Assembly (NCBI GenBank): GCA_963837165.1 | Contig: CAWIMD010000002.1 | Coordinates: 1,031,029-1,095,028, forward strand | DNA length: 64,000 nt | Source of the DNA: Vicinamibacteria bacterium | Lineage (GTDB): Bacteria; Acidobacteriota; Vicinamibacteria; Vicinamibacterales; JAENWD01 | Direction of reading: 5' to 3' | Shown: in pieces, positions 1 to 64,000 of the stretch | Numbering within the stretch: position 1 is the first letter of the stretch | How the letters are laid out: every line of letters begins with the position of its first letter | The notes under the pieces: model-generated | What the model was told of the DNA's origin: nothing | Databases searched by the model: none | The model's input: the letters and a program-made list of their open reading frames with translations, nothing else | Program-made: the position numbers and the translations under genes

Positions 1-1
1 C

Positions 2-322
2 GCGGCGGCGGTCGTCCCGGTGTCCGGCGGCCGCTGGCACCCGCTGTGCGCGATGTACCGCGCGAGCGGAGCCGACTCCCTGGCCGCGGCGCTGGATCGC
101 GGCGAGCGCACCGTGCGCGCCGCCGTCGCCGCCCTGGGCCCGCGCCTGCTGGCCGAGTCCGAGCTCGCGCCGTTCGATCCGCTCGGATACCTGTTCGCGA
201 ATCTCAACACGCCGGATGATCTGGCGCGCTGGGGCGCCACGATTCCGGACGCCTCCGCCGCGGAACACGGTCGCGGCGGGAATCGGTACTGCACCGATCG
301 GGTCGAGTCAAACCACGAGACG
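2..322 (+). CDS. MobA-like molybdenum cofactor guanylyltransferase, C-terminal fragment (5' end outside window)
   Basis: Frame of ORF 20..2317 reads ...WHPLCAMYRAS...LFANLNTPDDLARW, a typical MobA C-terminus. There is no in-frame stop before the argS ATG, so the true end is unresolved. Confidence 0.5.
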
Positions 323-2317
323 ATGATCCTTCCCGTTCACGATCACCTGCGCACGCGGCTCTCGGCGCTGCTGTCGGAGCGCTATGGCCTCGCGCCCGCC
401 GATCAGCCGGCGATTGCGATCGACTACCCGCCGAACCGCGCCCTGGGAGACCTGGCCCTCCCCGTCGCGTTCGAGCTGGCCCGCCGGCTCCGGAAGGCGC
501 CAAAGGTCATCGCCCGGGAACTGGCCGAGAGCTTCGGCGCGGTGGACGGCGTCGCAGGGGTGGAGGCGACGCCGACCGGCTATCTGAACTGCTTCCTGGA
601 TCGCCCCGCGTTCCTGCTCGAACGCGTCGACGGGCGGCTGCCCGCCGCGCGCGCGGCCGCCGATGCGGGCAAGACCATTGTCGAGCACACGGCCATCAAC
701 CCGAACAAGGCGGCTCACATCGGACACCTCCGCAACGCGGCGCTCGGCGACACGCTGGTGCGCGTCCTGCGCTTCCGGGGGGTGCCCGTCGAGGTGCAGA
801 ATTACATCGACGACACCGGTGTCCAGGTCGCCGACGTCGTCGTCGGCTTCCGGACGCTCGAGGGGAAGGACCTCGACACGGTCCGTCGTCTGGCCGCCGA
901 GCCGCGCTTCGACGTTTACTGCTGGGACCTCTACGCGAAGGTCACCGAGTGGTACGAGGAGGACAAGGCGCGGCTCGAGGTGCGTCTCCAGGCCCTGCAC
1001 GAGATCGAGCACGGCGACAACACGACCGCGGAGATGGGCGCGGTGGTGGCCGACGCGATCGTCCGGCGGCATCTGGTGACCATGGGCCGGCTGGGCATCG
1101 GTTACGACCTGCTCACGTGGGAGGGCGACATCCTCCGTCTCAAGTTCTGGGCGCGCGCCTTCGAGATCCTGAAGCGCGCCGGCACCGTGTACTTCCAGAC
1201 CGAGGGCCGCCTGAAGGGCTGCTGGGTCATGGCCATCGACGAGGCGGGCTCCGAGGGCGCGACGCCGGCGGGCGACGACGACGAGGAGCGCGAGAAGGTC
1301 ATCGTGCGGTCGAACGGCACGGTCACCTACGTCGGCAAGGACATCGCCTATCAGTTCTGGAAGTTCGGCCTGCTCGGCCTCGACTTCCGCTATCGCCCCT
1401 TCGTCCGCCGCGACGACGGGCCGACACTGTGGGCGACGACGACGGGCGAGGACACCGCCGGACACCCGACATTCGGCGGGGCGTCCACCACCTACAACGT
1501 GATCGACGTGCGGCAGTCGTACCTGCAGAAACTCCTCAAGCAGGCCCTGGCGGCCATGGGGCACACCGCAGAGGCCGAGCGGTCCGTGCATTTCTCGTAC
1601 GAGATGGTCGCCCTCTCCCACCAGACGGCGCGAGAACTGGGCTACGAGACGACCGACGAGGACAGCCGCAAGCCGTTCGTCGAGGTCTCTGGCCGGAAAG
1701 GCCTCGGCGTCAAGGCCGACGACCTGATCGACCTGCTCGAGCGGACGGCGTCGAGTGAGGTCGCCAGGCGGAATCCCGACCTCGACGCGGAGGCGATCGC
1801 GCGGATCGGCAGCCAGATTGCCGTGGCGGCCGTGCGCTACTTCATGATCAAGTACTCGCGCGGCAAGGTCATCGCGTTCGACATCGGGGAGGCGCTGAGC
1901 TTCGAGGGCGAGAGCGGCCCGTATCTGCAGTACGCGGTCGTGCGCGCGAACAACATCTTCTCGAAGCTGAAGGAGCGGCTGGGCCTGGACGAGGCCGCCG
2001 TGCTCGCGGCGGCCGCCTCGGCGCCTGCCGACGCCCTGAGCGGCGCCGAGGGCGACGACATGTGGGGCCTGGTGCTCGAGGCGGCGCGCCTCGACGAGAT
2101 CGTCGAGCAGGTGGTACGCTCCCTCGAGTTCTCGGTGCTGGCCAAGCACGCGTTTGGCCTCGCGCAGGCGTTCAATGGCTTCTACCACCGGGCGTCGATC
2201 CTGAACGAGGAGCGCGACGACGTCCGCACCTGGCGCGCGGCGGCCGTCGCGTATGTGCGCCTGCAGCTGACGCGCGCCCTGGACCTGATGGGCATCGCCG
2301 TGCCCGTCCGCATGTAA
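323..2317 (+). CDS. argS: Arginine--tRNA ligase
   Basis: ATG at 323. N-terminal Arg-tRNA synthetase domain, class I HIGH-type motif (NPNKAAHIGHLRNAALGD) and C-terminal anticodon-binding domain. TAA at 2315-2317. Confidence 0.9.
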   Translation: MILPVHDHLRTRLSALLSERYGLAPADQPAIAIDYPPNRALGDLALPVAFELARRLRKAPKVIARELAESFGAVDGVAGVEATPTGYLNCFLDRPAFLLERVDGRLPAARAAADAGKTIVEHTAINPNKAAHIGHLRNAALGDTLVRVLRFRGVPVEVQNYIDDTGVQVADVVVGFRTLEGKDLDTVRRLAAEPRFDVYCWDLYAKVTEWYEEDKARLEVRLQALHEIEHGDNTTAEMGAVVADAIVRRHLVTMGRLGIGYDLLTWEGDILRLKFWARAFEILKRAGTVYFQTEGRLKGCWVMAIDEAGSEGATPAGDDDEEREKVIVRSNGTVTYVGKDIAYQFWKFGLLGLDFRYRPFVRRDDGPTLWATTTGEDTAGHPTFGGASTTYNVIDVRQSYLQKLLKQALAAMGHTAEAERSVHFSYEMVALSHQTARELGYETTDEDSRKPFVEVSGRKGLGVKADDLIDLLERTASSEVARRNPDLDAEAIARIGSQIAVAAVRYFMIKYSRGKVIAFDIGEALSFEGESGPYLQYAVVRANNIFSKLKERLGLDEAAVLAAAASAPADALSGAEGDDMWGLVLEAARLDEIVEQVVRSLEFSVLAKHAFGLAQAFNGFYHRASILNEERDDVRTWRAAAVAYVRLQLTRALDLMGIAVPVRM

Positions 2318-2322
2318 CCGCC

Positions 2323-3021
2323 ATGAGACGCATCGGCATCACCCCCTGTCGCTCCGTCGCCGATTACGTGACCGCCGTACGGGACGCCGGCGCCCGGGCC
2401 ATCGTCCTCGACCTGACACTGCCGGCGCCGGATCTGCTCACGCCGATCGACGGGCTGGTGCTGACCGGCGGCGGCGATGTCGACCCGTCCTACTACGGCG
2501 AGTCGACGCACCCCACCTATCACGCCGCCGAGTCTGGCCGCGACGCGGCGGAGCTCGCGCTGGCGCGCGCCGCGATCGCGGCACGCCTGCCGCTGCTCGC
2601 GATCTGCCGCGGCGTCCAGGTGCTGAACGTCGCCGCCGGCGGGTCCCTCGTGCAGGACATCCCCAGCCAGGTACCCGCGGCCCTCGACCACCAGGTGAAG
2701 AACCCGACCACCGCCATCGCGCACGACGTGCGCATCGAGCCGGGGACAGTGACGGCGCGGCTGCTGGCCGGCCGCTCTCGCGACGGGCGGCTTCCCGTCA
2801 ACAGCCGGCACCACCAGGCGGTGGCGCGCACCGCTCCCGGGTTCCGGGTCACCGCAACGGCTGCCGACGGGGTCATCGAGGCGATCGAGGCGCCGGAACA
2901 GCCCTTCTGCGTGGGCGTGCAATGGCACCCCGAGAACTTTCACGAGACGGGCGAGTTCCGTGGGCTGTTCGAGGGACTGGTCGCGGCCGCCACGCGGGAG
3001 CGCGAGGCCTGGCCCGGCTAG
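2323..3021 (+). CDS. Class I glutamine amidotransferase / gamma-glutamyl-GABA hydrolase-like (peptidase C26)
   Basis: ATG 2323, 5 nt after the argS stop. Motifs LVLTGGGDVDP, LLAICRGVQVLN (nucleophile Cys), NSRHHQAV and VQWHPE. Confidence 0.8.
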   Translation: MRRIGITPCRSVADYVTAVRDAGARAIVLDLTLPAPDLLTPIDGLVLTGGGDVDPSYYGESTHPTYHAAESGRDAAELALARAAIAARLPLLAICRGVQVLNVAAGGSLVQDIPSQVPAALDHQVKNPTTAIAHDVRIEPGTVTARLLAGRSRDGRLPVNSRHHQAVARTAPGFRVTATAADGVIEAIEAPEQPFCVGVQWHPENFHETGEFRGLFEGLVAAATREREAWPG

Positions 3022-4154
3022 CGCAGCAGCTGCCCCATGGCGCCACCGGCGTAGCCGGTCATCTCCAGGTAGCCGCGGCCCGCAATCGGGCGGCCGGCGC
3101 GCGTGCCCTTCACGTCGATGGCGCCCTCCCAGTACGTGACGCCCGTTCGCTGACCGATCAGCTCCTGCGCGTCAACGACCGGCGTGACCGACAAATCCAG
3201 CTGCTCGCCCGGCGCCCGTACCTGCCATTCGACCGGATAGGTGCCGCCGCTGCCCGGCGACGTCCAGCGCCGTCCCGGCGTGAGGGTGAAGTCACCGGCG
3301 GCGAGGTGGCGCGGCGCTCCTGACGAGGACACCAGCGTGCCGCTCGACTGCGGGGCCGCCGTGCCATCCTTCCCCCGCAGCTCGAACATCATCACGTCGG
3401 TGCCATCCGCGAGCTGGAGGGAGAACCAGTCCCATCCCTGCTGTGTCGGCTCGAGGAACGTGGTCCCGAACTCGTGGTCCATCCAGCTGAGGCCGCGGAC
3501 CCGGTAGCGTTCGCCGTCCAGGGTGATCGCCCCTTCGGTGGGCATCCGGGTGAGCGAGTAGTACTCCGATGCGTTGCCCGCCGTCGCGCCCTTCTGGCTG
3601 TATCCGTGGTCGCCATGGAGCACCGCGGGCCGATCCTCGGAAAGGGCCAGGTCGATGACGAAGTGCGGATCGCGCGCCTGCAGCCGGTGCGTGCCGTACT
3701 CGAGCCGGACCTCCCAGTCCTCGTTCCACACCCGGTAATCGAACATCGACGCGCCGGCCGTTCCGACGCCGGCGCGGTTCACGCGCTCGGCGAACAGGTG
3801 CCGCCGGTTCTCGACATCGGTGACGGCCACGTGGGCCACGTACAGGTCGCGCACGGCAAACGTGGACGGGTTCTTCGGAGCACGGTCCACGCCGACCCGG
3901 AAGAACGTCACCTGGTAGCCGAACCGCCGCCCCGTGTCCGTGTCCACATTGCCGGTGTAGTACCACCACTCGAGCTTGTAGGCCGGGTGGCTCACGTGGT
4001 CACGTGGCACCGACAACGGATAGTCGCGGGACGCCTGCTTCCAGTCCTGCCCGGTCGGGCCGGCGGCGCCGGGCGAGCCCGCCGCAGTCAGCAGCGCCAG
4101 CGCGGCCACGGCCCACCCCATCGACCGCGGCATCCGGTGTTGCATCGCCGTCAC
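3018..4154 (-). CDS. AttH/CrtC-like (hydroxyneurosporene-synthase-like lipocalin fold) secreted protein
   Basis: Signal peptide followed by HPAYKLEWWYYTGNV...GYQVTFFR, typical of the CrtC/AttH family. GTG 4154 overlaps the permease stop (GTGA). Downstream starts are possible. Confidence 0.7.
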   Translation of the reverse strand: MTAMQHRMPRSMGWAVAALALLTAAGSPGAAGPTGQDWKQASRDYPLSVPRDHVSHPAYKLEWWYYTGNVDTDTGRRFGYQVTFFRVGVDRAPKNPSTFAVRDLYVAHVAVTDVENRRHLFAERVNRAGVGTAGASMFDYRVWNEDWEVRLEYGTHRLQARDPHFVIDLALSEDRPAVLHGDHGYSQKGATAGNASEYYSLTRMPTEGAITLDGERYRVRGLSWMDHEFGTTFLEPTQQGWDWFSLQLADGTDVMMFELRGKDGTAAPQSSGTLVSSSGAPRHLAAGDFTLTPGRRWTSPGSGGTYPVEWQVRAPGEQLDLSVTPVVDAQELIGQRTGVTYWEGAIDVKGTRAGRPIAGRGYLEMTGYAGGAMGQLLR

Positions 4155-6727
4155 TCCCCGGCCGGGAATCCGCCCGTCTCGAGCCGCGCAATCAGCCGCG
4201 CGGGAACCGCGCCCGCCAGCATCGTCGTGACCAGCAGCAGCGCCGCGGCCTGCACGAGAAAGGCTATCGGCACGTGGAACTGGATCGTCCAGCCGAAGCT
4301 CTGGACGTTGATCACGTAGATGAGGATCAGCGACAGGACCAGGCCGGCGGCGAGCCCCAGCGCCTGCCCGGCGAGGCCGAGCAGCCCCGACTCGATGACG
4401 ATCATCCTGCGCATCTGCGCGGGCCCGGCGCCGACGAGCCGCAGCAGGATCAGCTCGTCGCGGCGCTCGATCACCAGCGTGAGCAGCGTGGCCGTGATCC
4501 CGAGCAGCGCCACGATGATTGCGATGGCCTCGAGCCCGTAGGTGATGGCAAACGTGGCATCGAAGATGCGGAGGACCTCGGCACGCAGCGAGGCGTTCGT
4601 GTGGATGAACACACGGTGGGTCGGGCCGAGCTCGGCGAGCAGCCGGTCGCGGACACGTCCGGAGTCACGCCCGGGCCGCAGATAAACGCTCAGGCTCGTG
4701 GGACGCAGATCCCCGAAGTACCGGGTGAACGTGGACCGGTCCATCGCGACGATGCCGCGGTCGGTCGAGTAGTCGAAGTAAACGGCGGCCACGCGGAACG
4801 AGCGCACGCCGGAGGGCGTCGGGATCGAGATGCGCTGGCCGACCCCTGCATGAAAGCGCAGCGCGAAGCTCTCGGACACCACCACGGCGTCCCGGCCGAC
4901 GGCGTGCCGCATGGCCTCGCGGGCGTCGGCCGGGGCCTTGAAGACAAGCGTGCCGTGCGCGAGCAGCACCGGGAAGTCGCCGGCGCCGAGGACGATCAGG
5001 CGGTCCTCGTAGGGCAGGGTGAGACTCCGGAATCGACCCACTGATTCGACGTCCGGATCGCGCGCGATCGCCTGCTCCAGCGAGGCGGAGATGGTGGGCT
5101 GCTCGTCGAGGTTCGAGCGGCGCCCGGTCGCCACGAACAGATCCGCCTGGAGCGTCTGCGACACCCAGTAGATCACCGTCTCCCGGAAGCTGCCGATCAG
5201 GATGGCGACCGCCACGAGCATGCCGAGGCTGACCGACAGCGCGGCCACCGAAACGGACAGCCGCGGGATGGCGCCGGCGAGGTTGGACACCGCCAGCCGC
5301 GCCTCGACGCCGAGCAGCCGGCCTGCCGGCGACGACAGGCGCCCGAGCAGGAAGAGCACGGTCGGCGACAGCAGCGCGATGCCGAAGACGACGAGCAGCG
5401 CGGCGCCGAAGCCGGCGACCGGGAGGCCGTGAATCGGTCCGGCCGTCGATGCCCAGGCGGCGGCCGCCAGGCACCCGCCGGCCGCGACCAGCCCCGCCGG
5501 ACGCGGACGCTGCCGGGCCGCGACGCGGCTGGCCTGCCGGATGGCGTCGAGGGGGCTCACGCCCGCCGCCTCGAGTGCTGGCGCGGCCGCCGCGGCCAGC
5601 GAGAGCGGGATTCCTATCGCGAAGGCTCCCAGCACCTGCCACCATCCGAGCGCGGGCGTTCCTGCCGCCTCGGCCACGTACAACGTCGTCACCGTGGCCG
5701 AGGTCAGGCCGACCACGCCTCGCGCGATCCCCCAGCCGAACCCCACGCCGAGAGCGCATCCCGCGAGCGCCAACGTGAAAGCCTCGGCGAGGAAGAGGAG
5801 GAGCACCGTGCGCCGTCGGGTGCCCAGGGCCCGAAGCATCCCAATCTCCGCGCGTCGCGAGATGACGGAGGTGGCGACCGTGTTGTAGACCAGGAACAGC
5901 CCGACCAGGAGCGCCACCGACGAGAGCGCCGCCAGGTTGAACTGGAAGGCGGCGAGCATCTTCTCGACCTGCGCACCACGCCGGGCGGGCCGCTGCACCT
6001 GCAGCCCCGGTGGCAGCCGGCCGGCGATGTCCCGTTCGGCCTGGTCCAGCCTGGAGGGCTCGTCCAGCCGCACGTCCACGCGATCCACGCGGCCGAGCCG
6101 ATCGAAGGCGAGCTGCGCGGCCGCCAGGTCCATGAGCACGAAGTTGCCATCGAGCACCTTCGCGGGCCCCTCGTCGGCGAGCCGCGCACGGATCTCGAAG
6201 CGCTCCACGCGGTCGCCAATCGCCAGTTCCAGCACACTGCCCGTGGACAGACCGTGGCGCCTGGCGAAGACCTCAGGAACGACGATCGCGTGCGGGTCCA
6301 CGAGCAGGCCGAGCAGCGACTGCGCGGACGGCCGGCGGTCCCGTACGCCGTCAGTGATCCGGTACTCGCGGATTGGCTGATCGACCAGGACGTCCACGCC
6401 GAGCACCCGGACCGCCTCGCGATCCGTCGGGCCGAAGAGCGCCAGGGCATCCCCTTCGATCACCGGGCTGACGCGTCCCCAGCGGCGGAGCCATCCGAGC
6501 GTGGCCAGCGCGGTCTCGCTGACGCCGACGCCGGGACCGACCACTTCGAGCGACGTCTTCCCCGCCACGGCGTCCAGCGCCGCCCGGAACCCGCCGAGGG
6601 CGCTGCTGTTGGCGAGCTGCACCGCGAGCACCACGCCCACGCCGAGGGCAATCCCGACGACGGTGAGTCCGGTGCGCAGCGGTTCCTGACGGAGCCGCCG
6701 CAGGATGAACCACCTAAAGAGCGCCAT
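4151..6727 (-). CDS. ABC transporter permease with two FtsX-type modules (YbbP/MacB-like)
   Basis: 858-aa ORF containing two 4-TM FtsX-like modules, each preceded by a large extracytoplasmic domain. ATG 6727 overlaps the ATPase gene end. Confidence 0.85.
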   Translation of the reverse strand: MALFRWFILRRLRQEPLRTGLTVVGIALGVGVVLAVQLANSSALGGFRAALDAVAGKTSLEVVGPGVGVSETALATLGWLRRWGRVSPVIEGDALALFGPTDREAVRVLGVDVLVDQPIREYRITDGVRDRRPSAQSLLGLLVDPHAIVVPEVFARRHGLSTGSVLELAIGDRVERFEIRARLADEGPAKVLDGNFVLMDLAAAQLAFDRLGRVDRVDVRLDEPSRLDQAERDIAGRLPPGLQVQRPARRGAQVEKMLAAFQFNLAALSSVALLVGLFLVYNTVATSVISRRAEIGMLRALGTRRRTVLLLFLAEAFTLALAGCALGVGFGWGIARGVVGLTSATVTTLYVAEAAGTPALGWWQVLGAFAIGIPLSLAAAAAPALEAAGVSPLDAIRQASRVAARQRPRPAGLVAAGGCLAAAAWASTAGPIHGLPVAGFGAALLVVFGIALLSPTVLFLLGRLSSPAGRLLGVEARLAVSNLAGAIPRLSVSVAALSVSLGMLVAVAILIGSFRETVIYWVSQTLQADLFVATGRRSNLDEQPTISASLEQAIARDPDVESVGRFRSLTLPYEDRLIVLGAGDFPVLLAHGTLVFKAPADAREAMRHAVGRDAVVVSESFALRFHAGVGQRISIPTPSGVRSFRVAAVYFDYSTDRGIVAMDRSTFTRYFGDLRPTSLSVYLRPGRDSGRVRDRLLAELGPTHRVFIHTNASLRAEVLRIFDATFAITYGLEAIAIIVALLGITATLLTLVIERRDELILLRLVGAGPAQMRRMIVIESGLLGLAGQALGLAAGLVLSLILIYVINVQSFGWTIQFHVPIAFLVQAAALLLVTTMLAGAVPARLIARLETGGFPAGE

Positions 6728-7430
6728 CAGGCTCCCGGGGGACCCGGCGCGCCTCGACGCGCTCGACGCGGCCGTCTCTGAGCGACACCACCCGATCGGC
6801 GGCCGCGGCCACGTCGGCCGCGTGGGTGGCGAGCAGCAAGGTCACCCCGGAATCCCGGTTCAGCTCGCCCAGCAGCGCCAGCACCTGACTGCCGTTCTCC
6901 GAATCGAGGTTGCCCGTGGGCTCGTCGGCGATGACGAGCGCCGGGCGGTGCGCCAGCGCGCGCGCGATCGTACCGCGCTGCTGCTCTCCGCCGGAGAGCT
7001 GTGACGGGTAGTGCGACATCCGCTGGTCGAGCCCGACACGTCCGGCAAGGGCACGCGCCGCGTCGAACGAGGCGCGGTCCCCACCCCCGCCGAGCAGCAG
7101 CGGCAGGGCGATGTTCTCCAACAGCGTGAGCGTGGGAAGCAGGTTGAAGGACTGGAAGACGAACCCGATCCTGGTGCGGCGGAGCCGCGTCAGCGCTTCC
7201 TCGTCCAGGCTGGCGAGATCGACGCCTTCGAGCTGCAGGCGCCCTGACGACGGCCGGTCCATGCCGCCGCAGAGGTGCAGCAGCGTGGACTTCCCGCAGC
7301 CGGACGGTCCGACGACCGCCACGAACTCGCCGGGGGCAAGCTCCAGGCTGATGTCGGCCACCGCATCGACGGTGGACTGGCCGGTCTGGTAGGTGCGGCG
7401 GAGGTGCTGGGCGACGAGGAGGCGGTTCAA
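6714..7430 (-). CDS. ABC transporter ATP-binding protein (YbbA/LolD-like)
   Basis: Walker [11 protein letters not shown]-loop, signature LSGGEQQR and Walker [10 protein letters not shown] chose TTG 7430 as the start; the longer ORF 6714..7880 is non-homologous read-through. Confidence 0.88.
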
Positions 7431-7438
7431 TGGCCGGG

Positions 7439-7840
7439 CTACCGTGCGGCTTCCAGCACCTCCCGGATGCGGGAGACGAGCACGGTCGGCGTGAACGGCT
7501 TCTGGAGAAAGGCGACGCCGGCGTTGACCACGCCACGGCGGACCATCGGGTGGTCGGTATACCCCGACATGTACAACACCTTCACGGCCGGGCGTCGCGC
7601 CAGCAGCGCCTCGGCCAGCTCCGGGCCGCCCATGCGCGGCATCACCACGTCGCTGAGCAGCAGATCCACGGTGCCCTCGTGCCGATCGGCCACACGAAGC
7701 GCTTCTTCGCCGTTGGCGGCCTCGAGCACCGTGTAGCCGTACTTCTCGAGGACTTCCCGGGTCAGGCTGCGGACGCCGTCCTCGTCCTCGGCGACGAGAA
7801 TCGTCTCCGACCCGCGCAGTGAGAGTGTCGTGGAGCTCAT
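7439..7840 (-). CDS. Single-domain response regulator (CheY-like receiver)
   Basis: ATG 7840. ILVAEDEDGVR...DLLLSDVVMP...LYMSGY...KPF receiver pattern with no output domain. It lies 8 nt upstream of the ABC ATPase start. Confidence 0.85.
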   Translation of the reverse strand: MSSTTLSLRGSETILVAEDEDGVRSLTREVLEKYGYTVLEAANGEEALRVADRHEGTVDLLLSDVVMPRMGGPELAEALLARRPAVKVLYMSGYTDHPMVRRGVVNAGVAFLQKPFTPTVLVSRIREVLEAAR

Positions 7841-7901
7841 CTGACGTCCGGCTGGCGCCCCAACATATACGCGCCTGCAACCGGCCGTCAATCCTGCCCG
7901 G

Positions 7902-9170
7902 CTACGGACGCGTGGCAACGAGCAGCGTCTCCACGTGCGAGGTTGCGGGAAACAGGTCGAGAAGCTCGACGGGCCCGAGCGCGAAACCGGCGTCGAGCAG
8001 GTGCCGGGCGTCGCGCGCGAGGGTCGCGACGTCGCATGAGAGATAGACGATGCGCGGTGCCCCCGAGCCGGCGAGCCGGACGGCGGCCTCGCGCGACAGC
8101 CCCGTCCGCGGCGGATCCACGAGCACGGTGGCATGGTCGAGCTTCGGATGCCGATCGAGGTAGTGCTCCACGGGCTGGGCGTGGACGGTCACCGCGTCGA
8201 TCCCGGCGGCATTGCGCTCGAGGTCGCCAGCCCCTTCCGCATCGGCCTCCACGGCCTCCACCGGCCCCCGGCCCGCGGCCGCGTGGCAGAGCCCGAACAG
8301 GCCGCAGCCGGCGTACAGATCCACGAGCGGGCCGTCGCCCACCCGGGCCAGGACGCGATCGACCAGCGTGCCAAGGAGGTGCCGGTTGCCCTGGAAGAAC
8401 GTCCGCGGGCCGCGCCCCAGCCGTACGCGGCTCCCGTCGGGCGCCTGGACGGTGTCGTGGATCGTGAGCTCGCCGCCGCTGGCCAGTACTCGTCCTCCAC
8501 GGCTCACGGCGGCTCCGGTCAGGCCCGCGACGCGCAGCAGCGCCTCCCACGGGCCTCTGGCGCGCCCGTCGGGATCGAGCTCGAGGACCACCGCCCGCTC
8601 GTCACCGGACACGTTCTCGGCGAGCTCCAGCGCCATGGCGCCCTCGACGGCATCGGCGCGCATGCTCTCCGACAGGCGGTCGATGACGAGACAGGTGTCG
8701 TCGAGGAGCTGCCCGGTGCCAGCCGGGTCGCACAGCATGTGGGTTCCCTCGCGGTAGAAGCCCAGTCGCGTCCCGCGCGCATGCAGGCGGGCGCGCATCC
8801 GGTACCCGCGCTCGGCGGAGGCGTGCACCGCCACCGGGGGCTCGATCGGGTGGCGGGCGATGCGCGCGAATGCGTCCGCCACGATCGCCTGCTTCAGCAG
8901 CAGCTGCCGCGCGTACTCGATGTGCGCGTAGTCGCTGCCACCGCAGGCCGGGTCGGCCCCCCCGGCGCGGCGGTCCGGCGAGGGCTCCTCCACCAGCTCG
9001 ACGCGCGCGAAGAGGACGCCGCCGCGCCGCTGCTCCACGCGAGCCCGCACGCGCTCGCCCGGAATGGCGCCGGCGACGAGGATCACCTGGCCGTCGTGCC
9101 GTGCGAGCATGCGGCCGCCGGCAGCGGGCTTCTCGATGGTGAGCGACAGCAGATCACCGGGACCGGCCAT
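7902..9170 (-). CDS. TRAM-domain RNA (uracil-5)-methyltransferase, RumA/RlmD/TrmA family
   Basis: N-terminal TRAM-like segment (GERVRARVEQRRGG). SAM-MTase motifs DLYAGCGLFG, VLVDPPRTG and YLSCD. Confidence 0.75.
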   Translation of the reverse strand: MAGPGDLLSLTIEKPAAGGRMLARHDGQVILVAGAIPGERVRARVEQRRGGVLFARVELVEEPSPDRRAGGADPACGGSDYAHIEYARQLLLKQAIVADAFARIARHPIEPPVAVHASAERGYRMRARLHARGTRLGFYREGTHMLCDPAGTGQLLDDTCLVIDRLSESMRADAVEGAMALELAENVSGDERAVVLELDPDGRARGPWEALLRVAGLTGAAVSRGGRVLASGGELTIHDTVQAPDGSRVRLGRGPRTFFQGNRHLLGTLVDRVLARVGDGPLVDLYAGCGLFGLCHAAAGRGPVEAVEADAEGAGDLERNAAGIDAVTVHAQPVEHYLDRHPKLDHATVLVDPPRTGLSREAAVRLAGSGAPRIVYLSCDVATLARDARHLLDAGFALGPVELLDLFPATSHVETLLVATRP

Positions 9171-9173
9171 GGT

Positions 9174-9872
9174 CTAGTGCTCGTGGCCCGCGCTCAGGTC
9201 CGGGAGGCGCAGCTTCTGCCGCAGCGCGCGATCGACCGCGGCCTCGACCGACTGATGCCAGGCGTCGGCCGCCATGCGCTCGCGAAACGGGGCGAGATCC
9301 GCGGCGGCCTGTCGGCGCAGCTCGCCCGACGACTCGGCGTCGAGCACGCCCCGTGCGGCGGCCATCAACGAGGCGTCGATCCGGGCCAGTTGTTCCAGGA
9401 GGGCCTGTCGTGCCTCCCCGCGGGCCGTGCGCGCCGCGGGCACGAGCGCGTCCAGCGCACGAACGGCATCATCCAGCGTGGCCGGCGGGAGCACGGTGCC
9501 CTCACCAGCCCGGAGCGACGTCAGGCGCGCGATTGCGCGCTCGATGCCTGCCGCGAGCGAGGGATGGCGGCGCCCCGACGCGCCCTCGTCGTCCCGATCG
9601 GCGAACACGCCCACCGCGCGGCGCCACGCATCGAACGCGTCCAGCACGTCGGCGTCGCAATGATCGATGTGCACCGGTCGTCGTCTCGGGCCGCGCGCGT
9701 AGTAGCGCTCGAAGTGCCGGTCGATCCCCTGAAAGGCGACCTTCACCGGGATCCCCTGCTCGGCCCAGCCGCGGACGCGATCGAACGAGGGCCCGACGAT
9801 GCGGATGAGGTGCCCGTCGTTCTTGCGGGTGAGATAGGCCTCGATCTCACGGCAGTACGCGTCGGGCGTCAC
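9174..9872 (-). CDS. Hypothetical protein, no family recognised
   Basis: GTG 9872 overlaps the birA stop (GTGA). Coding-like composition and translationally coupled position. No motif recognised. Confidence 0.45.
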   Translation of the reverse strand: MTPDAYCREIEAYLTRKNDGHLIRIVGPSFDRVRGWAEQGIPVKVAFQGIDRHFERYYARGPRRRPVHIDHCDADVLDAFDAWRRAVGVFADRDDEGASGRRHPSLAAGIERAIARLTSLRAGEGTVLPPATLDDAVRALDALVPAARTARGEARQALLEQLARIDASLMAAARGVLDAESSGELRRQAAADLAPFRERMAADAWHQSVEAAVDRALRQKLRLPDLSAGHEH

Positions 9873-10717
9873 AGCCAGGTCACCTCGCCGGCGATGACGC
9901 GCTCGGCACCCGACCCCGCCCGCACGAGCAGGGCGCCCTCGCCGTCGATGCCGGCCGTGACACCGCGCCGCGCGCCGTCTGCCGTCGCCCACTCGACGCT
10001 CGCGCCCGACACCCCGACGGCGAGCGCACTCCACCGGCCCACCACCGCCGCGCCGCCCCCGGTCCGCAGTCGGACCAGCCACGTGGCGAGGCGCTGGAGG
10101 ATCGCCGCGAGCACCGGACCACGCTCGACCTCGCGTCCGAGCTCGTCCTCGAGAGACGTGGCCCGTGCGCTGATCTCGGGCGGGAACGCCGCCCGCCGCA
10201 CGTTGATGCCGATGCCCACGACCACGTGCGTCAGGCGGGCACCGTCGGAGTGGCCCTCGGCGAGGATTCCGCCCAGCTTGCGCGCGCCCGGCACCATCCC
10301 CGCCGGAGCGACCACGAGGTCGTTGGGCCACTTGATCGAGACCGGGAGGCCAGAGGCGGCGTGCAGTCCCTCCGCGACGGCCACGCCGGCGGCAAGCGTC
10401 AGCCAGCGGGGCCAGTCGGCGCCCGCTTCCGTCCCCGGCCCGGTGCCGACGATGGCGGACAGGTAGAGCCCGGCTCCCGGGGGCGAGTGCCAGACGTGCC
10501 CGCCGCGGCCCCGGCCGGCCGTCTGCTGATCGGCGATGACCAGCGTGCCGTCCCCGAACCCCTGGTCCGCCAGTCGGGCCGCCAAATCGTTGGTCGAGGA
10601 CGCGATTGGGTAGAAGAAGGGCCGCCAGGCGATGCCCGCGGGAAGGGCATCTCCGCAGTGAGCGATTGGCGTGTCGAGATCGGTCGGGAGCGGCGCCGGG
10701 CGATCGATATCGCTCAC
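9869..10717 (-). CDS. birA: Biotin--[acetyl-CoA-carboxylase] ligase (no N-terminal HTH)
   Basis: GRGRGGHVWHSPPG biotin-ligase motif. GTG 10717 overlaps the nadC stop (GTGA). Confidence 0.8.
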   Translation of the reverse strand: MSDIDRPAPLPTDLDTPIAHCGDALPAGIAWRPFFYPIASSTNDLAARLADQGFGDGTLVIADQQTAGRGRGGHVWHSPPGAGLYLSAIVGTGPGTEAGADWPRWLTLAAGVAVAEGLHAASGLPVSIKWPNDLVVAPAGMVPGARKLGGILAEGHSDGARLTHVVVGIGINVRRAAFPPEISARATSLEDELGREVERGPVLAAILQRLATWLVRLRTGGGAAVVGRWSALAVGVSGASVEWATADGARRGVTAGIDGEGALLVRAGSGAERVIAGEVTWL

Positions 10718-11601
10718 GGGCGCACTCTGTCGCCTGCGGGGCCCGCCGGCGCGAGCTCCAGTTCCAGCGAGATGTCGGCGGCCGCGGACGAGTGCGTCAG
10801 GGCGCCCACCGACACCGAGTGGGCCCCGGTCTCGGCCAGCTCGGGGATGCGCTCGAGCGTCACGCCGCCGGAGATCTCGGTACGGGCCCGCGCACCAATC
10901 CGCCGCACGGCGTCGCGAATGTCCGCGGTGGACAGGTTGTCGAGCAGCACGATGTCGGCGCCGGCATCGGCGGCCTCGACCGCCTCGGCCACCGATTGCG
11001 CCTCGGCTTCGATTCTCAGGTCCGGGCGCGCGGCGCGCGCCGCCGCGATCGCCGGCCCGACACCGCCGGCCAGCCGCGCGTGGTTGTCCTTGATCAGGAC
11101 GAGGTCGTACAGCCCGGCGCGATGGTTCGTGCCGCCGCCCATGCGCACCGCGTACTTCTCGAGCGCGCGCAGCGTCGGTGTCGTCTTCCGGGTGTCGAGG
11201 ATCGTGAGGCGGCCGTTGGACGCGTCGACGTAGCGGCGGGTGGCCGTCGCGATGCCCGAGAGCCGCTGCAGCAGGTTCAACGCCGTGCGCTCGGCCGTGA
11301 GGAGTGCGGCTGCGGGCCCCTCCAGCTCGGCGAGCACCGTCCCGGCCCCCACGGCGTCGCCGTCCCGTGAGCGGCGCGTCACGCACAGCCCGTCCGGCCC
11401 GGCGAGGATCTCGAAGGTCCGGACCGCCGCGTCCAGTCCCGCCACCACCAGCGGCGCCTTCGCGAGCAGCACGCCGCGGGCGCGGGCGCCCGCCGGGATC
11501 GTGAGCTCGGTGGTGACGTCGCCCGACCCGATGTCCTCGGCCAGGGCACGGCGGATCAGCGTGTCGATCGAGGCGAGGTCCAGGTGTGCCGGATCGGGCA
11601 T
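10714..11601 (-). CDS. nadC: Nicotinate-nucleotide diphosphorylase (carboxylating)
   Basis: QPRTase motifs (LLAERTALNLLQRLSGIAT, LDTRKTTP, IKDNH). ATG 11601 shares 1 nt with the valS stop. Confidence 0.9.
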   Translation of the reverse strand: MPDPAHLDLASIDTLIRRALAEDIGSGDVTTELTIPAGARARGVLLAKAPLVVAGLDAAVRTFEILAGPDGLCVTRRSRDGDAVGAGTVLAELEGPAAALLTAERTALNLLQRLSGIATATRRYVDASNGRLTILDTRKTTPTLRALEKYAVRMGGGTNHRAGLYDLVLIKDNHARLAGGVGPAIAAARAARPDLRIEAEAQSVAEAVEAADAGADIVLLDNLSTADIRDAVRRIGARARTEISGGVTLERIPELAETGAHSVSVGALTHSSAAADISLELELAPAGPAGDRVRP

Positions 11602-14201
11602 CACGCCGGGCCGCCCGCGGGCGGTTCGGCCGCGGCCAGCCGGACGTCCACGGCGAAGGCCTCCCCTTCCTCGAGGACGAGGTCGCGCACGAAGCCGGAC
11701 GACACGAGGTCGGCTTCCGCCGTCCTGAGCGCCGCGAGATGGTCCGGCGTATCGCGGACGAGCAGCCGGTCGACCGGTGTGGACAGCTTGCGCTTCGCTT
11801 CGGACTTCGTCTTGCGCACCTCGCCGAGCACGAGCGCCGCCCGCTCGAGCGCGGCCGCGGCCCGGTCGTCGGCCCCGCCGATCCGATCGAGCAGCTCGGA
11901 CGAGGTGGGCCAGGCCGCCCGGTGCACCAATCCCGGCCGCCACCAGGACCACACCTCCTCGGTGACAAAAGGCAGGAATGGTGCGAACAGGCGCAGCAGC
12001 ACCGACAGGCTGGCCAGCAGCGCCGTGTTCGCCGACGCCGCGGGCCCGGCGCCCTGCGCACCGTAGCGCCGCGACTTGACCAGCTCGAGGTAATCGTCGC
12101 AGAAGGACCAGAACCACCGCTCGGTCCGCTCGAGCACGGTGGCGTACTGGCAGTGGTCGAATTCCACCGTCGCCTCGTCCACGAGGCGCGCGAGGCCAGT
12201 GAGCATCGCGCGATCGATGGGCAGCGAGATCGGTCCCCGCGGCTCGGCCTGGGTGAGCGCGAACCGCGACGCGTTCAGCAGCTTCATCGCGAGGCGCCGC
12301 CCGACCTTCATCTGGCCGGGGTCGAACGCGGTGTCGGTGCCCGGGCGGCCGCTGGCCGCCCAGTAGCGCACGCCGTCGCTGCCGTGCTCCTCGAGCAGGC
12401 CCATGGGCGTCACCACGTTGCCCTTGGACTTGGACATCTTCTTGCGGTCCGGGTCGAGGACCCAGCCGGAGATCGTGGTGGTCGTCCAGGGCAGCGAGTG
12501 GTGCTCGAAGTGCGCGCGCGCGACCGTGTAGAAGAGCCACGTACGGATGATCTCGTGGGCCTGCGGCCGCAGGTCCATCGGGAACACGCGCGCGAAGAGA
12601 TCCGGGTCGTCTTCCCACCCGCCGGCAATCTGCGGCGTGAGCGACGAGGTCGCCCACGTGTCCATCACGTCGGGGTCGCCGACGAAGCCGCCCGGCTGGC
12701 CGCGCTGGATCTCGGCGTACCCGTCCGGCACGTCGGTCGAGGGGTCCACGGGCAGGCGTGCCTCGGGCGGCAGGAGCGGCTGACGATGCTGGACCGTGCC
12801 GTCCGCGGCCACCGGGTACCAGACCGGGAACGGCACGCCGAAGAAACGCTGGCGGCTCACGCACCAGTCGCCTGTCAGCCCTTCCACCCAGTTCTGGTAG
12901 CGCGACTGCATGAACGGCGGATGCCAGACGAGCTCGCGTCCCCGCGCGAGCAGTTCGTCGCGGAACTCGATCGTCTTCACGAACCACTGCCGGCTCGTGA
13001 TGATCTCGAGCGGGCGGTCCCCCTTCTCGTAGAACTTCACCGGGTGCGTGATCGGCCGGATGTCGCCGACGAGATCGCCGCTCGCCCTCAGCAGGTCCGC
13101 AATCGCCGCGCGCGCCTTTGCCGGCGGCAGCCCCGCCATCCGGTCGTAGGCGGCCTGCGCCTCGGCTGGCGCGTCGGACGGCCAGCCCTCGGCGCCCCAG
13201 GTCACGGGACGGAGGCGGCCGTCGGGCTGGAGGACCGCCCGGACGGGCAGGCCGAGCTCGCGCCACCACGTCACGTCGGTGACGTCACCGAAGGTGCAGA
13301 TCATGGCCATGCCCGTCCCCTTCTCGGGGTTTGCCAGCGGGTGCGGCCGGATTGGCACGCGCACCCTGAAGAGCGGCGTGATGGCCTCGGTGCCGAACAG
13401 CGGCTGGTACCGCGGGTCGTCCGGGTGCGCCACGAGAGCCACGCACGCTGGCAGCAGCTCCGGGCGCGTGGTATCGATGTCCAGGTGACCGCCGGCGGGC
13501 CTGGCGAACCGCAGCGTGTGGTAGGCGCCGGCCACTTCGCGATCCTCGAGCTCCGCCTGGGCGACGGCCGTGCGGAAGTCCACGTCCCACAGGGTGGGCG
13601 CCTCGAGCTGGTAGGCGATGCCGCGCGCCAGCAGGCGCAGGAACGCGCGCTGCGACACGCGCTGCGACCGCTTGCTCACCGTCGAATACGTCAGGCCCCA
13701 GTCGACCGACAGCCCGAGGTGGCGCCAGAGCTCCTCGAACGCCTTCTCGTCCTCGAGCGTCAGGCGCTCGCAGAGCTCGATGAAATTGGGGCGCGACACC
13801 GAGAGGGCGTGCTTGCCGGGCTTGTCGGGCGGCGTGAACGACGGGTCGTACGGCAGGGAGGGATCGCAGCGGACGCCGAAGTAGTTCTGCACGCGCCGCT
13901 CGGTCGGCAGGCCGTTGTCGTCCCAACCCATCGGGTAGAAGACGGCGCGGCCCCGCATCCGGTGGTAGCGGGCCAGCACGTCGCTGTGGGTGTACGAGAA
14001 GACATGGCCGACGTGCAGCGATCCACTGACGGTCGGCGGAGGGGTGTCGATGGCGTAGACCTCGTCGCGGGTCGCGGTCCGGTCGAACCGGTAGGTCCCC
14101 TCGGACTCCCAGCGCGCCATCCACTTGTGCTCGAGCCCCTCGAGCTGGGGTTTCTCGGGCAGGGCGATGCGCCCCTCTCCGAGCCCGGGGGTGTCCGTCA
14201 T
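11601..14201 (-). CDS. valS: Valine--tRNA ligase
   Basis: ATG 14201. Class I motifs PPTVSGSLHVGHVFSY and KMSKSKGN. Editing and anticodon-binding regions are present. Confidence 0.92.
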   Translation of the reverse strand: MTDTPGLGEGRIALPEKPQLEGLEHKWMARWESEGTYRFDRTATRDEVYAIDTPPPTVSGSLHVGHVFSYTHSDVLARYHRMRGRAVFYPMGWDDNGLPTERRVQNYFGVRCDPSLPYDPSFTPPDKPGKHALSVSRPNFIELCERLTLEDEKAFEELWRHLGLSVDWGLTYSTVSKRSQRVSQRAFLRLLARGIAYQLEAPTLWDVDFRTAVAQAELEDREVAGAYHTLRFARPAGGHLDIDTTRPELLPACVALVAHPDDPRYQPLFGTEAITPLFRVRVPIRPHPLANPEKGTGMAMICTFGDVTDVTWWRELGLPVRAVLQPDGRLRPVTWGAEGWPSDAPAEAQAAYDRMAGLPPAKARAAIADLLRASGDLVGDIRPITHPVKFYEKGDRPLEIITSRQWFVKTIEFRDELLARGRELVWHPPFMQSRYQNWVEGLTGDWCVSRQRFFGVPFPVWYPVAADGTVQHRQPLLPPEARLPVDPSTDVPDGYAEIQRGQPGGFVGDPDVMDTWATSSLTPQIAGGWEDDPDLFARVFPMDLRPQAHEIIRTWLFYTVARAHFEHHSLPWTTTTISGWVLDPDRKKMSKSKGNVVTPMGLLEEHGSDGVRYWAASGRPGTDTAFDPGQMKVGRRLAMKLLNASRFALTQAEPRGPISLPIDRAMLTGLARLVDEATVEFDHCQYATVLERTERWFWSFCDDYLELVKSRRYGAQGAGPAASANTALLASLSVLLRLFAPFLPFVTEEVWSWWRPGLVHRAAWPTSSELLDRIGGADDRAAAALERAALVLGEVRKTKSEAKRKLSTPVDRLLVRDTPDHLAALRTAEADLVSSGFVRDLVLEEGEAFAVDVRLAAAEPPAGGPA

Positions 14202-14283
14202 AACCGTCAATAGTACCTGTAGATCCCGACCCCAATCACGGAGTGGCTTGACCGTACGACGCGCGGCCGCTACTCTCCACCCC

Positions 14284-15244
14284 ATGGCGCACCGGCTTCT
14301 GCTGGCCGACGACAGCATCACCATCCAGAAAGTCATCGAGCTGACCTTCGCGGACGAGGGGATCGAGGTGGTGGCGGTCGGCGACGGCGACCAGGCCATC
14401 GCCCGTCTCGACGCCGAGCGCTTCGACATCGTCCTGGCGGACGCCGACATGCCCGGCAAGGACGGCTTCGAGGTGTCGGCCCACCTGCTGGCGCGCGACG
14501 GCGCCCGCCGCCCGCCGGTCATCCTGCTCACCGGCGCCTTCGAGCCGGTCGACGACGACCACGTTGCGCTGGTCGGCGCCCGCGCCGTCCTCGCGAAGCC
14601 ATTCGAGCCGCAGGTGCTGGTGGCCAGGGTGCGCGAGCTGCTGGCGACTCCCATGCCCCCGGAAGAGCCCGACGAGGAGCCCTCGGCCGCCGACTCGCTC
14701 ATCGCCGCGCCGGCTCCAGCGCCGGGCACCCAGTCCCCGGAGGACTACTTCGAGCGCCTGGACCGCGCGTTCGCCGGCCTCAATGTGCCGCTCGAGCCCT
14801 TCGACTCCGCTCAGGGCAGGCCCGGCGACTCCGCGCAGGGCAGGCCCGGCGACTCCGCTCAGGGCAGGCCCGGCGACTCCGCTCAGGGCAGCCCCCGCGA
14901 ATCCGAGCCGCACGCCACGTCCGGGCACGGCGACACCGGTGCCCGCACCGCCCGCCGCTTCCCCGGGCCCGTCCCCCGCTGCCGACCCTCCGCCGCATGG
15001 CGGCCTGGCTGACACCTTCAGCACCTTGCTTGCCGTCGAGCAGGGCGAGCTGCCGCCCTCGGCGCTCGACCCGCCGTCAACAGCCGCGGATGACGAGCTC
15101 GTGGACCGGATCGCCCGACGCGTCGTCGAGCAGCTCGGCGATGCCGCCGTCCGCGAGCTGGCCACCGACATCGTCTCGAGGACCGCCGAGCGCCTGGTGA
15201 AGGAAGAGATCGAGCGAATCAAGGCGGGGATTGGAGGAAGTTAG
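14284..15244 (+). CDS. Response regulator with a Pro-rich linker and helical C-terminal region; apparent frame break
   Basis: The receiver (LLADDSITIQKV...DIVLADADMPGKDG...KPF) reads in the frame of ATG 14284, which stops at 15012. A protein-like C-terminus (ELVDRIARRVVEQLGDAAVRELATDIVSRTAERLVKEEIERIK) continues in the next frame to TAG 15242-15244. Confidence 0.65.
14803..14898 (+). repeat. 24-bp tandem repeat x4 (GACTCCGCTCAGGGCAGGCCCGGC) inside the response-regulator linker
   Basis: Three near-identical units plus one degenerate unit, read directly from the sequence. They translate as DSAQGRPG x3 in the receiver frame. Confidence 0.9.
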
Positions 15245-15247
15245 CGT

Positions 15248-15273
15248 CAATTCCCAATTCCCAACGCCCAACC
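15248..15273 (-). repeat. Family F heptamer array, left arm (CAATTCC CAATTCC CAACGCC CAACC)
   Basis: Read directly. Inverted relative to 15307-15337. Confidence 0.85.
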
Positions 15274-15291
15274 GCTGCGGAGCGCAGTCGT

Positions 15292-15756
15292 TCAGCTGTC
15301 GGTCCCTTGGGAGTTGGGAGTTGGAGTTTGGGAGTTGATGTCGTCTCGCGCACTCGATTCCGTGCGCCTCCTGACGTTCGCCTCGATGAACCGGACGATG
15401 TCCTGCATCGGAGTGCCGGGCAGGAACACGCCGCCGATTCCCATCGCCTTCAGCTTCGGAATGTCCACGTCGGGGATGATCCCTCCGACGACGACGAGGA
15501 CGTCGTCGAGGCTCTGCCCGTGCAGCAGCTCCATCACGCGCGGGCAGATGTGGTTGTGCGCACCTGACAGGATCGAGAGGCCGATCACGTCGGCATCCTC
15601 CTGGAGCGCCGCCGACACGATCTGCTCCGGCGTCTGCCGCAGCCCCGTGTAGATCACCTCCATCCCGGCATCACGGAGCGCCCGCGCGATGACCTTCGCG
15701 CCGCGGTCGTGCCCGTCCAGGCCCGGCTTGGCAATCACCACTCGTATCGTCGGCAT
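15292..15756 (-). CDS. Methylmalonyl-CoA mutase B12-binding subunit
   Basis: [18 protein letters not shown] (DxHxxG cobalamin motif). ATG 15756, with an alternative at 15771. The last ~15 codons are encoded by the family F repeat arm. Confidence 0.85.
15307..15337 (+). repeat. Family F heptamer array, right arm (TTGGGAG x4, one unit degenerate)
   Basis: Read directly. Lies inside the 3' end of the B12-binding subunit ORF. Confidence 0.85.
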
Positions 15757-15767
15757 CTCAAATCTCT

Positions 15768-15823
15768 TCAATCGTCAATCGTCAATCGTCAATCGTCAAT
15801 CGTCAATCGTCAATGGTCAATGC
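15768..15823 (+). repeat. Family A heptamer array (TCAATCG x6 plus 2 degenerate units)
   Basis: Read directly. Fills the spacer between the two MCM subunit genes. Confidence 0.95.
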
Positions 15824-15826
15824 CCA

Positions 15827-17455
15827 TTAGATGATCGCCTGCTCCTCCCACTCGCCCCAGACGTCGCGTAGAGCGTCGCACATCTCGCCCAGCGTCGCAT
15901 ACGCGCGGACTGCGTCGAGAATGGGGGGCATCAGGTTGCCGGATCCGCGTGCCGTGTCGCGGATCGACGCCAGGGCGCGCCGGACGGCCTCCACGTCGCG
16001 CCGCGCGCGGGTATCCGCGAGCCGCGCGAGCTGGTGCCCGGCCGCGGCCTCGTCGATGTAGAGGGTCTCGACCGGCGTTTCGTCGCCGGTCACGTGCGCG
16101 TTCACGCCGACGATGATCTGCTCGCGGCTTTCGACCGCCTGCTGGAACCGATACGCGCTCTCCGCGATCTCCCGCTGCGGAAAGCCCTGCTCGACGGCGG
16201 CGACCATCCCGCCCATCGCGTCGATGCGATCGAAGTACGCGAGCGCCTCCCGCTCGAGATCCGAGGTCAGCCGCTCCACGAAATACGACCCGCCGAGCGG
16301 GTCGGCGACATTCACCACCCCGCTCTCGTGCGCGATGATCTGCTGCGTCCGGAGCGCCAGCGTGGCGGCGTCGGCCGTCGGCAGGGCCAGCGCCTCGTCC
16401 AGCGAGTTCGTGTGCAGCGAATTGGTCCCGCCGAGCACGGCGCTCAGCGCCTGGAGGGCGGTACGGACGACGTTGTTGTAGGGCTGCTGCGCGGTGAGCG
16501 ACACGCCCGCGGTCTGCGAGTGGAAGCGCAGGGTCCACGAGCGCTCGGACCGTGCGTGGAAGCGGTCGCGCATCACCCGCGCCCAGATGCGGCGCGCGGC
16601 GCGGTACTTCGCGATCTCCTCGAAGAAGTCCGAATGGGCGTTGAAGAAGAACGAGATCCGCGGGGCGAACTCGTCCACGTCGAGCCCCGCGTCGATGCCG
16701 GCCTGCACGTACTCGATGCCGTCGCGCAGCGTGAACGCCAGCTCCTGCGCGGCCGTCGACCCGGCCTCGCGGATGTGGTACCCGCTCACCGAGATCGTGT
16801 TCCAGCGCGGCACCTCGCGCGTGCAGAAGGCAAACACGTCCGTGATGAGCCGCATCGACGGCCGCGGCGGGTAGATGTACTCCTTCTGGGCGATGAACTC
16901 CTTCAGGATGTCGTTCTGGATCGTCCCCGACAGCGATGCCCACGAGGCCCCCTGCCGCTCGGCGACCACGAGGTACATCCCGAAGATCATCGCCGCGGGC
17001 GAGTTGATCGTCATCGACGTCGTGATGTCCGCGAGCGGGATGTCGGCAAAGAGCGTCTCCATGTCGGCGAGCGAGACCACCGACACGCCGCACTTCCCCA
17101 CCTCGCCGAGCGAGAGCGGGTGGTCCGGGTCGCGGCCCATCAGCGTCGGCAGGTCGAAGGCGACGCTCAGACCGGTGCCGCCCGCCTCGAGCAGCTGCCG
17201 GTAGCGCTCGTTCGTGGATTCCGGCGTCCCGAACCCGGCAAACTGGCGCATCGTCCAGAGCTTGCCCCGGTAGCCGCTGCGGTGGATGCCGCGCGTGTAC
17301 GGAAACGCGCCCGGATCGCCGAGGTCGCGGTCGTAGTCGAGCGCCGCCACGTCGCCGGGCCCGTAGACCCGCTCCACCGGACGCAGCGAGATGGTCCGGA
17401 ACGGCCCGGTGCGTTCGCCGGTGCCTGTGATGATTTGATGAGCGGGTGTTGTCAT
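15827..17455 (-). CDS. Methylmalonyl-CoA mutase large (catalytic) subunit
   Basis: ATG 17455. FPYTRGI, RQFAGFG and [10 protein letters not shown] motifs. The upstream part of ORF 15827..17815 is read-through. Confidence 0.9.
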
Positions 17456-17505
17456 CCTCGACCAGTATACGTGAGGGGATTGGCGGAGTGATTCGCAGCC
17501 AAATC

Positions 17506-17519
17506 GCCTGATATCAGGC
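17506..17519. promoter_or_regulatory. Perfect 14-bp palindrome GCCTGATATCAGGC in a divergent promoter region
   Basis: Read directly. Lies between the MCM start (17455, minus strand) and the gdhA start (17670, plus strand). Confidence 0.4.
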
Positions 17520-17669
17520 ACTTGAGACGCGTCCTGACGTCCTTGACGACGTCCTCGCGCGGCGCTACGCTCAATCGTTTGGCCGGGGCGTCCGGATGCG
17601 CCCGCCGGCCTCATCTTACCCGGGCAGTGCCCGGACAGCCCCGCCCCTGCGGGACGTTGGAGACGGCGC

Positions 17670-18920
17670 ATGTCGGTCCACGAGACGATCTTCGGCGCGA
17701 TGCTGCAGGAGTTCGACAGCGCCGCGCGCATCCTGAAGCTCGAGCCCGGGATCTGGCGGATCCTCACGCAGCCCAAGCGGCAGATCACGGTCTCGTGCCC
17801 CGTGCAGATGGACAACGGCGAGATCGAGGTCTTTACCGGCTACCGCGTCCAGTACAACATCAGCCTCGGCCCGGCCAAGGGCGGCATCCGCTACCACCCC
17901 GACGTCACGCTGGACGAGGTGACGGCGCTGGCCGCCTGGATGACGTGGAAGTGCGCCGTGGCGCAGATCCCCTTCGGCGGCGGCAAGGGCGGCGTCGTCT
18001 GCGACCCGACGCGGATGTCGCGCCGCGAGATCGAGGCGCTGACGCGCCGGTACATCGCCGAGATCATCGACGCCATCGGGCCCGACAAGGACGTGCCCGC
18101 GCCGGACGTCAACACGAACGAGCAGGTGATGGCGTGGGTGATGGACACCTACTCCATGCACATCGGCCACACCGAGACGGCCATCGTCACCGGGAAGCCG
18201 GTCGTGCTGGGCGGATCGCTGGGCCGGCGCGAGGCCACCGGACGCGGCGTGATGATCTGCACGCGCGAGGCGGCCAGGCACATGGAGATCGACCTGCGCG
18301 GCGCCACCGTGGCGGTGCAGGGCTTCGGCAACGTCGGGTCGGTCTCGGCGGACCTGCTGTCGCGCCTGTCGGCCAGGATCGTGGCCGTGACGGACTGGAA
18401 GGGCGGCGTGCGGAACGACGGCGGCCTGGACGTGCAGCGCCTGATCGAGTGGACGAAAGAGCATCAGACCGTCGACGGGTTCCCGGACGGCGACCCGCTC
18501 ACGAACGAGGAGATCTTCCAGCAGGAAGTGGACTTCCTGATTCCCGCGGCGCTCGAGAACCAGATCACGGCCGACAATGCGCGGGACGTCAAGGCCAGGG
18601 CCATCATCGAGGGCGCCAACGGGCCCACGACGCCCGAGGCCCACGAGATGCTGCACGCGCAGGGCGTGTTCGTCGTGCCCGACATCCTCGCCAACAGCGG
18701 CGGCGTGACGGGCTCGTACTTCGAGTGGGTCCAGAACCGCCACGGCTACTACTGGAGCGAGGCCGAGGTGAACCGCCTGCTCGAGGAGAAGATGGTCGAG
18801 GCCTTCAACGCCGTGCTGCGGATGGCGTTGAGGCACAAGACCGACATGCGCACGGCGGCCTACATCGTCGCCATCGATCGCGTGGCCACCGTCACGAGGC
18901 TGCGCGGGATGTATGCGTAG
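17670..18920 (+). CDS. gdhA: NAD(P)-specific glutamate dehydrogenase
   Basis: KGGIRYHP and PFGGGKGG motifs, with a Rossmann GFGNVG motif. Confidence 0.92.
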
Positions 18921-18931
18921 GGAGGTTGATA

Positions 18932-19040
18932 GGGGATCTGGGGGGCTGGGGATCTGGGGATCTGGGGGGCTGGGGATCTGGGGATCTGGGGGCTGGGGGC
19001 TGGGGATCTGACGATCTGGGGGTTGGGGGATCTGGGATCG
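18932..19040 (+). repeat. Family B octamer array (GGGGATCT / GGGGGGCT, about 14 units)
   Basis: Read directly. Starts 11 nt after the gdhA TAG. Confidence 0.95.
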
Positions 19041-19051
19041 TTCGCGCTCGT

Positions 19052-19074
19052 GTAGCGCAGGCCTTCAGGCCTGC
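19052..19074 (+). repeat. REP-like element a: GTAG-C-[GCAGGCC TTCA GGCCTGC]
   Basis: Perfect 7-bp stem, TTCA loop and a 5' GTAG. Confidence 0.8.
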
Positions 19075-19093
19075 CAACGGGCGCGCGGGCAGC

Positions 19094-19131
19094 CTGGGGG
19101 CTGCGGATCTGGGATCTGGGAGGTCTGGGGG
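19094..19131 (+). repeat. Family B array, degenerate (about 5 units)
   Basis: Reads GGGGGCT GCGGATCT GGGATCT GGGAGGTCT GGGGG. Ends 11 nt before the cupin ATG. Confidence 0.8.
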
Positions 19132-19142
19132 AGCATCGACAC

Positions 19143-19514
19143 ATGCAGAAGGTGAGCCTGGCCGACAGCTTCGCCCGCATCCACGAGCACTGGCGTCCGA
19201 TGTCGGTCGCGGAGCTGAACGGACAGGAGGTACGGCTCGTCAAGTTCCGCGGCGAGTTTCCCTGGCATCACCACGAGCACGAGGACGAGCTCTTCCTCGG
19301 CGTCCGCGGGCAATTCCGCCTCGAGTTCCGGGACCGCACCGTGGAGATCGGCCCGGGCGAGCTTCTCGTCGTGCCGCGCGGCACCGAGCATCGTCCCGTG
19401 GCCGACGAAGAAGTGGAAGTCCTGCTCTTCGAGCCGGCCGCCACGCGGAACACAGGGAACGTGGTGGACGAGTCCTTCACCGCGCCGCGGCAGAAACTGG
19501 AACCCCGAGGCTGA
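19143..19514 (+). CDS. Cupin domain protein
   Basis: HHHEHEDELFLGVRG...VVPRGTEHRP two-motif cupin signature. Confidence 0.75.
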   Translation: MQKVSLADSFARIHEHWRPMSVAELNGQEVRLVKFRGEFPWHHHEHEDELFLGVRGQFRLEFRDRTVEIGPGELLVVPRGTEHRPVADEEVEVLLFEPAATRNTGNVVDESFTAPRQKLEPRG

Positions 19515-19518
19515 CGGC

Positions 19519-20508
19519 TCAGGGCACCGCGGAGGACCTGCAGGTCGGGCGTTCGCCGAGCGGACCCAGCATGCTCAGCTCGGGAGCGTACGTGAGCAAC
19601 AGTGCGATGGAATCGCGCCAGTTGGCGAGGGCCCTCGCGGATTCCTGGGGGTCGATGCCCGAGGCCGGCAGCAGGTGGTCTCCGCCCGTCCGCAGAAGCT
19701 GGATCGCGCGTCCGTAATCGGACACCGCCGCCTCATTGCGCTGCTGCAGTTCTTCCACGATGCCCCGCAGGCGAAATGCGAACGCGCTGCTGGGGTGCAC
19801 GCGCAGCAGATGCTCGATCACCGGCAGCGCCTCGTCGCACCGCAGTTGCGACACGAGGTCGATCGCTTGCCGGCGCAGGTATTCCGCCCGCTCGCGCTGC
19901 GTCTGCGGCTCCAGGATCACGATCGGAAGGCACTCGCGGGTCGTTCCGCGCTGCGGCGCGTCTGGGAACGTCGTGACCGACAAACCGTAGCAGACGCGGT
20001 GTGCCCCGCGCGGCAGCCTGGCCACGGCGCGTCCGAAATCGACCCGCACGCGCACCTCGGCGCCGACGTCCATCTCGATGGCGTCATTCAGCATCGCCGC
20101 GCCGGAGGCATCCGTCACCGTGACCGGTGCCGGCAGTGCCAGGCGCTGCCCGCCATCCTCCAGCCACACGTTGACCCAGCGCCCCTGGGCCAGAGCTGGG
20201 CCAGACCCGGCCCGTTCCACCGCACCGAGTACCTCGATCCACGCCGGGTCGTCCCGAAACAGCGGGCACCCCTTCGCCGTGCCGTCAGCCAGGTAGAGCG
20301 GCGAGCACCCGCCCCACGTGAGGGCGCCCAGCTCCAATTGCGGCAGTCGTAGCTGTCCCGGGTAGAATTCGACGGAGCTGGCGGTACTGACGCGCAAACC
20401 CCACTCCTCGGGGGACGCGGATGAGGCTGGCTGCGCCCCGGCGGGGCGGGGGATCACCCCACCGAGCGAGACGACCAGCAGCAGTCGACAGGCCCAGCGC
20501 ACGCCCAC
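19519..20508 (-). CDS. Hypothetical secreted protein with a TPR-like helical C-terminus
   Basis: N-terminal signal peptide. No family motif recognised. Convergent with the cupin gene, with a 4-nt gap. Confidence 0.45.
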   Translation of the reverse strand: MGVRWACRLLLVVSLGGVIPRPAGAQPASSASPEEWGLRVSTASSVEFYPGQLRLPQLELGALTWGGCSPLYLADGTAKGCPLFRDDPAWIEVLGAVERAGSGPALAQGRWVNVWLEDGGQRLALPAPVTVTDASGAAMLNDAIEMDVGAEVRVRVDFGRAVARLPRGAHRVCYGLSVTTFPDAPQRGTTRECLPIVILEPQTQRERAEYLRRQAIDLVSQLRCDEALPVIEHLLRVHPSSAFAFRLRGIVEELQQRNEAAVSDYGRAIQLLRTGGDHLLPASGIDPQESARALANWRDSIALLLTYAPELSMLGPLGERPTCRSSAVP

Positions 20509-20620
20509 GGGAGATGCAAGAAGGCAGCCCGGCGTTCCGCGTCAGGAGCGCCCATCTCCCTCGCAGGACTGCATCTGGGGCAGACGAATCCGCGTCTCAG
20601 CTCACGAAAACGGTTGCCCG

Positions 20621-20665
20621 GAACCGTGGACATGTGAACCCGTGAACCCGAGAACCCGTGAACCT
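20621..20665 (-). repeat. Family E array (GGTTCACG/GGTTCTCG, about 5 units, read on the minus strand)
   Basis: The minus strand reads TAG ACG AGGTTCACGGGTTCTCGGGTTCACGGGTTCAC..., directly after the sulfite reductase stop. Confidence 0.9.
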
Positions 20666-20668
20666 CGT

Positions 20669-22515
20669 CTACACGCTGCACTCCCCGTCCAGGATCTCCG
20701 GCGTGTACGTGGTCGTCTCGCCCAGGTCGATGAAGTCCTCGGGCGTTGCGGTCTCCTCGGTCAGCGGCTCGAGATCGTGCAGCGTCGCTTTCACGTCGTC
20801 CAGGCCGACGCGCTGGAAGAATGCCGTCGGCACTTCGCCGTCGTGCCGCTTGTCCATGATACAGGCCAATCAGCCGCTCCAGTGCGATCGGATCCCGGCG
20901 CGCCGGGATCTTGGCGGCGAGACGGCCGAACGTGACGCCATCTGCCGTGGCGCCGCCGCCGACCATCACGAAATACTGCGGCACCGCGCGGCCGCCGACC
21001 TTCCGGATGCTGCCCTGGAATCCGACGCCCGCCACATGATGCTGCCCGCAGCCGTTCGGGCATCCGCTCATCTTGACGACGAGGCCCGGCGCCGCGGCCG
21101 CCAGGTCGGGACGCGCCTCGAGCGCGTCGTGGAGCGATCGGCCGAGCCCGCGCGACTGGGTCACCGCCAGGCGGCAGGATTCGGCGCCCGGGCAGCTCGT
21201 CACGTTGGTCGGCAGCCCCGACTCGGCGCGTCCGAGCCCCGCGGCGGCCAGACGTTCGTAGACGGCCTCGACCCGCTTGATGGGAATCCAGCGCAGCACG
21301 AGATCCTGATCGATGGTGACGCGCGCCGTGCCGTCGCCAAACGACTGCGCGACCAGGGCAATCGCGCGGAACTGCTCGGCGGTCAGGTCGCCCAGCGGCA
21401 ACGTCACGGTCACGGCCGCATGGCCCGCCTGCTTCTGCGGACGCACGTTGCGCCGCTGCCATGCCGCGAAATCCGCGTCGACGACGGTCAGCGCCGGCCG
21501 GCGCTCCGGGTGAATCCCGGGCCCGGTCGTCGCCTGACCGAGCACGCGGGCGGCAATCTCCGCGACTGAGGGCGGCGCGGGCCGCTGCCAGTCCGGCGCG
21601 GCCTCCTGCGGCGGGTGCTGGGGATCGAACGGCAGTGCGGGTACGCCTTCGGCCCGCACCTCCTCGAGCTCGCGGCGGTACTCCGCCTCGAACCGGTCCC
21701 ACCCGATCGCCTTGATCAGGAACTTCATCCGGTTCCGCTGCTTGTGCTTGTAGTCGCCGAGCCGGTGGAACACACGAAGCACGGCCTCGGCCGACGCCAG
21801 CATCTCCTCCACGGGCAGGAACGCGTGCAGCTCGCCCGCGCCGCGACACATGGTCGCGGTGCCGCCGCCCGCGATGACGCGGAACCCGCGGACCGAACGG
21901 CCGTCGACGTCCCGTACGCGTCCCTGCCACCCGATGTCGTGGATGGCCGTGAGCGCGTGATCCTCCGCGCATCCCTCGAACGCGATCTTGAACTTGCGCG
22001 GCAGCGAGCCGCTCAGCCGGTGCCGCAGGAAGTAGCGCGTCAGCGCCTCGCTGTACGGCGTCACGTCGAACGCCTCGTCGGCGGCGATGCCGGCCCAGGG
22101 GCACGCGGTGATGTTGCGCACCGAGTTGCCGCACGCCTCTCGCGTCGTCAGGCCGTCCTCGGCCAGCCGTCGCATCGCGGGCTCCACGTCGTGAAGCTTC
22201 ACGAAGTGCATCTGGATGTTCTGGCGCGTGGTGATGTGCGACCAGCCGCGCGAGTACTGCTCCGAGACCTCGGCCAGCGCCTCCATCTGGCGCGCCGTCA
22301 CGAGCCCCTGCGGGATCTTGATGCGCAGCATCTGCGCGTCCTCGGCCTGGCGCTGCCCGTACGTGCCGCGCACGAGCCGGAAGGCCCGCCACTGGTCCGG
22401 GGCTGATCTCGCCGCGCTCGAACTTCCCGAGCGTATCGGCGAACTCGTCGATGTCGGCTTCGCTGGCAAACGACAGCCTGGCGCGGCCGAGCGTCGTCAC
22501 GTCCGTGGTGGCCAT
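20669..22515 (-). pseudogene. Ferredoxin-type sulfite reductase (siroheme/4Fe-4S) interrupted by two 1-nt frame breaks (or assembly indels)
   Basis: The N-terminus MATTDV...FERGEISP (frame of ORF 20791..22515) continues as DQWRAFRLVRGTYGQRQ in the frame of ORF 20454..22469. The break is near 22397-22403. The C-terminus ...IALERLIGLY continues as MDKRHDGEVPTAFFQRV...GECSV in ORF 20669..20869, with the break near 20855-20868. Cluster motifs CPGAESCR and SGCPNGCGQH are present. Confidence 0.8.
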
Positions 22516-22521
22516 GGCAAA

Positions 22522-23298
22522 TTACCCCCGTCCCTCGAATTCCTGTTGGTCGCCGTCGGACACGACCTCGATGACGCCCCCGATGAGCGACGCGAGTGCC
22601 GACGACGGCGCCGATGACGATCGTGCCGGCCAGCTCGCCGTCCACGGGCGCCGCCGCCAGCTCGTCGAGCCGTCCCGACCAGGCGCGGGCGCCCGGATGA
22701 CCGGCGCCGAGCACCACGGCGACAGGCGTCGATGCCGTCCATCCGGCCTGCAGCAGTCGCGCGGCAATCGCAGCCCGCGTGGCCAGCCCCATCATGACCA
22801 CCACGGTGGCGGCCTGCGGCGTCATGCCCGTCCAGCACCGGCTGCCACGCCGTCGTCCGCGTGACCCGACACGATGACGACGGCGGTGGAGAGCGCCACG
22901 ATGGGTGACCGGGATCGCCGAGCAGCGCCGGTGCGGCCAGCGACGCGCTGACGCCCGGGCACGACCTCCACGCTGATCCCAGCCGCTTTCAACGCGAGGG
23001 CCTCTTCCCCGCCGCGCCCGAACAGAAACGGATCCCCGCCCTTCAGGCGCACGACACGCCGGCCGCGCGAGGCCGCGCGAATCATCAGCCGGTTGATCGC
23101 GTCCTGGGTCATCGCGTGCCGCCCGCGCCGCTTGCCGACGTAGAACCGGCGCGCCCGCTTCGCAATCCCGACCACGGCATCCGACACGAGCGCGTCGTAC
23201 AGCACCAGGTCGGCCCGGCGCAGCAGCGCGACCGCGCGCCGCGTCAGCAGCCCGGGGTCTCCCGGTCCCGCACCGACGAGCGCGACCCGTGCGCTCAT
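22522..23298 (-). pseudogene. cobA: Uroporphyrinogen-III C-methyltransferase with at least 5 frame breaks
   Basis: ATG 23298. VALVGAGPGDPGLLT and LKGGDPFLFGRGGEE read in one frame. VSASLAAPALLG, AIPVTHRGAL and STAVVIVSGH then read in three successive frames (22888-22953). The C-terminal TVVVMMGLATRAAIAARL...GTIVIGAVV and the tail to 22522 are in further frames. Confidence 0.75.
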
Positions 23299-23876
23299 GC
23301 GGTCACCTCCTCGGTGCGCGCCGCATACAGCCCGTTGATCGCGGCCAGCAGCAGCGGGCGCCGCTCGTGCATGGGCACGCCGTCGGCACGCCACGTGCGG
23401 CGCAATCGCTCGGCCAGTTGCCTCCACTGGTCGAGGTCGTCCGGCAGCAGCGCCTCGAGGCCCTGCCGCACCAGGCCGGCCAGCGCCGGCGCACGGCCAT
23501 CGGTGGAGATGGCCACGACGACGCCGCTCTTCCGGACGACGCCGCCCAGGTAGGCCGACGCGTTTGCGGGATCGTCCACGGCATTGACGAACAGCCGCCG
23601 CTTCGCCGCTTCCCCGGCTACCTGCCGGTTGACGTCCGGCGACGCCGCCGCCACCACGAACCAGGCCTCGTCGAGATCCGCGGGCACGAACCCCCGTCGC
23701 TCGATCCGGACGCCGGCGTCGACGATCTCGCGCACGACGTCGGGCGCGACGACGACGACCTCGGCGTGCGCGGCGAGCAGCGCGCCAATCTTGGAGGCGG
23801 CCACCGGCCCACCGCCGACGACGGTCACGCGGCGGCCGTCCAGCTTCAGAAATGCCGGGAACAGATCGGTGGCCAT
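23295..23876 (-). CDS. Precorrin-2 dehydrogenase / sirohydrochlorin ferrochelatase (siroheme synthase N-terminal domain type)
   Basis: RVTVVGGGPVAASK Rossmann motif and FVNAVDDP. ATG 23876 shares 1 nt with the sat/cysC stop. The stop overlaps the cobA ATG. Confidence 0.8.
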   Translation of the reverse strand: MATDLFPAFLKLDGRRVTVVGGGPVAASKIGALLAAHAEVVVVAPDVVREIVDAGVRIERRGFVPADLDEAWFVVAAASPDVNRQVAGEAAKRRLFVNAVDDPANASAYLGGVVRKSGVVVAISTDGRAPALAGLVRQGLEALLPDDLDQWRQLAERLRRTWRADGVPMHERRPLLLAAINGLYAARTEEVTA

Positions 23877-25684
23877 CAGCGTCCCAGGGCGGCAACCGAC
23901 GCGCCGCTCGCGGCGAGCGGTGACGCGTCCACCAGGCCGCGGCTGGCGAGCGCCGCGACGATCCGGTCCAGGCTCTCTTCGACCGACTCGCGATCGGTCC
24001 GCACGACCACGTCCGGCCGGTCCGGCGGCTCGTACGGATCCGACACGCCGGTGAAGTTCGCCAGCTCGCCGGCCAGGGCCTTCTTGTAGAGCCCCTTCAC
24101 GTCGCGGGCCGCGAGGGCGTCGATGGCCGCGTCCGCGTGCACCTCCACGAAGGGCACGCCGTCACGATCGGCAGCGGCCCGGATCTCGTCGCGCGTGGCC
24201 GCGTAGGGCGAGATGGCGGCGCCAATCGCCACCGCACCGTTTCGCGCCAGCAGCCGCGCGACGAACCCGATGCGCCGGATGTTCGTGTCGCGATCCTCCT
24301 TCGAGAAGCCCAGCCCCTTCGACAGGTGGGTCCGCACCTCGTCGCCGTCGAGAATCTCGACGGGACGCGACGAGCCGAGCCGCGACCGCAGGGCCTCGGC
24401 CAGGGTGCTCTTGCCCGCGCCGGACAGGCCGGTGAACCACACGATGTACCCGCCGCGGGCGTTCCGTGGCGCGGGTGGGGCCGACGGCGCGGAGCCGGTC
24501 GCAGGGGCCGCTGCCGGCTGCTCGCCGGCAGTCCCGACGTAGTGCGCGCGCAGGATCTCGGCGACCTCCGGCCGCGTGAACTCCGGCGGCAGGTGTCCTC
24601 CGGCGCGGAGGATCTCACGCACTCTGGTGCCCGACAGCTCGAGACGGCTCGCGGCGTCGTGCGGGCAGCTCTTCGTCGACGCCAGCGTGCCGCAGGCCCG
24701 GCAAAAGAAGGTCGGATCGAGCTTCAGCGGCGCGACGCCGAGCTCCTCCGCTGTGAACTGATCGAAAATCCGCTGCGCCGCCAGCGGCTCGTAGTATTTC
24801 CCGACGCCGGCGTGGTCGCGCCCGACGATGAGGTGGGTGATGCCGTAGTTCTTGCGCACGAGCGCGTGGAAGAGCGCCTCGCGCGGGCCGGCGTAGCGCA
24901 TGGCGGCCGGGAAGGCGGCAAGCAGCGTGCGGTCGCGCGGGTAGTACCGCTCGAGCAGGGCCTGGTAGGCCTGAAACCGCACCGCGGCAGGCACGTCGTC
25001 CTGCTTCGTCTCGCCGACGAGCGGGTGAATGACGAGGCCGTCGGTGACCTCGAGCGCGACCTTGGTCAGGTGCTCGTGTGCGCGGTGGATCGGGTTGCGT
25101 GTCTGGAAGCCGGCGACCGTGCGCCAGCCCAGCGCCTCGATCCTCGCGCGGAGCTCGCGCGGCGACAGGCGATAGGCGGCAAACGGCCGATCCTCGCCGA
25201 GCGGCAGGACCTTCACCGGACCGCCCACCAGCCGGGTCGGCCGCGCCAGCAGATAGGCGACCCCGGGATGCGCGGGGTCGTCAGTGCCGTACACGGCACG
25301 CGCCTCGGCCTTCGGGTCTCGCGTGAACACGTCGGTGACCGAGATCACGCCCCACCGGCGGCCCTCGCCGTCGACGAGCGCGCGCTCGTCGCCCGGTGTC
25401 ACAGATTCGCGTTCGTCCACGGCCAGCGTGAACGGCAGCGGCCAGACCGTTCCGTCGGCCAGGCGCATCCGCGTGAGCACCGAGGCATAGTCGGCCTCGC
25501 CAAGAAAGCCGGTCAGCGGGCTCGCGGCGCCGGTTGCGATGAGCTCCAGATCGGCCTGCTCGCGCGCGTCGAGATGGAAGACCGGCAGCGTCGCCGCCAG
25601 CGCGTCGAGGGCGGGCGCCTCGGCGGCAGGAACGATGCGGTCCACCAGCGTGCCGCCATGGGGTCGTACGGTCGAGACGCTCAC
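23876..25684 (-). CDS. Bifunctional sulfate adenylyltransferase / adenylylsulfate kinase
   Basis: ATP sulfurylase motifs [13 protein letters not shown] and GRDHAG. C-terminal APS kinase P-loop [12 protein letters not shown] 25684 overlaps the cysH stop (GTGA). Confidence 0.9.
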
Positions 25685-26397
25685 ACTCGCTCTCCTTGTT
25701 CGTGAAGGGTCACGGGCGGCAGGTGCAGCCCGCACTCGCGCTTCTCGTGGCCGCGCCAGCGGCCGGCTCTCGGGTCCTCGCCCTCGGCCACGCGCGTCGT
25801 GCACGGCCAGCAGCCGATGCTGGGGTACCCGTCGTCATGGAGTGGATTGTACGGAATTGCGTTGGCGCGAAGGAACCGCCAGACGTCGCCGCTGGTCCAG
25901 CGGACCAGCGGATTCACCTTCAGCAGGTCGTGCTTCCGGCTCCACTCGACCACCGGTGCGGTCGCGCGTTCGGCCGTCTGGTCGCGCCGGATGGCCGTGA
26001 TCCACGCGTCGGCGCCCTCGAGCGCCCGTCCGAGCGGCTCCACCTTCCTCAGCCCGCAGCAGCGATCGGGGTCGCGCGACCAGAGCGCCGCGCCGTGCAC
26101 GGCGGCCTGCGCGTCCACGGTCTGTCGGGGGCGCACCGCTTCGATGGCGATGCCGTAGCGGTCTTCGAGCCGCCGCGAGAGCGCGTACGTCTCGTCGAAC
26201 AGCAGACCCGTGTCGAGCGTGAAGACGTGAATCGGCAGCCGCGCCGACGCGATGAAATGGACGAGCACGCAGCCCTCGGCGCCAAATCCGGTGCCGAACA
26301 CGACGCGCCCGTGCTCACGCGCCGCCCACGCCAGGATGCGCTCGGCCGGCCACCCCTCCATGCCCGCGGCGAGCTCGCGAATCCCGTCGCGGCTCAC
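25681..26397 (-). CDS. cysH: Phosphoadenosine/adenosine phosphosulfate reductase (Fe-S type Cys pairs)
   Basis: [10 protein letters not shown] and SIGCWPCT motifs. GTG 26397 overlaps the TauE stop (GTGA). Confidence 0.9.
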
Positions 26398-27146
26398 CGC
26401 TGCCCTCCGGCCAGCTGCAGGCCCACCGCGACCAGCGTGGCGGCCAGGCATCCGCGCAGCACGCGCTGCGGCATGACCGTCGCCAGGTTGGCCCCGACGA
26501 TCACGCCGGGAACGGCGCCGACGAGCACGTTTGCCGTGAGCGCGAGATCCACGCGGCCGGCCATGTAGTGGCCCAGGCCGGCGACCAGCGAGAGGATCAG
26601 CGCGTGCAGCAGGTCGGTGCCGACCATCGTCGACGCGCCCAGCGGGAACCAGAGCACGAGGGCCGCCATGAGCAGCGACCCGCTGCCGACGCTGGTCATG
26701 GCCAGCAACAGGCCGATCGCGAAGCCGATTCCGGCAGTCGCGGCGCGACTCGGCATCGGCGGGACCGGCCTGACAGGCCGTACGAGGTGAAACACCGTCA
26801 CGACGCCGACCACGATGAGGGTGGCGCCAAGCGCCTGCCGGAGCAGGTGGTCGATGGCGTCTTGCGGAATCAGCGATAACAGGAAGAGCCCCAGGACGAC
26901 GCCCGGCACCGATCCGGCCGCCAGGCGGCGTACCACCGTCCAGTCCACGGCGCCGCGGGCCACGTAGAAGCCGCCCCCGACCATCTTCACGACGGCCGCG
27001 ATGAGCACGTCGGAGCCCACGGCCACGCGCGCAGGCACGCCGAGCACGAGCACGAGCGCCGGCGTCAGGAGCGACGCGCCGCCCGTCGAGGTCAGCCCCA
27101 CGACGAGGCCGACGAACGAGCCGAGGATTGCCGTGGTCAGATCCAC
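26394..27146 (-). CDS. Sulfite exporter TauE/SafE family membrane protein
   Basis: Multi-TM protein with paired TauE-like halves (GLTSTGGASLL..., MTSVGSGSLL...). GTG 27146 is preceded by GAGGAGG. The ORF track start at 27221 is an alternative. Confidence 0.78.
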   Translation of the reverse strand: MDLTTAILGSFVGLVVGLTSTGGASLLTPALVLVLGVPARVAVGSDVLIAAVVKMVGGGFYVARGAVDWTVVRRLAAGSVPGVVLGLFLLSLIPQDAIDHLLRQALGATLIVVGVVTVFHLVRPVRPVPPMPSRAATAGIGFAIGLLLAMTSVGSGSLLMAALVLWFPLGASTMVGTDLLHALILSLVAGLGHYMAGRVDLALTANVLVGAVPGVIVGANLATVMPQRVLRGCLAATLVAVGLQLAGGQR

Positions 27147-27249
27147 GGGGCCTCCTCGGGACGGGCACGCGAGAGGTTCGGGCGGTGCGGCGACGACATC
27201 GGCAATCTCCAGACAGACCATCGGGGCCGCACCGGAATGGGGCGGCCCG

Positions 27250-27288
27250 GAAACGGAAAAGGCCCGGAAGGTTCAAGCCTCCCGGGCC
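27250..27288 (-). terminator. Intrinsic-terminator-like hairpin plus U-tract in the leader of the sulfate-assimilation operon
   Basis: The minus strand reads GGCCCGGGAGG-CTTGAA-CCTTCCGGGCC (10 of 11 bp) followed by TTTTCCGTTT. It lies about 100 nt upstream of the TauE start. Confidence 0.5.
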
Positions 27289-27426
27289 TTCAGGTCGTCT
27301 GCGTGTGCCGGTGTGTCAGCGTGTGGCTGTCCGGCGCGGGCGAAGACCTGCGGCGCGGGGGCCCTTCCGGGCCTCGCGACAACAACAACAGGTCATGCGC
27401 ATCCGCGTGGTCATGGAATCTGGCGT

Positions 27427-27449
27427 GTAGCGCGGCCCTTCAGGGCCGC
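27427..27449 (+). repeat. REP-like element b: GTAG-C-[GCGGCCC TTCA GGGCCGC]
   Basis: Perfect 7-bp stem, TTCA loop and a 5' GTAG. Same architecture as 19052-19074 but with a different stem sequence. Confidence 0.8.
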
Positions 27450-27585
27450 AAAATTCCCCACCAGTAGACGACGGGACGGGGCCGGCTGTCAACCACGGCC
27501 GTGGGGCATGACGGTAATGCGTGGAACAGATGGGAGCCGGGGAATGGGGCGGCGGCTCGCTCGCGATGAGCGGCGGGTCCGTGGT

Positions 27586-28614
27586 ATGAGAGGAACACGG
27601 TGCCCCGCCAGCCATATCGGAGTCCCCGTGCTTCAGCATCTTGCACGCGCGGTCATTGGCGCGAGTGTCATTGGACTGCCCGTCTCCGTGGTGTGCCAGC
27701 AGCCGGTGTTTCGCGGCACGGGCGATGCCGTTCGCGTCTTCGTCACGGTCACGGACCACGACGGCCGGCTCGTCACCACGCTCAGCCGCGATGACTTCGA
27801 GGTCCGCGACGAGGGCAAGCCGCAGCCACTCACGATCTTCGACAACAGGGCTCAGCCGATCCGTCTGATCGTCCTGCTCGACGTCTCGGGGAGCATGGCA
27901 GGCAATCTGCCCCTGCTCCGCGCGGCGGCTGGGCAGCTCGTCGCGCGGCTGGATCCGCTCGATCGCGCGCGCATCGGCAGCTTCGGGCGTGCGGTCACGA
28001 TCGGCCCGGCGTTCACGCGCGACGCCGACGAGCTCGAGCGCGCGCTGCCCGAGACGATCGAGCCCGACGCGCCGACGCCGCTCTGGCGCGCCGTGGACGA
28101 GGCCCTGAAGGCCTTCGACGCCGCCGACCCGGCACGGCGGGTCATTCTGGTGCTGAGTGACGGCAAGGATAGCGGTCCCGTCAGCTTCCGCCAGCGGTGG
28201 GTGAGCCCGGCCGAGATCATCGACAGCGCGCGAAACGCCGATGTGATGATCTACGGCATCGGCATGCGCAGCCGTCCGCTCGAGCCGCGCATGCCGGGGA
28301 TCGGCGCGGCCGGCCTGCAGGCGATGCTGACCGCCGACCTCCCCGATCCGGGCCTGGCGCGCGTGGCGGAGGAGAGCGGCGGCGGATACCTCGAAATCCG
28401 TTTCGGGCAGGATCTGGGCGCCGCCTTCAGTGCGGTGGTCGAGGAGCTGCACGGCCAGTATCTGCTGGGATTCGCGCCGCCGAGACGCGACGGCAAGGTG
28501 CACAAGATCGAGGTGCGCGTGGCCCGTCGCGGAGCCAAGCCGCGCGCGAGGAAGACCTACACCGCGCCCTCGGACAAGGCTGAACCAAGAACGCCGGACT
28601 CCCGATTCCCCTAG
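27586..28614 (+). CDS. VWA domain protein (acidobacterial VWFA-related type)
   Basis: FRGTGDAVRVFVTVTD...FEVRDEGKPQ N-terminal module. MIDAS motif LLDVSGSM. ATG 27586, with an alternative GTG at 27628. Confidence 0.72.
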   Translation: MRGTRCPASHIGVPVLQHLARAVIGASVIGLPVSVVCQQPVFRGTGDAVRVFVTVTDHDGRLVTTLSRDDFEVRDEGKPQPLTIFDNRAQPIRLIVLLDVSGSMAGNLPLLRAAAGQLVARLDPLDRARIGSFGRAVTIGPAFTRDADELERALPETIEPDAPTPLWRAVDEALKAFDAADPARRVILVLSDGKDSGPVSFRQRWVSPAEIIDSARNADVMIYGIGMRSRPLEPRMPGIGAAGLQAMLTADLPDPGLARVAEESGGGYLEIRFGQDLGAAFSAVVEELHGQYLLGFAPPRRDGKVHKIEVRVARRGAKPRARKTYTAPSDKAEPRTPDSRFP

Positions 28615-28639
28615 GCCGACGAGGGTTGACCGGCGGCGT

Positions 28640-29086
28640 CTACGCTTCGATCACGGCCAGTGACTCGGCGGAGGCGCCAAGCACCGCCGCAACCGGAATC
28701 GTCCGGTCGAACGTCGCCAGGCAGCCCTGCCTCGACGTGGCGAGCCCGAGCAGGTAGATATCGGTCACCTGGCGGTGTCCTGCCAGGAACTGCGGCGCGA
28801 ACAGCCGCTCGTCGGCGAGCGACGCGGCGGCAGGCCAGAACTCGTGGTGACCGCTGGCGCAGAACTTCCGCAGCGCTCCCATCAGCACGACGGGCCGCCG
28901 ATCCGTCAGACCGTACGCCGGGTTCGAGAGCACGCGCACGAAGCCGTTCTCCGTGACCGGACACGTGGCCCAGCCGGCCGACCGTGCGTCAGCGAACCAG
29001 TCGTGCGCCAGCTCGTGATGGACGTGGTCCGGGTCGAACAGCGCCACGAGGACGTTCACGTCGAGCAACGCGACGCGGCCGCCCAC
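28640..29086 (-). CDS. vapC: PIN-domain toxin, VapC family
   Basis: LLDVNVLVALFDPDH... with conserved acidic residues of the PIN fold. GTG 29086, 4 nt after the antitoxin stop. Confidence 0.78.
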   Translation of the reverse strand: MGGRVALLDVNVLVALFDPDHVHHELAHDWFADARSAGWATCPVTENGFVRVLSNPAYGLTDRRPVVLMGALRKFCASGHHEFWPAAASLADERLFAPQFLAGHRQVTDIYLLGLATSRQGCLATFDRTIPVAAVLGASAESLAVIEA

Positions 29087-29090
29087 CCGG

Positions 29091-29324
29091 TCACTCCTCG
29101 GCGTCGCGCAGCGCGTTGACCAGCTTCATGGTGGATCGCCGGCCGCCTGCCGGGCGCCGCGGCAGCAGCGGCACACCGTTCCGCGTCCGACCCGCCCGTG
29201 TCGGAGTGGCCAGGCCCTGCCGGGCCAGGTCCGACAGCACCTGGCCGGCGGTCAGGCCGCGAGCCGCCGCGAGCTCCTTGGCGGCCTGCAGGACGTCGTC
29301 GGCGATGTCGAGCGTGGTGCGCAT
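29091..29324 (-). CDS. Type II antitoxin, VapB-like
   Basis: 77-aa ORF MRTTLDIADDVLQAAKELAA..., immediately upstream of the PIN gene. ATG 29324. Confidence 0.65.
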   Translation of the reverse strand: MRTTLDIADDVLQAAKELAAARGLTAGQVLSDLARQGLATPTRAGRTRNGVPLLPRRPAGGRRSTMKLVNALRDAEE

Positions 29325-29333
29325 GTGCGCCGA

Positions 29334-29358
29334 ATCATCACGCATCACGCATCTGATG
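29334..29358. promoter_or_regulatory. Candidate vapBC operator: direct heptamers CATCACG CATCACG within the inverted CATCA...TGATG
   Basis: Read directly. Lies 10-34 nt upstream of the antitoxin ATG. Confidence 0.35.
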
Positions 29359-29425
29359 TCAACGCCTGCGGCAAGGGCCTCGACGCCCGGCTCGTCCGGC
29401 CCTACCATCGATCCAGCAGGGCACC

Positions 29426-30808
29426 ATGCTCTCCCGCCGCCGATTTCTGGCCACGCTGGCCGCGTCGCTGACCGCAGGCCGCGGCGCGCTCCATGCCGGT
29501 CCGCGCTCCCCGGCGTGGCACACGCCCGTTCCCGAGGCGGGCTGGGGGTACGGACAGGCGTTCGGCCTGGCCGTACGCCAGAACCGCCGCCTCCCCGAGG
29601 GGCTGCCACCCTCGCTGCCGAGAGCGGTCCCGCGGCTGCCGCCGCTGGACGCCGCGCAGACCGGCCGGCTCCTGCGCGCCCGGTTCCCCGATCTGAAACA
29701 GCGATTCCTGTTCGAGTACTACCCGTGGTACGGCAACAACCCCTGGCGGCACTGGAACCAGTGGGACCGCGTCCCTCCGTACGACCTGGCGGTGACGTCC
29801 GTGCCGGCTCTCGGCCCGTACGATTCCCGCGACCCCGCCGTCGTCGAACGGCACGCCCGCTGGATCGCGGAGGCCGGCGTCGGGGGCGTGAACATCAGCT
29901 GGTGGGGCCGTGGGAGCTGGGAAGACCTCGCGACGCCGCTCGTGATGGACGTCATGCGCGATCACGGCCTCAAGGTGGCGTTCCACCTCGAGCCGTACAA
30001 CGATTCGCGCACCGAAAACTACGCCGGCGACATCCAGTACCTGCTGCGTGAGTACGGCGACAAGCGGCGGTGGGACTGCTTCCTGCTCCTGCGGGACGCC
30101 GGCGGCAGGGAAGTGCCGGTCTTCAAGTCGTTCGCGACCCTGCTGCCACAGACCTCGACCGACTGTCACGGCGTCACGTCCCGTGTGGCGCTCTGGCGTC
30201 CCGACGGAACGTGGCGCCGTCAGACGGACACGGTACGCGACACGTTCCGAGGCGACTTCGACCGGATCTACCTGCTCGCCGACTCCGGCGCGCTGGACCA
30301 CGTCCAGGTCTGCGGCTTCGACGGCATCGCGATGTACGACAGCTTTCTCAGACCGACGCGGTGGCCGGATCTGGCAAAGGCCTGCCGCGACTTCCACCTC
30401 GTGTACTCGTTCAACATCAACTCGGGATTCGACGGCATCGCCCAGCGCAACGTGCCGGCGGACTCCTGTTATCGGCCGACCCCGTTCGAGCCGCCGGCCA
30501 ACCTCGATTTCACCGATCCGGACCAGCGGGAGCTGGCGCGCCGGCTGTCGGAACACCGCATGGAGGAATCGTTCCGGGCCACGCTGATCGTGCAGACCGA
30601 CCCGGCGCTGACCGACACCGGCGACGGCTTCTTCCTCGTCTACATCAACTCGTTCAACGAGTGGCACGAGGGCACGGCGATGGAGCCGGCGCGCGATCAC
30701 GCGGCGCTGCTGCCGCAGGAGTCGCCGTACGGCTACCACAACGCCGCCCAGGGCAACTACCGGCTGGCGTACCTCACCGAACGGCTGGGCGAACTGCTCG
30801 CCGGTTAA
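29426..30808 (+). CDS. Glycoside hydrolase family 99-like (endo-alpha-mannosidase-like), Tat signal
   Basis: Twin-arginine signal MLSRRRFLATL. Motifs FEYYPWYG, ISWWGRG and NSFNEWHEGT resemble GH99. Confidence 0.62.
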   Translation: MLSRRRFLATLAASLTAGRGALHAGPRSPAWHTPVPEAGWGYGQAFGLAVRQNRRLPEGLPPSLPRAVPRLPPLDAAQTGRLLRARFPDLKQRFLFEYYPWYGNNPWRHWNQWDRVPPYDLAVTSVPALGPYDSRDPAVVERHARWIAEAGVGGVNISWWGRGSWEDLATPLVMDVMRDHGLKVAFHLEPYNDSRTENYAGDIQYLLREYGDKRRWDCFLLLRDAGGREVPVFKSFATLLPQTSTDCHGVTSRVALWRPDGTWRRQTDTVRDTFRGDFDRIYLLADSGALDHVQVCGFDGIAMYDSFLRPTRWPDLAKACRDFHLVYSFNINSGFDGIAQRNVPADSCYRPTPFEPPANLDFTDPDQRELARRLSEHRMEESFRATLIVQTDPALTDTGDGFFLVYINSFNEWHEGTAMEPARDHAALLPQESPYGYHNAAQGNYRLAYLTERLGELLAG

Positions 30809-30925
30809 TCCCCAGCCCCCCAGATCCCCAGATCCCCAGCCCCCCAGATCCCCAGATCCCCAGATCCCCAGATCCCCAGATCCCCAGATCCCCAGATCCC
30901 CAGATCCCCAGATCCCCAGATCCCC
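30809..30925 (-). repeat. Family B octamer array (12 x AGATCCCC plus 2 x AGCCCCCC on the plus strand; GGGGATCT on the minus strand)
   Basis: Read directly. Spans the entire spacer between the GH99 TAA (30806-30808) and the amidohydrolase TAG (30925-30927). Confidence 0.97.
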
Positions 30926-32241
30926 TAGTTCGTTCCGACGTCCTTCCCCCCGCGCTTGTAGATGACCCCGCCCTTCATGACGAACGCGGGGTGCTCGAGG
31001 ATGGCGATGTTCGCGAGGGGATCCCCGTCCACCGCGACCAGGTCGGCGAAGCGGCCGGCCTGCACCGAGCCCACGCGATCGCTCCAGCCGAGCAGGTCCG
31101 CCGCCCAGGTCGTCGCCGCCTCGATGGCCTCGGTCGGCGTCATGCCCCACTCGACCATCTTGGCGAACTGCTTGCCGTTGTCGCCGTGCGGGTAGACGCC
31201 GGCGTCGGTGCCGTAGGCCATCTTCACGCCCGCCTTCCACGCCTTCCGGAAGTTCTCGCGCTGCGTCCGTCCGACCCTGCGCTCCTTCTCGAGGATCTTG
31301 TCGGGGTACCCGCGCTTCTTGTACTCCGTCATGATGTAGTCGTCGTTGTAGATGTCCATCACGAGGTAGGTGCCGTGCTCCTTCGCGAGCCGGATGCCCT
31401 CGTCATCGATGAAGGAGGCGTGCTCGACCGAATCGACGCCGGCCTTGATGGCGCGCTTGATGCCTTCGGCGCCGTGGGCGTGGGCCGCCACCCTGCGGCC
31501 CCACATATGGGCTTCCTCGACGAGCGCGTCGAGCTCTTCCTGCGAGTACTGCGGCGCGCCTTCCGAGTCCTCCTCCGACAGCACGCCCGCCGTGGCGAGC
31601 ACCTTGATCACGTCGGCGCCCTGCTTGATGTTCGTGCGCACGAGCTTGCGGATCTCGTCCACACCGTCGGCGATGCCGCTGAACGTCTTGAACATCACGT
31701 ACGGCGAGTAGCCGTTCAGGTCGCCGTGGCCGCCGGTCGCGCTGATCGCGAACCCCGAGACACGCATTCGCGGCCCGGGAATGTCGCCGCGCTCGATCGC
31801 GTTTCTGAGCGCGATGTCCACGTACTCGCCGGCACCCACGTTCCGGATCGTGGTGAAACCGGCCTCGAGCGTCCGCCGCGCGTAAAGGTGCGCCAGGATC
31901 GCGCTGTCGATCGGGCTGCGCTTGAAGAGGTCTTCGTAGAAGTTGTCGCCGGGCTGCCCGGTGACGTGCGTGTGGCAGTCGATGAAGCCCGGCAGCAGCG
32001 TGGCGCCGCCCAGGTCGATCACCTCCGCACCCGCCGGAACGGCCAGCCCGGAGCCCACGGCCGCAATCCGATCGTTTTCGACGATCACGACCGCATTCGC
32101 GGCCGGCGCGCCGCCCGAGCCGTCGAGCAGCCGCGCCGCCTTCACCGCGATCACGTGCGGCGCGGGGGCCTGTCCGTGGCCGACCGCCACCGCCCACAGC
32201 ACCGCCACCGCAATTACACATGCCCGACGCCACATCTGCAT
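30925..32241 (-). CDS. Amidohydrolase family metallo-hydrolase, secreted
   Basis: GFIDCHTHV metal-binding motif and a signal peptide after MQMWRRACV (ATG 32241). The ORF track start at 32268 lies in repeat I. Confidence 0.8.
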   Translation of the reverse strand: MQMWRRACVIAVAVLWAVAVGHGQAPAPHVIAVKAARLLDGSGGAPAANAVVIVENDRIAAVGSGLAVPAGAEVIDLGGATLLPGFIDCHTHVTGQPGDNFYEDLFKRSPIDSAILAHLYARRTLEAGFTTIRNVGAGEYVDIALRNAIERGDIPGPRMRVSGFAISATGGHGDLNGYSPYVMFKTFSGIADGVDEIRKLVRTNIKQGADVIKVLATAGVLSEEDSEGAPQYSQEELDALVEEAHMWGRRVAAHAHGAEGIKRAIKAGVDSVEHASFIDDEGIRLAKEHGTYLVMDIYNDDYIMTEYKKRGYPDKILEKERRVGRTQRENFRKAWKAGVKMAYGTDAGVYPHGDNGKQFAKMVEWGMTPTEAIEAATTWAADLLGWSDRVGSVQAGRFADLVAVDGDPLANIAILEHPAFVMKGGVIYKRGGKDVGTN

Positions 32242-32260
32242 GGATGGTCCCTGTAAGTTG

Positions 32261-32288
32261 TCAGTCATCAGTCTTCAGTTGTCAGTCC
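32261..32288 (+). repeat. Family I heptamer array (TCAGTCN x4)
   Basis: Reads TCAGTCA TCAGTCT TCAGTTG TCAGTCC. Confidence 0.8.
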
Positions 32289-32320
32289 CCAGCCTCGAGC
32301 TTCGACGTCGCGTCTTCGGT

Positions 32321-32360
32321 AGAACCGAGAACCGTGAACCGTGAACCGAGAACCGAGAAT
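32321..32360 (-). repeat. Family E heptamer array (GGTTCTC/GGTTCAC, about 5 units, read on the minus strand)
   Basis: The minus strand reads TAG ATTCTCGGTTCTCGGTTCACGGTTCACGGTTCTCGGTTCT, directly after the stop at 32361-32363. Confidence 0.9.
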
Positions 32361-33962
32361 CTACCGGTTCCGATAAACGACCGCCCGCCACACCTCCACT
32401 CGAGTGCCCGTGGAGTGCGGGTTGGCCGCGCCCGCCGTCACGATCTTCACGGTGTGCATGCCGGGCTTCAGCCCGTAGACGTGCCAGAGCGCGTCATCGT
32501 GGGTGCGCTCGGGGATCCAGCTGTCGATGGGCCTGGCGGCCTTGCCGTCGAGCAGGACGTCCGCGCGGCCCCCCTGCTGCGACAAGCCGCCCAGCAGCGT
32601 CGCCGCTGTGCCGGTGAACGTGAACGTGACCTCCGCGCCGGCGGCATCCGTCGAGAACCCGACCCCCCGTGCGCCGTCCCTCCCCGGACCGATCGGTTCC
32701 CAGCCGCGCCCCCACTGCCAGGCGGGCCGATCGGCGGGCACGACCTCGGTGGGCACGCCCATGTCCCACTGTTCGAGCGCCGGCGGCTTCGCGGTCTGCG
32801 CCGGGATGACGAGCGCGTCCTGCTCGACCCGGCCGCCCGCCAGTCGCACGACCTGCTCGGCCCGCTTCATCGTGGACGAGACGATGTCGTCGAAGGAGTA
32901 GTCGGTGTAGGAGAACTTCTTCCCGGCGAGCGCGGGGATGCCGGCCTTCCACTGGTCCGGGATCCGGTCGTAGCCCAGCATGACGCCCAGGATGCCTGCC
33001 GCGCTCGACGGGTTGCAGTCCGAGTCCTGGCCGGATCGGGTCGCGACGTCCAGCGTCCGGTCGAAGTCTCCGCCCCCGTACAGCAGGCCGAGGGCCACGT
33101 ATCCCCCGTTCAGCTTCGCGTCGATGTTGAAGGGCTCGAGCGACCCGTCCGGGCACGCGTCGTTCCTGTCCCACGTGTCCTCGAGCAGCTGCCACGTCGC
33201 CTTCCAGTCGTCGGGGTGTGCGTCGTGCCAGGCCAGCACGTCGCGGATCACCGCCGCGTACTGGCTGCCCGTCGGCAACGCGGCCAGGCCCGCCTCGACC
33301 ACCCGGTGCGGGTCGGTCTCGAAGAAGGCCGCGGCGTACATGCCGGTGATGAAGAGGCCGCCGTACAGACCGTCGCCGGAGTTCATCACGCGTCCGACGC
33401 GCAGGCAGTAGTCACGCGCCGCCCGGGGAAGCCCTGGCGTCATCAGGCCGATGAAGTCCGACTCGATCTGGAAGTCGATGTCGTTGGCGTGCGGGTTGTA
33501 CCCCGGCTCGCCGGACCGCGGCGCCTCGATCCCCAGGTTCAGCAGCCGTCGGGCGCCGGCGTTGGCGTGCCAGAGGTTGTACTGGGACGTTCGGAACGCC
33601 TCGCCGTACTGCGCCGTCGTGGCATCGAGGCCGAGGCGGTCCATCACGGCCGCGAACGTCATCTCGACGTAGAGATCGTCCTGGTCGATGGCGTTGCCGA
33701 CGTGATCGGGCTGCCACCTCGGCAGCGGGCCTTCGATGATCCGGCCGTTGGAGTGGAACTCGGTCGGGGCGCCGAACGAGACGCCGATCATCTGTCCGGC
33801 CCAGCCGCCGCGCACCCGGTCCTCGAACTCGGCTCTCGACAGCCGCCGCTCGGTCCCCGCGGCGCGCCCGGCCGGGCCCGACGTGAGCACGAGTCCCAGG
33901 GTCAGGACCGCCAGCGCGACCGGCCGGAAACAGCGTGACATGCGGTGAGTTTGTACCCGCAC
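32361..33962 (-). CDS. ADP-ribosylglycohydrolase family protein, secreted, with a C-terminal beta-sandwich extension
   Basis: GGWAGQMIGVSFG...DDLYVEM...SGQDSDCNPSSAAGILG motifs of the ARH/DraG fold. Signal peptide present. Confidence 0.78.
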   Translation of the reverse strand: MRVQTHRMSRCFRPVALAVLTLGLVLTSGPAGRAAGTERRLSRAEFEDRVRGGWAGQMIGVSFGAPTEFHSNGRIIEGPLPRWQPDHVGNAIDQDDLYVEMTFAAVMDRLGLDATTAQYGEAFRTSQYNLWHANAGARRLLNLGIEAPRSGEPGYNPHANDIDFQIESDFIGLMTPGLPRAARDYCLRVGRVMNSGDGLYGGLFITGMYAAAFFETDPHRVVEAGLAALPTGSQYAAVIRDVLAWHDAHPDDWKATWQLLEDTWDRNDACPDGSLEPFNIDAKLNGGYVALGLLYGGGDFDRTLDVATRSGQDSDCNPSSAAGILGVMLGYDRIPDQWKAGIPALAGKKFSYTDYSFDDIVSSTMKRAEQVVRLAGGRVEQDALVIPAQTAKPPALEQWDMGVPTEVVPADRPAWQWGRGWEPIGPGRDGARGVGFSTDAAGAEVTFTFTGTAATLLGGLSQQGGRADVLLDGKAARPIDSWIPERTHDDALWHVYGLKPGMHTVKIVTAGAANPHSTGTRVEVWRAVVYRNR

Positions 33963-34042
33963 GCTGGCCGAGAGTCAAACCCTCGAGTTTCTGCCGCCGC
34001 TGTGGCAGACCTCCAGAATCGCCGTTTCACGAACACGTGACA

Positions 34043-34056
34043 TTCCGGGCCCGGAA
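34043..34056. promoter_or_regulatory. Perfect 14-bp palindrome TTCCGGGCCCGGAA
   Basis: Read directly. Lies in the divergent region between the ARH gene and the LacI-family gene. Confidence 0.35.
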
Positions 34057-34083
34057 ATGAGTGGAACCCACTGACTGACAGCG

Positions 34084-34097
34084 GGAAACGCGTTACA
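34084..34097. promoter_or_regulatory. Candidate LacI-family operator GGAAACG|CGTTACA
   Basis: Imperfect palindrome resembling the TGNAANCGNTTNCA class. Lies just upstream of the regulator ORF. Confidence 0.35.
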
Positions 34098-34102
34098 GGG
34101 AA

Positions 34103-35224
34103 TTGACCGCGGTACAAGTAACCGATTACGATCTGGGCGCCGTGACGGACGAGTTCCGCAACTTCGGCGCCCCGACGCCCGGGCGCCCACGCGAGGTGGC
34201 CAGCGCTCCCACGATTCGGCAGGTGGCCGCCATGGCGGGCGTGTCCACGGCCACGGTCTCTCGAGTGCTGGCGCGGTCCGGCCGGGTGAGCCCCGATCTC
34301 GAAGCCCGCGTCCGGAGCGCCGCAAAGTCGCTCAACTACCAGCCCAATCGCGCCGCGCGCACCCTGCGCGCGCGCCAGGGCTCGACGGTCGGCGTCCTCA
34401 TTCCCGACATCCAGAACCTGTTCTTCACCGCCATCGTGCGCGGCATCGACGACGAGGTGCAGAAGCACGGGTACACGGTGCTGCTGGCCAACTCCGACGG
34501 CTCGCTCGAGCGCGAGCGCGTCTACCTCGATACGTTCCGCGCGGAAGGCGCGGCGGGCCTGCTGGTGATCCCCTCGCAGAACGACGAGCGCATCTACCGC
34601 GAGTTCCTGCAGACCGGCGTGCCGCTGGTGGTGCTCGATCGCACGGTGCACCTGCCCAACGTCGACCTCGTGTCGGTCACCAACAGCGAAGGATCCGCGC
34701 AGGCGGTCACGCACCTCGCCTCCCTCGGTCACCGGCGCATTGCGATGGTGGCGGGCCTGGAGTCGCACAACGTCGGGCGCGAACGGCGGGTCGGTTTCCT
34801 GGTGGGCCTCGAGTCGGCCGGAGTTCCCCTCGACCCGGCCCTGATCCGCGATGGTGGCTTCGAGCGCGAGCGTGCCCGTGTCGCCACGCACGAACTGCTC
34901 GGGCTGCCGGATCCCCCGACGGCAATCTTCAGCGCGAACAACACCATGTCGCTCGGCGTCCTGCAGGCGATCCACGAACGCGGCCTGCGGTCGCCGGAGG
35001 ACGTGTCGGTCGTGGGCTTCGACGACATGCCCTGGCAGGTGGCCACACAGCCGCCGCTCACGTGCATCTCGCAGCCGACCTACGACATCGGCGCGACGGC
35101 GGCACGGCTCCTGATCGCGCGCATCGGCGACCCCGACCGGCCCGTCCGGCGCGTGGTGCTCGAGACCGCCCTCGTCGTGCGCGGGTCGTCCGGGCCGCCG
35201 CCCCGCCGGAGCTCGGCCGCATGA
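34103..35224 (+). CDS. LacI family transcriptional regulator
   Basis: HTH TIRQVAAMAGVSTATVSRVL plus a periplasmic-binding-protein-like effector domain. The start is uncertain (TTG 34103 or GTG 34196). Confidence 0.85.
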   Translation: MTAVQVTDYDLGAVTDEFRNFGAPTPGRPREVASAPTIRQVAAMAGVSTATVSRVLARSGRVSPDLEARVRSAAKSLNYQPNRAARTLRARQGSTVGVLIPDIQNLFFTAIVRGIDDEVQKHGYTVLLANSDGSLERERVYLDTFRAEGAAGLLVIPSQNDERIYREFLQTGVPLVVLDRTVHLPNVDLVSVTNSEGSAQAVTHLASLGHRRIAMVAGLESHNVGRERRVGFLVGLESAGVPLDPALIRDGGFERERARVATHELLGLPDPPTAIFSANNTMSLGVLQAIHERGLRSPEDVSVVGFDDMPWQVATQPPLTCISQPTYDIGATAARLLIARIGDPDRPVRRVVLETALVVRGSSGPPPRRSSAA

Positions 35225-36309
35225 GGCACATCTCCCGCCGGGCCGCCCTCGTCGTCATCACGCTGTCGCTGCTGAGCGCGTGTTCCAGCGGCCGTCCCGA
35301 TCGTCCCGTGGTCGCGCTGGTCATGAAGTCGCTCGCCAACGAGTTCTTCAAGACGATGGAGGATGGGGCCAGGGCGCACCAGGCCGCCCATGCGGCGGAC
35401 TACGAGCTGGTGGCGACGGGCATCAAGGACGAGCAGGACGTCGCGCGCCAGATTGCAATCGTCGAGCAGATGATCGCGCGGGGCGTGGATGCCATCGTCC
35501 TCGCCCCGGCCGATTCGAAGGCCCTGGTCGGGGTGGTCAAGAAGGCGCTCGACGCCGGCATCGTCGTCGTGAACATCGACAACCGGCTCGACCGCGACGC
35601 GATGGTCGAGCGCGGCATCTCGGTCCCCTTCGTGGGCCCCGACAACCGGAAGGGCGCCCACGCGGTGGGCGCGTACGTGGCGAAGCGCCTGAAGCCCGGC
35701 GATCCGGTGGCCATCATCGAGGGCGCTCCCAACGCGTTCAACGGCGAACAGCGCCGCCTCGGGTTCGGCGAGGCCGCACGCGAGGCCGGTCTCGTCGTGG
35801 TCCGATCGCAGACGGCCTACTGGGAAACCGCGCGGGCCCACCAGGTGGTGACCGCCCTCATCAGTGAACGTCCTGACGTGAAGGCCATCCTCTGTGCGAA
35901 CGACAACATGGCTCTCGGCGCAGTGGCGGCGCTCAAGGCGGCGGGCAGGAGCGGTCAGGTGCTGGTCGCCGGCTTCGACAACATCTCCGCCGTGCACGAC
36001 CTCGTCCAGAGCGGCGGCGTGGTCGCCACCGCCGACCAGCACGGCGATCGGCTCGCCGTGTACGGCATCGAGTACGCGCTGGCCGGCCTGCAGGCACGGG
36101 GCACCACCCGCCCCGATCGTGAGACGCCCGTCGACCTGATCACGCCGCAGAACACAAAGGACACAAAGGACACAAAGGACACAAAGGACACAAGGAAAAG
36201 GACACGAAGGACACGAAGGACACGAAGGACACGAAGACCCAGAACCCATAAACCCACAACCCCACAAGCCCACAAACCCACAAGCCCCACAAACCCACAA
36301 ACCCATTAA
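35221..36309 (+). CDS. Sugar ABC transporter substrate-binding lipoprotein (ribose-binding type)
   Basis: ATG 35221 overlaps the LacI stop (ATGA). Lipobox LLSACSS and an RbsB-like fold. The last ~55 codons (NTKDTKDTKD...TRRTRRTRR...KPTSPTNPQTH) are read-through of repeat arrays C1 and H. Confidence 0.82.
   Translation: MRHISRRAALVVITLSLLSACSSGRPDRPVVALVMKSLANEFFKTMEDGARAHQAAHAADYELVATGIKDEQDVARQIAIVEQMIARGVDAIVLAPADSKALVGVVKKALDAGIVVVNIDNRLDRDAMVERGISVPFVGPDNRKGAHAVGAYVAKRLKPGDPVAIIEGAPNAFNGEQRRLGFGEAAREAGLVVVRSQTAYWETARAHQVVTALISERPDVKAILCANDNMALGAVAALKAAGRSGQVLVAGFDNISAVHDLVQSGGVVATADQHGDRLAVYGIEYALAGLQARGTTRPDRETPVDLITPQNTKDTKDTKDTKDTRKRTRRTRRTRRTRRPRTHKPTTPQAHKPTSPTNPQTH
36152..36237 (+). 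repeat. Family C nonamer array (ACACAAAGG x4, degenerate junction, ACACGAAGG x4)
   Basis: Read directly. Confidence 0.95.
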
Positions 36310-36336
36310 CCAACAAACCCATACCCTCCCAGACCC
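36238..36336 (+). repeat. Family H array (CCCACAAN-type, about 11 units of 7-9 nt)
   Basis: Reads CCCAGAA CCCATAAA CCCACAAC CCCACAAG CCCACAAA CCCACAAG CCCCACAAA CCCACAAA CCCATTAAC ... Confidence 0.9.
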
Positions 36337-36340
36337 AGCG

Positions 36341-37291
36341 ATGCGAAGGAGAATCGCGACCGAGAGTGCCGGTCTCGTCGGCGTGCTCGTGCTGCTTGCC
36401 GCGGCCTTCGGCGTGCTCACCAGCCACTTCCTCTCCTGGACGACCGCGCGCGCGCTTGCGAATGAGGCGCCGGATCTTCTGCTGGTCGCGACCGGGATGA
36501 CGCTCGTCATCCTGACCGGAGGCATCGACCTCTCCGTGGGCTCGCTCCTGGCGCTGTCGGGCGCCGTGTTCGGGCAGCTGATTGCGCGGAGCGGAGCCGC
36601 GCTGCCCCTGGCGGTGGCTGGGGCAATTGTCACCGGCGCGGGCTGCGGCTGGCTGAACGGCTGGATCACCGTGCGCTGGCGGTTGCCGTCGTTTCTCGTG
36701 ACGCTTGCGATGCTCGAAATGGCGCGCGGCGCGGCCTACCTGGTGACCTCCTCGCAGACGGTGTACCTCGGCGCGCGCGTCGACGTCGTATCGGCGCCGC
36801 TCGTCGCCGGCCTCGGGCCGCCGGTGCTGGTGGCAGTGGCGGTCGTGGCGCTCGGCCAGTGGACGCTCGACCGGCTCGTGTTCGGGCGACAGGTCTTCGC
36901 GGTGGGCACCAACGAGGAATCGGCGAGGCTGGCGGGCATCTCGCCGGGCCGTATCCGCATTGCCGTGTTCACGCTGTCGGGCCTGCTGGCCGGTGCGGCG
37001 GCAGTCGTGCAGGCCGGGCGGCTCGCGGCGGCCGATCCGAACGCGGGCATGGGGTTCGAGCTCGAGGCGATCGCCGCCGTGGTCATCGGCGGGACGAGCC
37101 TGACGGGCGGCCGCGGCTCGGTCGTCGCATCCGCGCTGGGGGCGCTGGTCATCCTGGTCCTCGGAGCCGGCCTCGCGCAGATGGGAGTCGGGGAGCCGAC
37201 CCGGCGCCTGGTGACGGGCGCGGTGATCGTGTCGGCGGCTGTTACGGACTATTACCGGGGAGGATGGGGGCACAGGAGGATGGGAGGATAG
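36341..37291 (+). CDS. Sugar ABC transporter permease (RbsC type)
   Basis: 10-TM BPD-type permease (LTGGIDLSVGS, AVGTNEESARLAGI). The stop TAG 37289-37291 lies inside repeat D1. Confidence 0.85.
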   Translation: MRRRIATESAGLVGVLVLLAAAFGVLTSHFLSWTTARALANEAPDLLLVATGMTLVILTGGIDLSVGSLLALSGAVFGQLIARSGAALPLAVAGAIVTGAGCGWLNGWITVRWRLPSFLVTLAMLEMARGAAYLVTSSQTVYLGARVDVVSAPLVAGLGPPVLVAVAVVALGQWTLDRLVFGRQVFAVGTNEESARLAGISPGRIRIAVFTLSGLLAGAAAVVQAGRLAAADPNAGMGFELEAIAAVVIGGTSLTGGRGSVVASALGALVILVLGAGLAQMGVGEPTRRLVTGAVIVSAAVTDYYRGGWGHRRMGG

Positions 37292-37325
37292 GAGGATAGG
37301 AGGATGGGAGGATAGGAGGATGGGG
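37260..37325 (+). repeat. Family D octamer array (GAGGATGG / GAGGATAG, 8 units)
   Basis: Read directly. Contains the rbsC-type stop and the ribokinase ATG. Confidence 0.95.
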
Positions 37326-38252
37326 CCCGCCATCGTTGTCGTCGGCAGCCTGAACGCGGATCTGTGCGTGCGGGTCCCGCGTTTCCCCACGCCCGGTGAG
37401 ACGATCGCCGGGCACGGCTTCACGGTCGTCCCTGGCGGCAAGGGCGCGAACCAGGCCTGCGCTGCGGGACGACTCGGCGGCCGCGTGGCAATGGCCGGGC
37501 AGGTCGGCGGCGACGCGCAGGGCCGGATGCTGCGCGACTCGCTCCGGCGTGCGCACGTGGACGTGAGCCTGGTGTCGGTGGACGGCGACGAGCCAACCGG
37601 CGTGGCGGTGATCACGGTGGATGCGTGGGGCGAGAACGAGATCGTGCTGGCCCCGGGCGCCAACGCCACGTTCACGGCCGGGCGCCTCGAGGGGGCCGAA
37701 GCCGTGATCCGCGGCGCGCGGGTCGTGCTCCTGCAGCTCGAGATCCCCATGGACACGGTGCTCCGGGCCGCGGCGACGGCGCGCGCGGCCGGCGTGAGGG
37801 TCGTCCTCGACCCCGCCCCCGCCGTCCCGGTCTCCGACGAACTGCTGGGGCTGGCCGATATCGTGACCCCCAATGAGGGCGAGCTGGCGCGCCTGGTCGG
37901 CGCCGCAGCGCACGAGCATCTGCCGGAACCGGCGATCGACGCGCAGGCCCGTGCGCTCCTGGCCCGAGGCTGCGCCATCGTGATCGTGAAGATGGGCGCC
38001 CGCGGCGCCCGTCTCGTGACGGCAGACGACGCCCGGACGTGGCCGTCGTTCCCAGTCACGGCGGTGGACACGACCGCGGCCGGAGATGCCTTCAACGGCG
38101 CGCTCGCCGTCGCGCTCGCTGACGAGCGCGCCCTCGGCGACGCCATGCGGTTCGCGACCGCCGCAGGCGCGCTGTCGGTGACGCGCCACGGCGCCCAGCC
38201 TTCGATGCCAGCCAGAGCGGACGTCGAACGTCTCCTCGCCACCGCGCGGTAG
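37320..38252 (+). CDS. rbsK: Ribokinase
   Basis: VVGSLNADL, GGKGANQA and DTTAAGDAFNGAL motifs. Confidence 0.9.
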   Translation: MGPAIVVVGSLNADLCVRVPRFPTPGETIAGHGFTVVPGGKGANQACAAGRLGGRVAMAGQVGGDAQGRMLRDSLRRAHVDVSLVSVDGDEPTGVAVITVDAWGENEIVLAPGANATFTAGRLEGAEAVIRGARVVLLQLEIPMDTVLRAAATARAAGVRVVLDPAPAVPVSDELLGLADIVTPNEGELARLVGAAAHEHLPEPAIDAQARALLARGCAIVIVKMGARGARLVTADDARTWPSFPVTAVDTTAAGDAFNGALAVALADERALGDAMRFATAAGALSVTRHGAQPSMPARADVERLLATAR

Positions 38253-38256
38253 GCGT

Positions 38257-38300
38257 TCAATCGTCAATCGTCAATCGTCAATCATCAATCAATTACAATC
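38257..38300 (+). repeat. Family A heptamer array (TCAATCG x3, TCAATCA x2, degenerate tail)
   Basis: Read directly. Lies between the ribokinase TAG and the oxidoreductase ATG. Confidence 0.92.
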
Positions 38301-38305
38301 CCGGC

Positions 38306-39403
38306 ATGCCTGTTCGCGTCGCCCTGATCGGCACCGGCAAGGTCGCCCTCGCCAACCATCTTCCCGGCGTGCAGCTGGCGCGGGACGCCAGGCTCACGGC
38401 CCTCTGCGACCCGAACGAGGACGCCCTCGCCGAGGCCGTGCGCGTGAGCGGCGTGACCCGCACGTGGACCGATCCGCTGACCCTGCTCCGCGAGGCCGAG
38501 GTGGACGCCGTCATCATCGCCACGCCGAACCGCGTGCACCGCGACGTCGCGGTGGCCGCGGCCGAGAGCGGCCGCCACGTGCTCTGCGAGAAGCCGCTCG
38601 CGCTCAGCGTCGAGCAGGCGGAGGACATGCTGGCCGCCGCCGAGCACGCGCGCGTGCGGCACATGACGGCCTTCACGTACCGGTTCGTGCCCGCCATGCA
38701 GTACATGCGGCACCTCGTGCGCAGCGGTGCCGTCGGCCAGCCGTGGCACTTCCGCGCGCAGCGCTTCCAGGACTGGGGACGCCGGGCGCTCGGCTGGCGC
38801 CAGCGGCTCTCCGAGGCGGGGTCGGGTGAGGTGGGTGACATGCTCTCGCACCGGCTCGACTTCGCGCACTATCTGGTCGGCCCGATCGCCCGCGTGATGG
38901 CGCTCACGACACGGGTGTGGGAGACGCGGCTGGACGAGGTCGGCCACGAGCAGCCGGCCGACACCGAGGACTGGGTGGGCTGCCTCGCCGAGTTCGCCTC
39001 GGGGGTCACCGGCGTGCTCGAGAGCGTCAAGACCGCGGCCGGGTACGCCGGCGGCGTCACGAGCCGCGACTGGTGCGAAGTGAACGGCAGCGACGGCGCG
39101 GTCGTCTACGACCTGTCGCATCCGCTGCGCGTGCTCGTTGCGCGAAAGGGCGGCACCTACGAGCCGGTGGACGTTCCGACGGAGTTCCGCAAGATCGCGG
39201 GGTCGCCGCGGGATCCGGACGCCGACCCGTGGCAGGCCTTCCGCTACGACCAGGACTACGAGTTCGTCGATGCCATTCACGCCGGCCGGCCGTGCGCGCC
39301 CTCGTTTCTGGACGGCCTGCGCGTGCAGGAAGTGATGGCGGCCATCCTGCAGTCGGCGCGGGAGCACCGCGCGATCGCGATCGAGGGGCATGGGCGAGTC
39401 TGA
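38306..39403 (+). CDS. Gfo/Idh/MocA family oxidoreductase
   Basis: N-terminal Rossmann motif VALIGTGKVA and an EKP motif (HVLCEKPLA). Confidence 0.85.
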   Translation: MPVRVALIGTGKVALANHLPGVQLARDARLTALCDPNEDALAEAVRVSGVTRTWTDPLTLLREAEVDAVIIATPNRVHRDVAVAAAESGRHVLCEKPLALSVEQAEDMLAAAEHARVRHMTAFTYRFVPAMQYMRHLVRSGAVGQPWHFRAQRFQDWGRRALGWRQRLSEAGSGEVGDMLSHRLDFAHYLVGPIARVMALTTRVWETRLDEVGHEQPADTEDWVGCLAEFASGVTGVLESVKTAAGYAGGVTSRDWCEVNGSDGAVVYDLSHPLRVLVARKGGTYEPVDVPTEFRKIAGSPRDPDADPWQAFRYDQDYEFVDAIHAGRPCAPSFLDGLRVQEVMAAILQSAREHRAIAIEGHGRV

Positions 39404-40970
39404 AACGGGCGTGATCTCGCCGACTCCGCGCGCCGCGCCCTGGCCCGGCTCCCACCGCATGCCGCGCTGGGACGTCGGCGAGCTGCCGGCGGCGCCCGTC
39501 TTCAGCTGGCGCACCGCCGCAGCCATGGTCGGACCTGGCCTGATCCTGGCGGGCTCGTCGATCGGCGGCGGCGAGTGGCTGCTCGGACCGGCCGTGGCCG
39601 CGCAGTACGGCGGCGCGCTCCTGTGGGTCGCCACGCTCAGCATCCTGAGCCAGGTCGTCTACAACATCGAGGCGAGCCGGTACGCCCTCTACACGGGCGA
39701 GCCGATCATGACCGGCAAGTTCCGCACGCTGCCGGGGCCGGGGGCGTGGCTGCTCGTCTACCTCCTGCTCGACCTCGGCGCACTGCTCCCCTACCAGATC
39801 GGCAGCGTGGCGACGCCCGTGCTCGCGATCTGGATGGGCCGCCTGCCGCAGCCCGGCGCGGTGGCCGGGCAGGCCGACCTGCTGCGGTGGCTCTCGTGTG
39901 GGCTGCTCGTGCTGGCGCTGCTGCCGCTGGCATTCGGCGGCAAGGTCTACCACTCGCTGCGCGCCATCATGACGGTGAAGATTGCCGTCGTGTTCGGGTT
40001 CCTGCTCTTTCTCGCCTTCGGATTCTCGACGCTGGCCACGTGGCAGGACATCGGCGTCGGCCTGCTGCGGTTCGGTGAGCTGCCCCTCGGCCAGGGCCAC
40101 ACGGAGAACCTGTTCGGCGCGCTCTGGCACGGCCGTCCCCTGCCGCGGCCCGACCGCGCGTCGCTGATGCTGATGACGGCGTTCGCCGCCATTGCCGGTG
40201 TCGGCGGGCTGGCCCAGACCAGCATCAGCAACTACACACGCGACCAGGGCTGGGGCATGGGATCGCAGGTCGGGGCCATTCCGAGCTTCGTCGGGGGCCG
40301 CGCCATCGAGCTGTCTCACGTCGGCAAGGTGTTCGAGCCGGGTCCCGCCGCTCGCGCCCGCTGGAGCGGCTGGGTGAGGCAGGTCCTGCGGGATCAGTGG
40401 TTCGTGTGGCTTCCCGCCTCCTTCATCGGTCTCGCCCTGCCCGCCATGCTGTCGGTGCAGTTCCTGCCCCGGGGCACCGTGGCCGATACCTGGGTGCTGG
40501 CGGGGCTGACCGCCGGCGGCGTGCGCGATCACCTCGGGGGACTGCTGGGCCTCGCCTGCTGGTACATGGTGCTCGTCTGCGGGATCCTGGTGATCGTGCC
40601 GAACAGCACGTCGGCCGCCGACGCGTTCATCCGGCGCTGGGTCGAGCTCTCGTGGACGGGCATCCCGGCGGTCAGGCGCTGGAACACACACGCGATCCGC
40701 ACGCTCTACTTCAGCGTGCTCGCCGGCTACCTCGCCGTGGGCGTCTTCTTCCTCTCCGTCGCGCGCCCGCTCGGGCTCATCGTCCTCTACGGCAACCTCG
40801 GCAACTTCGCGCTCGGCATCAGCTGCTGGCACGTGCTGTACGTGAATCTGACGCTGCTGCCGCCCGAAGTGCAGCCCGGGTGGGCCGCCCGGATTGGCCT
40901 CGCCCTCGGCGGCGCCTACTTCCTCGGGCTGGCGCTGCTCACGGCCGCCGTCGCGCTCGGGGCGGGGTAG
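39390..40970 (+). CDS. Nramp-related membrane transporter (non-canonical; DPGN motif not seen)
   Basis: About 11-12 TM segments. GPGLILAGSSIGGGEWLLGP resembles the Nramp TM1 region. The start overlaps the oxidoreductase end by 14 nt. Confidence 0.55.
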   Translation: MGESETGVISPTPRAAPWPGSHRMPRWDVGELPAAPVFSWRTAAAMVGPGLILAGSSIGGGEWLLGPAVAAQYGGALLWVATLSILSQVVYNIEASRYALYTGEPIMTGKFRTLPGPGAWLLVYLLLDLGALLPYQIGSVATPVLAIWMGRLPQPGAVAGQADLLRWLSCGLLVLALLPLAFGGKVYHSLRAIMTVKIAVVFGFLLFLAFGFSTLATWQDIGVGLLRFGELPLGQGHTENLFGALWHGRPLPRPDRASLMLMTAFAAIAGVGGLAQTSISNYTRDQGWGMGSQVGAIPSFVGGRAIELSHVGKVFEPGPAARARWSGWVRQVLRDQWFVWLPASFIGLALPAMLSVQFLPRGTVADTWVLAGLTAGGVRDHLGGLLGLACWYMVLVCGILVIVPNSTSAADAFIRRWVELSWTGIPAVRRWNTHAIRTLYFSVLAGYLAVGVFFLSVARPLGLIVLYGNLGNFALGISCWHVLYVNLTLLPPEVQPGWAARIGLALGGAYFLGLALLTAAVALGAG

Positions 40971-40974
40971 GCGA

Positions 40975-41017
40975 GGTTCACGGGTTCACGGTTCACGGTT
41001 CTCGGTTCTCGGTTCGG
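40975..41017 (+). repeat. Family E array (GGTTCACG/GTTCACG/GTTCTCG, 6 units)
   Basis: Reads TAG GCG AGGTTCACGGGTTCACGGTTCACGGTTCTCGGTTCTCGGTTCGG, directly after the transporter stop. Confidence 0.92.
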
Positions 41018-41352
41018 AAGCGCGCGACGATGTCGTCCGTGGCCTGGCGCAGGAGGCCCAGATCGCTGGCCACGGCGACGAAGGTGAAGCCCATTTCAAA
41101 GAAGGCCTTCGCGTCGGCCTCGACGGTCGCGAGGATGCCGATCGGGGTGCCCGCCTTCAGGGCGCGGGCACCGAGCTGCTCGATGGCCGCCCGCACCTCC
41201 GGGTGTCGGTTGTTGCCCAGGTGCCCCAGCGCCGGCCAGGTCGGACGGACCGATGAAGCCACCGTCCACACCCTCGACGGCCGCGATCTCCTCCATCTCT
41301 GCTTCCGGCCTTCGGCTATCGCGCGCTTGAACGTGTCGATCGGCAGCTCCAT
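40993..41352 (-). pseudogene. HpcH/HpaI aldolase remnant (internal deletion plus frameshift)
   Basis: The N-terminal 18 aa MELPIDTFKRAIAEGRKQ join directly (about 41296-41299) to EEIAAVEGVDGGFIGPSDLAG in another frame. The sequence then returns (about 41230-41238) to ALGHLGNNRHPEVRAAIEQLGARALKAGTPIGILATVEADAKAFFEMGFTFVAVASD. Roughly 145 central codons are missing. Confidence 0.72.
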
Positions 41353-41355
41353 CAG

Positions 41356-41439
41356 CCCCTATCCTCCCATCCTCCCATCCTCCCATCCTCCCATCCTCCC
41401 ATCCTCCCATCCTCCTATCCTCCTATCCTCCCATCCTCC
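41356..41439 (-). repeat. Family D octamer array (TCCCATCC/TCCTATCC on the plus strand, about 10 units)
   Basis: Read directly. The minus strand reads GGAGGATGG... ending 4 nt before the remnant ATG. Confidence 0.95.
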
Positions 41440-41455
41440 GCTGTATGATTCCCCG

Positions 41456-42118
41456 ATGATGATCTCACGCCAGCTCGCCCGATTCGTGCCCGCGGCCGGA
41501 CTCGGCCTGATCCTCGCGACGATGATGTCCGCCGTACCGGCAGCCGCACCAGCCGACGGCTGGGTGTCGCTCTTCGACGGCAAGACGCTGGACGGCTGGA
41601 AGGCCAGCGACGAGCCAGGCACCTTCCGCGTCGAGGACGGCGCCATCGTCGTCAATGGGCCGCGGTCGCACCTGTTCTACGTCGGGCCCGTCAACAACCA
41701 CGTGTTCACGAACTTCGAGTGGAAGGCCGACGTGATGACGTTTCCGGGGTCGAACTCGGGAATGTACGTCGACACCGAGTACCAGGAGACCGGCTGGCCC
41801 TCGAAGGGCTACGAAGTCCAGGTCAACAACTCGCACACCGATCCGATCCGGACGGGAAGCCTCTACGGAATCGTCAACGTGCTCGAGCGGTTCGTGCCGG
41901 ACAACGAGTGGTTCACGCAGGACATCACCGTCCAGGGCAAGCGCGTCGTGGTGAAGATCAACGACCGGGTCGTGGTGGACTACACGGAGCCCGACAACCC
42001 GCTGCGGGGCGCCGATCAGGCCAACCGCCGCATCGCCCCCGGCACCTTCGCCCTGCAGGGGCACGACCCGAACAGCAAGGTCCTCTACAAGAACATCATG
42101 GTTCGGACTCTGCCGTAG
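41456..42118 (+). CDS. DUF1080 (3-keto-disaccharide hydrolase-like) secreted protein
   Basis: WVSLFDGKTLDGWK...ALQGHDPNSKVLYKNI is characteristic of DUF1080. Signal peptide present. Confidence 0.8.
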   Translation: MMISRQLARFVPAAGLGLILATMMSAVPAAAPADGWVSLFDGKTLDGWKASDEPGTFRVEDGAIVVNGPRSHLFYVGPVNNHVFTNFEWKADVMTFPGSNSGMYVDTEYQETGWPSKGYEVQVNNSHTDPIRTGSLYGIVNVLERFVPDNEWFTQDITVQGKRVVVKINDRVVVDYTEPDNPLRGADQANRRIAPGTFALQGHDPNSKVLYKNIMVRTLP

Positions 42119-42121
42119 CGA

Positions 42122-42164
42122 GGTTCACGGTTCCCGGTTCACGGTTCCCGGTTCTCGGTTCTCG
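42122..42164 (+). repeat. Family E heptamer array (GGTTCAC GGTTCCC GGTTCAC GGTTCCC GGTTCTC GGTTCTC)
   Basis: Reads TAG CG AGGTTCAC..., directly after the DUF1080 stop. Confidence 0.95.
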
Positions 42165-42165
42165 T

Positions 42166-42189
42166 GGCCGAACTGAAGTTCGGCCCTAC
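42166..42189 (-). repeat. REP-like element c: [GGCCGAAC TGAA GTTCGGCC]-CTAC (GTAG on the minus strand)
   Basis: Perfect 8-bp stem. The minus strand reads GTAG-GGCCGAAC-TTCA-GTTCGGCC. Confidence 0.85.
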
Positions 42190-42218
42190 GTACGGTCCAG
42201 CGACCTGACCCCTGGCCA

Positions 42219-42246
42219 TGATCCCTGATCCCTGATCTCTGACCCA
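42219..42246 (-). repeat. Family G heptamer array (TGATCCC x2 plus 2 degenerate units; GGGATCA on the minus strand)
   Basis: Read directly. Ends 2 nt before the NIPSNAP stop codon. Confidence 0.8.
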
Positions 42247-42248
42247 CA

Positions 42249-42677
42249 CTAGCGAAGCGGCGAATAGTCCGTCGGCGACAGGAACACCGAGTCCACTTTC
42301 TCGACGAGCTTGCCGTCCTTCTCCGAGTCCGTCTTGACGGCAATCCACTCGGGATCCTTGCCGAAGGCCTCCCAGTCGGCCTTGCGCGCCTCGAGGCTGG
42401 GATACGCCAGGATGTAGACGAGGTTGTTCTCGGCCGCGGCGCCCGTCGTGCCGTCGATCGGCACCCAGTAACCGATCACGTCCATCCCGTGCTTCTTGAA
42501 GATGGCCGTCGTGTGGTCGCGGAAGCGCGCGTGGAGCGCCTCGAGCTTCCCGGGCGCGGCGTGATACGTCCTGAGCTCGAACACGCGCCCGCCCGGCGCG
42601 GTGGACGGCGGCGCCTGCGCCGCAGCGGCAGCTGCCATCCCGAACACCATCAGCAACGCCAATCCCATTCCGCGCAT
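42249..42677 (-). CDS. NIPSNAP family protein with signal peptide
   Basis: RVFELRTYHAAPGKLEALHARF...VYILAYPSLEARKADWEAF. ATG 42677 was chosen. The ORF track start at 42716 (MFFVFFVF) is translation of repeat C2. Confidence 0.7.
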   Translation of the reverse strand: MRGMGLALLMVFGMAAAAAAQAPPSTAPGGRVFELRTYHAAPGKLEALHARFRDHTTAIFKKHGMDVIGYWVPIDGTTGAAAENNLVYILAYPSLEARKADWEAFGKDPEWIAVKTDSEKDGKLVEKVDSVFLSPTDYSPLR

Positions 42678-42692
42678 CAGTTGCCTCCCCGG

Positions 42693-42738
42693 GAACACAA
42701 AGAACACAAAGAACACAAAGGCACAAAGAACACAAAGG
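42693..42738 (+). repeat. Family C variant nonamer array (GAACACAAA x4 plus GGCACAAA)
   Basis: Read directly. Lies between the GH2 stop (42741) and the NIPSNAP start. Confidence 0.9.
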
Positions 42739-42740
42739 CG

Positions 42741-45519
42741 CTATCTCAACTCCGTCCTGGGGTGGCACCGATCGCTCCCGACGTAATCGATCAGCCCGTT
42801 GACCAGCCTGGTGGTGAACGGATCCTTGCCATACGCGCCGGTGTCGAACGTCGAGATCACGACCGTGCCCTTGCCGAGCGTGAACTGCGCCGTGACGGCG
42901 TGGTTGTCGTTCAGCCAGCCGTAGAACTCGCCCGCCAGGACGTCGCCCGCCCGCCAGGCCGATTCGGGCACGCCCGCCAGCAGCCAGCGCGGCGTGGCGG
43001 CCGCCGCTTCGCCGCCGGTGATCGGGCCCACCGCCACCGCCGCGAACGGCGGGCTCTGCGGATTGACCCACGGGAAGTTGCTCACCCAGTTCCCGTCCAG
43101 CTCGTTGCGTCGCGCCACCGCGGAGAGGGTCGGCGTGGCGGCGAACGTGAACAGGACGCCGCGCGGCACGATCAGGGCCCGGCCGCCCGCCTCCACGAAC
43201 CGGCGGACCTCCGCGTCGAGCGTCGCGCTCACGACCGTCGTGCCTGGTGTCAGCCCGCCGGCCTTCCACGGCAGCATCGTCAGCGCGCCGTGCGGATCGT
43301 GAAGGGTCACCCGCGCCGGCGTCGCCGCCGCTCGCGGGTAGACAAAGAGGTCCTGGACGTTCCTCGCCATCACACCGCCGTCCCTGCCGTGCAGCTCGAG
43401 GCCAATGCGAAGCCGTGTGGGCACGGCCACGTCGGGCAGGTCGAGCATGACGTCTGCCAGATGCGCGAGGCCGGCCCGCGGCGCGGCGGCGGTCACGGGC
43501 AGCTCGCCATGACGCTCGCCCGCCGTCCATCGGAGCACGCCCCCGGACGGATCGGCCGCACTGTATCGGGACAGGTCCACCGACAGCGTCACGCGCTCTC
43601 CCCCGAGCGCGCTCGCCCGGTCCACCGCCGGTAGCAGCACGTCGTCCTGCTGCAGGTCCGACAGGAGCTCGCCGTAAATCTTGGGCTTTCGCCACATGTT
43701 CATGAGCCCGTTGGCTTCCCAGTTGATGTCGGTGAACTCCGTGATGACGTAGCCGCGGATGGACGCGTGCCGGCGAATCGTCTCGATCTCGTGTTTGAGG
43801 CTCTGGAACTGCCGCCACTGGGCCGCGTGCGCGAGCGCGCGATAGTCGGTGAAGAGCCGGTCGAAGCCGAACGCCGTGAATCGATCGAAGAGGCCCGCCG
43901 GACGCGTGATCGCCCGGCCGTCGAAGTCGCGGGGGAACCACCAGGGCAGCTCGTCGGGCAGGTCCGGCAGGCCCCAGTTGCCGAATTCCGACACGACCAG
44001 CGGCTCGTTCCCGGTCCGTCGTGCATCGCCGTGGGGACTGAAGGACCACGCCGGGCGCGATGCGAAATCGGCCACCCAGCGGTCCCAGCGGTCGGCGTTG
44101 TCGGGAATGGAGTAGGACCTGGTGGAAGTCGTCGATGTCGGTCGCGACGTGAAAGTTGTCGCAGCAGGCGCTGTTGTCCACGATGAGCCGCCCCAGCGGG
44201 GCGGTCCGCACCCTGGCCGCCTCGAACCACTCCGCCAGTCCGGCCCGCTCGTCGGCCTTCGTCATGTCGATGCCCCAGGCCTCGTTGATGAGGCTCTGGA
44301 TGACGATGGCCGGATGGTTCCAGTCGCGCGCGACCATCGCGTCGAAGATCGTCCGCCCTCGCGCCACGGAGGCCGTCGTCCAGTCGTCCCAGCTCGGCAC
44401 CTCGTACCAGACGAGCATGCCGGTTTCGTCGGCGGCCTCGAGGTACGTCGGATCGCACACCTTGATGTGGCAGCGAAGCAGGTTCAGCCCGAGGGCCCGC
44501 CCCTTCTTCATCTCGTCCACCACGTAGGCCTTGTCGGGGGTGCTGTAGATCGACTGCGGGTAGAAATCCTGATCGAGCGCCGCCCGCATGTAGAACGGCT
44601 CGCCGTTCAGGAGGAACTGCCCGTCGCGCGTCGTGAACTCCCGAAACCCGAACCGGGCGGTGACGTGGTCGGCCACGGGGCCATCCAGTGACACCGCGGC
44701 CGTGTACAGCTCGGGCGTCGCGGGCGACCACAGACGCGGATTCGACACGTTGGCCCAGACGTCCGCGTGGCCGGGCTTGGCCACGGGCACCGCCGGGACC
44801 GTCGCGACGGCCCGACCATCCGGCCCGACCAACGTCACGTGAAGAGCGGCCGGCCGGCCTGGCGCCGTGCCGGAGATGACGACCTCGAGTGAGACGGCAC
44901 CGGAGTTCTTCGGCGTCACGCGCACCGACTCGACGTACATCGCCGGCCGGACGTCCAGCCAGACCGGCTGCCAGAGCCCCGCGTTCTCGATGTACCAGTT
45001 CTGCTTGCCGCGGGGCAGCTGTTCATACGGCATGTCCGGGAAGCGCGGCGTGCCGCCGGGCGGCGTCGGCGGCGGATCGACGACGCGCACGAGCAGGTCG
45101 TTCGGGCCCGGCTTCGCGTGTTCCGTCACGTCGAGGGTGAACGGCGTGTAGGCGCCCTCATGGGTGCCGGCGCGCTGGCCGTTGACGAAGACCTCGGCGG
45201 CGTAGTCCACGGCGCCGAAGCGCAGGAGGACGTGCCGGGACCGCCCCGAGGCCGGCGCCGTGAAGGTGGCCCGATACCACGCCACGCCGAAGTAGTCGCG
45301 CAGGTCGTCGAACTGCGCGTTCCAGGAACGGCCGTCCTTGGCGGCACGCCAGCCGTCCGGGGGCAGCGTCGACGCCGTCAGGGTCCCGGCCGGATCGGTC
45401 AGGAGCGTCCAGCCGCTGATGCGCACGGGCTCGGCGCCGGCGGTCGCAGCCGCCAACAGCGCCAGCGCGGCGCTCGCCGCCCACACCAGGACCCGCTGTT
45501 CGACCCCTACACTCCGCAC
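42741..45519 (-). CDS. Glycoside hydrolase family 2-like, secreted; one frame break
   Basis: The N-terminal sugar-binding, Ig and TIM regions (VAWYR..., LRCHIKVCDPTYLEAADETGMLVWYEVPSW) read in ORF 42139..45519 up to DIDDFHQ. YSIPDNADRWDRWVADFASRP... then continues in ORF 42741..44075. The break is near 44112-44120. Confidence 0.78.
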
Positions 45520-45577
45520 GAGAGATTCTCCCTGAATTCGCGGTCAGTGTGCCATCGCGCCCGCGGGCACATATCCC

Positions 45578-47936
45578 TCACGGCGCCGCACGCGTCTGCT
45601 TCTGCACGATGCGGACCCTGATGGGCGTGGAGGTGTGCTCCGAGCTGGTGCCGCCGTTGGTCTCGACACGCGCCGTGACGTAGATCGTCTGCTCGACCGG
45701 CGTCGCGTTCTCGTCGGCGACGATCCAGAACGACCGGCTGTCCTGCTCCTCGGTGATGAGGATCCCGTTCAGCCCGATGTCGGGCACGGCGGCATGGAAC
45801 GGCAGGTTGTTCACCGACAGCGGCACGCGGCCCCTGAACCCGTTGGCACGCGTGATGGTCGCGGTGACCTTCGCGCGCCCGCCCGGCTCCAGCTCCACGA
45901 CGTCCGGCGTCACCGAGGCGACGCGAACGTCGGGCGGCGTGCCGACCGAGACGACGCTGACCGGGCTATCGGGCCGAGCCGTATGCGCGAGGACACGGGC
46001 GCCGCTCGTCGCATGCCCGGTCACCGCGAGCGGCACGATGGTATCGGCAGGTGCGGCGGCATCGGCCGTGAGCGTCACCGTGACGGCGTCCTCGCCGGCG
46101 AGAATGCGGCCCCGGGTCGCCGTCAGCCCGGCCGGGAGCCCGTCGAGCGACACGTCGATCGGGCCGTCGAACCGGTCCGCGCGCCACGCGGACACGGTCA
46201 CCGGCACCGTGCCGCCGCGCGGCAGGTTCGGGTTGGAGGGTGAGACGAAGAGCCGGTAGTCGGGCGACGGCGGCGCGATGGTCAGGCGATACGCGCGATT
46301 GGGACCACTCGTCCCGCGCGCGTCCGTCAGCCTGACGTAGTACGTCCCTGCGGCCGGGGCGGTGAACGTCAAGTACGAGTCCTGCCCGTACATCGGCCCG
46401 CCATCGTCGTTGCGGTACGTGAGGTCGAAGACCGGCAGCCCGTTCGGCGGGACCTCCGAGCCGGGCGGCAGCACCTCGACCTTGTACACCGGCCGCAGCA
46501 GCGCATGGCCCTCCGCCGTGGTGTCCTCGAAGCTCAGTCGCTGGCCGCGGAAGTCCACGAAGAAGGTGTCCTCGTCGGGTCCCTTCGGCAGCTGCTTGAC
46601 GCGAAGCAGCTCCCGGTCGACGTAGACGTAGTCGCCGCGGTGCAGCTCGTTCCACGCGAGCAGCCGGATGCCGTTGCCGGTGGAGCCGTGGTTCCTGGAG
46701 ATCGACGGTCGTTTCCCAGACCGGCCGTAGACGCGCCCGGGGCACGGGCCGGCCCTGCGCGTCCAGCACCTCGAGCACCGAGTCGAGCGACGAGCCGAGG
46801 CGTGCCGCCGCCACCTGGATGACGAGCCGCTCGCCCTTGCGCGCGGTCAGGCGGAAGAGGTCCGCGTCGGGCACGCCGCCGGCCTTCGTCAGGTGCCCGT
46901 TGACCGTCACGGGGACCGTCACGGCCTGGGCGATTTCGAGCCGGTCGTTGTCCTCGCGCTCCACGCGCTCCGGATAGCTGCCGAGAGCCACTTCCACCCG
47001 GTTGATCGGCTGCGTGACGCCCGGCACGCGCACCACCGCACGGTCGAGGCCAGGCTCGGGCGAGCCGGCGGTCGCGGTCGAGGCGCCATCGAGGTTGGCG
47101 CCCTCGATCTGGAGCGCCGCGCGGCCGCCCCGCGGGAGTCCCAGCGGAAATACGCTCGTGAGGACGGGCACCTCGCCGATCGTCACGCGGTAGATGTGGT
47201 GCCACCCACCGGCGGCATTCGCGTCGCCCACGCGGACGATCACCGGGCCATCGGCCGGCGGACGGTACACGAGCAGCGAGTCGCGGCCGCCCTTGAAATC
47301 GTCGTCTCGCGCGAGGGTTCGTCCCTCGGGAGACAGGAGGACGACGGTCGTATCCGCATCCGATCCGATGGCTGCCGCCACCGTGCGCACGACCAGGTCG
47401 CGACCCGCGCGGGCCTCGACGCGGTACAGGTCCACGTCGCCGCTCTTCGCGAGCTGGCCGTTGACCGTCGCGGGCGTCGCGATCGTGGTGGCCGACGCGG
47501 GCTCGTCGTTCGGCTCCTGCTCGACCAGCTCGCGTTCGATTCCGACCCACAGCGCCACGAAGTTGCTGGTCCCGAGCGGCGTGTGCAGGCGGAATCCCTG
47601 GCGCCCCGGTCTGACAGCGGCACCGGCCGTGACCGTCAGCCTGACGCGCGCCTTCTCGGCCTTGTCCTGGATGACGGCGCCGGTCTCGCCTGGCATCCGC
47701 GTGCGGATGTCGGGGCCCAGGTCCTCGAAGCCGTCGATGCTCGCGGTGAGGCTCTCGTCGGAGAAGAGCACCTTGTCGGCGCCCGCCAGGTTGGCGCCTT
47801 CGACGGTGAAGGTCGCCGTCGTGGCCCGCTGGATGCCGTACGGCGCGATCGAGAACACGACGGGCGGCCGCGTCTGCGCACCGGCCGCCAGCGGGATCAT
47901 CACCAGCCCCGCAGCGGCCGCAAATCCTCTGGTCAT
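45578..47936 (-). CDS. Large secreted protein with repeated pre-peptidase-C-terminal (PPC)/Ig-like modules; one frame break
   Basis: Repeated EQEPNDEPASA...VNGQL...DVDLYRV and EREDNDRLEIA...VNGHL...DADLFRL modules. The frame changes near 46690-46705 (WETTVD | SRNHGSTGNGIRLLAWNEL). Confidence 0.6.
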
Positions 47937-49318
47937 CGTCGTGCCACCTCGCGCCTGCCCTCCGTGGAACGCGGGCCGGCAATCAGATCGGCGAGGCGCC
48001 GGCCCGAGGCCGTCTCGAACAGCGTCACGGTGCCGTCGTACCGGCCTACGGCCAGCGTGCGGCCGTCGGGGCTGAACGCCAGTCCCTGCGACCAGTCGCT
48101 CTGCGGCGGGAGGGTCCTGACGGGCGCGCCGGTCGCCACGTTCCAGATCGTGATCTCCCGGTTGCTCGACGAGCTCGCCATCCGCGTGCCGTCTGCCGTG
48201 TACACGATCCGCAGGATGGCCCCCGTGTGCGCCAGGGTATTGCGGACGCGTGTGGCCGCCGATTCGCCGATCGTCCAGACCCTGAGGCGCTTGTCGTTGC
48301 CGCCCGCCGCCAGCTCACGGGTGCCGGGCCGGAAGGCCAGCGTCATCACGGCATCGGTGGGATCGGTGATCGTGTAGAGGCGCACGCCCTTTGCGACGTC
48401 CCAGATCTTCACCGAGCGATCGGCGGCCGCGGAGGCGAGCAGCGTGTTGTCCGGGCTGAAGGCCACGGCGAACACCGCTTCGGTATGCTCCTTCAGCACC
48501 CCGGTCAGCTTGCCCGTCGCGGTGTCCCACACCCGGATGATCCGGTCGTACCCGCACGAGGCCAGCCGCCGGCCGTCGGGGCTGAACGCCACGTGGTAGA
48601 CGTAGTCGCGGTGCCCGCTCAGCGTGAACGTGACGGCGCCGGTCGCGGCGTCGATCAACACCAGCTCGCCGAAGGCTCCCGGCGTGCCGCCCCCGGCGGC
48701 GATCTGCGTCCCGCCGGGACTCCAGGCCACCGCGCGCACCTGATCGGACAGGCCGCCCACGCGCGCCCGGACGCCGCCGCGCAGGTCGAGCAGGCGGACC
48801 TCGCGATACCCTGCCACTGCCAGCTCGGTTCCGTCCGGGCGAAAGGCAATCGAGGGAACCTCCGGGAGCACGGCGGCCTGCTGCTCCACGGGCGCCACCT
48901 TCTCGTCGAGCGAGGCGTGCCGCGGCGGCGAATACGTCGCGCCGGCCGCAATCCACGCCCGCAGCACCGCGATGTCCTCGGGCCGGAGATCGCTCTTGGG
49001 CGGCATCTTCGGCTTGGCACGCCCCTCGAGCTGCCTGATCATCGGGCTGTCGTCCGCCTGCCCGGGCACCACCGGCGGCCCGTCGTCGCCGCCCCGCATG
49101 ATGTCCTCGTAGGTTTCGAGGATGAGGCCCGCCTCGTTCTTCGCGGCGTTGTGGCAGCGGAGGCAGTTGGCCTCGAAGATCGGCGCGACGTCGCGGCCGA
49201 AGTCGGGCGCGGCCGTCGCGGCGGGTGCCGCCGTCGAGGGCGGCTGCGCCCGGGGCCCGCCCAGTGCGAGCAGCACGACGGACAGGGCCGCGCTCGCGGC
49301 GAAGGACGGCGGAGTCAT
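47933..49318 (-). CDS. Planctomycete-type cytochrome c (PSCyt1) domain plus WD40 repeat protein
   Basis: CLRCH heme motif in ...VAPIFEANCLRCHNAAKNEAGL.... Multiple WD40 blades (SGHRDYVYHVAFSPDGRRLAS..., RVWD, KIWD). Confidence 0.8.
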   Translation of the reverse strand: MTPPSFAASAALSVVLLALGGPRAQPPSTAAPAATAAPDFGRDVAPIFEANCLRCHNAAKNEAGLILETYEDIMRGGDDGPPVVPGQADDSPMIRQLEGRAKPKMPPKSDLRPEDIAVLRAWIAAGATYSPPRHASLDEKVAPVEQQAAVLPEVPSIAFRPDGTELAVAGYREVRLLDLRGGVRARVGGLSDQVRAVAWSPGGTQIAAGGGTPGAFGELVLIDAATGAVTFTLSGHRDYVYHVAFSPDGRRLASCGYDRIIRVWDTATGKLTGVLKEHTEAVFAVAFSPDNTLLASAAADRSVKIWDVAKGVRLYTITDPTDAVMTLAFRPGTRELAAGGNDKRLRVWTIGESAATRVRNTLAHTGAILRIVYTADGTRMASSSSNREITIWNVATGAPVRTLPPQSDWSQGLAFSPDGRTLAVGRYDGTVTLFETASGRRLADLIAGPRSTEGRREVARR

Positions 49319-51612
49319 CAGTGGTTGAAGAGGAACTCGCGCGACGTGAGGACCGCCCAGGCCAGGTCCTCGAGGCGCGCACGGCGGGCCGCCGGGGCCT
49401 GCGAGGCGCCCGGCCGCGTCAGCGCCCGCAGAAGGGACTCGCGCTCGGCGGGGGCCGGCAGCCGGCTCAGCGCCGAGAGATACAGCTGGTCGAGCACGTC
49501 GCCGTCGCTCTTCCCAGCCGCGACCATCCCCGCGATGACGCCGCCGTCCGCCCGGAGCTTGCCGTTCAGGGTGTCTCCGTTGATCTCGTGCAGCGCCTGG
49601 GGCAGCGTCGCGTCCTGCATGCGTTCGGCGGCGGACGTCACGATCCGGTCCGGGCGGCCGAAGACCGTCAGGAAGTACGAGTCGATCTTCGTGTCGGGCA
49701 GCTCGAGCGCCCGCGTGCCGCTCGGGAAGCCGCTGAACGCTTCCGGGACTCCGGTGACCTCCGAATAGGCGTCGAGGATGACTTCGGCCGGGAGGCGACG
49801 AATCAGGTAGTGCGAGTAGAACCGATCGTCTCTGTCATTGGCCGGCGTGGTCGCCGCCGAGCGCTGGTAGGCCGCCGAGGTCATGATGTCGCGGATCAGC
49901 GCCTTGACGTCGTAGCCGCGCTCGACGAACCGGGCGGACACCGCGCGGAACAGTGGCTCGTTCGACGAGGGATTCGTGTAGCGCAGGTCGTCCACGGGGT
50001 GCACGAGCCCCCGGCCGAAGAAGTTCGCCCACACGCGGTTCACGATGGCCCGCGCGAAGAGGGTGTTGTCGGGGCTCGTCGTCCAGCGTGCCAGGTACTC
50101 GCGACGGTCCTCGCGCGCATGGGCGGACATGGGCGTGCCGTCCAGCGGCCGCGGCGCGAGCGCCATGCCGAGCCGTGGGTGCAGGATGTCGCCGTCGGGC
50201 GTGGAGAACACCGTGGCGGTGTCGGCCTTGCCGGAGGGCGATTGATCCTCCTTGAACGAGACCCGGGCGAACAGGTTCGCGAAGGCGTAATAGTCCACCT
50301 GCGTCCACTTCTCGAGCGGGTGGTTGTGGCAGCGGGCGCAGGTCAGCGTCAGGCCGAGAAACGCCTGCGTGTAGTTCTCGGCCAGGTCGCCCGGGCTGCG
50401 GTGGATCAGGTAGTAGTTGGCGGCGCCGTTCTCGTCGGTGCGACCCGTCGCCGTGGCGATGGCGTAGACGAACCGGTCCCACGGCATGTTGGCCTTCACC
50501 GCGGCGCGGATCCAGCCGTAGAAATCGCGCACGTTGTTCTGGCCGAGCGCGCGGCTCGACACGAGCAGCAGGTCCGACCACTTGTACGCCCAGTAGTCCA
50601 CGAACTCGTCCCGCTCGAGGAGGCGGTCCACCAGCCTGGCGCGCCTGTCGGGCGATGGATCCGCGAGGAAGGCCTCGACCTCGGCTCGCGTCGGGAGGAT
50701 GCCCGCGGCGTCGAGATAGGCCCGGCGGATGAACGTGCCGTCGCTCGCGAGCGACGACGGCTCGATGTGGAGCTGCCGCAGCTTGTCGAGGACGAGATCG
50801 TCGATCGCTCCGAACCGCGGGGCGTTCGCGTAGGAGGCGTCGGTCACCGCACCCGGAAACGGCGCGCGCACGCGTGCAAGCGCGACGCCGGTCAGGAAAC
50901 TGGCGCCGATCGCGGTCTCGCCCGCCGCCTTGATCGTGACGGCGCCGTCGTCTTCCACGTGCGCCACCGTCTCGTCGCCGGATCCGAACCGCGTCCACCG
51001 GGTCACATCGGCCCGTGTGCCGTCCGTGAAGCGGGCCGTGACGCGCAGGGCCAGGTGGTCGCCCACGGCAAGCGTGTCGTCTCCCGGCGTGACCTCGAGG
51101 CTGGCCAGCGCGGGGTCGTGATCCGTCGGTGCGGGCAGCCCCGAGGCAATCCAGCCCGAGAGGATCTGGTATTCCGGCGAGCCCACCGAGAAGCGGTGCC
51201 CGCCGGTGTGCGGCACCGTCTCGGTCGGCTTGAGCAGGATCAGGCTCTTGGCCGGCTCCATCTTGTTCACCCGGCGGCCTCCGGCCTGCCGCGTGATGGT
51301 GTCGTAGTCGGCCGGCGGGTCGTAGCCGCGCAGGGTGAGTGCAAAGCCGTTCTTGCCCGCCGCCGCGCCGTGGCACGCGCCGGAGTTGCAGCCCGCCTTG
51401 GTCAGCACGGGGATGACCTGGTTGCGGAACGAGATGGGCCGGACCATGCTCAGCGGGGCCGCCCCGCCGGGCATGGCTGGGGCCGTGACGTGCGACGAGG
51501 CAGGCCTCATCGCCGCCAGGCCGGAGGACGGCTGCGCGAAGAGGGATGGGCCGCCGAGCAGGAGGCAGGCGACGCCGAGCAGCGCCGATGCCCGCCAATC
51601 GTCAGTCGTCAT
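49318..51612 (-). CDS. DUF1549/DUF1553 (PSCyt2/PSD1) domain protein with a Big_2-like insert
   Basis: VLTKAGCNSGACHG, DEFVDYWAYKWSDLL, CARCHNHPLEKWTQ and a DUF1553-type C-terminus. ATG 51612 lies inside repeat A3. Confidence 0.85.
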   Translation of the reverse strand: MTTDDWRASALLGVACLLLGGPSLFAQPSSGLAAMRPASSHVTAPAMPGGAAPLSMVRPISFRNQVIPVLTKAGCNSGACHGAAAGKNGFALTLRGYDPPADYDTITRQAGGRRVNKMEPAKSLILLKPTETVPHTGGHRFSVGSPEYQILSGWIASGLPAPTDHDPALASLEVTPGDDTLAVGDHLALRVTARFTDGTRADVTRWTRFGSGDETVAHVEDDGAVTIKAAGETAIGASFLTGVALARVRAPFPGAVTDASYANAPRFGAIDDLVLDKLRQLHIEPSSLASDGTFIRRAYLDAAGILPTRAEVEAFLADPSPDRRARLVDRLLERDEFVDYWAYKWSDLLLVSSRALGQNNVRDFYGWIRAAVKANMPWDRFVYAIATATGRTDENGAANYYLIHRSPGDLAENYTQAFLGLTLTCARCHNHPLEKWTQVDYYAFANLFARVSFKEDQSPSGKADTATVFSTPDGDILHPRLGMALAPRPLDGTPMSAHAREDRREYLARWTTSPDNTLFARAIVNRVWANFFGRGLVHPVDDLRYTNPSSNEPLFRAVSARFVERGYDVKALIRDIMTSAAYQRSAATTPANDRDDRFYSHYLIRRLPAEVILDAYSEVTGVPEAFSGFPSGTRALELPDTKIDSYFLTVFGRPDRIVTSAAERMQDATLPQALHEINGDTLNGKLRADGGVIAGMVAAGKSDGDVLDQLYLSALSRLPAPAERESLLRALTRPGASQAPAARRARLEDLAWAVLTSREFLFNH

Positions 51613-51665
51613 TCAATCGTCAATCGTCAATCAATCGTCAATCGTCAATCATCAATCGTCAATCA
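51596..51665 (+). repeat. Family A heptamer array (TCAATCG and TCAGTCG/TCATTCA/TCAATCA variants, about 10 units)
   Basis: Read directly. Includes the DUF1501 stop codon (51663-51665) and the DUF1553 start codon (51610-51612). Confidence 0.95.
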
Positions 51666-53042
51666 GAAGAGCTCCCGCACTGCCTCGACGCCGCGGTCCA
51701 CGATGGGAATGGGCCGGCCCTGCAGGCCCGGCAGCTCCTTTTCGAGATCGATGCCGAGACCGTAGAGGATCGTCGCCGCGACCGAGGCCGCCGGGATCGG
51801 CCGGTCCCTCGGGTATGCCCCCATCTCGTCGGAGGCGCCAATCACCTGGCCACCCTTGACGCCGCCACCCGCCATCGAGACCGTCCAGCACTGCGGCCAG
51901 TGATCGCGGCCGCCGGCGGGGTTGATCTTCGGGGTGCGCCCGAACTCGCCCATCGCCACGACCATCGTGCTGTCCAGCATGCCGCGCTCCGTGAGGTCCT
52001 CGAGCAGCGAGGCGTAGGCGTTGTCGAACATCGGGCCGAGCAGGTCGCGATACGCCGAGATGGGGCTGAACGGCGCCGAGCCGTGGATATCCCACGTGAT
52101 CTCGTTGAACACCGTCTCGAACATGTTCACGGTGACGAATCGCACGCCGGCCTCGATCAGCCGACGCGCAAGCAGGCAGCTCATCCCGAACCGGTTCCGC
52201 CCGTACCGCGCCTTGACCGCATCCGGCTCCTGCGACAGGTCGAACGCCGCGCGCGCGTTCGACGAGGAGATCAGGGTGTACGCCTGGTTGAACGACGAGT
52301 TCAGGAGCCGCGCGTCCGGACTCGCCTCGAATCCCTTCACCGCCGAGTCCACCAGGTCGCGGAGACTGCGACGCTGGTCGGCGCGGATCGTCGTGAGATA
52401 GTCGGGCGGCAGCAGGTCGGGCACCTGGAAGTGCGGATCGGCCGGGTCGGCGCCCAGCACGAACGGGTCGTAGGCCTTGCCGAGGAAGCCGGCCGTCTGC
52501 CCGTGCGGCATGTTGCCGCCGGTGTTCCCGATCGGGTGCGGCAGCAGGACGTGCGGCGGGATGTCGCCTTTCGGCCCTTTCAGGTACCCCAGGATCGACC
52601 CGACGTGCGGCGACTCGGTCCCGGCCTGGAACAGCCGCCCCGTCTGCATCACCTGGTGCCCGGCGTCGTGCACGGCGACGCCCGCGTAGTGCACCGACCG
52701 CAGCAGCGCGAACTTGTCGGCGTGCGTGGCCATCCGCGGAAAGTTCTCGCTGATCTGGATCCCCGGGACGTTCGTCTTGATCGCCTTGTACGGGCCTCGA
52801 ATCTCCGACGGGGCGTCGGGCTTCATGTCCCAGGTGTCGAGCTGGCTGGGCGCGCCGACCAGGAAGAGGCAGATGCAGTTGACGTCCCTGTCGGTCCGCA
52901 CGGCCCCGGCGGCCTCGAGCGCCGCCAGGTCCGACAGCGTCAGGCCGAGGCCCGCCAGGCCGAGCGCCCCGGCGTGCAGGAAGTCGCGCCGCGTCAGCCC
53001 GTCACAGAAGTGCACCGCCTTGTGAGCGTCGAGCTTGATCAT
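51663..53042 (-). CDS. DUF1501 domain protein (sulfatase/alkaline-phosphatase-like), Tat signal
   Basis: ATG 53042 (MIKLDAH...TRRDFLHAGALGLAG). FLVGAPSQLDTWDMKP and GGRDHW motifs. The upstream part of ORF 51663..53204 (SCPSCPSCP) is repeat translation. Confidence 0.9.
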   Translation of the reverse strand: MIKLDAHKAVHFCDGLTRRDFLHAGALGLAGLGLTLSDLAALEAAGAVRTDRDVNCICLFLVGAPSQLDTWDMKPDAPSEIRGPYKAIKTNVPGIQISENFPRMATHADKFALLRSVHYAGVAVHDAGHQVMQTGRLFQAGTESPHVGSILGYLKGPKGDIPPHVLLPHPIGNTGGNMPHGQTAGFLGKAYDPFVLGADPADPHFQVPDLLPPDYLTTIRADQRRSLRDLVDSAVKGFEASPDARLLNSSFNQAYTLISSSNARAAFDLSQEPDAVKARYGRNRFGMSCLLARRLIEAGVRFVTVNMFETVFNEITWDIHGSAPFSPISAYRDLLGPMFDNAYASLLEDLTERGMLDSTMVVAMGEFGRTPKINPAGGRDHWPQCWTVSMAGGGVKGGQVIGASDEMGAYPRDRPIPAASVAATILYGLGIDLEKELPGLQGRPIPIVDRGVEAVRELF

Positions 53043-53095
53043 CGGGCCCCCGGATGGGCCCCATGATACGCGCCAGGGCGCGCGAGGACCAGACC

Positions 53096-53183
53096 GGAAC
53101 ACGAAGACGGAACACGAAGGGCACGAAGGGCACGAAGGGCACGAAGGACACGAAGGGCACGAAGGGCACGAAGGGCACGAAGG
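53096..53183 (+). repeat. Family C nonamer array (GCACGAAGG/ACACGAAGG, about 10 units)
   Basis: Read directly. Confidence 0.95.
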
Positions 53184-53203
53184 CAGGAACTTCAGTTCGG
53201 CCA
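53184..53203 (+). repeat. Truncated REP-like element d (CAGGAAC TTCA GTTCGGCC)
   Basis: The right arm and loop are identical to element c in the opposite orientation. The left arm is replaced where it abuts array C3. Confidence 0.55.
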
Positions 53204-53214
53204 TCCGCGACCGG

Positions 53215-53523
53215 CTACGGAGCGGCCGACAGCACCTCGTAGTGCGTCACGAACGGCTCCCGCTCCAGCAGGAACTCGTCATCGTCCGGATAGTACCTGG
53301 CGCGATTGTAGTCGTCGCCGGCGAAGCGCCGGATGGCCTCGACCGACTCCCACAGGGTCGTGAGCACGAAGTGGGCGACGTCGCCTTCGAGGCGGCGGAA
53401 CACCATCACGCCGCGATTGCCGGGGGTCGCCGCGTATTCGGCGAGCCCGGTCCCGAGCAGGTACGCGTGGTACGAATCGGCCTTCGATGCGGGCACTCGG
53501 CCGTGCCAGATGCGAGCGATCAT
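53215..53523 (-). CDS. Antibiotic-biosynthesis-monooxygenase (ABM/Dabb)-like small protein
   Basis: MIARIWHGRV...FVLTTLWESVEAIRRFAGDD...HYEV pattern. ATG 53523. Confidence 0.62.
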   Translation of the reverse strand: MIARIWHGRVPASKADSYHAYLLGTGLAEYAATPGNRGVMVFRRLEGDVAHFVLTTLWESVEAIRRFAGDDYNRARYYPDDDEFLLEREPFVTHYEVLSAAP

Positions 53524-53549
53524 GCCGCCCAGTGTACCTGGGCGGCATG
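53521..53549 (-). promoter_or_regulatory. Perfect 12-bp hairpin CATGCCGCCCAG-TGTAC-CTGGGCGGCATG enclosing the ABM start codon
   Basis: Read directly. Lies between the cupredoxin stop (53556) and the ABM ATG (53521-53523). Confidence 0.6.
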
Positions 53550-53555
53550 CGGCCG

Positions 53556-53978
53556 TCAGCAATAGAGGCCTGTGCAGGGCGGCGTCGCGCCGCTGGTGTC
53601 GTTCACCGCGCCGATCATCGTCGGGTGGATCGAGCAGTGATAGTTCGTGCCGCCGGCGGGCAGCTGAATGGCGGCACTCGATGCGCCCGGCGCGATGTTG
53701 CCCGTGTCCCACGAGCCGTCATTGGCCACGATTCGGTGGGTGACCCCATCGGTGTTGGCCCAGGCCATCATCCGGTCGGCCGTCAGCGACGAAGGATTGG
53801 GGTTGAACGATCGGTTTCCCGCCTGACCGACGATGTTGACGGTGCCGGCTGTGGGTGTGGGTGTCGGCGTGGGAGTCGGCGAAGGACTCGGGCCCGGGCT
53901 GGAACTGCCGCCCCCGCAGCTGGCGGCGACGAACGCGAAGATGACGGCTGCAGAACGAACGAGCGATACCGCGCGCAT
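53556..53978 (-). CDS. Cupredoxin (amicyanin-like type 1 copper) lipoprotein
   Basis: Lipobox FVAASCGG and a Pro/Thr linker. Ligand pattern ...THRI... and C-S-I-H-P-T-M (Cys-x2-His-x2-Met, as in amicyanin). Confidence 0.62.
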   Translation of the reverse strand: MRAVSLVRSAAVIFAFVAASCGGGSSSPGPSPSPTPTPTPTPTAGTVNIVGQAGNRSFNPNPSSLTADRMMAWANTDGVTHRIVANDGSWDTGNIAPGASSAAIQLPAGGTNYHCSIHPTMIGAVNDTSGATPPCTGLYC

Positions 53979-54135
53979 CCAGACCTCCTCTGGTTGATGA
54001 CGCGGCGAACAGGAGCACGAACCATACCAGGGCTCGTTCACGGCAAAGAGCCCCGAATCTCCGTAGCGGGCGCGGGCCGGGTTACCTCGCCCGTAAGAGC
54101 TTTCGGACCGCGTCGCGGCGCGCCAGGTCAGAGGC

Positions 54136-54948
54136 CTAGGCGTCGACGCCGCCGCTGGCGAGCCAGCCGCCGTCGATCACGATCGTCTGGCCCGTGATGT
54201 ACGCGCCGGCGTCGGAGGCCAGCAGGACGGCGGCGCCGGCGAGGTCGGCCGGAAGGCCGGGACGCCCCATCGGAATGACGCGGACCGCGCTGTCGTAGAG
54301 CCGGTCGTCCGAGAACACGGCGTCGGTCATCCGCGTCCAGAACCGCCCGGGCGCAATGCCGTTCACCGTGACCTGATCGCGGGCCCACTCGAGCGCGAGC
54401 GATTTGACCATCTGTCGCAGCCCGCCTTTCGACATCGCGTACACGCTGACGTTGGGGATCGCGACCTCGGCGGCAATCGAGCCGATCGTGAGGATTCGCC
54501 CCCAGCGGTTCGCGCGCATCACGGCGCCGGCGGCCTGCGAGAGAAAGAACGCCGCCTCGAGATTGATGCGCATCACGGCCGCGAAGTCCTCTCGCGTGAA
54601 CGAGGCGGCCGGCTTGCGGACGTTGACGCCGGCGCCGTTGACGAGGATGTCGAGACCGCCCAGCGCGTCGATCGTGCGGCCCACGAGCCGCTCCGGCGCA
54701 TCGGGAGCGCCGATGTCGGCGGCAATCGCGACCGCGCGGCGTCCCCGCGCGCGTACCGCCTCGGCCGCGCCCTCCACCTCGTCGGCGCCCCTGGCGGTGA
54801 TCGCGACGTTCGCGCCATGCTCGGCCAGCGCGAGCGCGATCGCCAGGCCGAGGCCGCGGCTGCCTCCGGTGACGAGCGCGACGCGCCCGTCCAGCCGGAA
54901 GGACGGCATGCGGAAGTCGGAATCCTGCGGGCGCTGCCGGGTGGGCAT
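54136..54948 (-). CDS. SDR family oxidoreductase
   Basis: TGGSRGLG cofactor motif and YAMSK catalytic motif. Alternative ATG at 54909. Confidence 0.85.
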   Translation of the reverse strand: MPTRQRPQDSDFRMPSFRLDGRVALVTGGSRGLGLAIALALAEHGANVAITARGADEVEGAAEAVRARGRRAVAIAADIGAPDAPERLVGRTIDALGGLDILVNGAGVNVRKPAASFTREDFAAVMRINLEAAFFLSQAAGAVMRANRWGRILTIGSIAAEVAIPNVSVYAMSKGGLRQMVKSLALEWARDQVTVNGIAPGRFWTRMTDAVFSDDRLYDSAVRVIPMGRPGLPADLAGAAVLLASDAGAYITGQTIVIDGGWLASGGVDA

Positions 54949-54969
54949 CAGGGGCCGCGACTGCGGCGA

Positions 54970-56256
54970 CTATCCGGCGCTTGGGACTTCTTCGAGCAGA
55001 TCCGTCGCCTGATCGAAGTTCCCGGATTCGTCGAAGCGCCACTCCGTCGGCTGCACGAGCACCTCGACGCCGGGGCGGTCGGCAATTGCCGGCAGGCACG
55101 CCTCGGAGAGCACCACGCGGTCGAGGGCGAGCGTGTTCCGGATGCGCACGATGCGCGGCGCCTCCGCGTTCGCAGCCGCCACACGCAGCGCGGCCTTGAT
55201 GCACTCGGCGTCGGTCCTGAAGTTGATCGGGATCCGGGCGGTGGCCGGCGTCATCGCCGATACGGCGTTCGTGTACGTGGCCACCGGGTCCATCTGCTCC
55301 ACGAGCCGCGTGGAGGCGAGGTCGGCCAGGCCCAGGCCGACGGCGTTGCCGTGGCTCTCCGGCGTGAGGCGCCGCAGGTAGATCGCCCGCACGACCGCCG
55401 TGCAGCTCGTCATCGGCCGCAGGTCCACGCCGCGCCCGACGATGTTGGTGTCCATGCCGGTGCCGCTGATGTTCTTGCCGATCTCGTCGATGACGAGGAC
55501 GTCCACGTCGGGCACGGGCAGCGCCGGCATCCAGCGCCGCGCCAGGCGGAGCAGCTCCGGCTCGCGCGCCCGGATCTCGCCGCCTCGCAGCAGCTCGATC
55601 CTGGCGAGGTGGTGCGCCCCGTCCTCGAGGAGCGCCACGCCGTACACGTGCGGCAGCCGCGCCAGCACGACGTCGGACACCTCGCCAATGACCCGCTCGT
55701 GCCCCAGCGTCGCCGCGGCCCAGTGGCAGCCGAATGCGCCCTCGGCCTTGCCGAGACCGATGGCGGACATCTTCGCGAGCCCGCTGCCCACGGTGAGGCT
55801 GTCGAAGTCCGTGTGCGGCTTCACGCGGTTCATCAGCACCACGGCGTCGGCTCCGAGCGCCACCGACGACGTCAACACCGGGACGCCGGACGTCGTCGTG
55901 CCAATCGCCGTGGCGTCCATCGACGCCTCGATGGCCGCCCCGACCCGCTCCTCGGTCACGCCGTACGTGGCGAGCAGGGCTCGCTGCCCCTCCGGCGTCG
56001 CGCCGCCATGGCTGCCCATCGCCGGCATCACGAACGGCGACGCGCCGCGCGCGCGCAGCCATGACACGACCGTGGCCGCGAGTTCCCCAATCCGGTCGAT
56101 CCCCCGGCTGCCGACCGCGACCGCGACCCTCCGGCCGCTCCAGGGCTCGCGGCCCCAGGTCTGGCCGAGTTGCTCGGCGAGCACGGCGGCGGGCGTGGCG
56201 AGCGCATGCCGCTCGACCGGCGGGGCAACGAGCACCTGGCGTGGAAGCGTCATCAT
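54970..56256 (-). CDS. LarA-like / DUF2088-type protein (tentative)
   Basis: PAMGSHGGATPEGQ and KPHTDF segments resemble lactate-racemase-like nickel-pincer-dependent enzymes. The family assignment comes from memory of these motifs only. Confidence 0.45.
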   Translation of the reverse strand: MMTLPRQVLVAPPVERHALATPAAVLAEQLGQTWGREPWSGRRVAVAVGSRGIDRIGELAATVVSWLRARGASPFVMPAMGSHGGATPEGQRALLATYGVTEERVGAAIEASMDATAIGTTTSGVPVLTSSVALGADAVVLMNRVKPHTDFDSLTVGSGLAKMSAIGLGKAEGAFGCHWAAATLGHERVIGEVSDVVLARLPHVYGVALLEDGAHHLARIELLRGGEIRAREPELLRLARRWMPALPVPDVDVLVIDEIGKNISGTGMDTNIVGRGVDLRPMTSCTAVVRAIYLRRLTPESHGNAVGLGLADLASTRLVEQMDPVATYTNAVSAMTPATARIPINFRTDAECIKAALRVAAANAEAPRIVRIRNTLALDRVVLSEACLPAIADRPGVEVLVQPTEWRFDESGNFDQATDLLEEVPSAG

Positions 56257-57314
56257 GGTCGTGGCCGCAGCTGAAGGACTTCAATCGGGTCTGGTCCGGC
56301 CCTGGTGGAAATTTCCAGCACTGGACGCCAGTCTGTCAACGAGAACTTCACCACGGTGTCGGCGCCCTGGGCGGAGGCGTAGCCGTAGCCGCTGCGCTCG
56401 TCCACGGTCAGTCCCTCGGCGCCGGCGCCCACCGTGAGTCGCCCCACCTCGCGGCGGGTGGACGTGTCGAGCACCGCCAGCTCCCCGCTCCGCATGAGGG
56501 TGACCAGCAGGTACCGGTCGTCCGCGGTGAGCTTCACCCGGGCCGGACTTCCAGCCAGGTCGATCGTCCCGGCCACCGTCAGCCCGGGGCAATCGACGAG
56601 CGCGACCGTATTCGCGTCGCGGGTGGCCACGTAGAGGAGCTGGCCGCGACGCGTCAGGGCCAGGCCCATGGGCACACCGCCGACGTGCACGCTGCGAACC
56701 TCGCCCGGCGCCCGACGGTCGATGCGCGAGACGGTCCCCGAGCCGGCGTTGGCGGTGTACAGGTAGCGCTCGTCGCCGCTGACCACCACCATGTGCGGGA
56801 GCTGCTGATCGATCAGGTGCTCGTCGGCAACCTGCCGGTGCTCGGCGTCCACCTCGAGCACCGCCGCGGGGTGATCCACCGTCACATACGCCCGCCCGGA
56901 CAGCCCGAGCGCGATGCCGTGCGGCCGGCGAAACCGTCCCAGGTCCACGACGCCGGCGCGGCGGCCCGCGGCGACATCCACGATGGTGACGGTGTGCCCT
57001 CCCTCGGCGGGGTCGGTGAAGCTGTCCACGCCGTAGTCGGTGACGTAGGCGTACCGGTCGCCCTCGGACAACACCATCTCGTGCGGCCGGTGTCCCACCT
57101 CGACGTTCCAGTACGGTGTGCCGGAGATCGAGTCGTACAGCCCCAGGGCGTCGGCCTTCTTCTGGAGGATGAGGACGAGCGGGTCGGATCCGCTGCCGGA
57201 CGACGCCGCGGTGCTGCAGAGCGCGGCGACCGCGACCAGCGCGGCCAGGAACCGTCGCCTGTGCGTACGCACGATCTCACGGTCACCGGCCATGCGGGCA
57301 TCCTGTCCCATCAT
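56253..57314 (-). CDS. YncE-like beta-propeller repeat protein, Tat signal
   Basis: RRRFLAALVAVAAL signal. Repeated ...YVT/YTAN/YVATR...G.V..ID... blades. The stop overlaps the next gene's ATG (ATGA). Confidence 0.62.
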   Translation of the reverse strand: MMGQDARMAGDREIVRTHRRRFLAALVAVAALCSTAASSGSGSDPLVLILQKKADALGLYDSISGTPYWNVEVGHRPHEMVLSEGDRYAYVTDYGVDSFTDPAEGGHTVTIVDVAAGRRAGVVDLGRFRRPHGIALGLSGRAYVTVDHPAAVLEVDAEHRQVADEHLIDQQLPHMVVVSGDERYLYTANAGSGTVSRIDRRAPGEVRSVHVGGVPMGLALTRRGQLLYVATRDANTVALVDCPGLTVAGTIDLAGSPARVKLTADDRYLLVTLMRSGELAVLDTSTRREVGRLTVGAGAEGLTVDERSGYGYASAQGADTVVKFSLTDWRPVLEISTRAGPDPIEVLQLRPRP

Positions 57315-57332
57315 GAGGGAGTTGCTGCTTTC

Positions 57333-58826
57333 TCAGTGCTCAGCCCAGTCCAGGGCACGACTTACCGCCTTCTTCCAGCCCCGGTACAGCCGCGTCCGCT
57401 GCTCGTCGCCCATGACCGGCGTGAAGGTGCGGTCCACCGCCCAGTTCCGGGTGACATCGCCCGGATCGTTCCAGTAGCCGACCGCCAGCCCCGCCAGGTA
57501 CGCCGCTCCCAGCGCGGTGGTTTCGGCCACGATCGGACGCCTTACGGGGACGCCCAGCAGGTCCGCCTGGAACTGCAGCATGGCGTTGTTGGCCGCGGCG
57601 CCGCCGTCCACCTTGAGGCTCGAGAGCGTCAGTCCCGCTTCCTGCTGCATCAGGTCCAGCACGTCGCGCGTCTGATAGGCCATCGAGTCCACCGTCGCCC
57701 TGGCAATGTGGCCGATGATGGTGTCGCGGGTCAGGCCGATGATGAGGCCGCGGGCGTAGGGATCCCAGTAAGGAGCGCCGAGGCCGACGAAGGCCGGCAC
57801 GAGGTACACGCCGCCCGCGTCGTCCACCGTGGCGGCGAGGCGCTCGACTTCGGCCGAGCTCTGGATGGCCTTCAGCCCGTCGCGCACCCACTGGACGGCG
57901 GCGCCGGCCACGAAGACCGCGCCCTCGAGGCAGTAGGTGGTCTCGCCGTTCAGGCGCCACGCGACCGTGGTCAGCAGGCCGTGCTTGGAGGGCACGGCTT
58001 TCGGGCCGGTGTTCAGGAGGAGGAAGCAACCCGTGCCGTAGGTGTTCTTCGCCGAGCCCGGCTCGAAGCAGGCCTGGCCGAACAGCGCCGCCTGCTGGTC
58101 GCCGGCGGCGCCCGTGATCGGCACGGCGGCCCCGAGCAGCGACGCCTCGGTTTCGCCGAACCACTCGCTGTTGGATCGCACCTCCGGCAGCATCGCGCGC
58201 GGCACGCCGAGGATCTCGAGCAGCGTATCGTCCCACTCCATCGTGTGGATGTTGAAGAGGAGCGTGCGCGCCGCGTTGCTCACGTCGGTCACGTGACGCT
58301 TGCCGCCCGTGAGACGCCAGATCAGGAACGAGTCCACGGTGCCGAACAGCACGTCGCCGCGCTCGGCGCGTGCGCGGAGCCCGGGCACCGAGTCGAGCAG
58401 GAACTTCAGCTTGGTCCCCGAGAAGTACGGGTCGAGCACCAGGCCGGTCCGCGAGCGGAACATCTCCTCGAGGCCGTCGGCCTTGAGCTCTTCGCAGATG
58501 CGCGCGGTGATCCGGCTCTGCCAGACGATGGCGTTGGCGACGGGCTTGCCGGTCTCGCGATCCCAGACGATCGTGGTCTCGCGCTGGTTCGTCACGCCGA
58601 TCGCGCAGATCTGCGTCGCCGAGAGCCCCGCGCGGGCCAGGGCCTCACGCGCGGTCGCGATCTGCGAGCTCCAGATCGCCTCCGGGTCGTGCTCGACGTG
58701 CCCGGGCGCGGGGTAGATCTGCGGGAACTCCCGCTGAGCGGACGACACGAGCTGTCCGTCCTTCCGGAACACGATGGCCCGGCTGGACGTGGTGCCCTGG
58801 TCCAGCGCCAGGATGAACTGACTCAT
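57333..58826 (-). CDS. glpK: Glycerol kinase
   Basis: [21 protein letters not shown] and [10 protein letters not shown] motifs. ATG 58826 overlaps the glpF stop. Confidence 0.93.
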
Positions 58827-59602
58827 CGCGCCTGCTCCATCAACGGGTGCCGGTGGCCGACGAACCAATCGTAGACGAACCCGCCCGCGGGCCCACCGAT
58901 CAGCGGGCCGACGATCGGCACCCACCACCACGAGTGGCCGGCTGTGAACACGCCGCTCCCCCATCCTGCCAGGAACGTGAACAGCCGGGGTCCGAAGTCG
59001 CGCGCCGGGTTGATGGCGTACCCGGCGTTGAGGCCGAACGTGGTGCCGATGAGCAGCACCAGCAGGCCGACGATCACCGGGCCGATATGGGGAGGCGGCG
59101 CCAGGTTCTTCTTGTCGCTGATCGCGAAGACCACGCCGACGAGCAGCGCCGTGCCGACAATCTGGTCGATCAGGCCGCCCGTCGTCGACAGCCACGGCTG
59201 CGGGTAGGTGGCGAAGATCCCGGCGGTCGCCATGGTCCCGGTGATCTGGCGCGTGCCCCCGTCGAAGTGCACGAACGCGTCGTGATAGGTGAGGAGGACC
59301 AGCGCCGAGGCGACGAAGGCGCCGGCGGTCTGCGCGAGCACGTACGGGCCCACCTTGGACCACGGGAAGCCGCGGAGCGCCGCGGCCGCAACCGTGACGG
59401 CCGGGTTCAGGTGCCCGCCCGACACGCCGCCGGCCACGTACACGCCCATCATCACGGCCAGTCCCCACCCGATGTTGATCGAGAGGTACTGGCCGGTCGT
59501 GCCGCCGCCGAGGGTGACCTGCGCGACGACGCCCGCGCCGAACACGATCAGGATGAAGGTGCCGAGGAACTCGGCCCAGGCTTCACGAGTGGTGGTGGAC
59601 AC
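58823..59602 (-). CDS. glpF: Aquaglyceroporin (MIP family)
   Basis: Two NPA boxes (HLNPAVT and [10 protein letters not shown]). Confidence 0.9.
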
Positions 59603-59635
59603 GCGTCTTGTGCCTCCGGACAGGCTGCCGTGTGA

Positions 59636-60226
59636 TCAGGGATTGAGCGACTCGGCGCGCCAGCCCTCGCCCGCCCGGACGTAGAGCATCCGCTCGTGCA
59701 GCCGGGACTCGCGCGCATGCCAGAACTCGATGCGCTCGGGGACGAGCCGGTACCCGCCCCAGTGCGGCGGACGCGGCACCGGCGCGCCGGCATATCGCGC
59801 CTCGGTCTCGGTGTAGCGGGCCTCGAGCTCGGCGCGCGAGGCGATCGGCGCGCTCTGCTCCGAGGCCCAGGCCGCCAGCTGGCTGCCGCGGGGGCGGCCG
59901 GCAAAGTAGGCGTCGGACTCCTCGGCGGAGACCTGCGTCACCGGACCCTCGACGCGTACCTGCTCGTCGATCCACGGCCAGTAGCCGCAGAGCGCCGCCC
60001 GCGGGTTCGCGGCCAGGTCCTGTCCCTTCCTGGATCGGTAGTTGGTGAAGAAGACGAAGCCGCGCGCGTCGATGCCCCGCAGGAGGACCACCCGCGCGGA
60101 CGGCTGGCCGCCGGCCGAACAGGTGGCCAGCGTGACGGCAACCGGCTCGAACGGCGCGTCGCGGCTCGCCCTCGCGAACAGCTCCTGAAAGAGCGCAATC
60201 GGGTCCGACACGGGCACGAAGGCCAA
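59636..60226 (-). CDS. pdxH: Pyridoxamine 5'-phosphate oxidase
   Basis: RVVLLRG...FFTNYRSRKG...IEFWH...RLHERMLY motifs. TTG 60226 start, uncertain. Confidence 0.86.
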   Translation of the reverse strand: MAFVPVSDPIALFQELFARASRDAPFEPVAVTLATCSAGGQPSARVVLLRGIDARGFVFFTNYRSRKGQDLAANPRAALCGYWPWIDEQVRVEGPVTQVSAEESDAYFAGRPRGSQLAAWASEQSAPIASRAELEARYTETEARYAGAPVPRPPHWGGYRLVPERIEFWHARESRLHERMLYVRAGEGWRAESLNP

Positions 60227-60230
60227 GGGT

Positions 60231-60267
60231 ACACGAAGGACACGAAGGGCACAAAGGTGCCCGAAGG
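60231..60267 (+). repeat. Family C nonamer array (ACACGAAGG x2, GCACAAAGG, TGCCCGAAGG)
   Basis: Read directly. Contains the hairpin GGGCAC-AAAG-GTGCCC (60247-60262). Confidence 0.85.
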
Positions 60268-60268
60268 G

Positions 60269-60784
60269 TCAGGAAGCCGACGTCTGCTCCCCCGACGTCT
60301 CCCGCTGGCGCTGGCGGGCCAGCATGACGAGCAGCGCCGCCGGGTAGGTGGCGGCGCCGAGGAGGATGGCCCCGATCGTCGGGCCCAGCAGGAAGGGCAG
60401 CAGCCACGGCCGCACCAGGGCGAACAGATGGTCCCAGAATCCCCACGACAGCAGCGACAGGCTGAACAGCGTCCCGAACTCGCCGCGCAGGTCCACCGGC
60501 AGCGGCACGCCGAGCAGCGCGCCCGCGATCGCCGTGGTCGCCGTGTACCACGGCACCATGATCCACGGCAGGTTCGTGCAGAGTCCGGCCAGGACCAGCA
60601 GCTTGTTCAGGCGCAGGGCGAATGCGACGGCGAAGGCGGCGACGTACTGGATGCCGAAAAATGGCGAGAAGCCGGCCGTGATGCCCCAGGCGTACGCCGC
60701 TGCCAGCCGCGGCGGCGTGTCGTCGAGTCGCAGCACCTTGTCCGCCCAGCGGTACAGCGTGCCAAGCGTCGCTTCAAAAGCCAC
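60269..60784 (-). CDS. DUF2062 domain membrane protein
   Basis: PPRLAAAYAWGITAGFSPFFGIQ... pattern with 3-4 TM segments. Confidence 0.68.
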   Translation of the reverse strand: MAFEATLGTLYRWADKVLRLDDTPPRLAAAYAWGITAGFSPFFGIQYVAAFAVAFALRLNKLLVLAGLCTNLPWIMVPWYTATTAIAGALLGVPLPVDLRGEFGTLFSLSLLSWGFWDHLFALVRPWLLPFLLGPTIGAILLGAATYPAALLVMLARQRQRETSGEQTSAS

Positions 60785-60877
60785 GGATCAAGTATGCCAA
60801 ATTGCCTGGCCACGTGGCCCCGGTTCTTGAGAGGGGCGCGCGCGGACGACTCACGGCTGCCCAGTGCCGGCGGCGCG

Positions 60878-63067
60878 TCAGCTCGTCACCCGGAAGCCCA
60901 CGAGCTGCTTGGCTTCGCCGCCCTGCCCTTTCGCCTTCAGCTCGAGCACGTACTCGCCGGGAGCGAGGTTCGCCAGCGGCACCTGCAGGGTGACCTGGCC
61001 GCCGGCCGGCGGCACGGGAACGGGGAGCGTCTCCATCGCATCCCCGGCACGGTTCAGCAGCCGCGCCGTCACGTCCGGAATCTCGGTGCCGGGCCCGTAG
61101 GCCTGCACGCGGACGACCAGCCGCTCGGTCCGGCGGAAGTCCCGCGCGATCGCGGGCACGGCCCGCGGGTCGGCGGCCAGCTTGTCCGCCTCCGGCTGGG
61201 TGCGCGCGCGGAACACTGCCGGCGTGCTCAGCCCCACGTCCGGGGACGATAGGTCGGGCACGGTGAGCTCGCGGGCATCGCTGTCGAGCGTGGCGTTGCT
61301 GTCGTCCTCCACCTGCACCTTCATCTGGACGCGGCCGGGGGGCACCTCGAAGGTCACGACCCGCGGCTTTGCCGGCGAGTCGCTGGACGCCCCGGTGCCC
61401 GCGGCCGGCGCCGGTCCCGAAATCGGGATCATGCCATCGTCAGCCGAGGAACCGCTCTGCGGGCTGTGCCCGCGGTAGTACGGGGCACCATCGGTGCCGA
61501 TGACGGTGAGCGTGACGTGCGACGGGTCCGCATGGCGCCTGTCGCCCGGCGTCAGCGGCTTCGGCTCCCAGACATAGGTGATTCGCGTCTTGCCGTTGGT
61601 GCCGCGCGACATCCCCATCCAGGACCGGATGTAGTCGCCCCTGTTCTGGAGGACGATCGACCCGAGCGCCTGATCGACGTCTTTGGGCCGATCGGGCTTG
61701 GAGGGCGCCGTCGCGCGCTTCAGGTCCTCGGGCGTGAAGTCGAGCCAGCCCTTGCGGGCGCGCACCTCCACGCCGGGCCGCTTCACCTTGACCTTGATCT
61801 CGTGGAACTTGCCGTCGGCCTTCGCCTGGTTGGAATTGTAGCCGAGCAGGTAGTACGCGCTCTGGTCGCGCACAATCTGCTTCAGGCCGGGCATCAGGTC
61901 GTTGCTGTTCACGATGGCGCGGCCGTCGGTGTTGTCGGCCAGGATCCGGATCGAGTCCATGGTGTTCCGCAGCTGCACCGCGTCGGTGGTGAGGCTGATG
62001 CCGGCAGCCCCCTCGTCGATGTCCGAGTCGAACGCGGCCAGGCCGCGGGGGTCCACCGCGTAAATCGAGACGTTGTACCGGTTGGCGAGATCGTAGATGT
62101 CCTTGAGACGGCCGATCATCTCCGCCTGGTCGAAGAAGCGCTCGCGGTCGGCGTTGGTGCCGTCGCCGGCGAACGGGTCGGCCGTGATCTCCGTCCCGGG
62201 CTGCTGGGCGTTCGTGCGGCGCATCTGCGGCGGCAGATAGTTCGTGTAGCCCTCGCTCACGAGGATGAGCGCCTTGCGGCCCTCGCGCAGCCCGCCGAGC
62301 TTGATGATCAGGCCCTTGATCGCCGAGAGCGACACGTCGTTCCTGATGTCCTCGATCGTCGTCGTCGGGTAGCTGGCGTACTGCTCCTCGTACATGTTCT
62401 GCGGCGTGTAGTTGTACTTCCGTCCGTCGAACTGCTCGAGGGCCTTGGCCAGCGCCTCGTGATTCCGGCTCATCACGACCGAGTCGGTGGGCATCAGCGG
62501 GTACATGATGCTGACCATGTCCTGCGGCGCCAGCTGCGTGAGGACGAACCGCGACAGGTACTGGCGGGCGAACATCGAGTTGCCGCGCCGCACGTGGTAG
62601 TCGTCCAGGAAGAACGCGAAGAGCCGGACGTCCGGCCGCTGCGCCTCCGTTTCCTCGTCGTAGGTCGACCGGATCTGCCGCGCGGGGGTCGTCTCGGTGA
62701 GCGCGTCGATCTTGAACAGCTTGAACGACTCCACGGTCTGGGGCTTGCCGTCCTCCCAGACCTGGAAGTCCTCCGGCTTGAGATCCATGACCGGGTTGCC
62801 CTTGTGGTCGGTCACGATCACGTCCACGCGGACGAAGTTGATCCCGGCCTTGAAGGTCGGCTGCTGATCCTGCTCCGCCTGCGCCTGGTCGCCGGCCGGG
62901 GGGGCCGCGGGCTTCTGGCCAGCGGCCGCCGGCGGCGGCGTCTTGGGGGCGGCAGTCTGCGCGCCCTGAGCGCCGGCACGATGCGCGGCGAGCGGCGCCG
63001 GCGCCAGCCCCAGGAGAGAGGCGAGCGAGAGGGTGAGCGCGAGGCGCGGGTAGCCCATGGTCGACAT
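60878..63067 (-). CDS. Large VWA domain protein (acidobacterial VWFA-related type)
   Basis: Signal peptide. TFKAGINFVRVDVIVTDHKGNPV...FQVWEDGKPQ N-terminal module, as in 27586..28614. VWA core followed by Ig-like C-terminal repeats. Confidence 0.75.
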   Translation of the reverse strand: MSTMGYPRLALTLSLASLLGLAPAPLAAHRAGAQGAQTAAPKTPPPAAAGQKPAAPPAGDQAQAEQDQQPTFKAGINFVRVDVIVTDHKGNPVMDLKPEDFQVWEDGKPQTVESFKLFKIDALTETTPARQIRSTYDEETEAQRPDVRLFAFFLDDYHVRRGNSMFARQYLSRFVLTQLAPQDMVSIMYPLMPTDSVVMSRNHEALAKALEQFDGRKYNYTPQNMYEEQYASYPTTTIEDIRNDVSLSAIKGLIIKLGGLREGRKALILVSEGYTNYLPPQMRRTNAQQPGTEITADPFAGDGTNADRERFFDQAEMIGRLKDIYDLANRYNVSIYAVDPRGLAAFDSDIDEGAAGISLTTDAVQLRNTMDSIRILADNTDGRAIVNSNDLMPGLKQIVRDQSAYYLLGYNSNQAKADGKFHEIKVKVKRPGVEVRARKGWLDFTPEDLKRATAPSKPDRPKDVDQALGSIVLQNRGDYIRSWMGMSRGTNGKTRITYVWEPKPLTPGDRRHADPSHVTLTVIGTDGAPYYRGHSPQSGSSADDGMIPISGPAPAAGTGASSDSPAKPRVVTFEVPPGRVQMKVQVEDDSNATLDSDARELTVPDLSSPDVGLSTPAVFRARTQPEADKLAADPRAVPAIARDFRRTERLVVRVQAYGPGTEIPDVTARLLNRAGDAMETLPVPVPPAGGQVTLQVPLANLAPGEYVLELKAKGQGGEAKQLVGFRVTS

Positions 63068-63161
63068 CCGTGACGGAAGATGCGCGCAGGTCCTCAGGTA
63101 CTTGGACGCCGCGCCGAGCGCTGAGGTCGGGCGGCGCCCGGGGGCAGGCGCCGTATACCTG

Positions 63162-64000
63162 ATGATACTATCCGGGGAGGTTGCCCGTCAGGAGCCGTCT
63201 GCCGTGACTCACCCGGTGATCTCGCCCGCTGCACCGCCACTCACCCGCCTCAGCGAGGACGAACGGCTGTTCTACGACTCGGTGCTGGAGTTCGCGCGCC
63301 GGGAAATCGGCCCGCACGTGCGGGACATGGACGAGCGGGCGGCCTTCGCGCCGGAGTTGCTGCCCAAGCTCTTCGATCTGGGGGTGATGGGCGTCGAGGT
63401 GCCCGAACGGCTCGGCGGCGGCGGGGCGACGTTCTTCCATTCCGTGCTCGCGGTCGAGGCGCTGGCCCGGGTGGACGCGTCGGCTGCCGTGCTCGTGGAC
63501 GTGCAGAACACGCTCGTGATCAACGCCCTCCTCCGCTGGGGCACCGACGAGCAGAAGGACCGCCTCCTGAAGCCGCTGGCCGCCGACACCGTCGGGGCGT
63601 ACGCTCTGTCGGAGGCCGGATCCGGCAGCGACGCGTTCGCGCTCGAGACCCGCGCCGTGGAAGACGGCGACGCGTTCGCGCTCACGGGCCGCAAGCTGTG
63701 GATCACGAACGCGAAGGAGGCCGGCCTGTTCATCGTCTTCGGCACGGTGGATCCGGCGGCCGGCTACAAGGGCATCACCGCATTCCTCGTGGACCGCAAC
63801 TCGCCGGGGTTCAGCGTCGGACGCAAGGAAGACAAGCTCGGCATCCGCGCCAGCAGCACCTGCGAGCTCCTGCTCGAGGGCTGCCGGGTGCCGCGCAGCC
63901 ACGTGCTCGGCGCCGTCGGCAAAGGCTACAAGGTCGCGATCGAAACCCTCAACGAGGGCCGGATCGGCATCGGCGCCCAGATGGTCGGCATCGCGCAGGG
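63162..64000 (+). CDS. Acyl-CoA dehydrogenase, 3' end outside window
   Basis: Not in the ORF track because it has no stop. My own translation from 63162 (or GTG 63204) gives ...LSEDERLFYDSVLEFARREIGP...GAYALSEAGSGSDAFAL...LWITNAKEAG...GIRASSTCEL..., which are classic ACAD motifs. Confidence 0.85.
   Translation, partial: MILSGEVARQEPSAVTHPVISPAAPPLTRLSEDERLFYDSVLEFARREIGPHVRDMDERAAFAPELLPKLFDLGVMGVEVPERLGGGGATFFHSVLAVEALARVDASAAVLVDVQNTLVINALLRWGTDEQKDRLLKPLAADTVGAYALSEAGSGSDAFALETRAVEDGDAFALTGRKLWITNAKEAGLFIVFGTVDPAAGYKGITAFLVDRNSPGFSVGRKEDKLGIRASSTCELLLEGCRVPRSHVLGAVGKGYKVAIETLNEGRIGIGAQMVGIAQ

Follow-up and report, generated by a model that had tools for sequence, protein, structure and literature searches.

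REP/BIME palindromes, which form hairpins, lie 3' of convergent genes as non-conserved fillers and can stabilise mRNA 3' ends. Among short tandem repeats, the long simple sequence repeats of Mrazek et al. (2007) are, in the summary given in PMC4679880, built from units of 5–11 nt, mostly heptamers, located mostly in non-coding DNA of free-living bacteria with large genomes, and ascribed to polymerase slippage rather than to a function. The GGGNATC repeats described by Rehm et al. (2015) in Xanthomonas (GGGAATC) and Nostoc (GGGGA(C/T)T) are intergenic, form G-quadruplexes (G4s) in vitro, vary between close relatives and are without an established function (PMC4692102). The TAACTGA heptamers of Beggiatoaceae and the short tandem heptamers of cyanobacteria are mostly present in 2–6 copies in 5' leaders, where a role in translation has been proposed (MacGregor 2015, PMC4679880). 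With respect to transcription termination, the rut criteria of RhoTermPredict describe a stretch of 78 nt with more C than G and regularly spaced C residues (PMC6407284).

The spacer studied here lies in a 64,000-nt stretch of DNA from a soil member of the Vicinamibacteria (Acidobacteriota) (hereafter the window; GC content 70.5%), whose closest genomes are Vicinamibacteria MAGs, with a best amino-acid identity of 85%. It separates two convergent genes: a GH99-like glycoside hydrolase gene on the + strand (29426–30808; Pfam PF16317 Glyco_hydro_99, 1.1e-25; with a gene call of 460 aa in the strain compared below) and an amidohydrolase gene on the − strand (30925–32241; Pfam PF01979 Amidohydro_1, 4e-58), which is called as a gene in L096 and represented in the protein collection by P0001 (438 aa, 100% identity). 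The TAA of the GH99-like gene (30806–30808) directly adjoins an octamer array, and the amidohydrolase TAG, on the complement of 30925–30927, has one base in common with it. Since both C-termini align to the ends of their orthologues, the stop codons are native and the array fills the spacer exactly.

The array (30809–30925) comprises 5 + 112 = 117 nt: a TCCCC at 30809–30813, which is a 5-nt partial unit, is followed by 14 in-register octamers, 12 of the sequence AGATCCCC and 2 of the sequence AGCCCCCC. From 30814 onwards the order is AGCCCCCC, two AGATCCCC, AGCCCCCC and ten AGATCCCC, the last base being 30925. Its G-rich strand, (GGGGATCT)n, runs in the sense direction of the amidohydrolase gene. 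According to the original prediction, the whole spacer consists of 14 octamer units: the number of units and their position between the two stops stand, whereas the five nucleotides next to the GH99 stop are only part of a unit. The overlap of the amidohydrolase stop with the first GGGGATCT unit was found as described, the shared base being the G of the TAG, itself the reverse complement of 30925–30927. TRF gave a period of 8, 14.8 copies, 92% matches and a score of 208, and a two-unit probe (at most 2 mismatches) found 20 matches in the window versus 0.04 in shuffles. The array is thus a simple sequence repeat, with a short unit repeated head-to-tail well beyond chance.

A second array of the GGGGATCT family lies at 18932–19036, G-rich on the + strand, and begins 11 nt past the TAG that ends a glutamate dehydrogenase gene. 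All 20 matches of the two-unit probe are confined to the 30809 and 18932 arrays, and the GGGGGGCT/AGCCCCCC variant is found only there. The 18932 array carries a 24-nt pattern, GGGGATCT GGGGATCT GGGGGGCT, with a degenerate continuation at about 19096–19135; the 30809 array has this higher-order pattern in common with it, in a block (30814–30845) in which two AGCCCCCC variants, at 30814–30821 and 30838–30845, are 24 nt apart. Together the two arrays have 47 identical bases in common, among them a pair of GGGGGGCT variants spaced by exactly 24 nt, and from one strain to the other both change in length by steps of about 24 nt. Separate origins of an identical two-base variant with identical spacing are unlikely, so that these features support a relationship by common descent or gene conversion, as had been proposed from the variant units in the form of a shared ancestry or template. 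As a side observation, in the region 19040–19135, directly beyond the 18932 array, about 60 nt of unique sequence contain a stem-loop (GCAGGCC TTC AGGCCTGC, about 19057–19075); the degenerate repeat continuation after this stretch reads GGATCTGGGATCTGGGAGGTCTGGGGG, as if a hairpin-bearing segment lay within an older array.

The likeness to the repeats of Rehm et al. is close in several respects: the GGGGATC core of GGGGATCT fits GGGNATC, the repeats are intergenic and go far over four G-tracts, their length and sequence vary between close relatives, and there are many loci per genome (PMC4692102). Moreover, the G-rich strand is the coding strand within at most 50 bp after a stop codon (the 30809 array overlaps the TAG; the 18932 array follows it closely). 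By analogy with the bias reported for GGGNATC repeats, this position of the G-rich strand right after the stop at both loci may point to a function. Unlike the heptameric GGGNATC repeats, GGGGATCT is an octamer with a period of 8; further differences are the acidobacterial host, the 14–17 units versus a preferred 4, the filling of a whole convergent spacer, and the fact that in the window the GGGGATCT family is one among several unrelated families and not the dominant one. With the TAACTGA and cyanobacterial heptamers, the arrays have in common that one family extends over many intergenic sites and that an identical unit occurs in unrelated phyla with no known spreading mechanism; unlike those heptamers, the 30809 array is situated at the 3' side of its two neighbouring genes and is much longer (PMC4679880). 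REP/BIME elements resemble it as non-conserved fillers 3' of convergent genes, but they are imperfect palindromes, whereas the 30809 array is made of tandem direct repeats capable of weak, register-degenerate GATC pairing only. Indeed, a stable stem-loop of about 20–40 nt, as in a REP/BIME-type palindrome, was not found in the array, which offers only GATC-based helices of 4–6 bp.

The original prediction had proposed a comparison of copy number among isolates. This comparison, run on two strains, was positive. The second strain (ENA ERZ25039539 contig_13815, found via the amidohydrolase, with the remainder covered by loci L097–L100; 56 kb compared) is 99.29% identical to the window over 7.3 kb. 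Its orthologous spacer measures 141 nt versus 117 nt in the window and consists of TCCCC plus 17 units versus 14, with 5 AGCCCCCC variants versus 2 and in a different order. The AT-to-CC switches between units always alter both bases jointly, which suggests whole-unit copying and not single-base mutation. All arrays occupy matching sites in both strains, and besides the 30809 array (+24 nt in the second strain) eight of them are of unequal length, the difference amounting to about a unit or more in seven. The second strain is longer at 18932 (+46 nt, about two extra 24-nt blocks), at the 24-mer array 14802 (+47 nt, about two more units), at 36243 (+13 nt), at 51596 (+7 nt) and at 53113 (+9 nt), and shorter at 15768 (−14 nt), at 36152 (−14 nt) and at 20634 (by about 17 nt, in a messy alignment that does not allow the change to be cleanly sized). 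Seven arrays, mostly short, are identical between the strains, the longer arrays being more variable. All but one of the indels of at least 4 nt fall within arrays, although arrays make up about 2% of the sequence. As read from the two assemblies, the overall pattern of length differences is classic VNTR behaviour.

Both assemblies are long-read assemblies with single-base indels typical of consensus errors, so that individual counts could be off and part of the copy-number difference could be assembly error. The same indels are what would speak for the array as a whole being an assembly artefact. This is exceedingly improbable: two different contigs carry an array of the identical unit at the identical site between intact flanking genes, all other arrays are also at matching sites, and similar arrays are present in many unrelated public contigs. 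With regard to the rest of the alignment, the tract 19036–28901 differs from L100 at 225 positions over about 10 kb, versus about 20–50 in each of the other segments (about 0.3–0.5%), which suggests a recombined or more divergent tract. The sulfate-assimilation genes of this tract show split gene calls and many single-base indels in the second strain.

Copy-number polymorphism between near-identical strains is also what one would see at a contingency locus, in which the number of units switches or tunes the expression of a neighbouring gene in a manner resembling phase variation, and other arrays of the window do lie directly upstream of start codons (e.g. the Shine-Dalgarno-like GGGAGGAT arrays at 37258 and 41361). 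For the 30809 array, we consider such a role very unlikely, as the array follows both genes at their 3' ends and lies in no promoter, ribosome-binding site or reading frame. Furthermore, both neighbours are ordinary metabolic enzymes, and Rehm et al. saw no link of such repeats to surface or adaptive genes (PMC4692102).

The 30809 array has many counterparts in the window. TRF detected about 20 arrays with units of 7–9 bp, nearly all at gene boundaries. On the codon-usage gene map of the window, from which the intergenic and spacer counts derive, arrays account for 1,099 of 6,285 intergenic nt (about 17%) and are present in 14 of 56 spacers (10/40 co-directional, 3/8 convergent and 1/8 divergent). 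Besides that at 30809, several of these spacers are wholly array, and several arrays take up the space between co-directional, probably co-transcribed genes. A few unit families recur: TCAATCG at three loci (15768, 38257 and 51596), GGTTCAC at four (40975 and 42122, and reversed at 32321 and 20634), GGGAGGAT at two (37258, and reversed at 41361) and GGGGATCT at 18932 and, reversed, at 30809; CACGAAGGG-like units are found at 36152, 42693, 53113 and 60231. Being one among about 20 similar arrays of unrelated units, the 30809 array is no special device of its spacer, and is best read as a member of a genome-wide population of 7–9 bp arrays in this Vicinamibacteria lineage.

This population is similar to the repeats of Mrazek et al. 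in having units of 7–9 nt with heptamers the commonest (the heptamer is the most frequent unit across 98 arrays in about 100 loci), in being mostly non-coding and phylogenetically scattered, and in being explained by slippage; units that are multiples of three are likewise tolerated within coding sequence, the cases in the window being the 24-mer at 14802 and the 9-mer at 36152. It differs from them, as far as the summary in PMC4679880 goes, in that Acidobacteriota are not named there among the repeat-rich genomes, and in that the arrays account for about 17% of the window's intergenic sequence and re-use their units at several loci.

The 30809 array offers 12 GATC sites at a spacing of 8 bp and could in principle act as a DNA binding platform, its GATC sites being recognised by a methylase, a restriction-modification system or a nucleoid- or repeat-binding protein, and its units recurring because a protein recognises them. 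The re-use of unit families within genomes and the recurrence of GGGGATCT across unrelated contigs are in line with such a role. It is nevertheless highly improbable, because GATC is neither avoided nor enriched outside arrays (observed/expected 0.90, i.e. near expectation), most other unit families of the window are without GATC, and no candidate binding protein was identified. Any explanation specific to GATC was rejected on the first two of these grounds. CRISPR, mobile-element ends and structured RNA were dropped as candidates as well: there are no unique spacers, no common flanks among the arrays of any one family and no Rfam match. Independently of this, CTAG is strongly avoided window-wide when GATC-containing arrays are masked (5 observed versus 31 expected).

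Several other arrays of the window have features of their own. The GGGAGGAT arrays at 37258–37324 and 41361–41439 (8–10 units, sense strand) lie immediately 5' of the start codons of a PfkB kinase gene (start 37320) and of a small minus-strand gene (start 41352). Every GGGAGGAT unit holds a Shine-Dalgarno-like GGAGG, and as the PfkB ATG is within the last unit, the ribosome-binding site is provided by the array. At 36152–36321, two arrays of about 10 units each, one with a 9-bp unit (ACACAAAGG/ACACGAAGG) and one with an 8-bp unit (AACCCACA), prolong the ORF 35221–36309; the resulting tail (NTKDTKDTKDTK...RTRRTRRTRR...) is absent in the orthologues, whose alignment ends near residue 308–311 of 362. 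The 24-bp array at 14802–14905 is inside a response-regulator gene and encodes (DSAQGRPG)n. TCAATCG units occupy three co-directional spacers (15768–15821, 38257–38290 and 51596–51664) in both orientations relative to transcription, and an inverted pair of this family is present in the second strain just past the end of the window (contig_34619, 23715–23799). Finally, the convergent spacer 42119–42248 combines a GGTTCAC array, a perfect 8-bp stem-loop (GGCCGAAC TGAA GTTCGGCC, about 42165–42185) and a CCTGATC array.

The orthologous spacer was then followed in relatives, the gene block 29426–39403 being syntenic in Vicinamibacteria loci L001–L007. In L001, the closest relative examined, the convergent pair is separated by 10 nt (TGA GTCGCGCCGC TCA) and there is no array. 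In L002 the spacer is 116 nt long and holds three stem-loops, and in L003 it measures about 59 nt, the L003 stop having been read by eye, and contains an unrelated (GGGACGA)n array. One further relative has no usable spacer, its contig stopping 34 nt past the gene, and in another the gene downstream is a different one, with a canonical terminator behind it. Other array-bearing spacers nearby are 25–185 nt shorter and array-free in relatives. A 10-nt spacer in L001, hairpins in L002 and another unit in L003 indicate that the 30809 array is young, lineage-specific and dispensable for the gene pair. In addition, removal of all full units from the window spacer leaves TAA-TCCCC-TAG, a collapse that fits growth from an originally tiny spacer. 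As for the L002 stem-loops themselves (7294–7409), they read GGCCGCAC TTTA GTGCGGCC, GCCCGAGC TTTA GCTCGGGC and GCCCAAGC TAAA GCTTGGGC; the three are similar to one another and look like members of a REP-type dispersed palindrome family.

Because its copy number shifts between near-identical strains and it is absent in L001, the array behaves as an ordinary fast-evolving microsatellite and not as a dedicated terminator. We therefore consider it likely that the 30809 spacer is a hypervariable intergenic octamer microsatellite, shaped by slippage and unequal exchange, bounded by the two stops, related to the sister array and young. An octamer seed would have been copied into, or would have arisen in, an originally tiny spacer, and may derive from a sister array via ectopic recombination or gene conversion. 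This seed would then have expanded by replication slippage and unequal exchange, often in 24-nt blocks, helped by slipped hairpins based on GATC or by G-quadruplexes in the displaced strand. The exact fit of the array to the spacer would result from selection on the two coding ends, which fixes the boundaries. Two observations go against a purely undirected process, as slippage of this kind does not predict that a few unit families are re-used within the genome or that GGGGATCT is found in 15 unrelated contigs.

The original prediction had implied that the lack of a hairpin in the spacer is significant. Neither the consensus scan nor the folds revealed, for either strand of the 30809 array, a G+C-rich stem leading into a U tract. 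The consensus scan for intrinsic terminators returned 0 terminator-like sites in 26–36 kb and, over positions 1–60000 of the window, 8 matches versus about 15 in shuffles, all within predicted coding regions and none at gene ends. As hairpin-plus-U terminators are lacking at all gene ends scanned in these 60 kb, their lack at 30809 is unremarkable. Moreover, 3 of the 8 convergent pairs in the window are at most 4 nt apart or overlapping, and in L001 the two genes are separated by 10 nt, so that the implied significance was not borne out. Canonical intrinsic terminators do exist in the class: a related Vicinamibacteria contig (L102, about 4030–4070) has a textbook hairpin-plus-T-tract terminator, GGCCCGGGAGG..CCTTCCGGGCC TTTTTCGTTT, even though none was found at gene ends in the window.

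The more specific statement that the spacer has no inverted repeat is right in that a hairpin-plus-U structure is missing on both strands, but the palindrome GATC recurs unit after unit, and GGAUCU is able to pair with itself (with G-U pairs). For the G-rich RNA, a long interrupted hairpin is predicted, with 6-bp helices split by G/G loops; its MFE of −63.9 kcal/mol is not lower than expected from shuffles (z = −0.59), in a model (ViennaRNA) that ignores quadruplexes. The C-rich RNA is predicted to form just 4-bp GAUC helices that are lost in the centroid fold, leaving the array unstructured, and both strands as single-stranded DNA show weak, register-degenerate GATC self-pairing. A search of the whole window against Rfam gave no match at the gathering score, the lone match with E<1 being a chance miRNA.

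The array is skewed in composition, in opposite ways on its two strands. On the amidohydrolase strand it forms a canonical G3+N1-7 quadruplex motif spanning 30810–30925, with at least four tracts of at least three G and short loops. The mean absolute G4Hunter score is 1.85 over 131 nt, exceeded only by the 18932 array (1.92), and these two arrays are the two strongest and longest G4-prone tracts of the window. At the level of sequence, this agrees with the expectation that the amidohydrolase transcript would carry a G4-prone (GGGGAUCU)n; likewise, the GH99 transcript would carry the C-rich complement, with 64 C and 14 G in 117 nt. The smoothed 78-nt C/G ratio of the + strand reaches 4.5 at 30809, the third highest value on that strand in the window after two other arrays. 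On paper, the + strand RNA would thus resemble a rut site, being at least 78 nt long, C-rich, G-poor, unstructured and with regularly spaced C (PMC6407284), with the differences that natural rut sites are not tandem repeats and that the opposite strand of the 30809 array is G-rich. Among public sequencing runs, the only one that shares words with the locus has 6% of them and is a DNA run; it yielded four short, divergent contig pieces, none reaching the 30809 array.

A rival reading takes the array as an insulator, kept by selection, that halts transcription from both sides of the convergent pair. The C-rich, G-poor and unstructured (AGAUCCCC)n would be a candidate Rho loading (rut) site on the GH99 mRNA; on the amidohydrolase side, both the non-template DNA strand and the RNA, being G-rich, would adopt G-quadruplexes, R-loops or an interrupted hairpin and thereby pause RNA polymerase or block 3' exonucleases. 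The C and G counts, the C/G ratio and the unstructured centroid fold of the C-strand fit the rut criteria (PMC6407284), and the G4Hunter mean is high. In relatives, the orthologous spacer contains hairpins (L002) or another repeat with G3 tracts (L003), and in Xanthomonas the starts or ends of transcripts fall on G4-capable repeats more frequently than on control ones (PMC4692102). We nonetheless consider a selected insulator doubtful. The 10-nt spacer of L001 and the window's closely abutting convergent pairs argue that a spacer element is not needed, other arrays of the window are without C/G skew, several of them fill the spacers of co-directional, probably co-transcribed genes, and both the order and the copy number of the units vary freely between strains. 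The idea that the arrays serve as terminators in general was rejected, given the inconsistent strand composition and the location of several arrays between co-directional genes.

One could go further and view the 7–9 bp arrays as sequence-specific, actively dispersing elements that insert beside stop codons and replace the REP-like hairpins of relatives, the GGGGATCT array being a tunable two-way insulator (a Rho loading site in one direction, a G4 or R-loop roadblock in the other) whose copy number sets read-through; this alternative appears to us distinctly unlikely. Under the preferred reading, that of a young, slippage-driven microsatellite, effects on RNA are plausible consequences of the array and not its reason for existing: the GH99 mRNA could acquire a C-rich, G-poor 3' tail on which Rho may load, and the amidohydrolase mRNA a 3' tail prone to form G4s or a hairpin.

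Arrays of this kind are not restricted to the window. A metagenome scan with (GGGGATCT)4 found 15 JGI contigs of 34–73% GC, none of which is the 30809 locus. They lie in varied settings (following a stop codon or a tRNA, within a 5' leader, or antisense) and gave no orientation rule. In L095 (415–530), a convergent pair has (GGGGATCT)n after one stop and two inverted units at the other. In L082 (7862–7925), (GGGGATCT)n is flanked by the 3' end of a tRNA and by a canonical terminator, and in L084 and L087 (34–35% GC), 24 GGGGATCT units are followed by a (CAATCYCT)n array. Short arrays with 7–9 bp units, often directly 3' of the orthologous amidohydrolase gene, were found in Terriglobia, Gemmatimonadota, Verrucomicrobiota and Lysobacterales loci, and re-use of a unit within one genome also occurs outside the window, e.g. 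ACTGGGG three times in L011. A literature search for tandem repeats in Vicinamibacter/Vicinamibacteria returned no paper.

Taken singly, the 30809 locus is of little weight, being a clean, well-bounded bacterial octamer microsatellite with direct strain-level instability, through which the GGGNATC type of G4-capable repeat is extended to Acidobacteriota. More is to be gained from the wider pattern: about one-sixth of the intergenic DNA of the window consists of short tandem repeats that belong to a small number of recurring unit families, and the spread of such families within a genome, together with their recurrence across phyla, is a long-standing question. In practical terms, 7–9 bp arrays can serve as strain markers and are known to lead to broken contigs and wrong gene calls when metagenomes are assembled. 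As a last observation, the 9-mer ACACGAAGG is tandemly repeated both in the window (60231–60257) and in L031 (7307–7334; Rhodanobacteraceae, Gammaproteobacteria), which may be a coincidence or may be a case of cross-phylum unit recurrence.

What the first reader, a model, noticed from the sequence alone, without database searches (positions are those of the whole stretch)
37260..37325. Family D is a tandem Shine-Dalgarno / ATG / TAG cassette used for stop-restart coupling
The units alternate GAGGATGG (contains ATG) and GAGGATAG (contains TAG). Every unit contains AGGAGG or GGAGG. Because the period is 8, each ATG is preceded by a perfect AGGAGG with an 8-nt spacer.

The permease ORF stops at a TAG of one unit (37289-37291). 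Ribokinase starts at the ATG of the last unit (37320-37322). The inverted copy at 41356-41439 presents the same sense orientation, with its last unit ending 4 nt upstream of the ATG (41352) of the minus-strand HpcH remnant. Copy-number change would shift which stop and start are in register, which could act as a translational-coupling rheostat.
Basis: partly seen in the sequence, partly recalled or inferred. Interest (0 to 1): 0.62.

Follow-up and report, generated by a model that had tools for sequence, protein, structure and literature searches.

The report
Ordinary intergenic 8-base tandem repeat
The repeat is real and does supply the stop of one gene and abut the start of the next. It is one of many short tandem-repeat families that fill the gene junctions of this soil bacterium, and comparative evidence gives no support for a dedicated ribosome-binding or coupling device.

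Summary
A period-8 array sits at window 37260-37323: eight units, one of them degenerate. A second, inverted array of ten units sits at 41360-41439. Neither is a chance match. The permease ORF ends at a TAG inside the first array. The ribokinase ATG (37320) lies in phase with the last unit.

The functional reading does not hold up.
- At least ten other 7-9-base array families with no Shine-Dalgarno content fill neighbouring junctions, in both orientations.
- In relatives at about 70% identity or less, this junction is a 4-base ATGA stop/start overlap. The array therefore replaced a coupled junction.
- Sister lineages carry an orthologous period-8 array with different units (GGGGCATR, GGGRAATR), so GGAGG is not the conserved feature.
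- Among 88 GGAGGATR arrays in other genomes, the downstream gene is on the same strand in 30 cases and on the opposite strand in 31. Almost none abut a start codon.
- Genes of this clade show SD-like motifs at about the chance rate.
- The second array lies in a divergent gap, upstream of a gutted HpcH pseudogene.

Best reading: a slippage-prone long simple-sequence repeat whose stop and start use is incidental. Between two strains that are 99.3% identical, 43 of 46 indel positions fall in arrays. The array may still act incidentally as the ribokinase ribosome-binding site; this was not tested.

The parts
37260..37323 (+). Family D array 1. Eight 8-nt units: GAGGATGG, GGGCACAG (degenerate), GAGGATGG, GAGGATAG, GAGGATAG, GAGGATGG, GAGGATAG, GAGGATGG.
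   Evidence: The same array is present in independent assemblies L001 and L093/L094.
36341..37291 (+). Sugar ABC permease ORF (BPD_transp_2). Its last ~10 residues (GGWGHRRMGG*) are coded by the array. The stop is TAG 37289-37291.
   Evidence: The tail is not conserved among relatives.
37320..38252 (+). Ribokinase (PfkB). Its ATG is positionally orthologous to the ancestral start: MGPAIVVVGS here against MTPAIIVVGS in L088.
41360..41439 (-). Family D array 2. Ten units on the minus strand, in the order G, A, A, G, G, G, G, G, G, A. It fills most of a 103-nt divergent gap.
40993..41352 (-). HpcH/HpaI aldolase remnant. Only residues ~1-18 and ~181-253 of the 262-aa orthologue remain. The C-terminal TENREP* is coded by the GGTTCAC array.
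41456..42118 (+). Secreted 3-keto-disaccharide hydrolase (DUF1080) gene. It lies 16 nt from the C-rich side of array 2.
36152..36336 (+). Two other arrays, ACACAAAGG x10 and AACCCACA x10, in the SBP-permease junction of the same operon. The SBP ORF reads through them (…TKDTKDTKD…).
   Evidence: Relatives overlap these genes by 14 nt.
38257..38290 (+). TCAATCG x5 array in the ribokinase-oxidoreductase junction. The same family occurs at 15768 and 51596 between minus-strand genes, that is, in the opposite orientation relative to transcription.

Best explanation
Family D is one family of long simple-sequence repeats, meaning tandem arrays of 7-9-nt units. Such arrays occupy a large share of the gene junctions of this high-GC, uncultured soil bacterium.

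At this locus an array arose in the ancestor of a small clade of 'MG…' ribokinases. In other relatives the same junction is a 4-nt ATGA stop/start overlap. Since then the array has evolved in concert, by slippage or unequal exchange. That gave GGAGGATR units here and GGGGCATR or GGGRAATR units in sister lineages.

The permease frame now runs into the array and stops at the first in-frame TAG, which adds a non-conserved ~10-residue tail. The ribokinase keeps its ancestral start position, which is in phase with the last unit.

The Shine-Dalgarno look belongs to this lineage's unit sequence and is a by-product. The GGAGG 8 nt upstream of the ATG may incidentally help initiation, but the array is not a dedicated coupling cassette or rheostat.

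Shown: the anatomy, the derived state, unit turnover, indel hypervariability of arrays, and the lack of orientation bias elsewhere.
Inferred: slippage with concerted evolution as the mechanism, and near-neutrality.
For: -: at least 14 arrays of period 5-12 with three or more copies lie in 64 kb, from ten or more unit families. Nearly all are at gene junctions.
- the TCAATCG and ACACAAAGG-like families occur in both orientations relative to transcription.
- in L087-L091 (68-70% aa identity) the operon is syntenic, the permease and ribokinase overlap by ATGA, and there is no array.
- only 4 of ~125 homologues start MG. Most start MT, MS or MN, as an ATGA overlap would predict.
- the orthologous period-8 arrays are GGAGGATR x7 in L093, GGGGCATR x~4 in L092 and GGGRAATR x~7 in L095. 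The permease tails all differ.
- W and L001 are 99.29% identical. 43 of 46 indel positions and 8 of 42 substitutions lie in arrays, which are 3.8% of the bases.
- across 88 GGAGGATR arrays in other genomes the downstream gene is on the same strand in 30 cases and the opposite strand in 31. Co-directional pairs split 10 sense to 17 antisense, and 9 arrays lie between convergent genes. Only about 2 lie within 20 nt of a same-strand start.
- SD-like 4-mers lie upstream of 10/43 and 15/50 starts, about the chance rate.
- array 2 precedes a pseudogene.
Against: - The array has been kept at this junction in the sense orientation in four lineages down to ~70% protein identity. A TAG stop for the permease and an ATG-GGG start are always present, which could reflect constraint rather than descent alone.
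- Identical units at a second locus 4 kb away, and in many other genomes, are not explained by purely local slippage.
- The orientation survey was done on other genomes with crude GC3- and length-based gene calls, not on this genome's other family D arrays.
- There are no expression or ribosome data.
- The 16S anti-SD of this organism was not seen.
Confidence: 0.65

Rival explanations
1. The array is a selected tandem SD/ATG/TAG cassette. It terminates permease translation and re-loads ribosomes on ribokinase, and copy number tunes the coupling.
For: - TAG and ATG of array units are the real ORF boundaries, and a GGAGG core lies 8 nt before the ATG.
- The array strand shows no Watson-Crick pairing within the repeat units, so it could be accessible to ribosomes.
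- The architecture is retained in L001 and L093.
- After loss of the ATGA overlap, some new initiation signal is needed.
Against: - The ancestral ATGA coupling was destroyed, not created.
- Orthologous arrays lack GGAGG.
- There is no orientation bias elsewhere.
- Other families without SD content occupy equivalent positions.
- The clade is SD-poor.
- Array 2 lies in a divergent gap before a pseudogene.
- Unit-number changes cannot alter the ribokinase frame.
Confidence: 0.1
2. G-quadruplex-forming repeat, like the GGGNATC and GGGGA(C/T)T repeats of Xanthomonas and Nostoc. The conserved property would be phased G-tracts that fold in DNA or RNA and affect transcription, mRNA stability or replication.
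For: - G-tracts, the ATR ending and period 8 are what the orthologous arrays share: GGGAGGAT, GGGGCATR and GGGRAATR.
- ViennaRNA with its G-quadruplex term predicts stacked two-tetrad quadruplexes. Energies move from -17.6 to -33.7 and from -3.3 to -30.5 kcal/mol.
- In the survey many arrays begin 0-10 nt after the stop of a same-strand ORF. This matches the positional preference reported by Rehm et al. 2015 (PMC4692102, abstract).
- The window also holds a GGGGATCT family.
Against: - Most other families in the window cannot form G4 (TCAATCG, ACACAAAGG, AACCCACA, GGTTCAC), yet they behave alike.
- There is no preference for four units.
- The 'flush with stop' pattern is partly mechanical, because TAG recurs in all frames within three A-units.
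- It is a prediction only.
Confidence: 0.12
3. Array of binding sites for a sequence-specific RNA- or DNA-binding protein, forming a post-transcriptional network as proposed for TAACTGA heptamer repeats in Beggiatoaceae.
For: - Identical units recur at several loci within one genome, and multi-locus families occur in many phyla.
- MacGregor 2015 (PMC4679880) describes heptamer arrays just upstream of start codons in SD-poor contexts.
Against: - Ten or more different unit families in one window would need as many binders.
- Units drift between close lineages at the same junction.
- Both orientations occur, and so do convergent gaps.
Confidence: 0.06
4. Assembly or sequencing artefact in low-complexity sequence.
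For: The 1-nt difference between W and L001 inside the array could be a long-read error.
Against: The array is present at the same junction in at least four independent assemblies from different samples and platforms: L001, L093, Logan contig L094, plus the diverged arrays in L092 and L095.
Confidence: 0.01

Closest known systems
Long simple sequence repeats (LSSR) with 5-11-nt units, Mrazek, Guo & Shah 2007, as summarised in PMC4679880
   Same: Head-to-tail arrays of 7-9-nt units, far longer than chance. Mostly non-coding. Many per genome in large-genome environmental bacteria. Copy number is polymorphic, as expected from slippage.
   Different: - The density here is extreme, with an array at a large fraction of junctions, including junctions that are 4-nt overlaps in relatives.
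- Several families recur at multiple loci.
- The lineage (uncultured; nearest named homologue Vicinamibacteria) is, to my knowledge, not among those described.
TAACTGA heptamer direct repeats of marine Beggiatoaceae, Cyanobacteria and Bacteroidetes (MacGregor 2015, PMC4679880)
   Same: Short tandem arrays immediately upstream of start codons, where the RBS would be, in genomes where canonical SD sites are rare. The units contain stop codons. The phylogenetic distribution is patchy.
   Different: - The unit is different and there are many families rather than one.
- There is no forward-orientation bias in my survey, whereas most BOGUAY repeats are in forward orientation upstream of starts.
G-quadruplex-forming GGGNATC / GGGGA(C/T)T repeats of Xanthomonas and Nostoc (Rehm et al. 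2015, PMC4692102)
   Same: G-rich 7-8-nt units. [quoted passage not shown] Variable unit number. The window also has a GGGGATCT family.
   Different: Family D has G3/G2 tracts, so at best two-tetrad quadruplexes. There is no preference for four units. G4 formation was not shown.
Translational coupling by overlapping stop/start (ATGA) with or without an upstream SD
   Same: A stop followed by a nearby start inside one operon, with GGAGG 8 nt upstream of the ATG.
   Different: The stop and start are 28 nt apart here (20 nt in L001 and L093). The true ATGA overlap is the ancestral state that the array replaced.
Cyanobacterial STRR (short tandemly repeated repetitive) heptamers
   Same: Multi-family, multi-locus intergenic tandem arrays of short units, of unknown function.
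   Different: Different phylum and unit length (8 rather than 7). STRR properties are recalled from my own knowledge, apart from passing mentions.

Membership tests
SD-dependent stop-restart (translational coupling) element | SD core complementary to the anti-SD, 5-10 nt upstream of the downstream start | tested here: met
   GGAGG at 37307-37311 lies 8 nt before ATG 37320. The anti-SD of this organism was not seen.
SD-dependent stop-restart (translational coupling) element | Upstream stop overlapping the downstream start or within a few nt of it | tested here: not met
   The stop at 37291 and the start at 37320 leave a 28-nt gap. Relatives without the array have an ATGA overlap.
SD-dependent stop-restart (translational coupling) element | The functional motif (GGAGG) is conserved at orthologous junctions | tested here: not met
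   L092 units are GGGGCATR and L095 units are GGGRAATR.
SD-dependent stop-restart (translational coupling) element | Family members lie preferentially in sense orientation just upstream of starts | tested here: not met
   the downstream gene is same-strand in 30 cases and opposite in 31, and only about 2 arrays lie within 20 nt of a same-strand start. The survey covers other genomes with crude gene calls.
SD-dependent stop-restart (translational coupling) element | The host uses SD-led initiation | tested here: inconclusive
   Loose SD 4-mers lie upstream of 10/43 and 15/50 starts, near my estimate of the chance rate. The sample is small and some starts are uncertain.
Long simple sequence repeat (5-11-nt unit) | Tandem head-to-tail copies of a 5-11-nt unit, longer than chance | tested here: met
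   8 and 10 units, with 0 matches in 100 shuffles.
Long simple sequence repeat (5-11-nt unit) | Length polymorphism between close strains (slippage) | tested here: met
   43 of 46 indel positions between W and L001 are in arrays. Family D itself differs by 1 nt plus 1 substitution, and L093 has one unit fewer.
Long simple sequence repeat (5-11-nt unit) | Predominantly non-coding location, many arrays per genome | tested here: met
Phase-variable contingency locus | A change in unit number switches a gene on or off, by frameshift in the ORF or by promoter spacing | tested here: not met
   The array is upstream of the ribokinase ATG. In the permease it affects only the dispensable tail, and both ORFs are intact in W, L001 and L093. 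No promoter-like site lies nearby.
G-quadruplex-forming repeat (Rehm et al. 2015 type) | Four or more phased G-tracts able to fold into G4 | tested here: inconclusive
   G3/G2 tracts are present, and ViennaRNA's gquad model predicts two-tetrad G4s. There is no biophysical test.
G-quadruplex-forming repeat (Rehm et al. 2015 type) | Strong preference for four units | tested here: not met
   Unit numbers range from 3 to 27 across loci, and are 8 and 10 here.
TAACTGA-type repeat (MacGregor 2015) | Unit TAACTGA | tested here: not met
   The unit is GGAGGATR.

The most novel reading that the evidence does not exclude
The arrays may not be passive slippage products. They could be laid down by an unknown templated or targeted process acting at gene boundaries. 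Four observations fit this.
- A whole clade has converted ATGA-overlapped junctions into array-filled ones.
- Identical units recur at unlinked loci.
- The same GGAGGATR unit recurs in Gemmatimonadota, Bacteroidota, Planctomycetota, Cyanobacteria, Chloroflexota and others.
- In Gemmatimonadota it forms inverted array pairs, G-rich arm always 5', which in at least one case (L037) extend a terminator-like hairpin.

In that reading, family D would be one product of a repeat-seeding system that reshapes operon junctions.
Probability: 0.1. Interest if true: 0.8.

Novelty: new member of a known kind. Interest (0 to 1): 0.33.

Why it matters
As a translational device it does not stand, so it should not be carried forward as one.

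What is worth keeping is the comparative picture. A lineage of uncultured soil bacteria has replaced tight, overlapping operon junctions with hypervariable 7-9-nt arrays that rewrite protein C-termini and 5' leaders. That bears on three things:
- how operon architecture tolerates repeat invasion;
- gene calling in such MAGs, where array-coded tails and starts occur;
- the unresolved origin and role of long simple-sequence repeats in environmental bacteria.

Tried and rejected
Led nowhere:
- An exact-protein look-up of the ribokinase found nothing.
- No public sequencing runs could be listed for 36900-37700, so read-level copy-number heterogeneity could not be tested.
- Rfam found nothing in the window.
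- The promoter and terminator scan of 36000-42400 found no promoter-like site and one terminator-like site, no more than in shuffles.
- Two metagenome-contig scans with degenerate junction patterns returned 0 hits, although L092 should match. That sample is evidently not in the collection.
- Cluster-member names gave no taxonomy.
- A literature search for such repeats in Vicinamibacteria found nothing relevant.

Considered and rejected:
- Phase-variation switch. The array cannot shift the ribokinase frame.
- Structure-free ribosome landing pad as a general role for the arrays. Family D and the ACACAAAGG array show little or no predicted pairing, but the CGATTGA arrays fold better than shuffles (z about -3). 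Several arrays also lie between convergent genes.
- Origin by expansion of a native SD. Array-less relatives have no GGAGG at the junction, and sister arrays lack it too.
- The second array as independent support. A divergent gap gives no orientation information, and the gene it precedes is a remnant.

Full report
**Observation**

Window 37260-37323 holds eight head-to-tail 8-nt units: GAGGATGG, GGGCACAG, GAGGATGG, GAGGATAG, GAGGATAG, GAGGATGG, GAGGATAG, GAGGATGG. TRF reports a period of 8 with 8.4 copies. The two-unit pattern GGAGGATRGGAGGAT occurs 14 times in the window against 0 in 100 shuffles. All 14 lie here or in a second array at 41360-41439, whose G-rich strand is the minus strand.

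The ORF at 36341-37291 is a BPD_transp_2 sugar permease that ends at TAG 37289-37291, inside unit 4. The ORF at 37320-38252 is a PfkB ribokinase whose ATG lies in the last unit. No ATG, GTG or TTG lies upstream in that frame.

- The units do not alternate, and unit 2 is degenerate.
- The hexamer with an 8-nt spacer before the ribokinase ATG is GGGAGG. The perfect AGGAGG abuts the ATG.
- Array 2 lies in a 103-nt divergent gap between a minus-strand HpcH fragment (start 41352) and a plus-strand DUF1080 / 3-keto-disaccharide hydrolase gene (start 41456). Its 'sense' orientation therefore carries no information.

**Context in the window**

The window has 70% G+C and is crowded with short-period arrays. 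The families include TCAATCG (15768, 38257, 51596), GGGGATCT/ATCCCCAG (18932, 30808), GGTTCAC (40975, 42122), GTGAACCC, AGAACCG, ACACAAAGG-like (36152, 42693, 53113, 60231), AACCCACA and CCTGATC, among others.

Set against a GC3-based gene map, nearly all sit in gene junctions and are often flush with both neighbouring ORFs. The same family occurs in either orientation relative to transcription. TCAATCG, for example, lies between plus-strand genes at 38257 and between minus-strand genes at 15768 and 51596.

Within this one operon the pattern holds at every junction.
- The SBP-permease junction holds ACACAAAGG x10 plus AACCCACA x10.
- The permease-ribokinase junction holds family D.
- The ribokinase-oxidoreductase junction holds TCAATCG x5.

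Family D is thus one of ten or more families that behave alike, and the only one with SD-like content.

**Relatives**

A near-identical strain (L001, ENA metagenome contig) and more distant relatives were recovered through the neighbouring oxidoreductase and through ribokinase homologues. The operon LacI-SBP-permease-ribokinase-GFO/IDH oxidoreductase is syntenic in all of them.

In L087-L091 (ribokinase 68-70% identical) there is no array. The permease stop and the ribokinase start overlap as ATGA, SBP and permease overlap by 14 nt, and HpcH is an intact 262-aa gene. Most of the ~125 ribokinase homologues begin MT, MS or MN, as expected when the second codon starts with the A of ATGA. Only four begin MG.

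All the MG lineages that could be read carry a period-8 array at this junction.
- L093/L094 (77%): GGAGGATR x7, permease tail …FYRGGWADRRMGG*.
- L092 (73%): GGGGCATR x~4, tail …YYRENGAMGA*.
- L095 (70%): GGGRAATR x~7, tail …YYRGNRGIGK*.

Four conclusions follow.
- The array is derived, and it replaced a genuinely coupled junction.
- It is inherited and evolves in concert.
- What is conserved is the period, the G-tracts, the ATR ending and the ATG-GGG start, not GGAGG.
- The array-coded permease tail is not conserved.

The ribokinase ATG is positionally orthologous to the ancestral one (MGPAIVVVGS against MTPAIIVVGS), so the start assignment is sound.

**Variability**

W and L001 are 99.29% identical over 12.3 kb. 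Of 46 indel positions, 43 fall in arrays, which make up 3.8% of the bases. So do 8 of 42 substitutions. Examples are +24 nt in ATCCCCAG and a net -14 nt in ACACAAAGG. Family D differs by a 1-nt insertion and one substitution. That lengthens the permease tail to 319 aa and shortens the stop-start gap from 28 to 20 nt, with both ORFs intact. This is the behaviour of slippage-prone simple repeats.

They come from Gemmatimonadota (most), Bacteroidota, Planctomycetota, Acidobacteriota, Cyanobacteria, Chloroflexota, Armatimonadota and others.

With GC3- and length-based gene calls, the gene downstream of the G-rich strand is on the same strand for 30 arrays and on the opposite strand for 31. Arrays between co-directional genes are sense in 10 cases and antisense in 17. 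Nine lie between convergent genes. Only about two lie within 20 nt of a same-strand start, and at least one of those is an ORF-calling artefact inside an inverted pair.

The commonest close association is with the stop of an upstream same-strand ORF (0-10 nt). That is partly mechanical, because TAG recurs in every frame within three A-units.

The survey is on other genomes and the gene calls are crude. A 30:31 split is nonetheless robust to that.

**SD usage**

SD-like 4-mers at -18 to -3 occur before 10 of 43 starts in the window. They occur before 15 of 50 called genes in L001 and relatives. My estimate for this composition is roughly 20-25% by chance. Well-defined starts such as the permease (…cccagacccagcgATG) and the oxidoreductase (…acaatcccggcATG) have none. 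The clade therefore looks SD-poor, although the sample is small.

**Array 2**

The fragment it precedes keeps only residues ~1-18 and ~181-253 of the 262-aa orthologue, so it is a pseudogene.

**Structure**

Neither family D array shows Watson-Crick pairing within its repeat units. With flanks, folding energy is not better than shuffles (z -0.8 for array 1, where only the flanks pair across the array, and -0.1 for array 2). With ViennaRNA's G-quadruplex term, stacked two-tetrad G4s are predicted. Other families differ: CGATTGA folds at z about -3 and ACACAAAGG is unusually unstructured at z +4. No single structural property unites the families.

**Known relatives**

The class matches the long simple sequence repeats with 5-11-nt units of Mrazek et al. 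2007, as summarised in PMC4679880. Two described cases are closest.
- TAACTGA heptamer arrays lie just upstream of start codons in SD-poor Beggiatoaceae, Cyanobacteria and Bacteroidetes, and were proposed to act post-transcriptionally (PMC4679880).
- G-quadruplex-forming GGGNATC repeats occur in Xanthomonas and Nostoc. [quoted passage not shown]

**Verdict**

The sequence observation is real and partly mis-described. The proposed function is not supported by comparative evidence and fails its own refutation criterion. The best reading (0.65) is a lineage-specific, slippage-driven simple-sequence array that invaded an ATGA junction, with incidental stop and start use. Incidental RBS activity of the GGAGG is possible but untested.

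It is a new member of a known kind. The residual interest lies in the clade-wide replacement of overlapping junctions by arrays, and in the cross-phylum recurrence of the unit.

Noticed in passing
L005 6074-6165, L037 5563-5711, L077 6066-6200 and about 22 other loci (L002, L007, L014, L017, L019, L021, L042, L048, L051, L057, L061, L063, L075, L076, L082, L083 and others): In Gemmatimonadota and the unclassified MAG cluster4_bin.51, GGAGGATA arrays are followed 10-50 nt later by the inverted array (TCCTATCC/TCCTATCA)n. The G-rich arm is always 5' (25 of 90 arrays, none the other way round). Predicted hairpins are very strong, with z of -12.6, -6.9 and -4.8. In L037 the arms extend a GC-rich hairpin that looks like an intrinsic terminator.
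   Followed up: partly
window 35212-36309, L001 6925-7941: The sugar-binding protein ORF reads through the ACACAAAGG and AACCCACA arrays (…TKDTKDTKDTKDTRKRTRRTRR…). It ends at different array-internal stops in W and L001, so its C-terminal tail is array-coded and strain-variable.
   Followed up: partly
window 34103-38252 and L087, L088, L091, L092, L095: The conserved operon LacI-SBP-permease-ribokinase has no ABC ATPase gene, either in the window or in any relative.
   Followed up: no
window 40975-41015 and 42122-42161: GGTTCAC arrays lie in convergent gaps. Two minus-strand ORFs, the HpcH remnant and the ORF ending at 42139, both end in the same array-coded tail …TENREP*.
   Followed up: no
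window 30808-30925: The ATCCCCAG x15 array exactly fills the gap between two convergent ORF ends (stops at 30808 and 30925). It is 24 nt longer in L001.
   Followed up: partly
window 42139-45519 (minus strand): A 1126-aa ORF starts like a glycoside hydrolase (…[32 protein letters not shown]…) and then runs into arginine-rich nonsense. GC3 analysis places the coding frame elsewhere from about 44075 downward. This is probably a frameshifted gene or an assembly error.
   Followed up: no
L087 6930-7060, L091 6930-7090: The ribokinase-oxidoreductase gap of relatives holds a REP-like palindrome (gtagggccgaac…gttcggccctac) followed by CAGCACT heptamer arrays. L093 has CCAACCTCTC-type units there and L095 has CACCCGGCAC-type units. 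The same junction therefore carries a different array family in each lineage.
   Followed up: partly
window 39390-40970: A 526-aa multi-pass membrane protein with no Pfam match lies between the oxidoreductase and the HpcH remnant. It is absent from the syntenic L088 locus.
   Followed up: no
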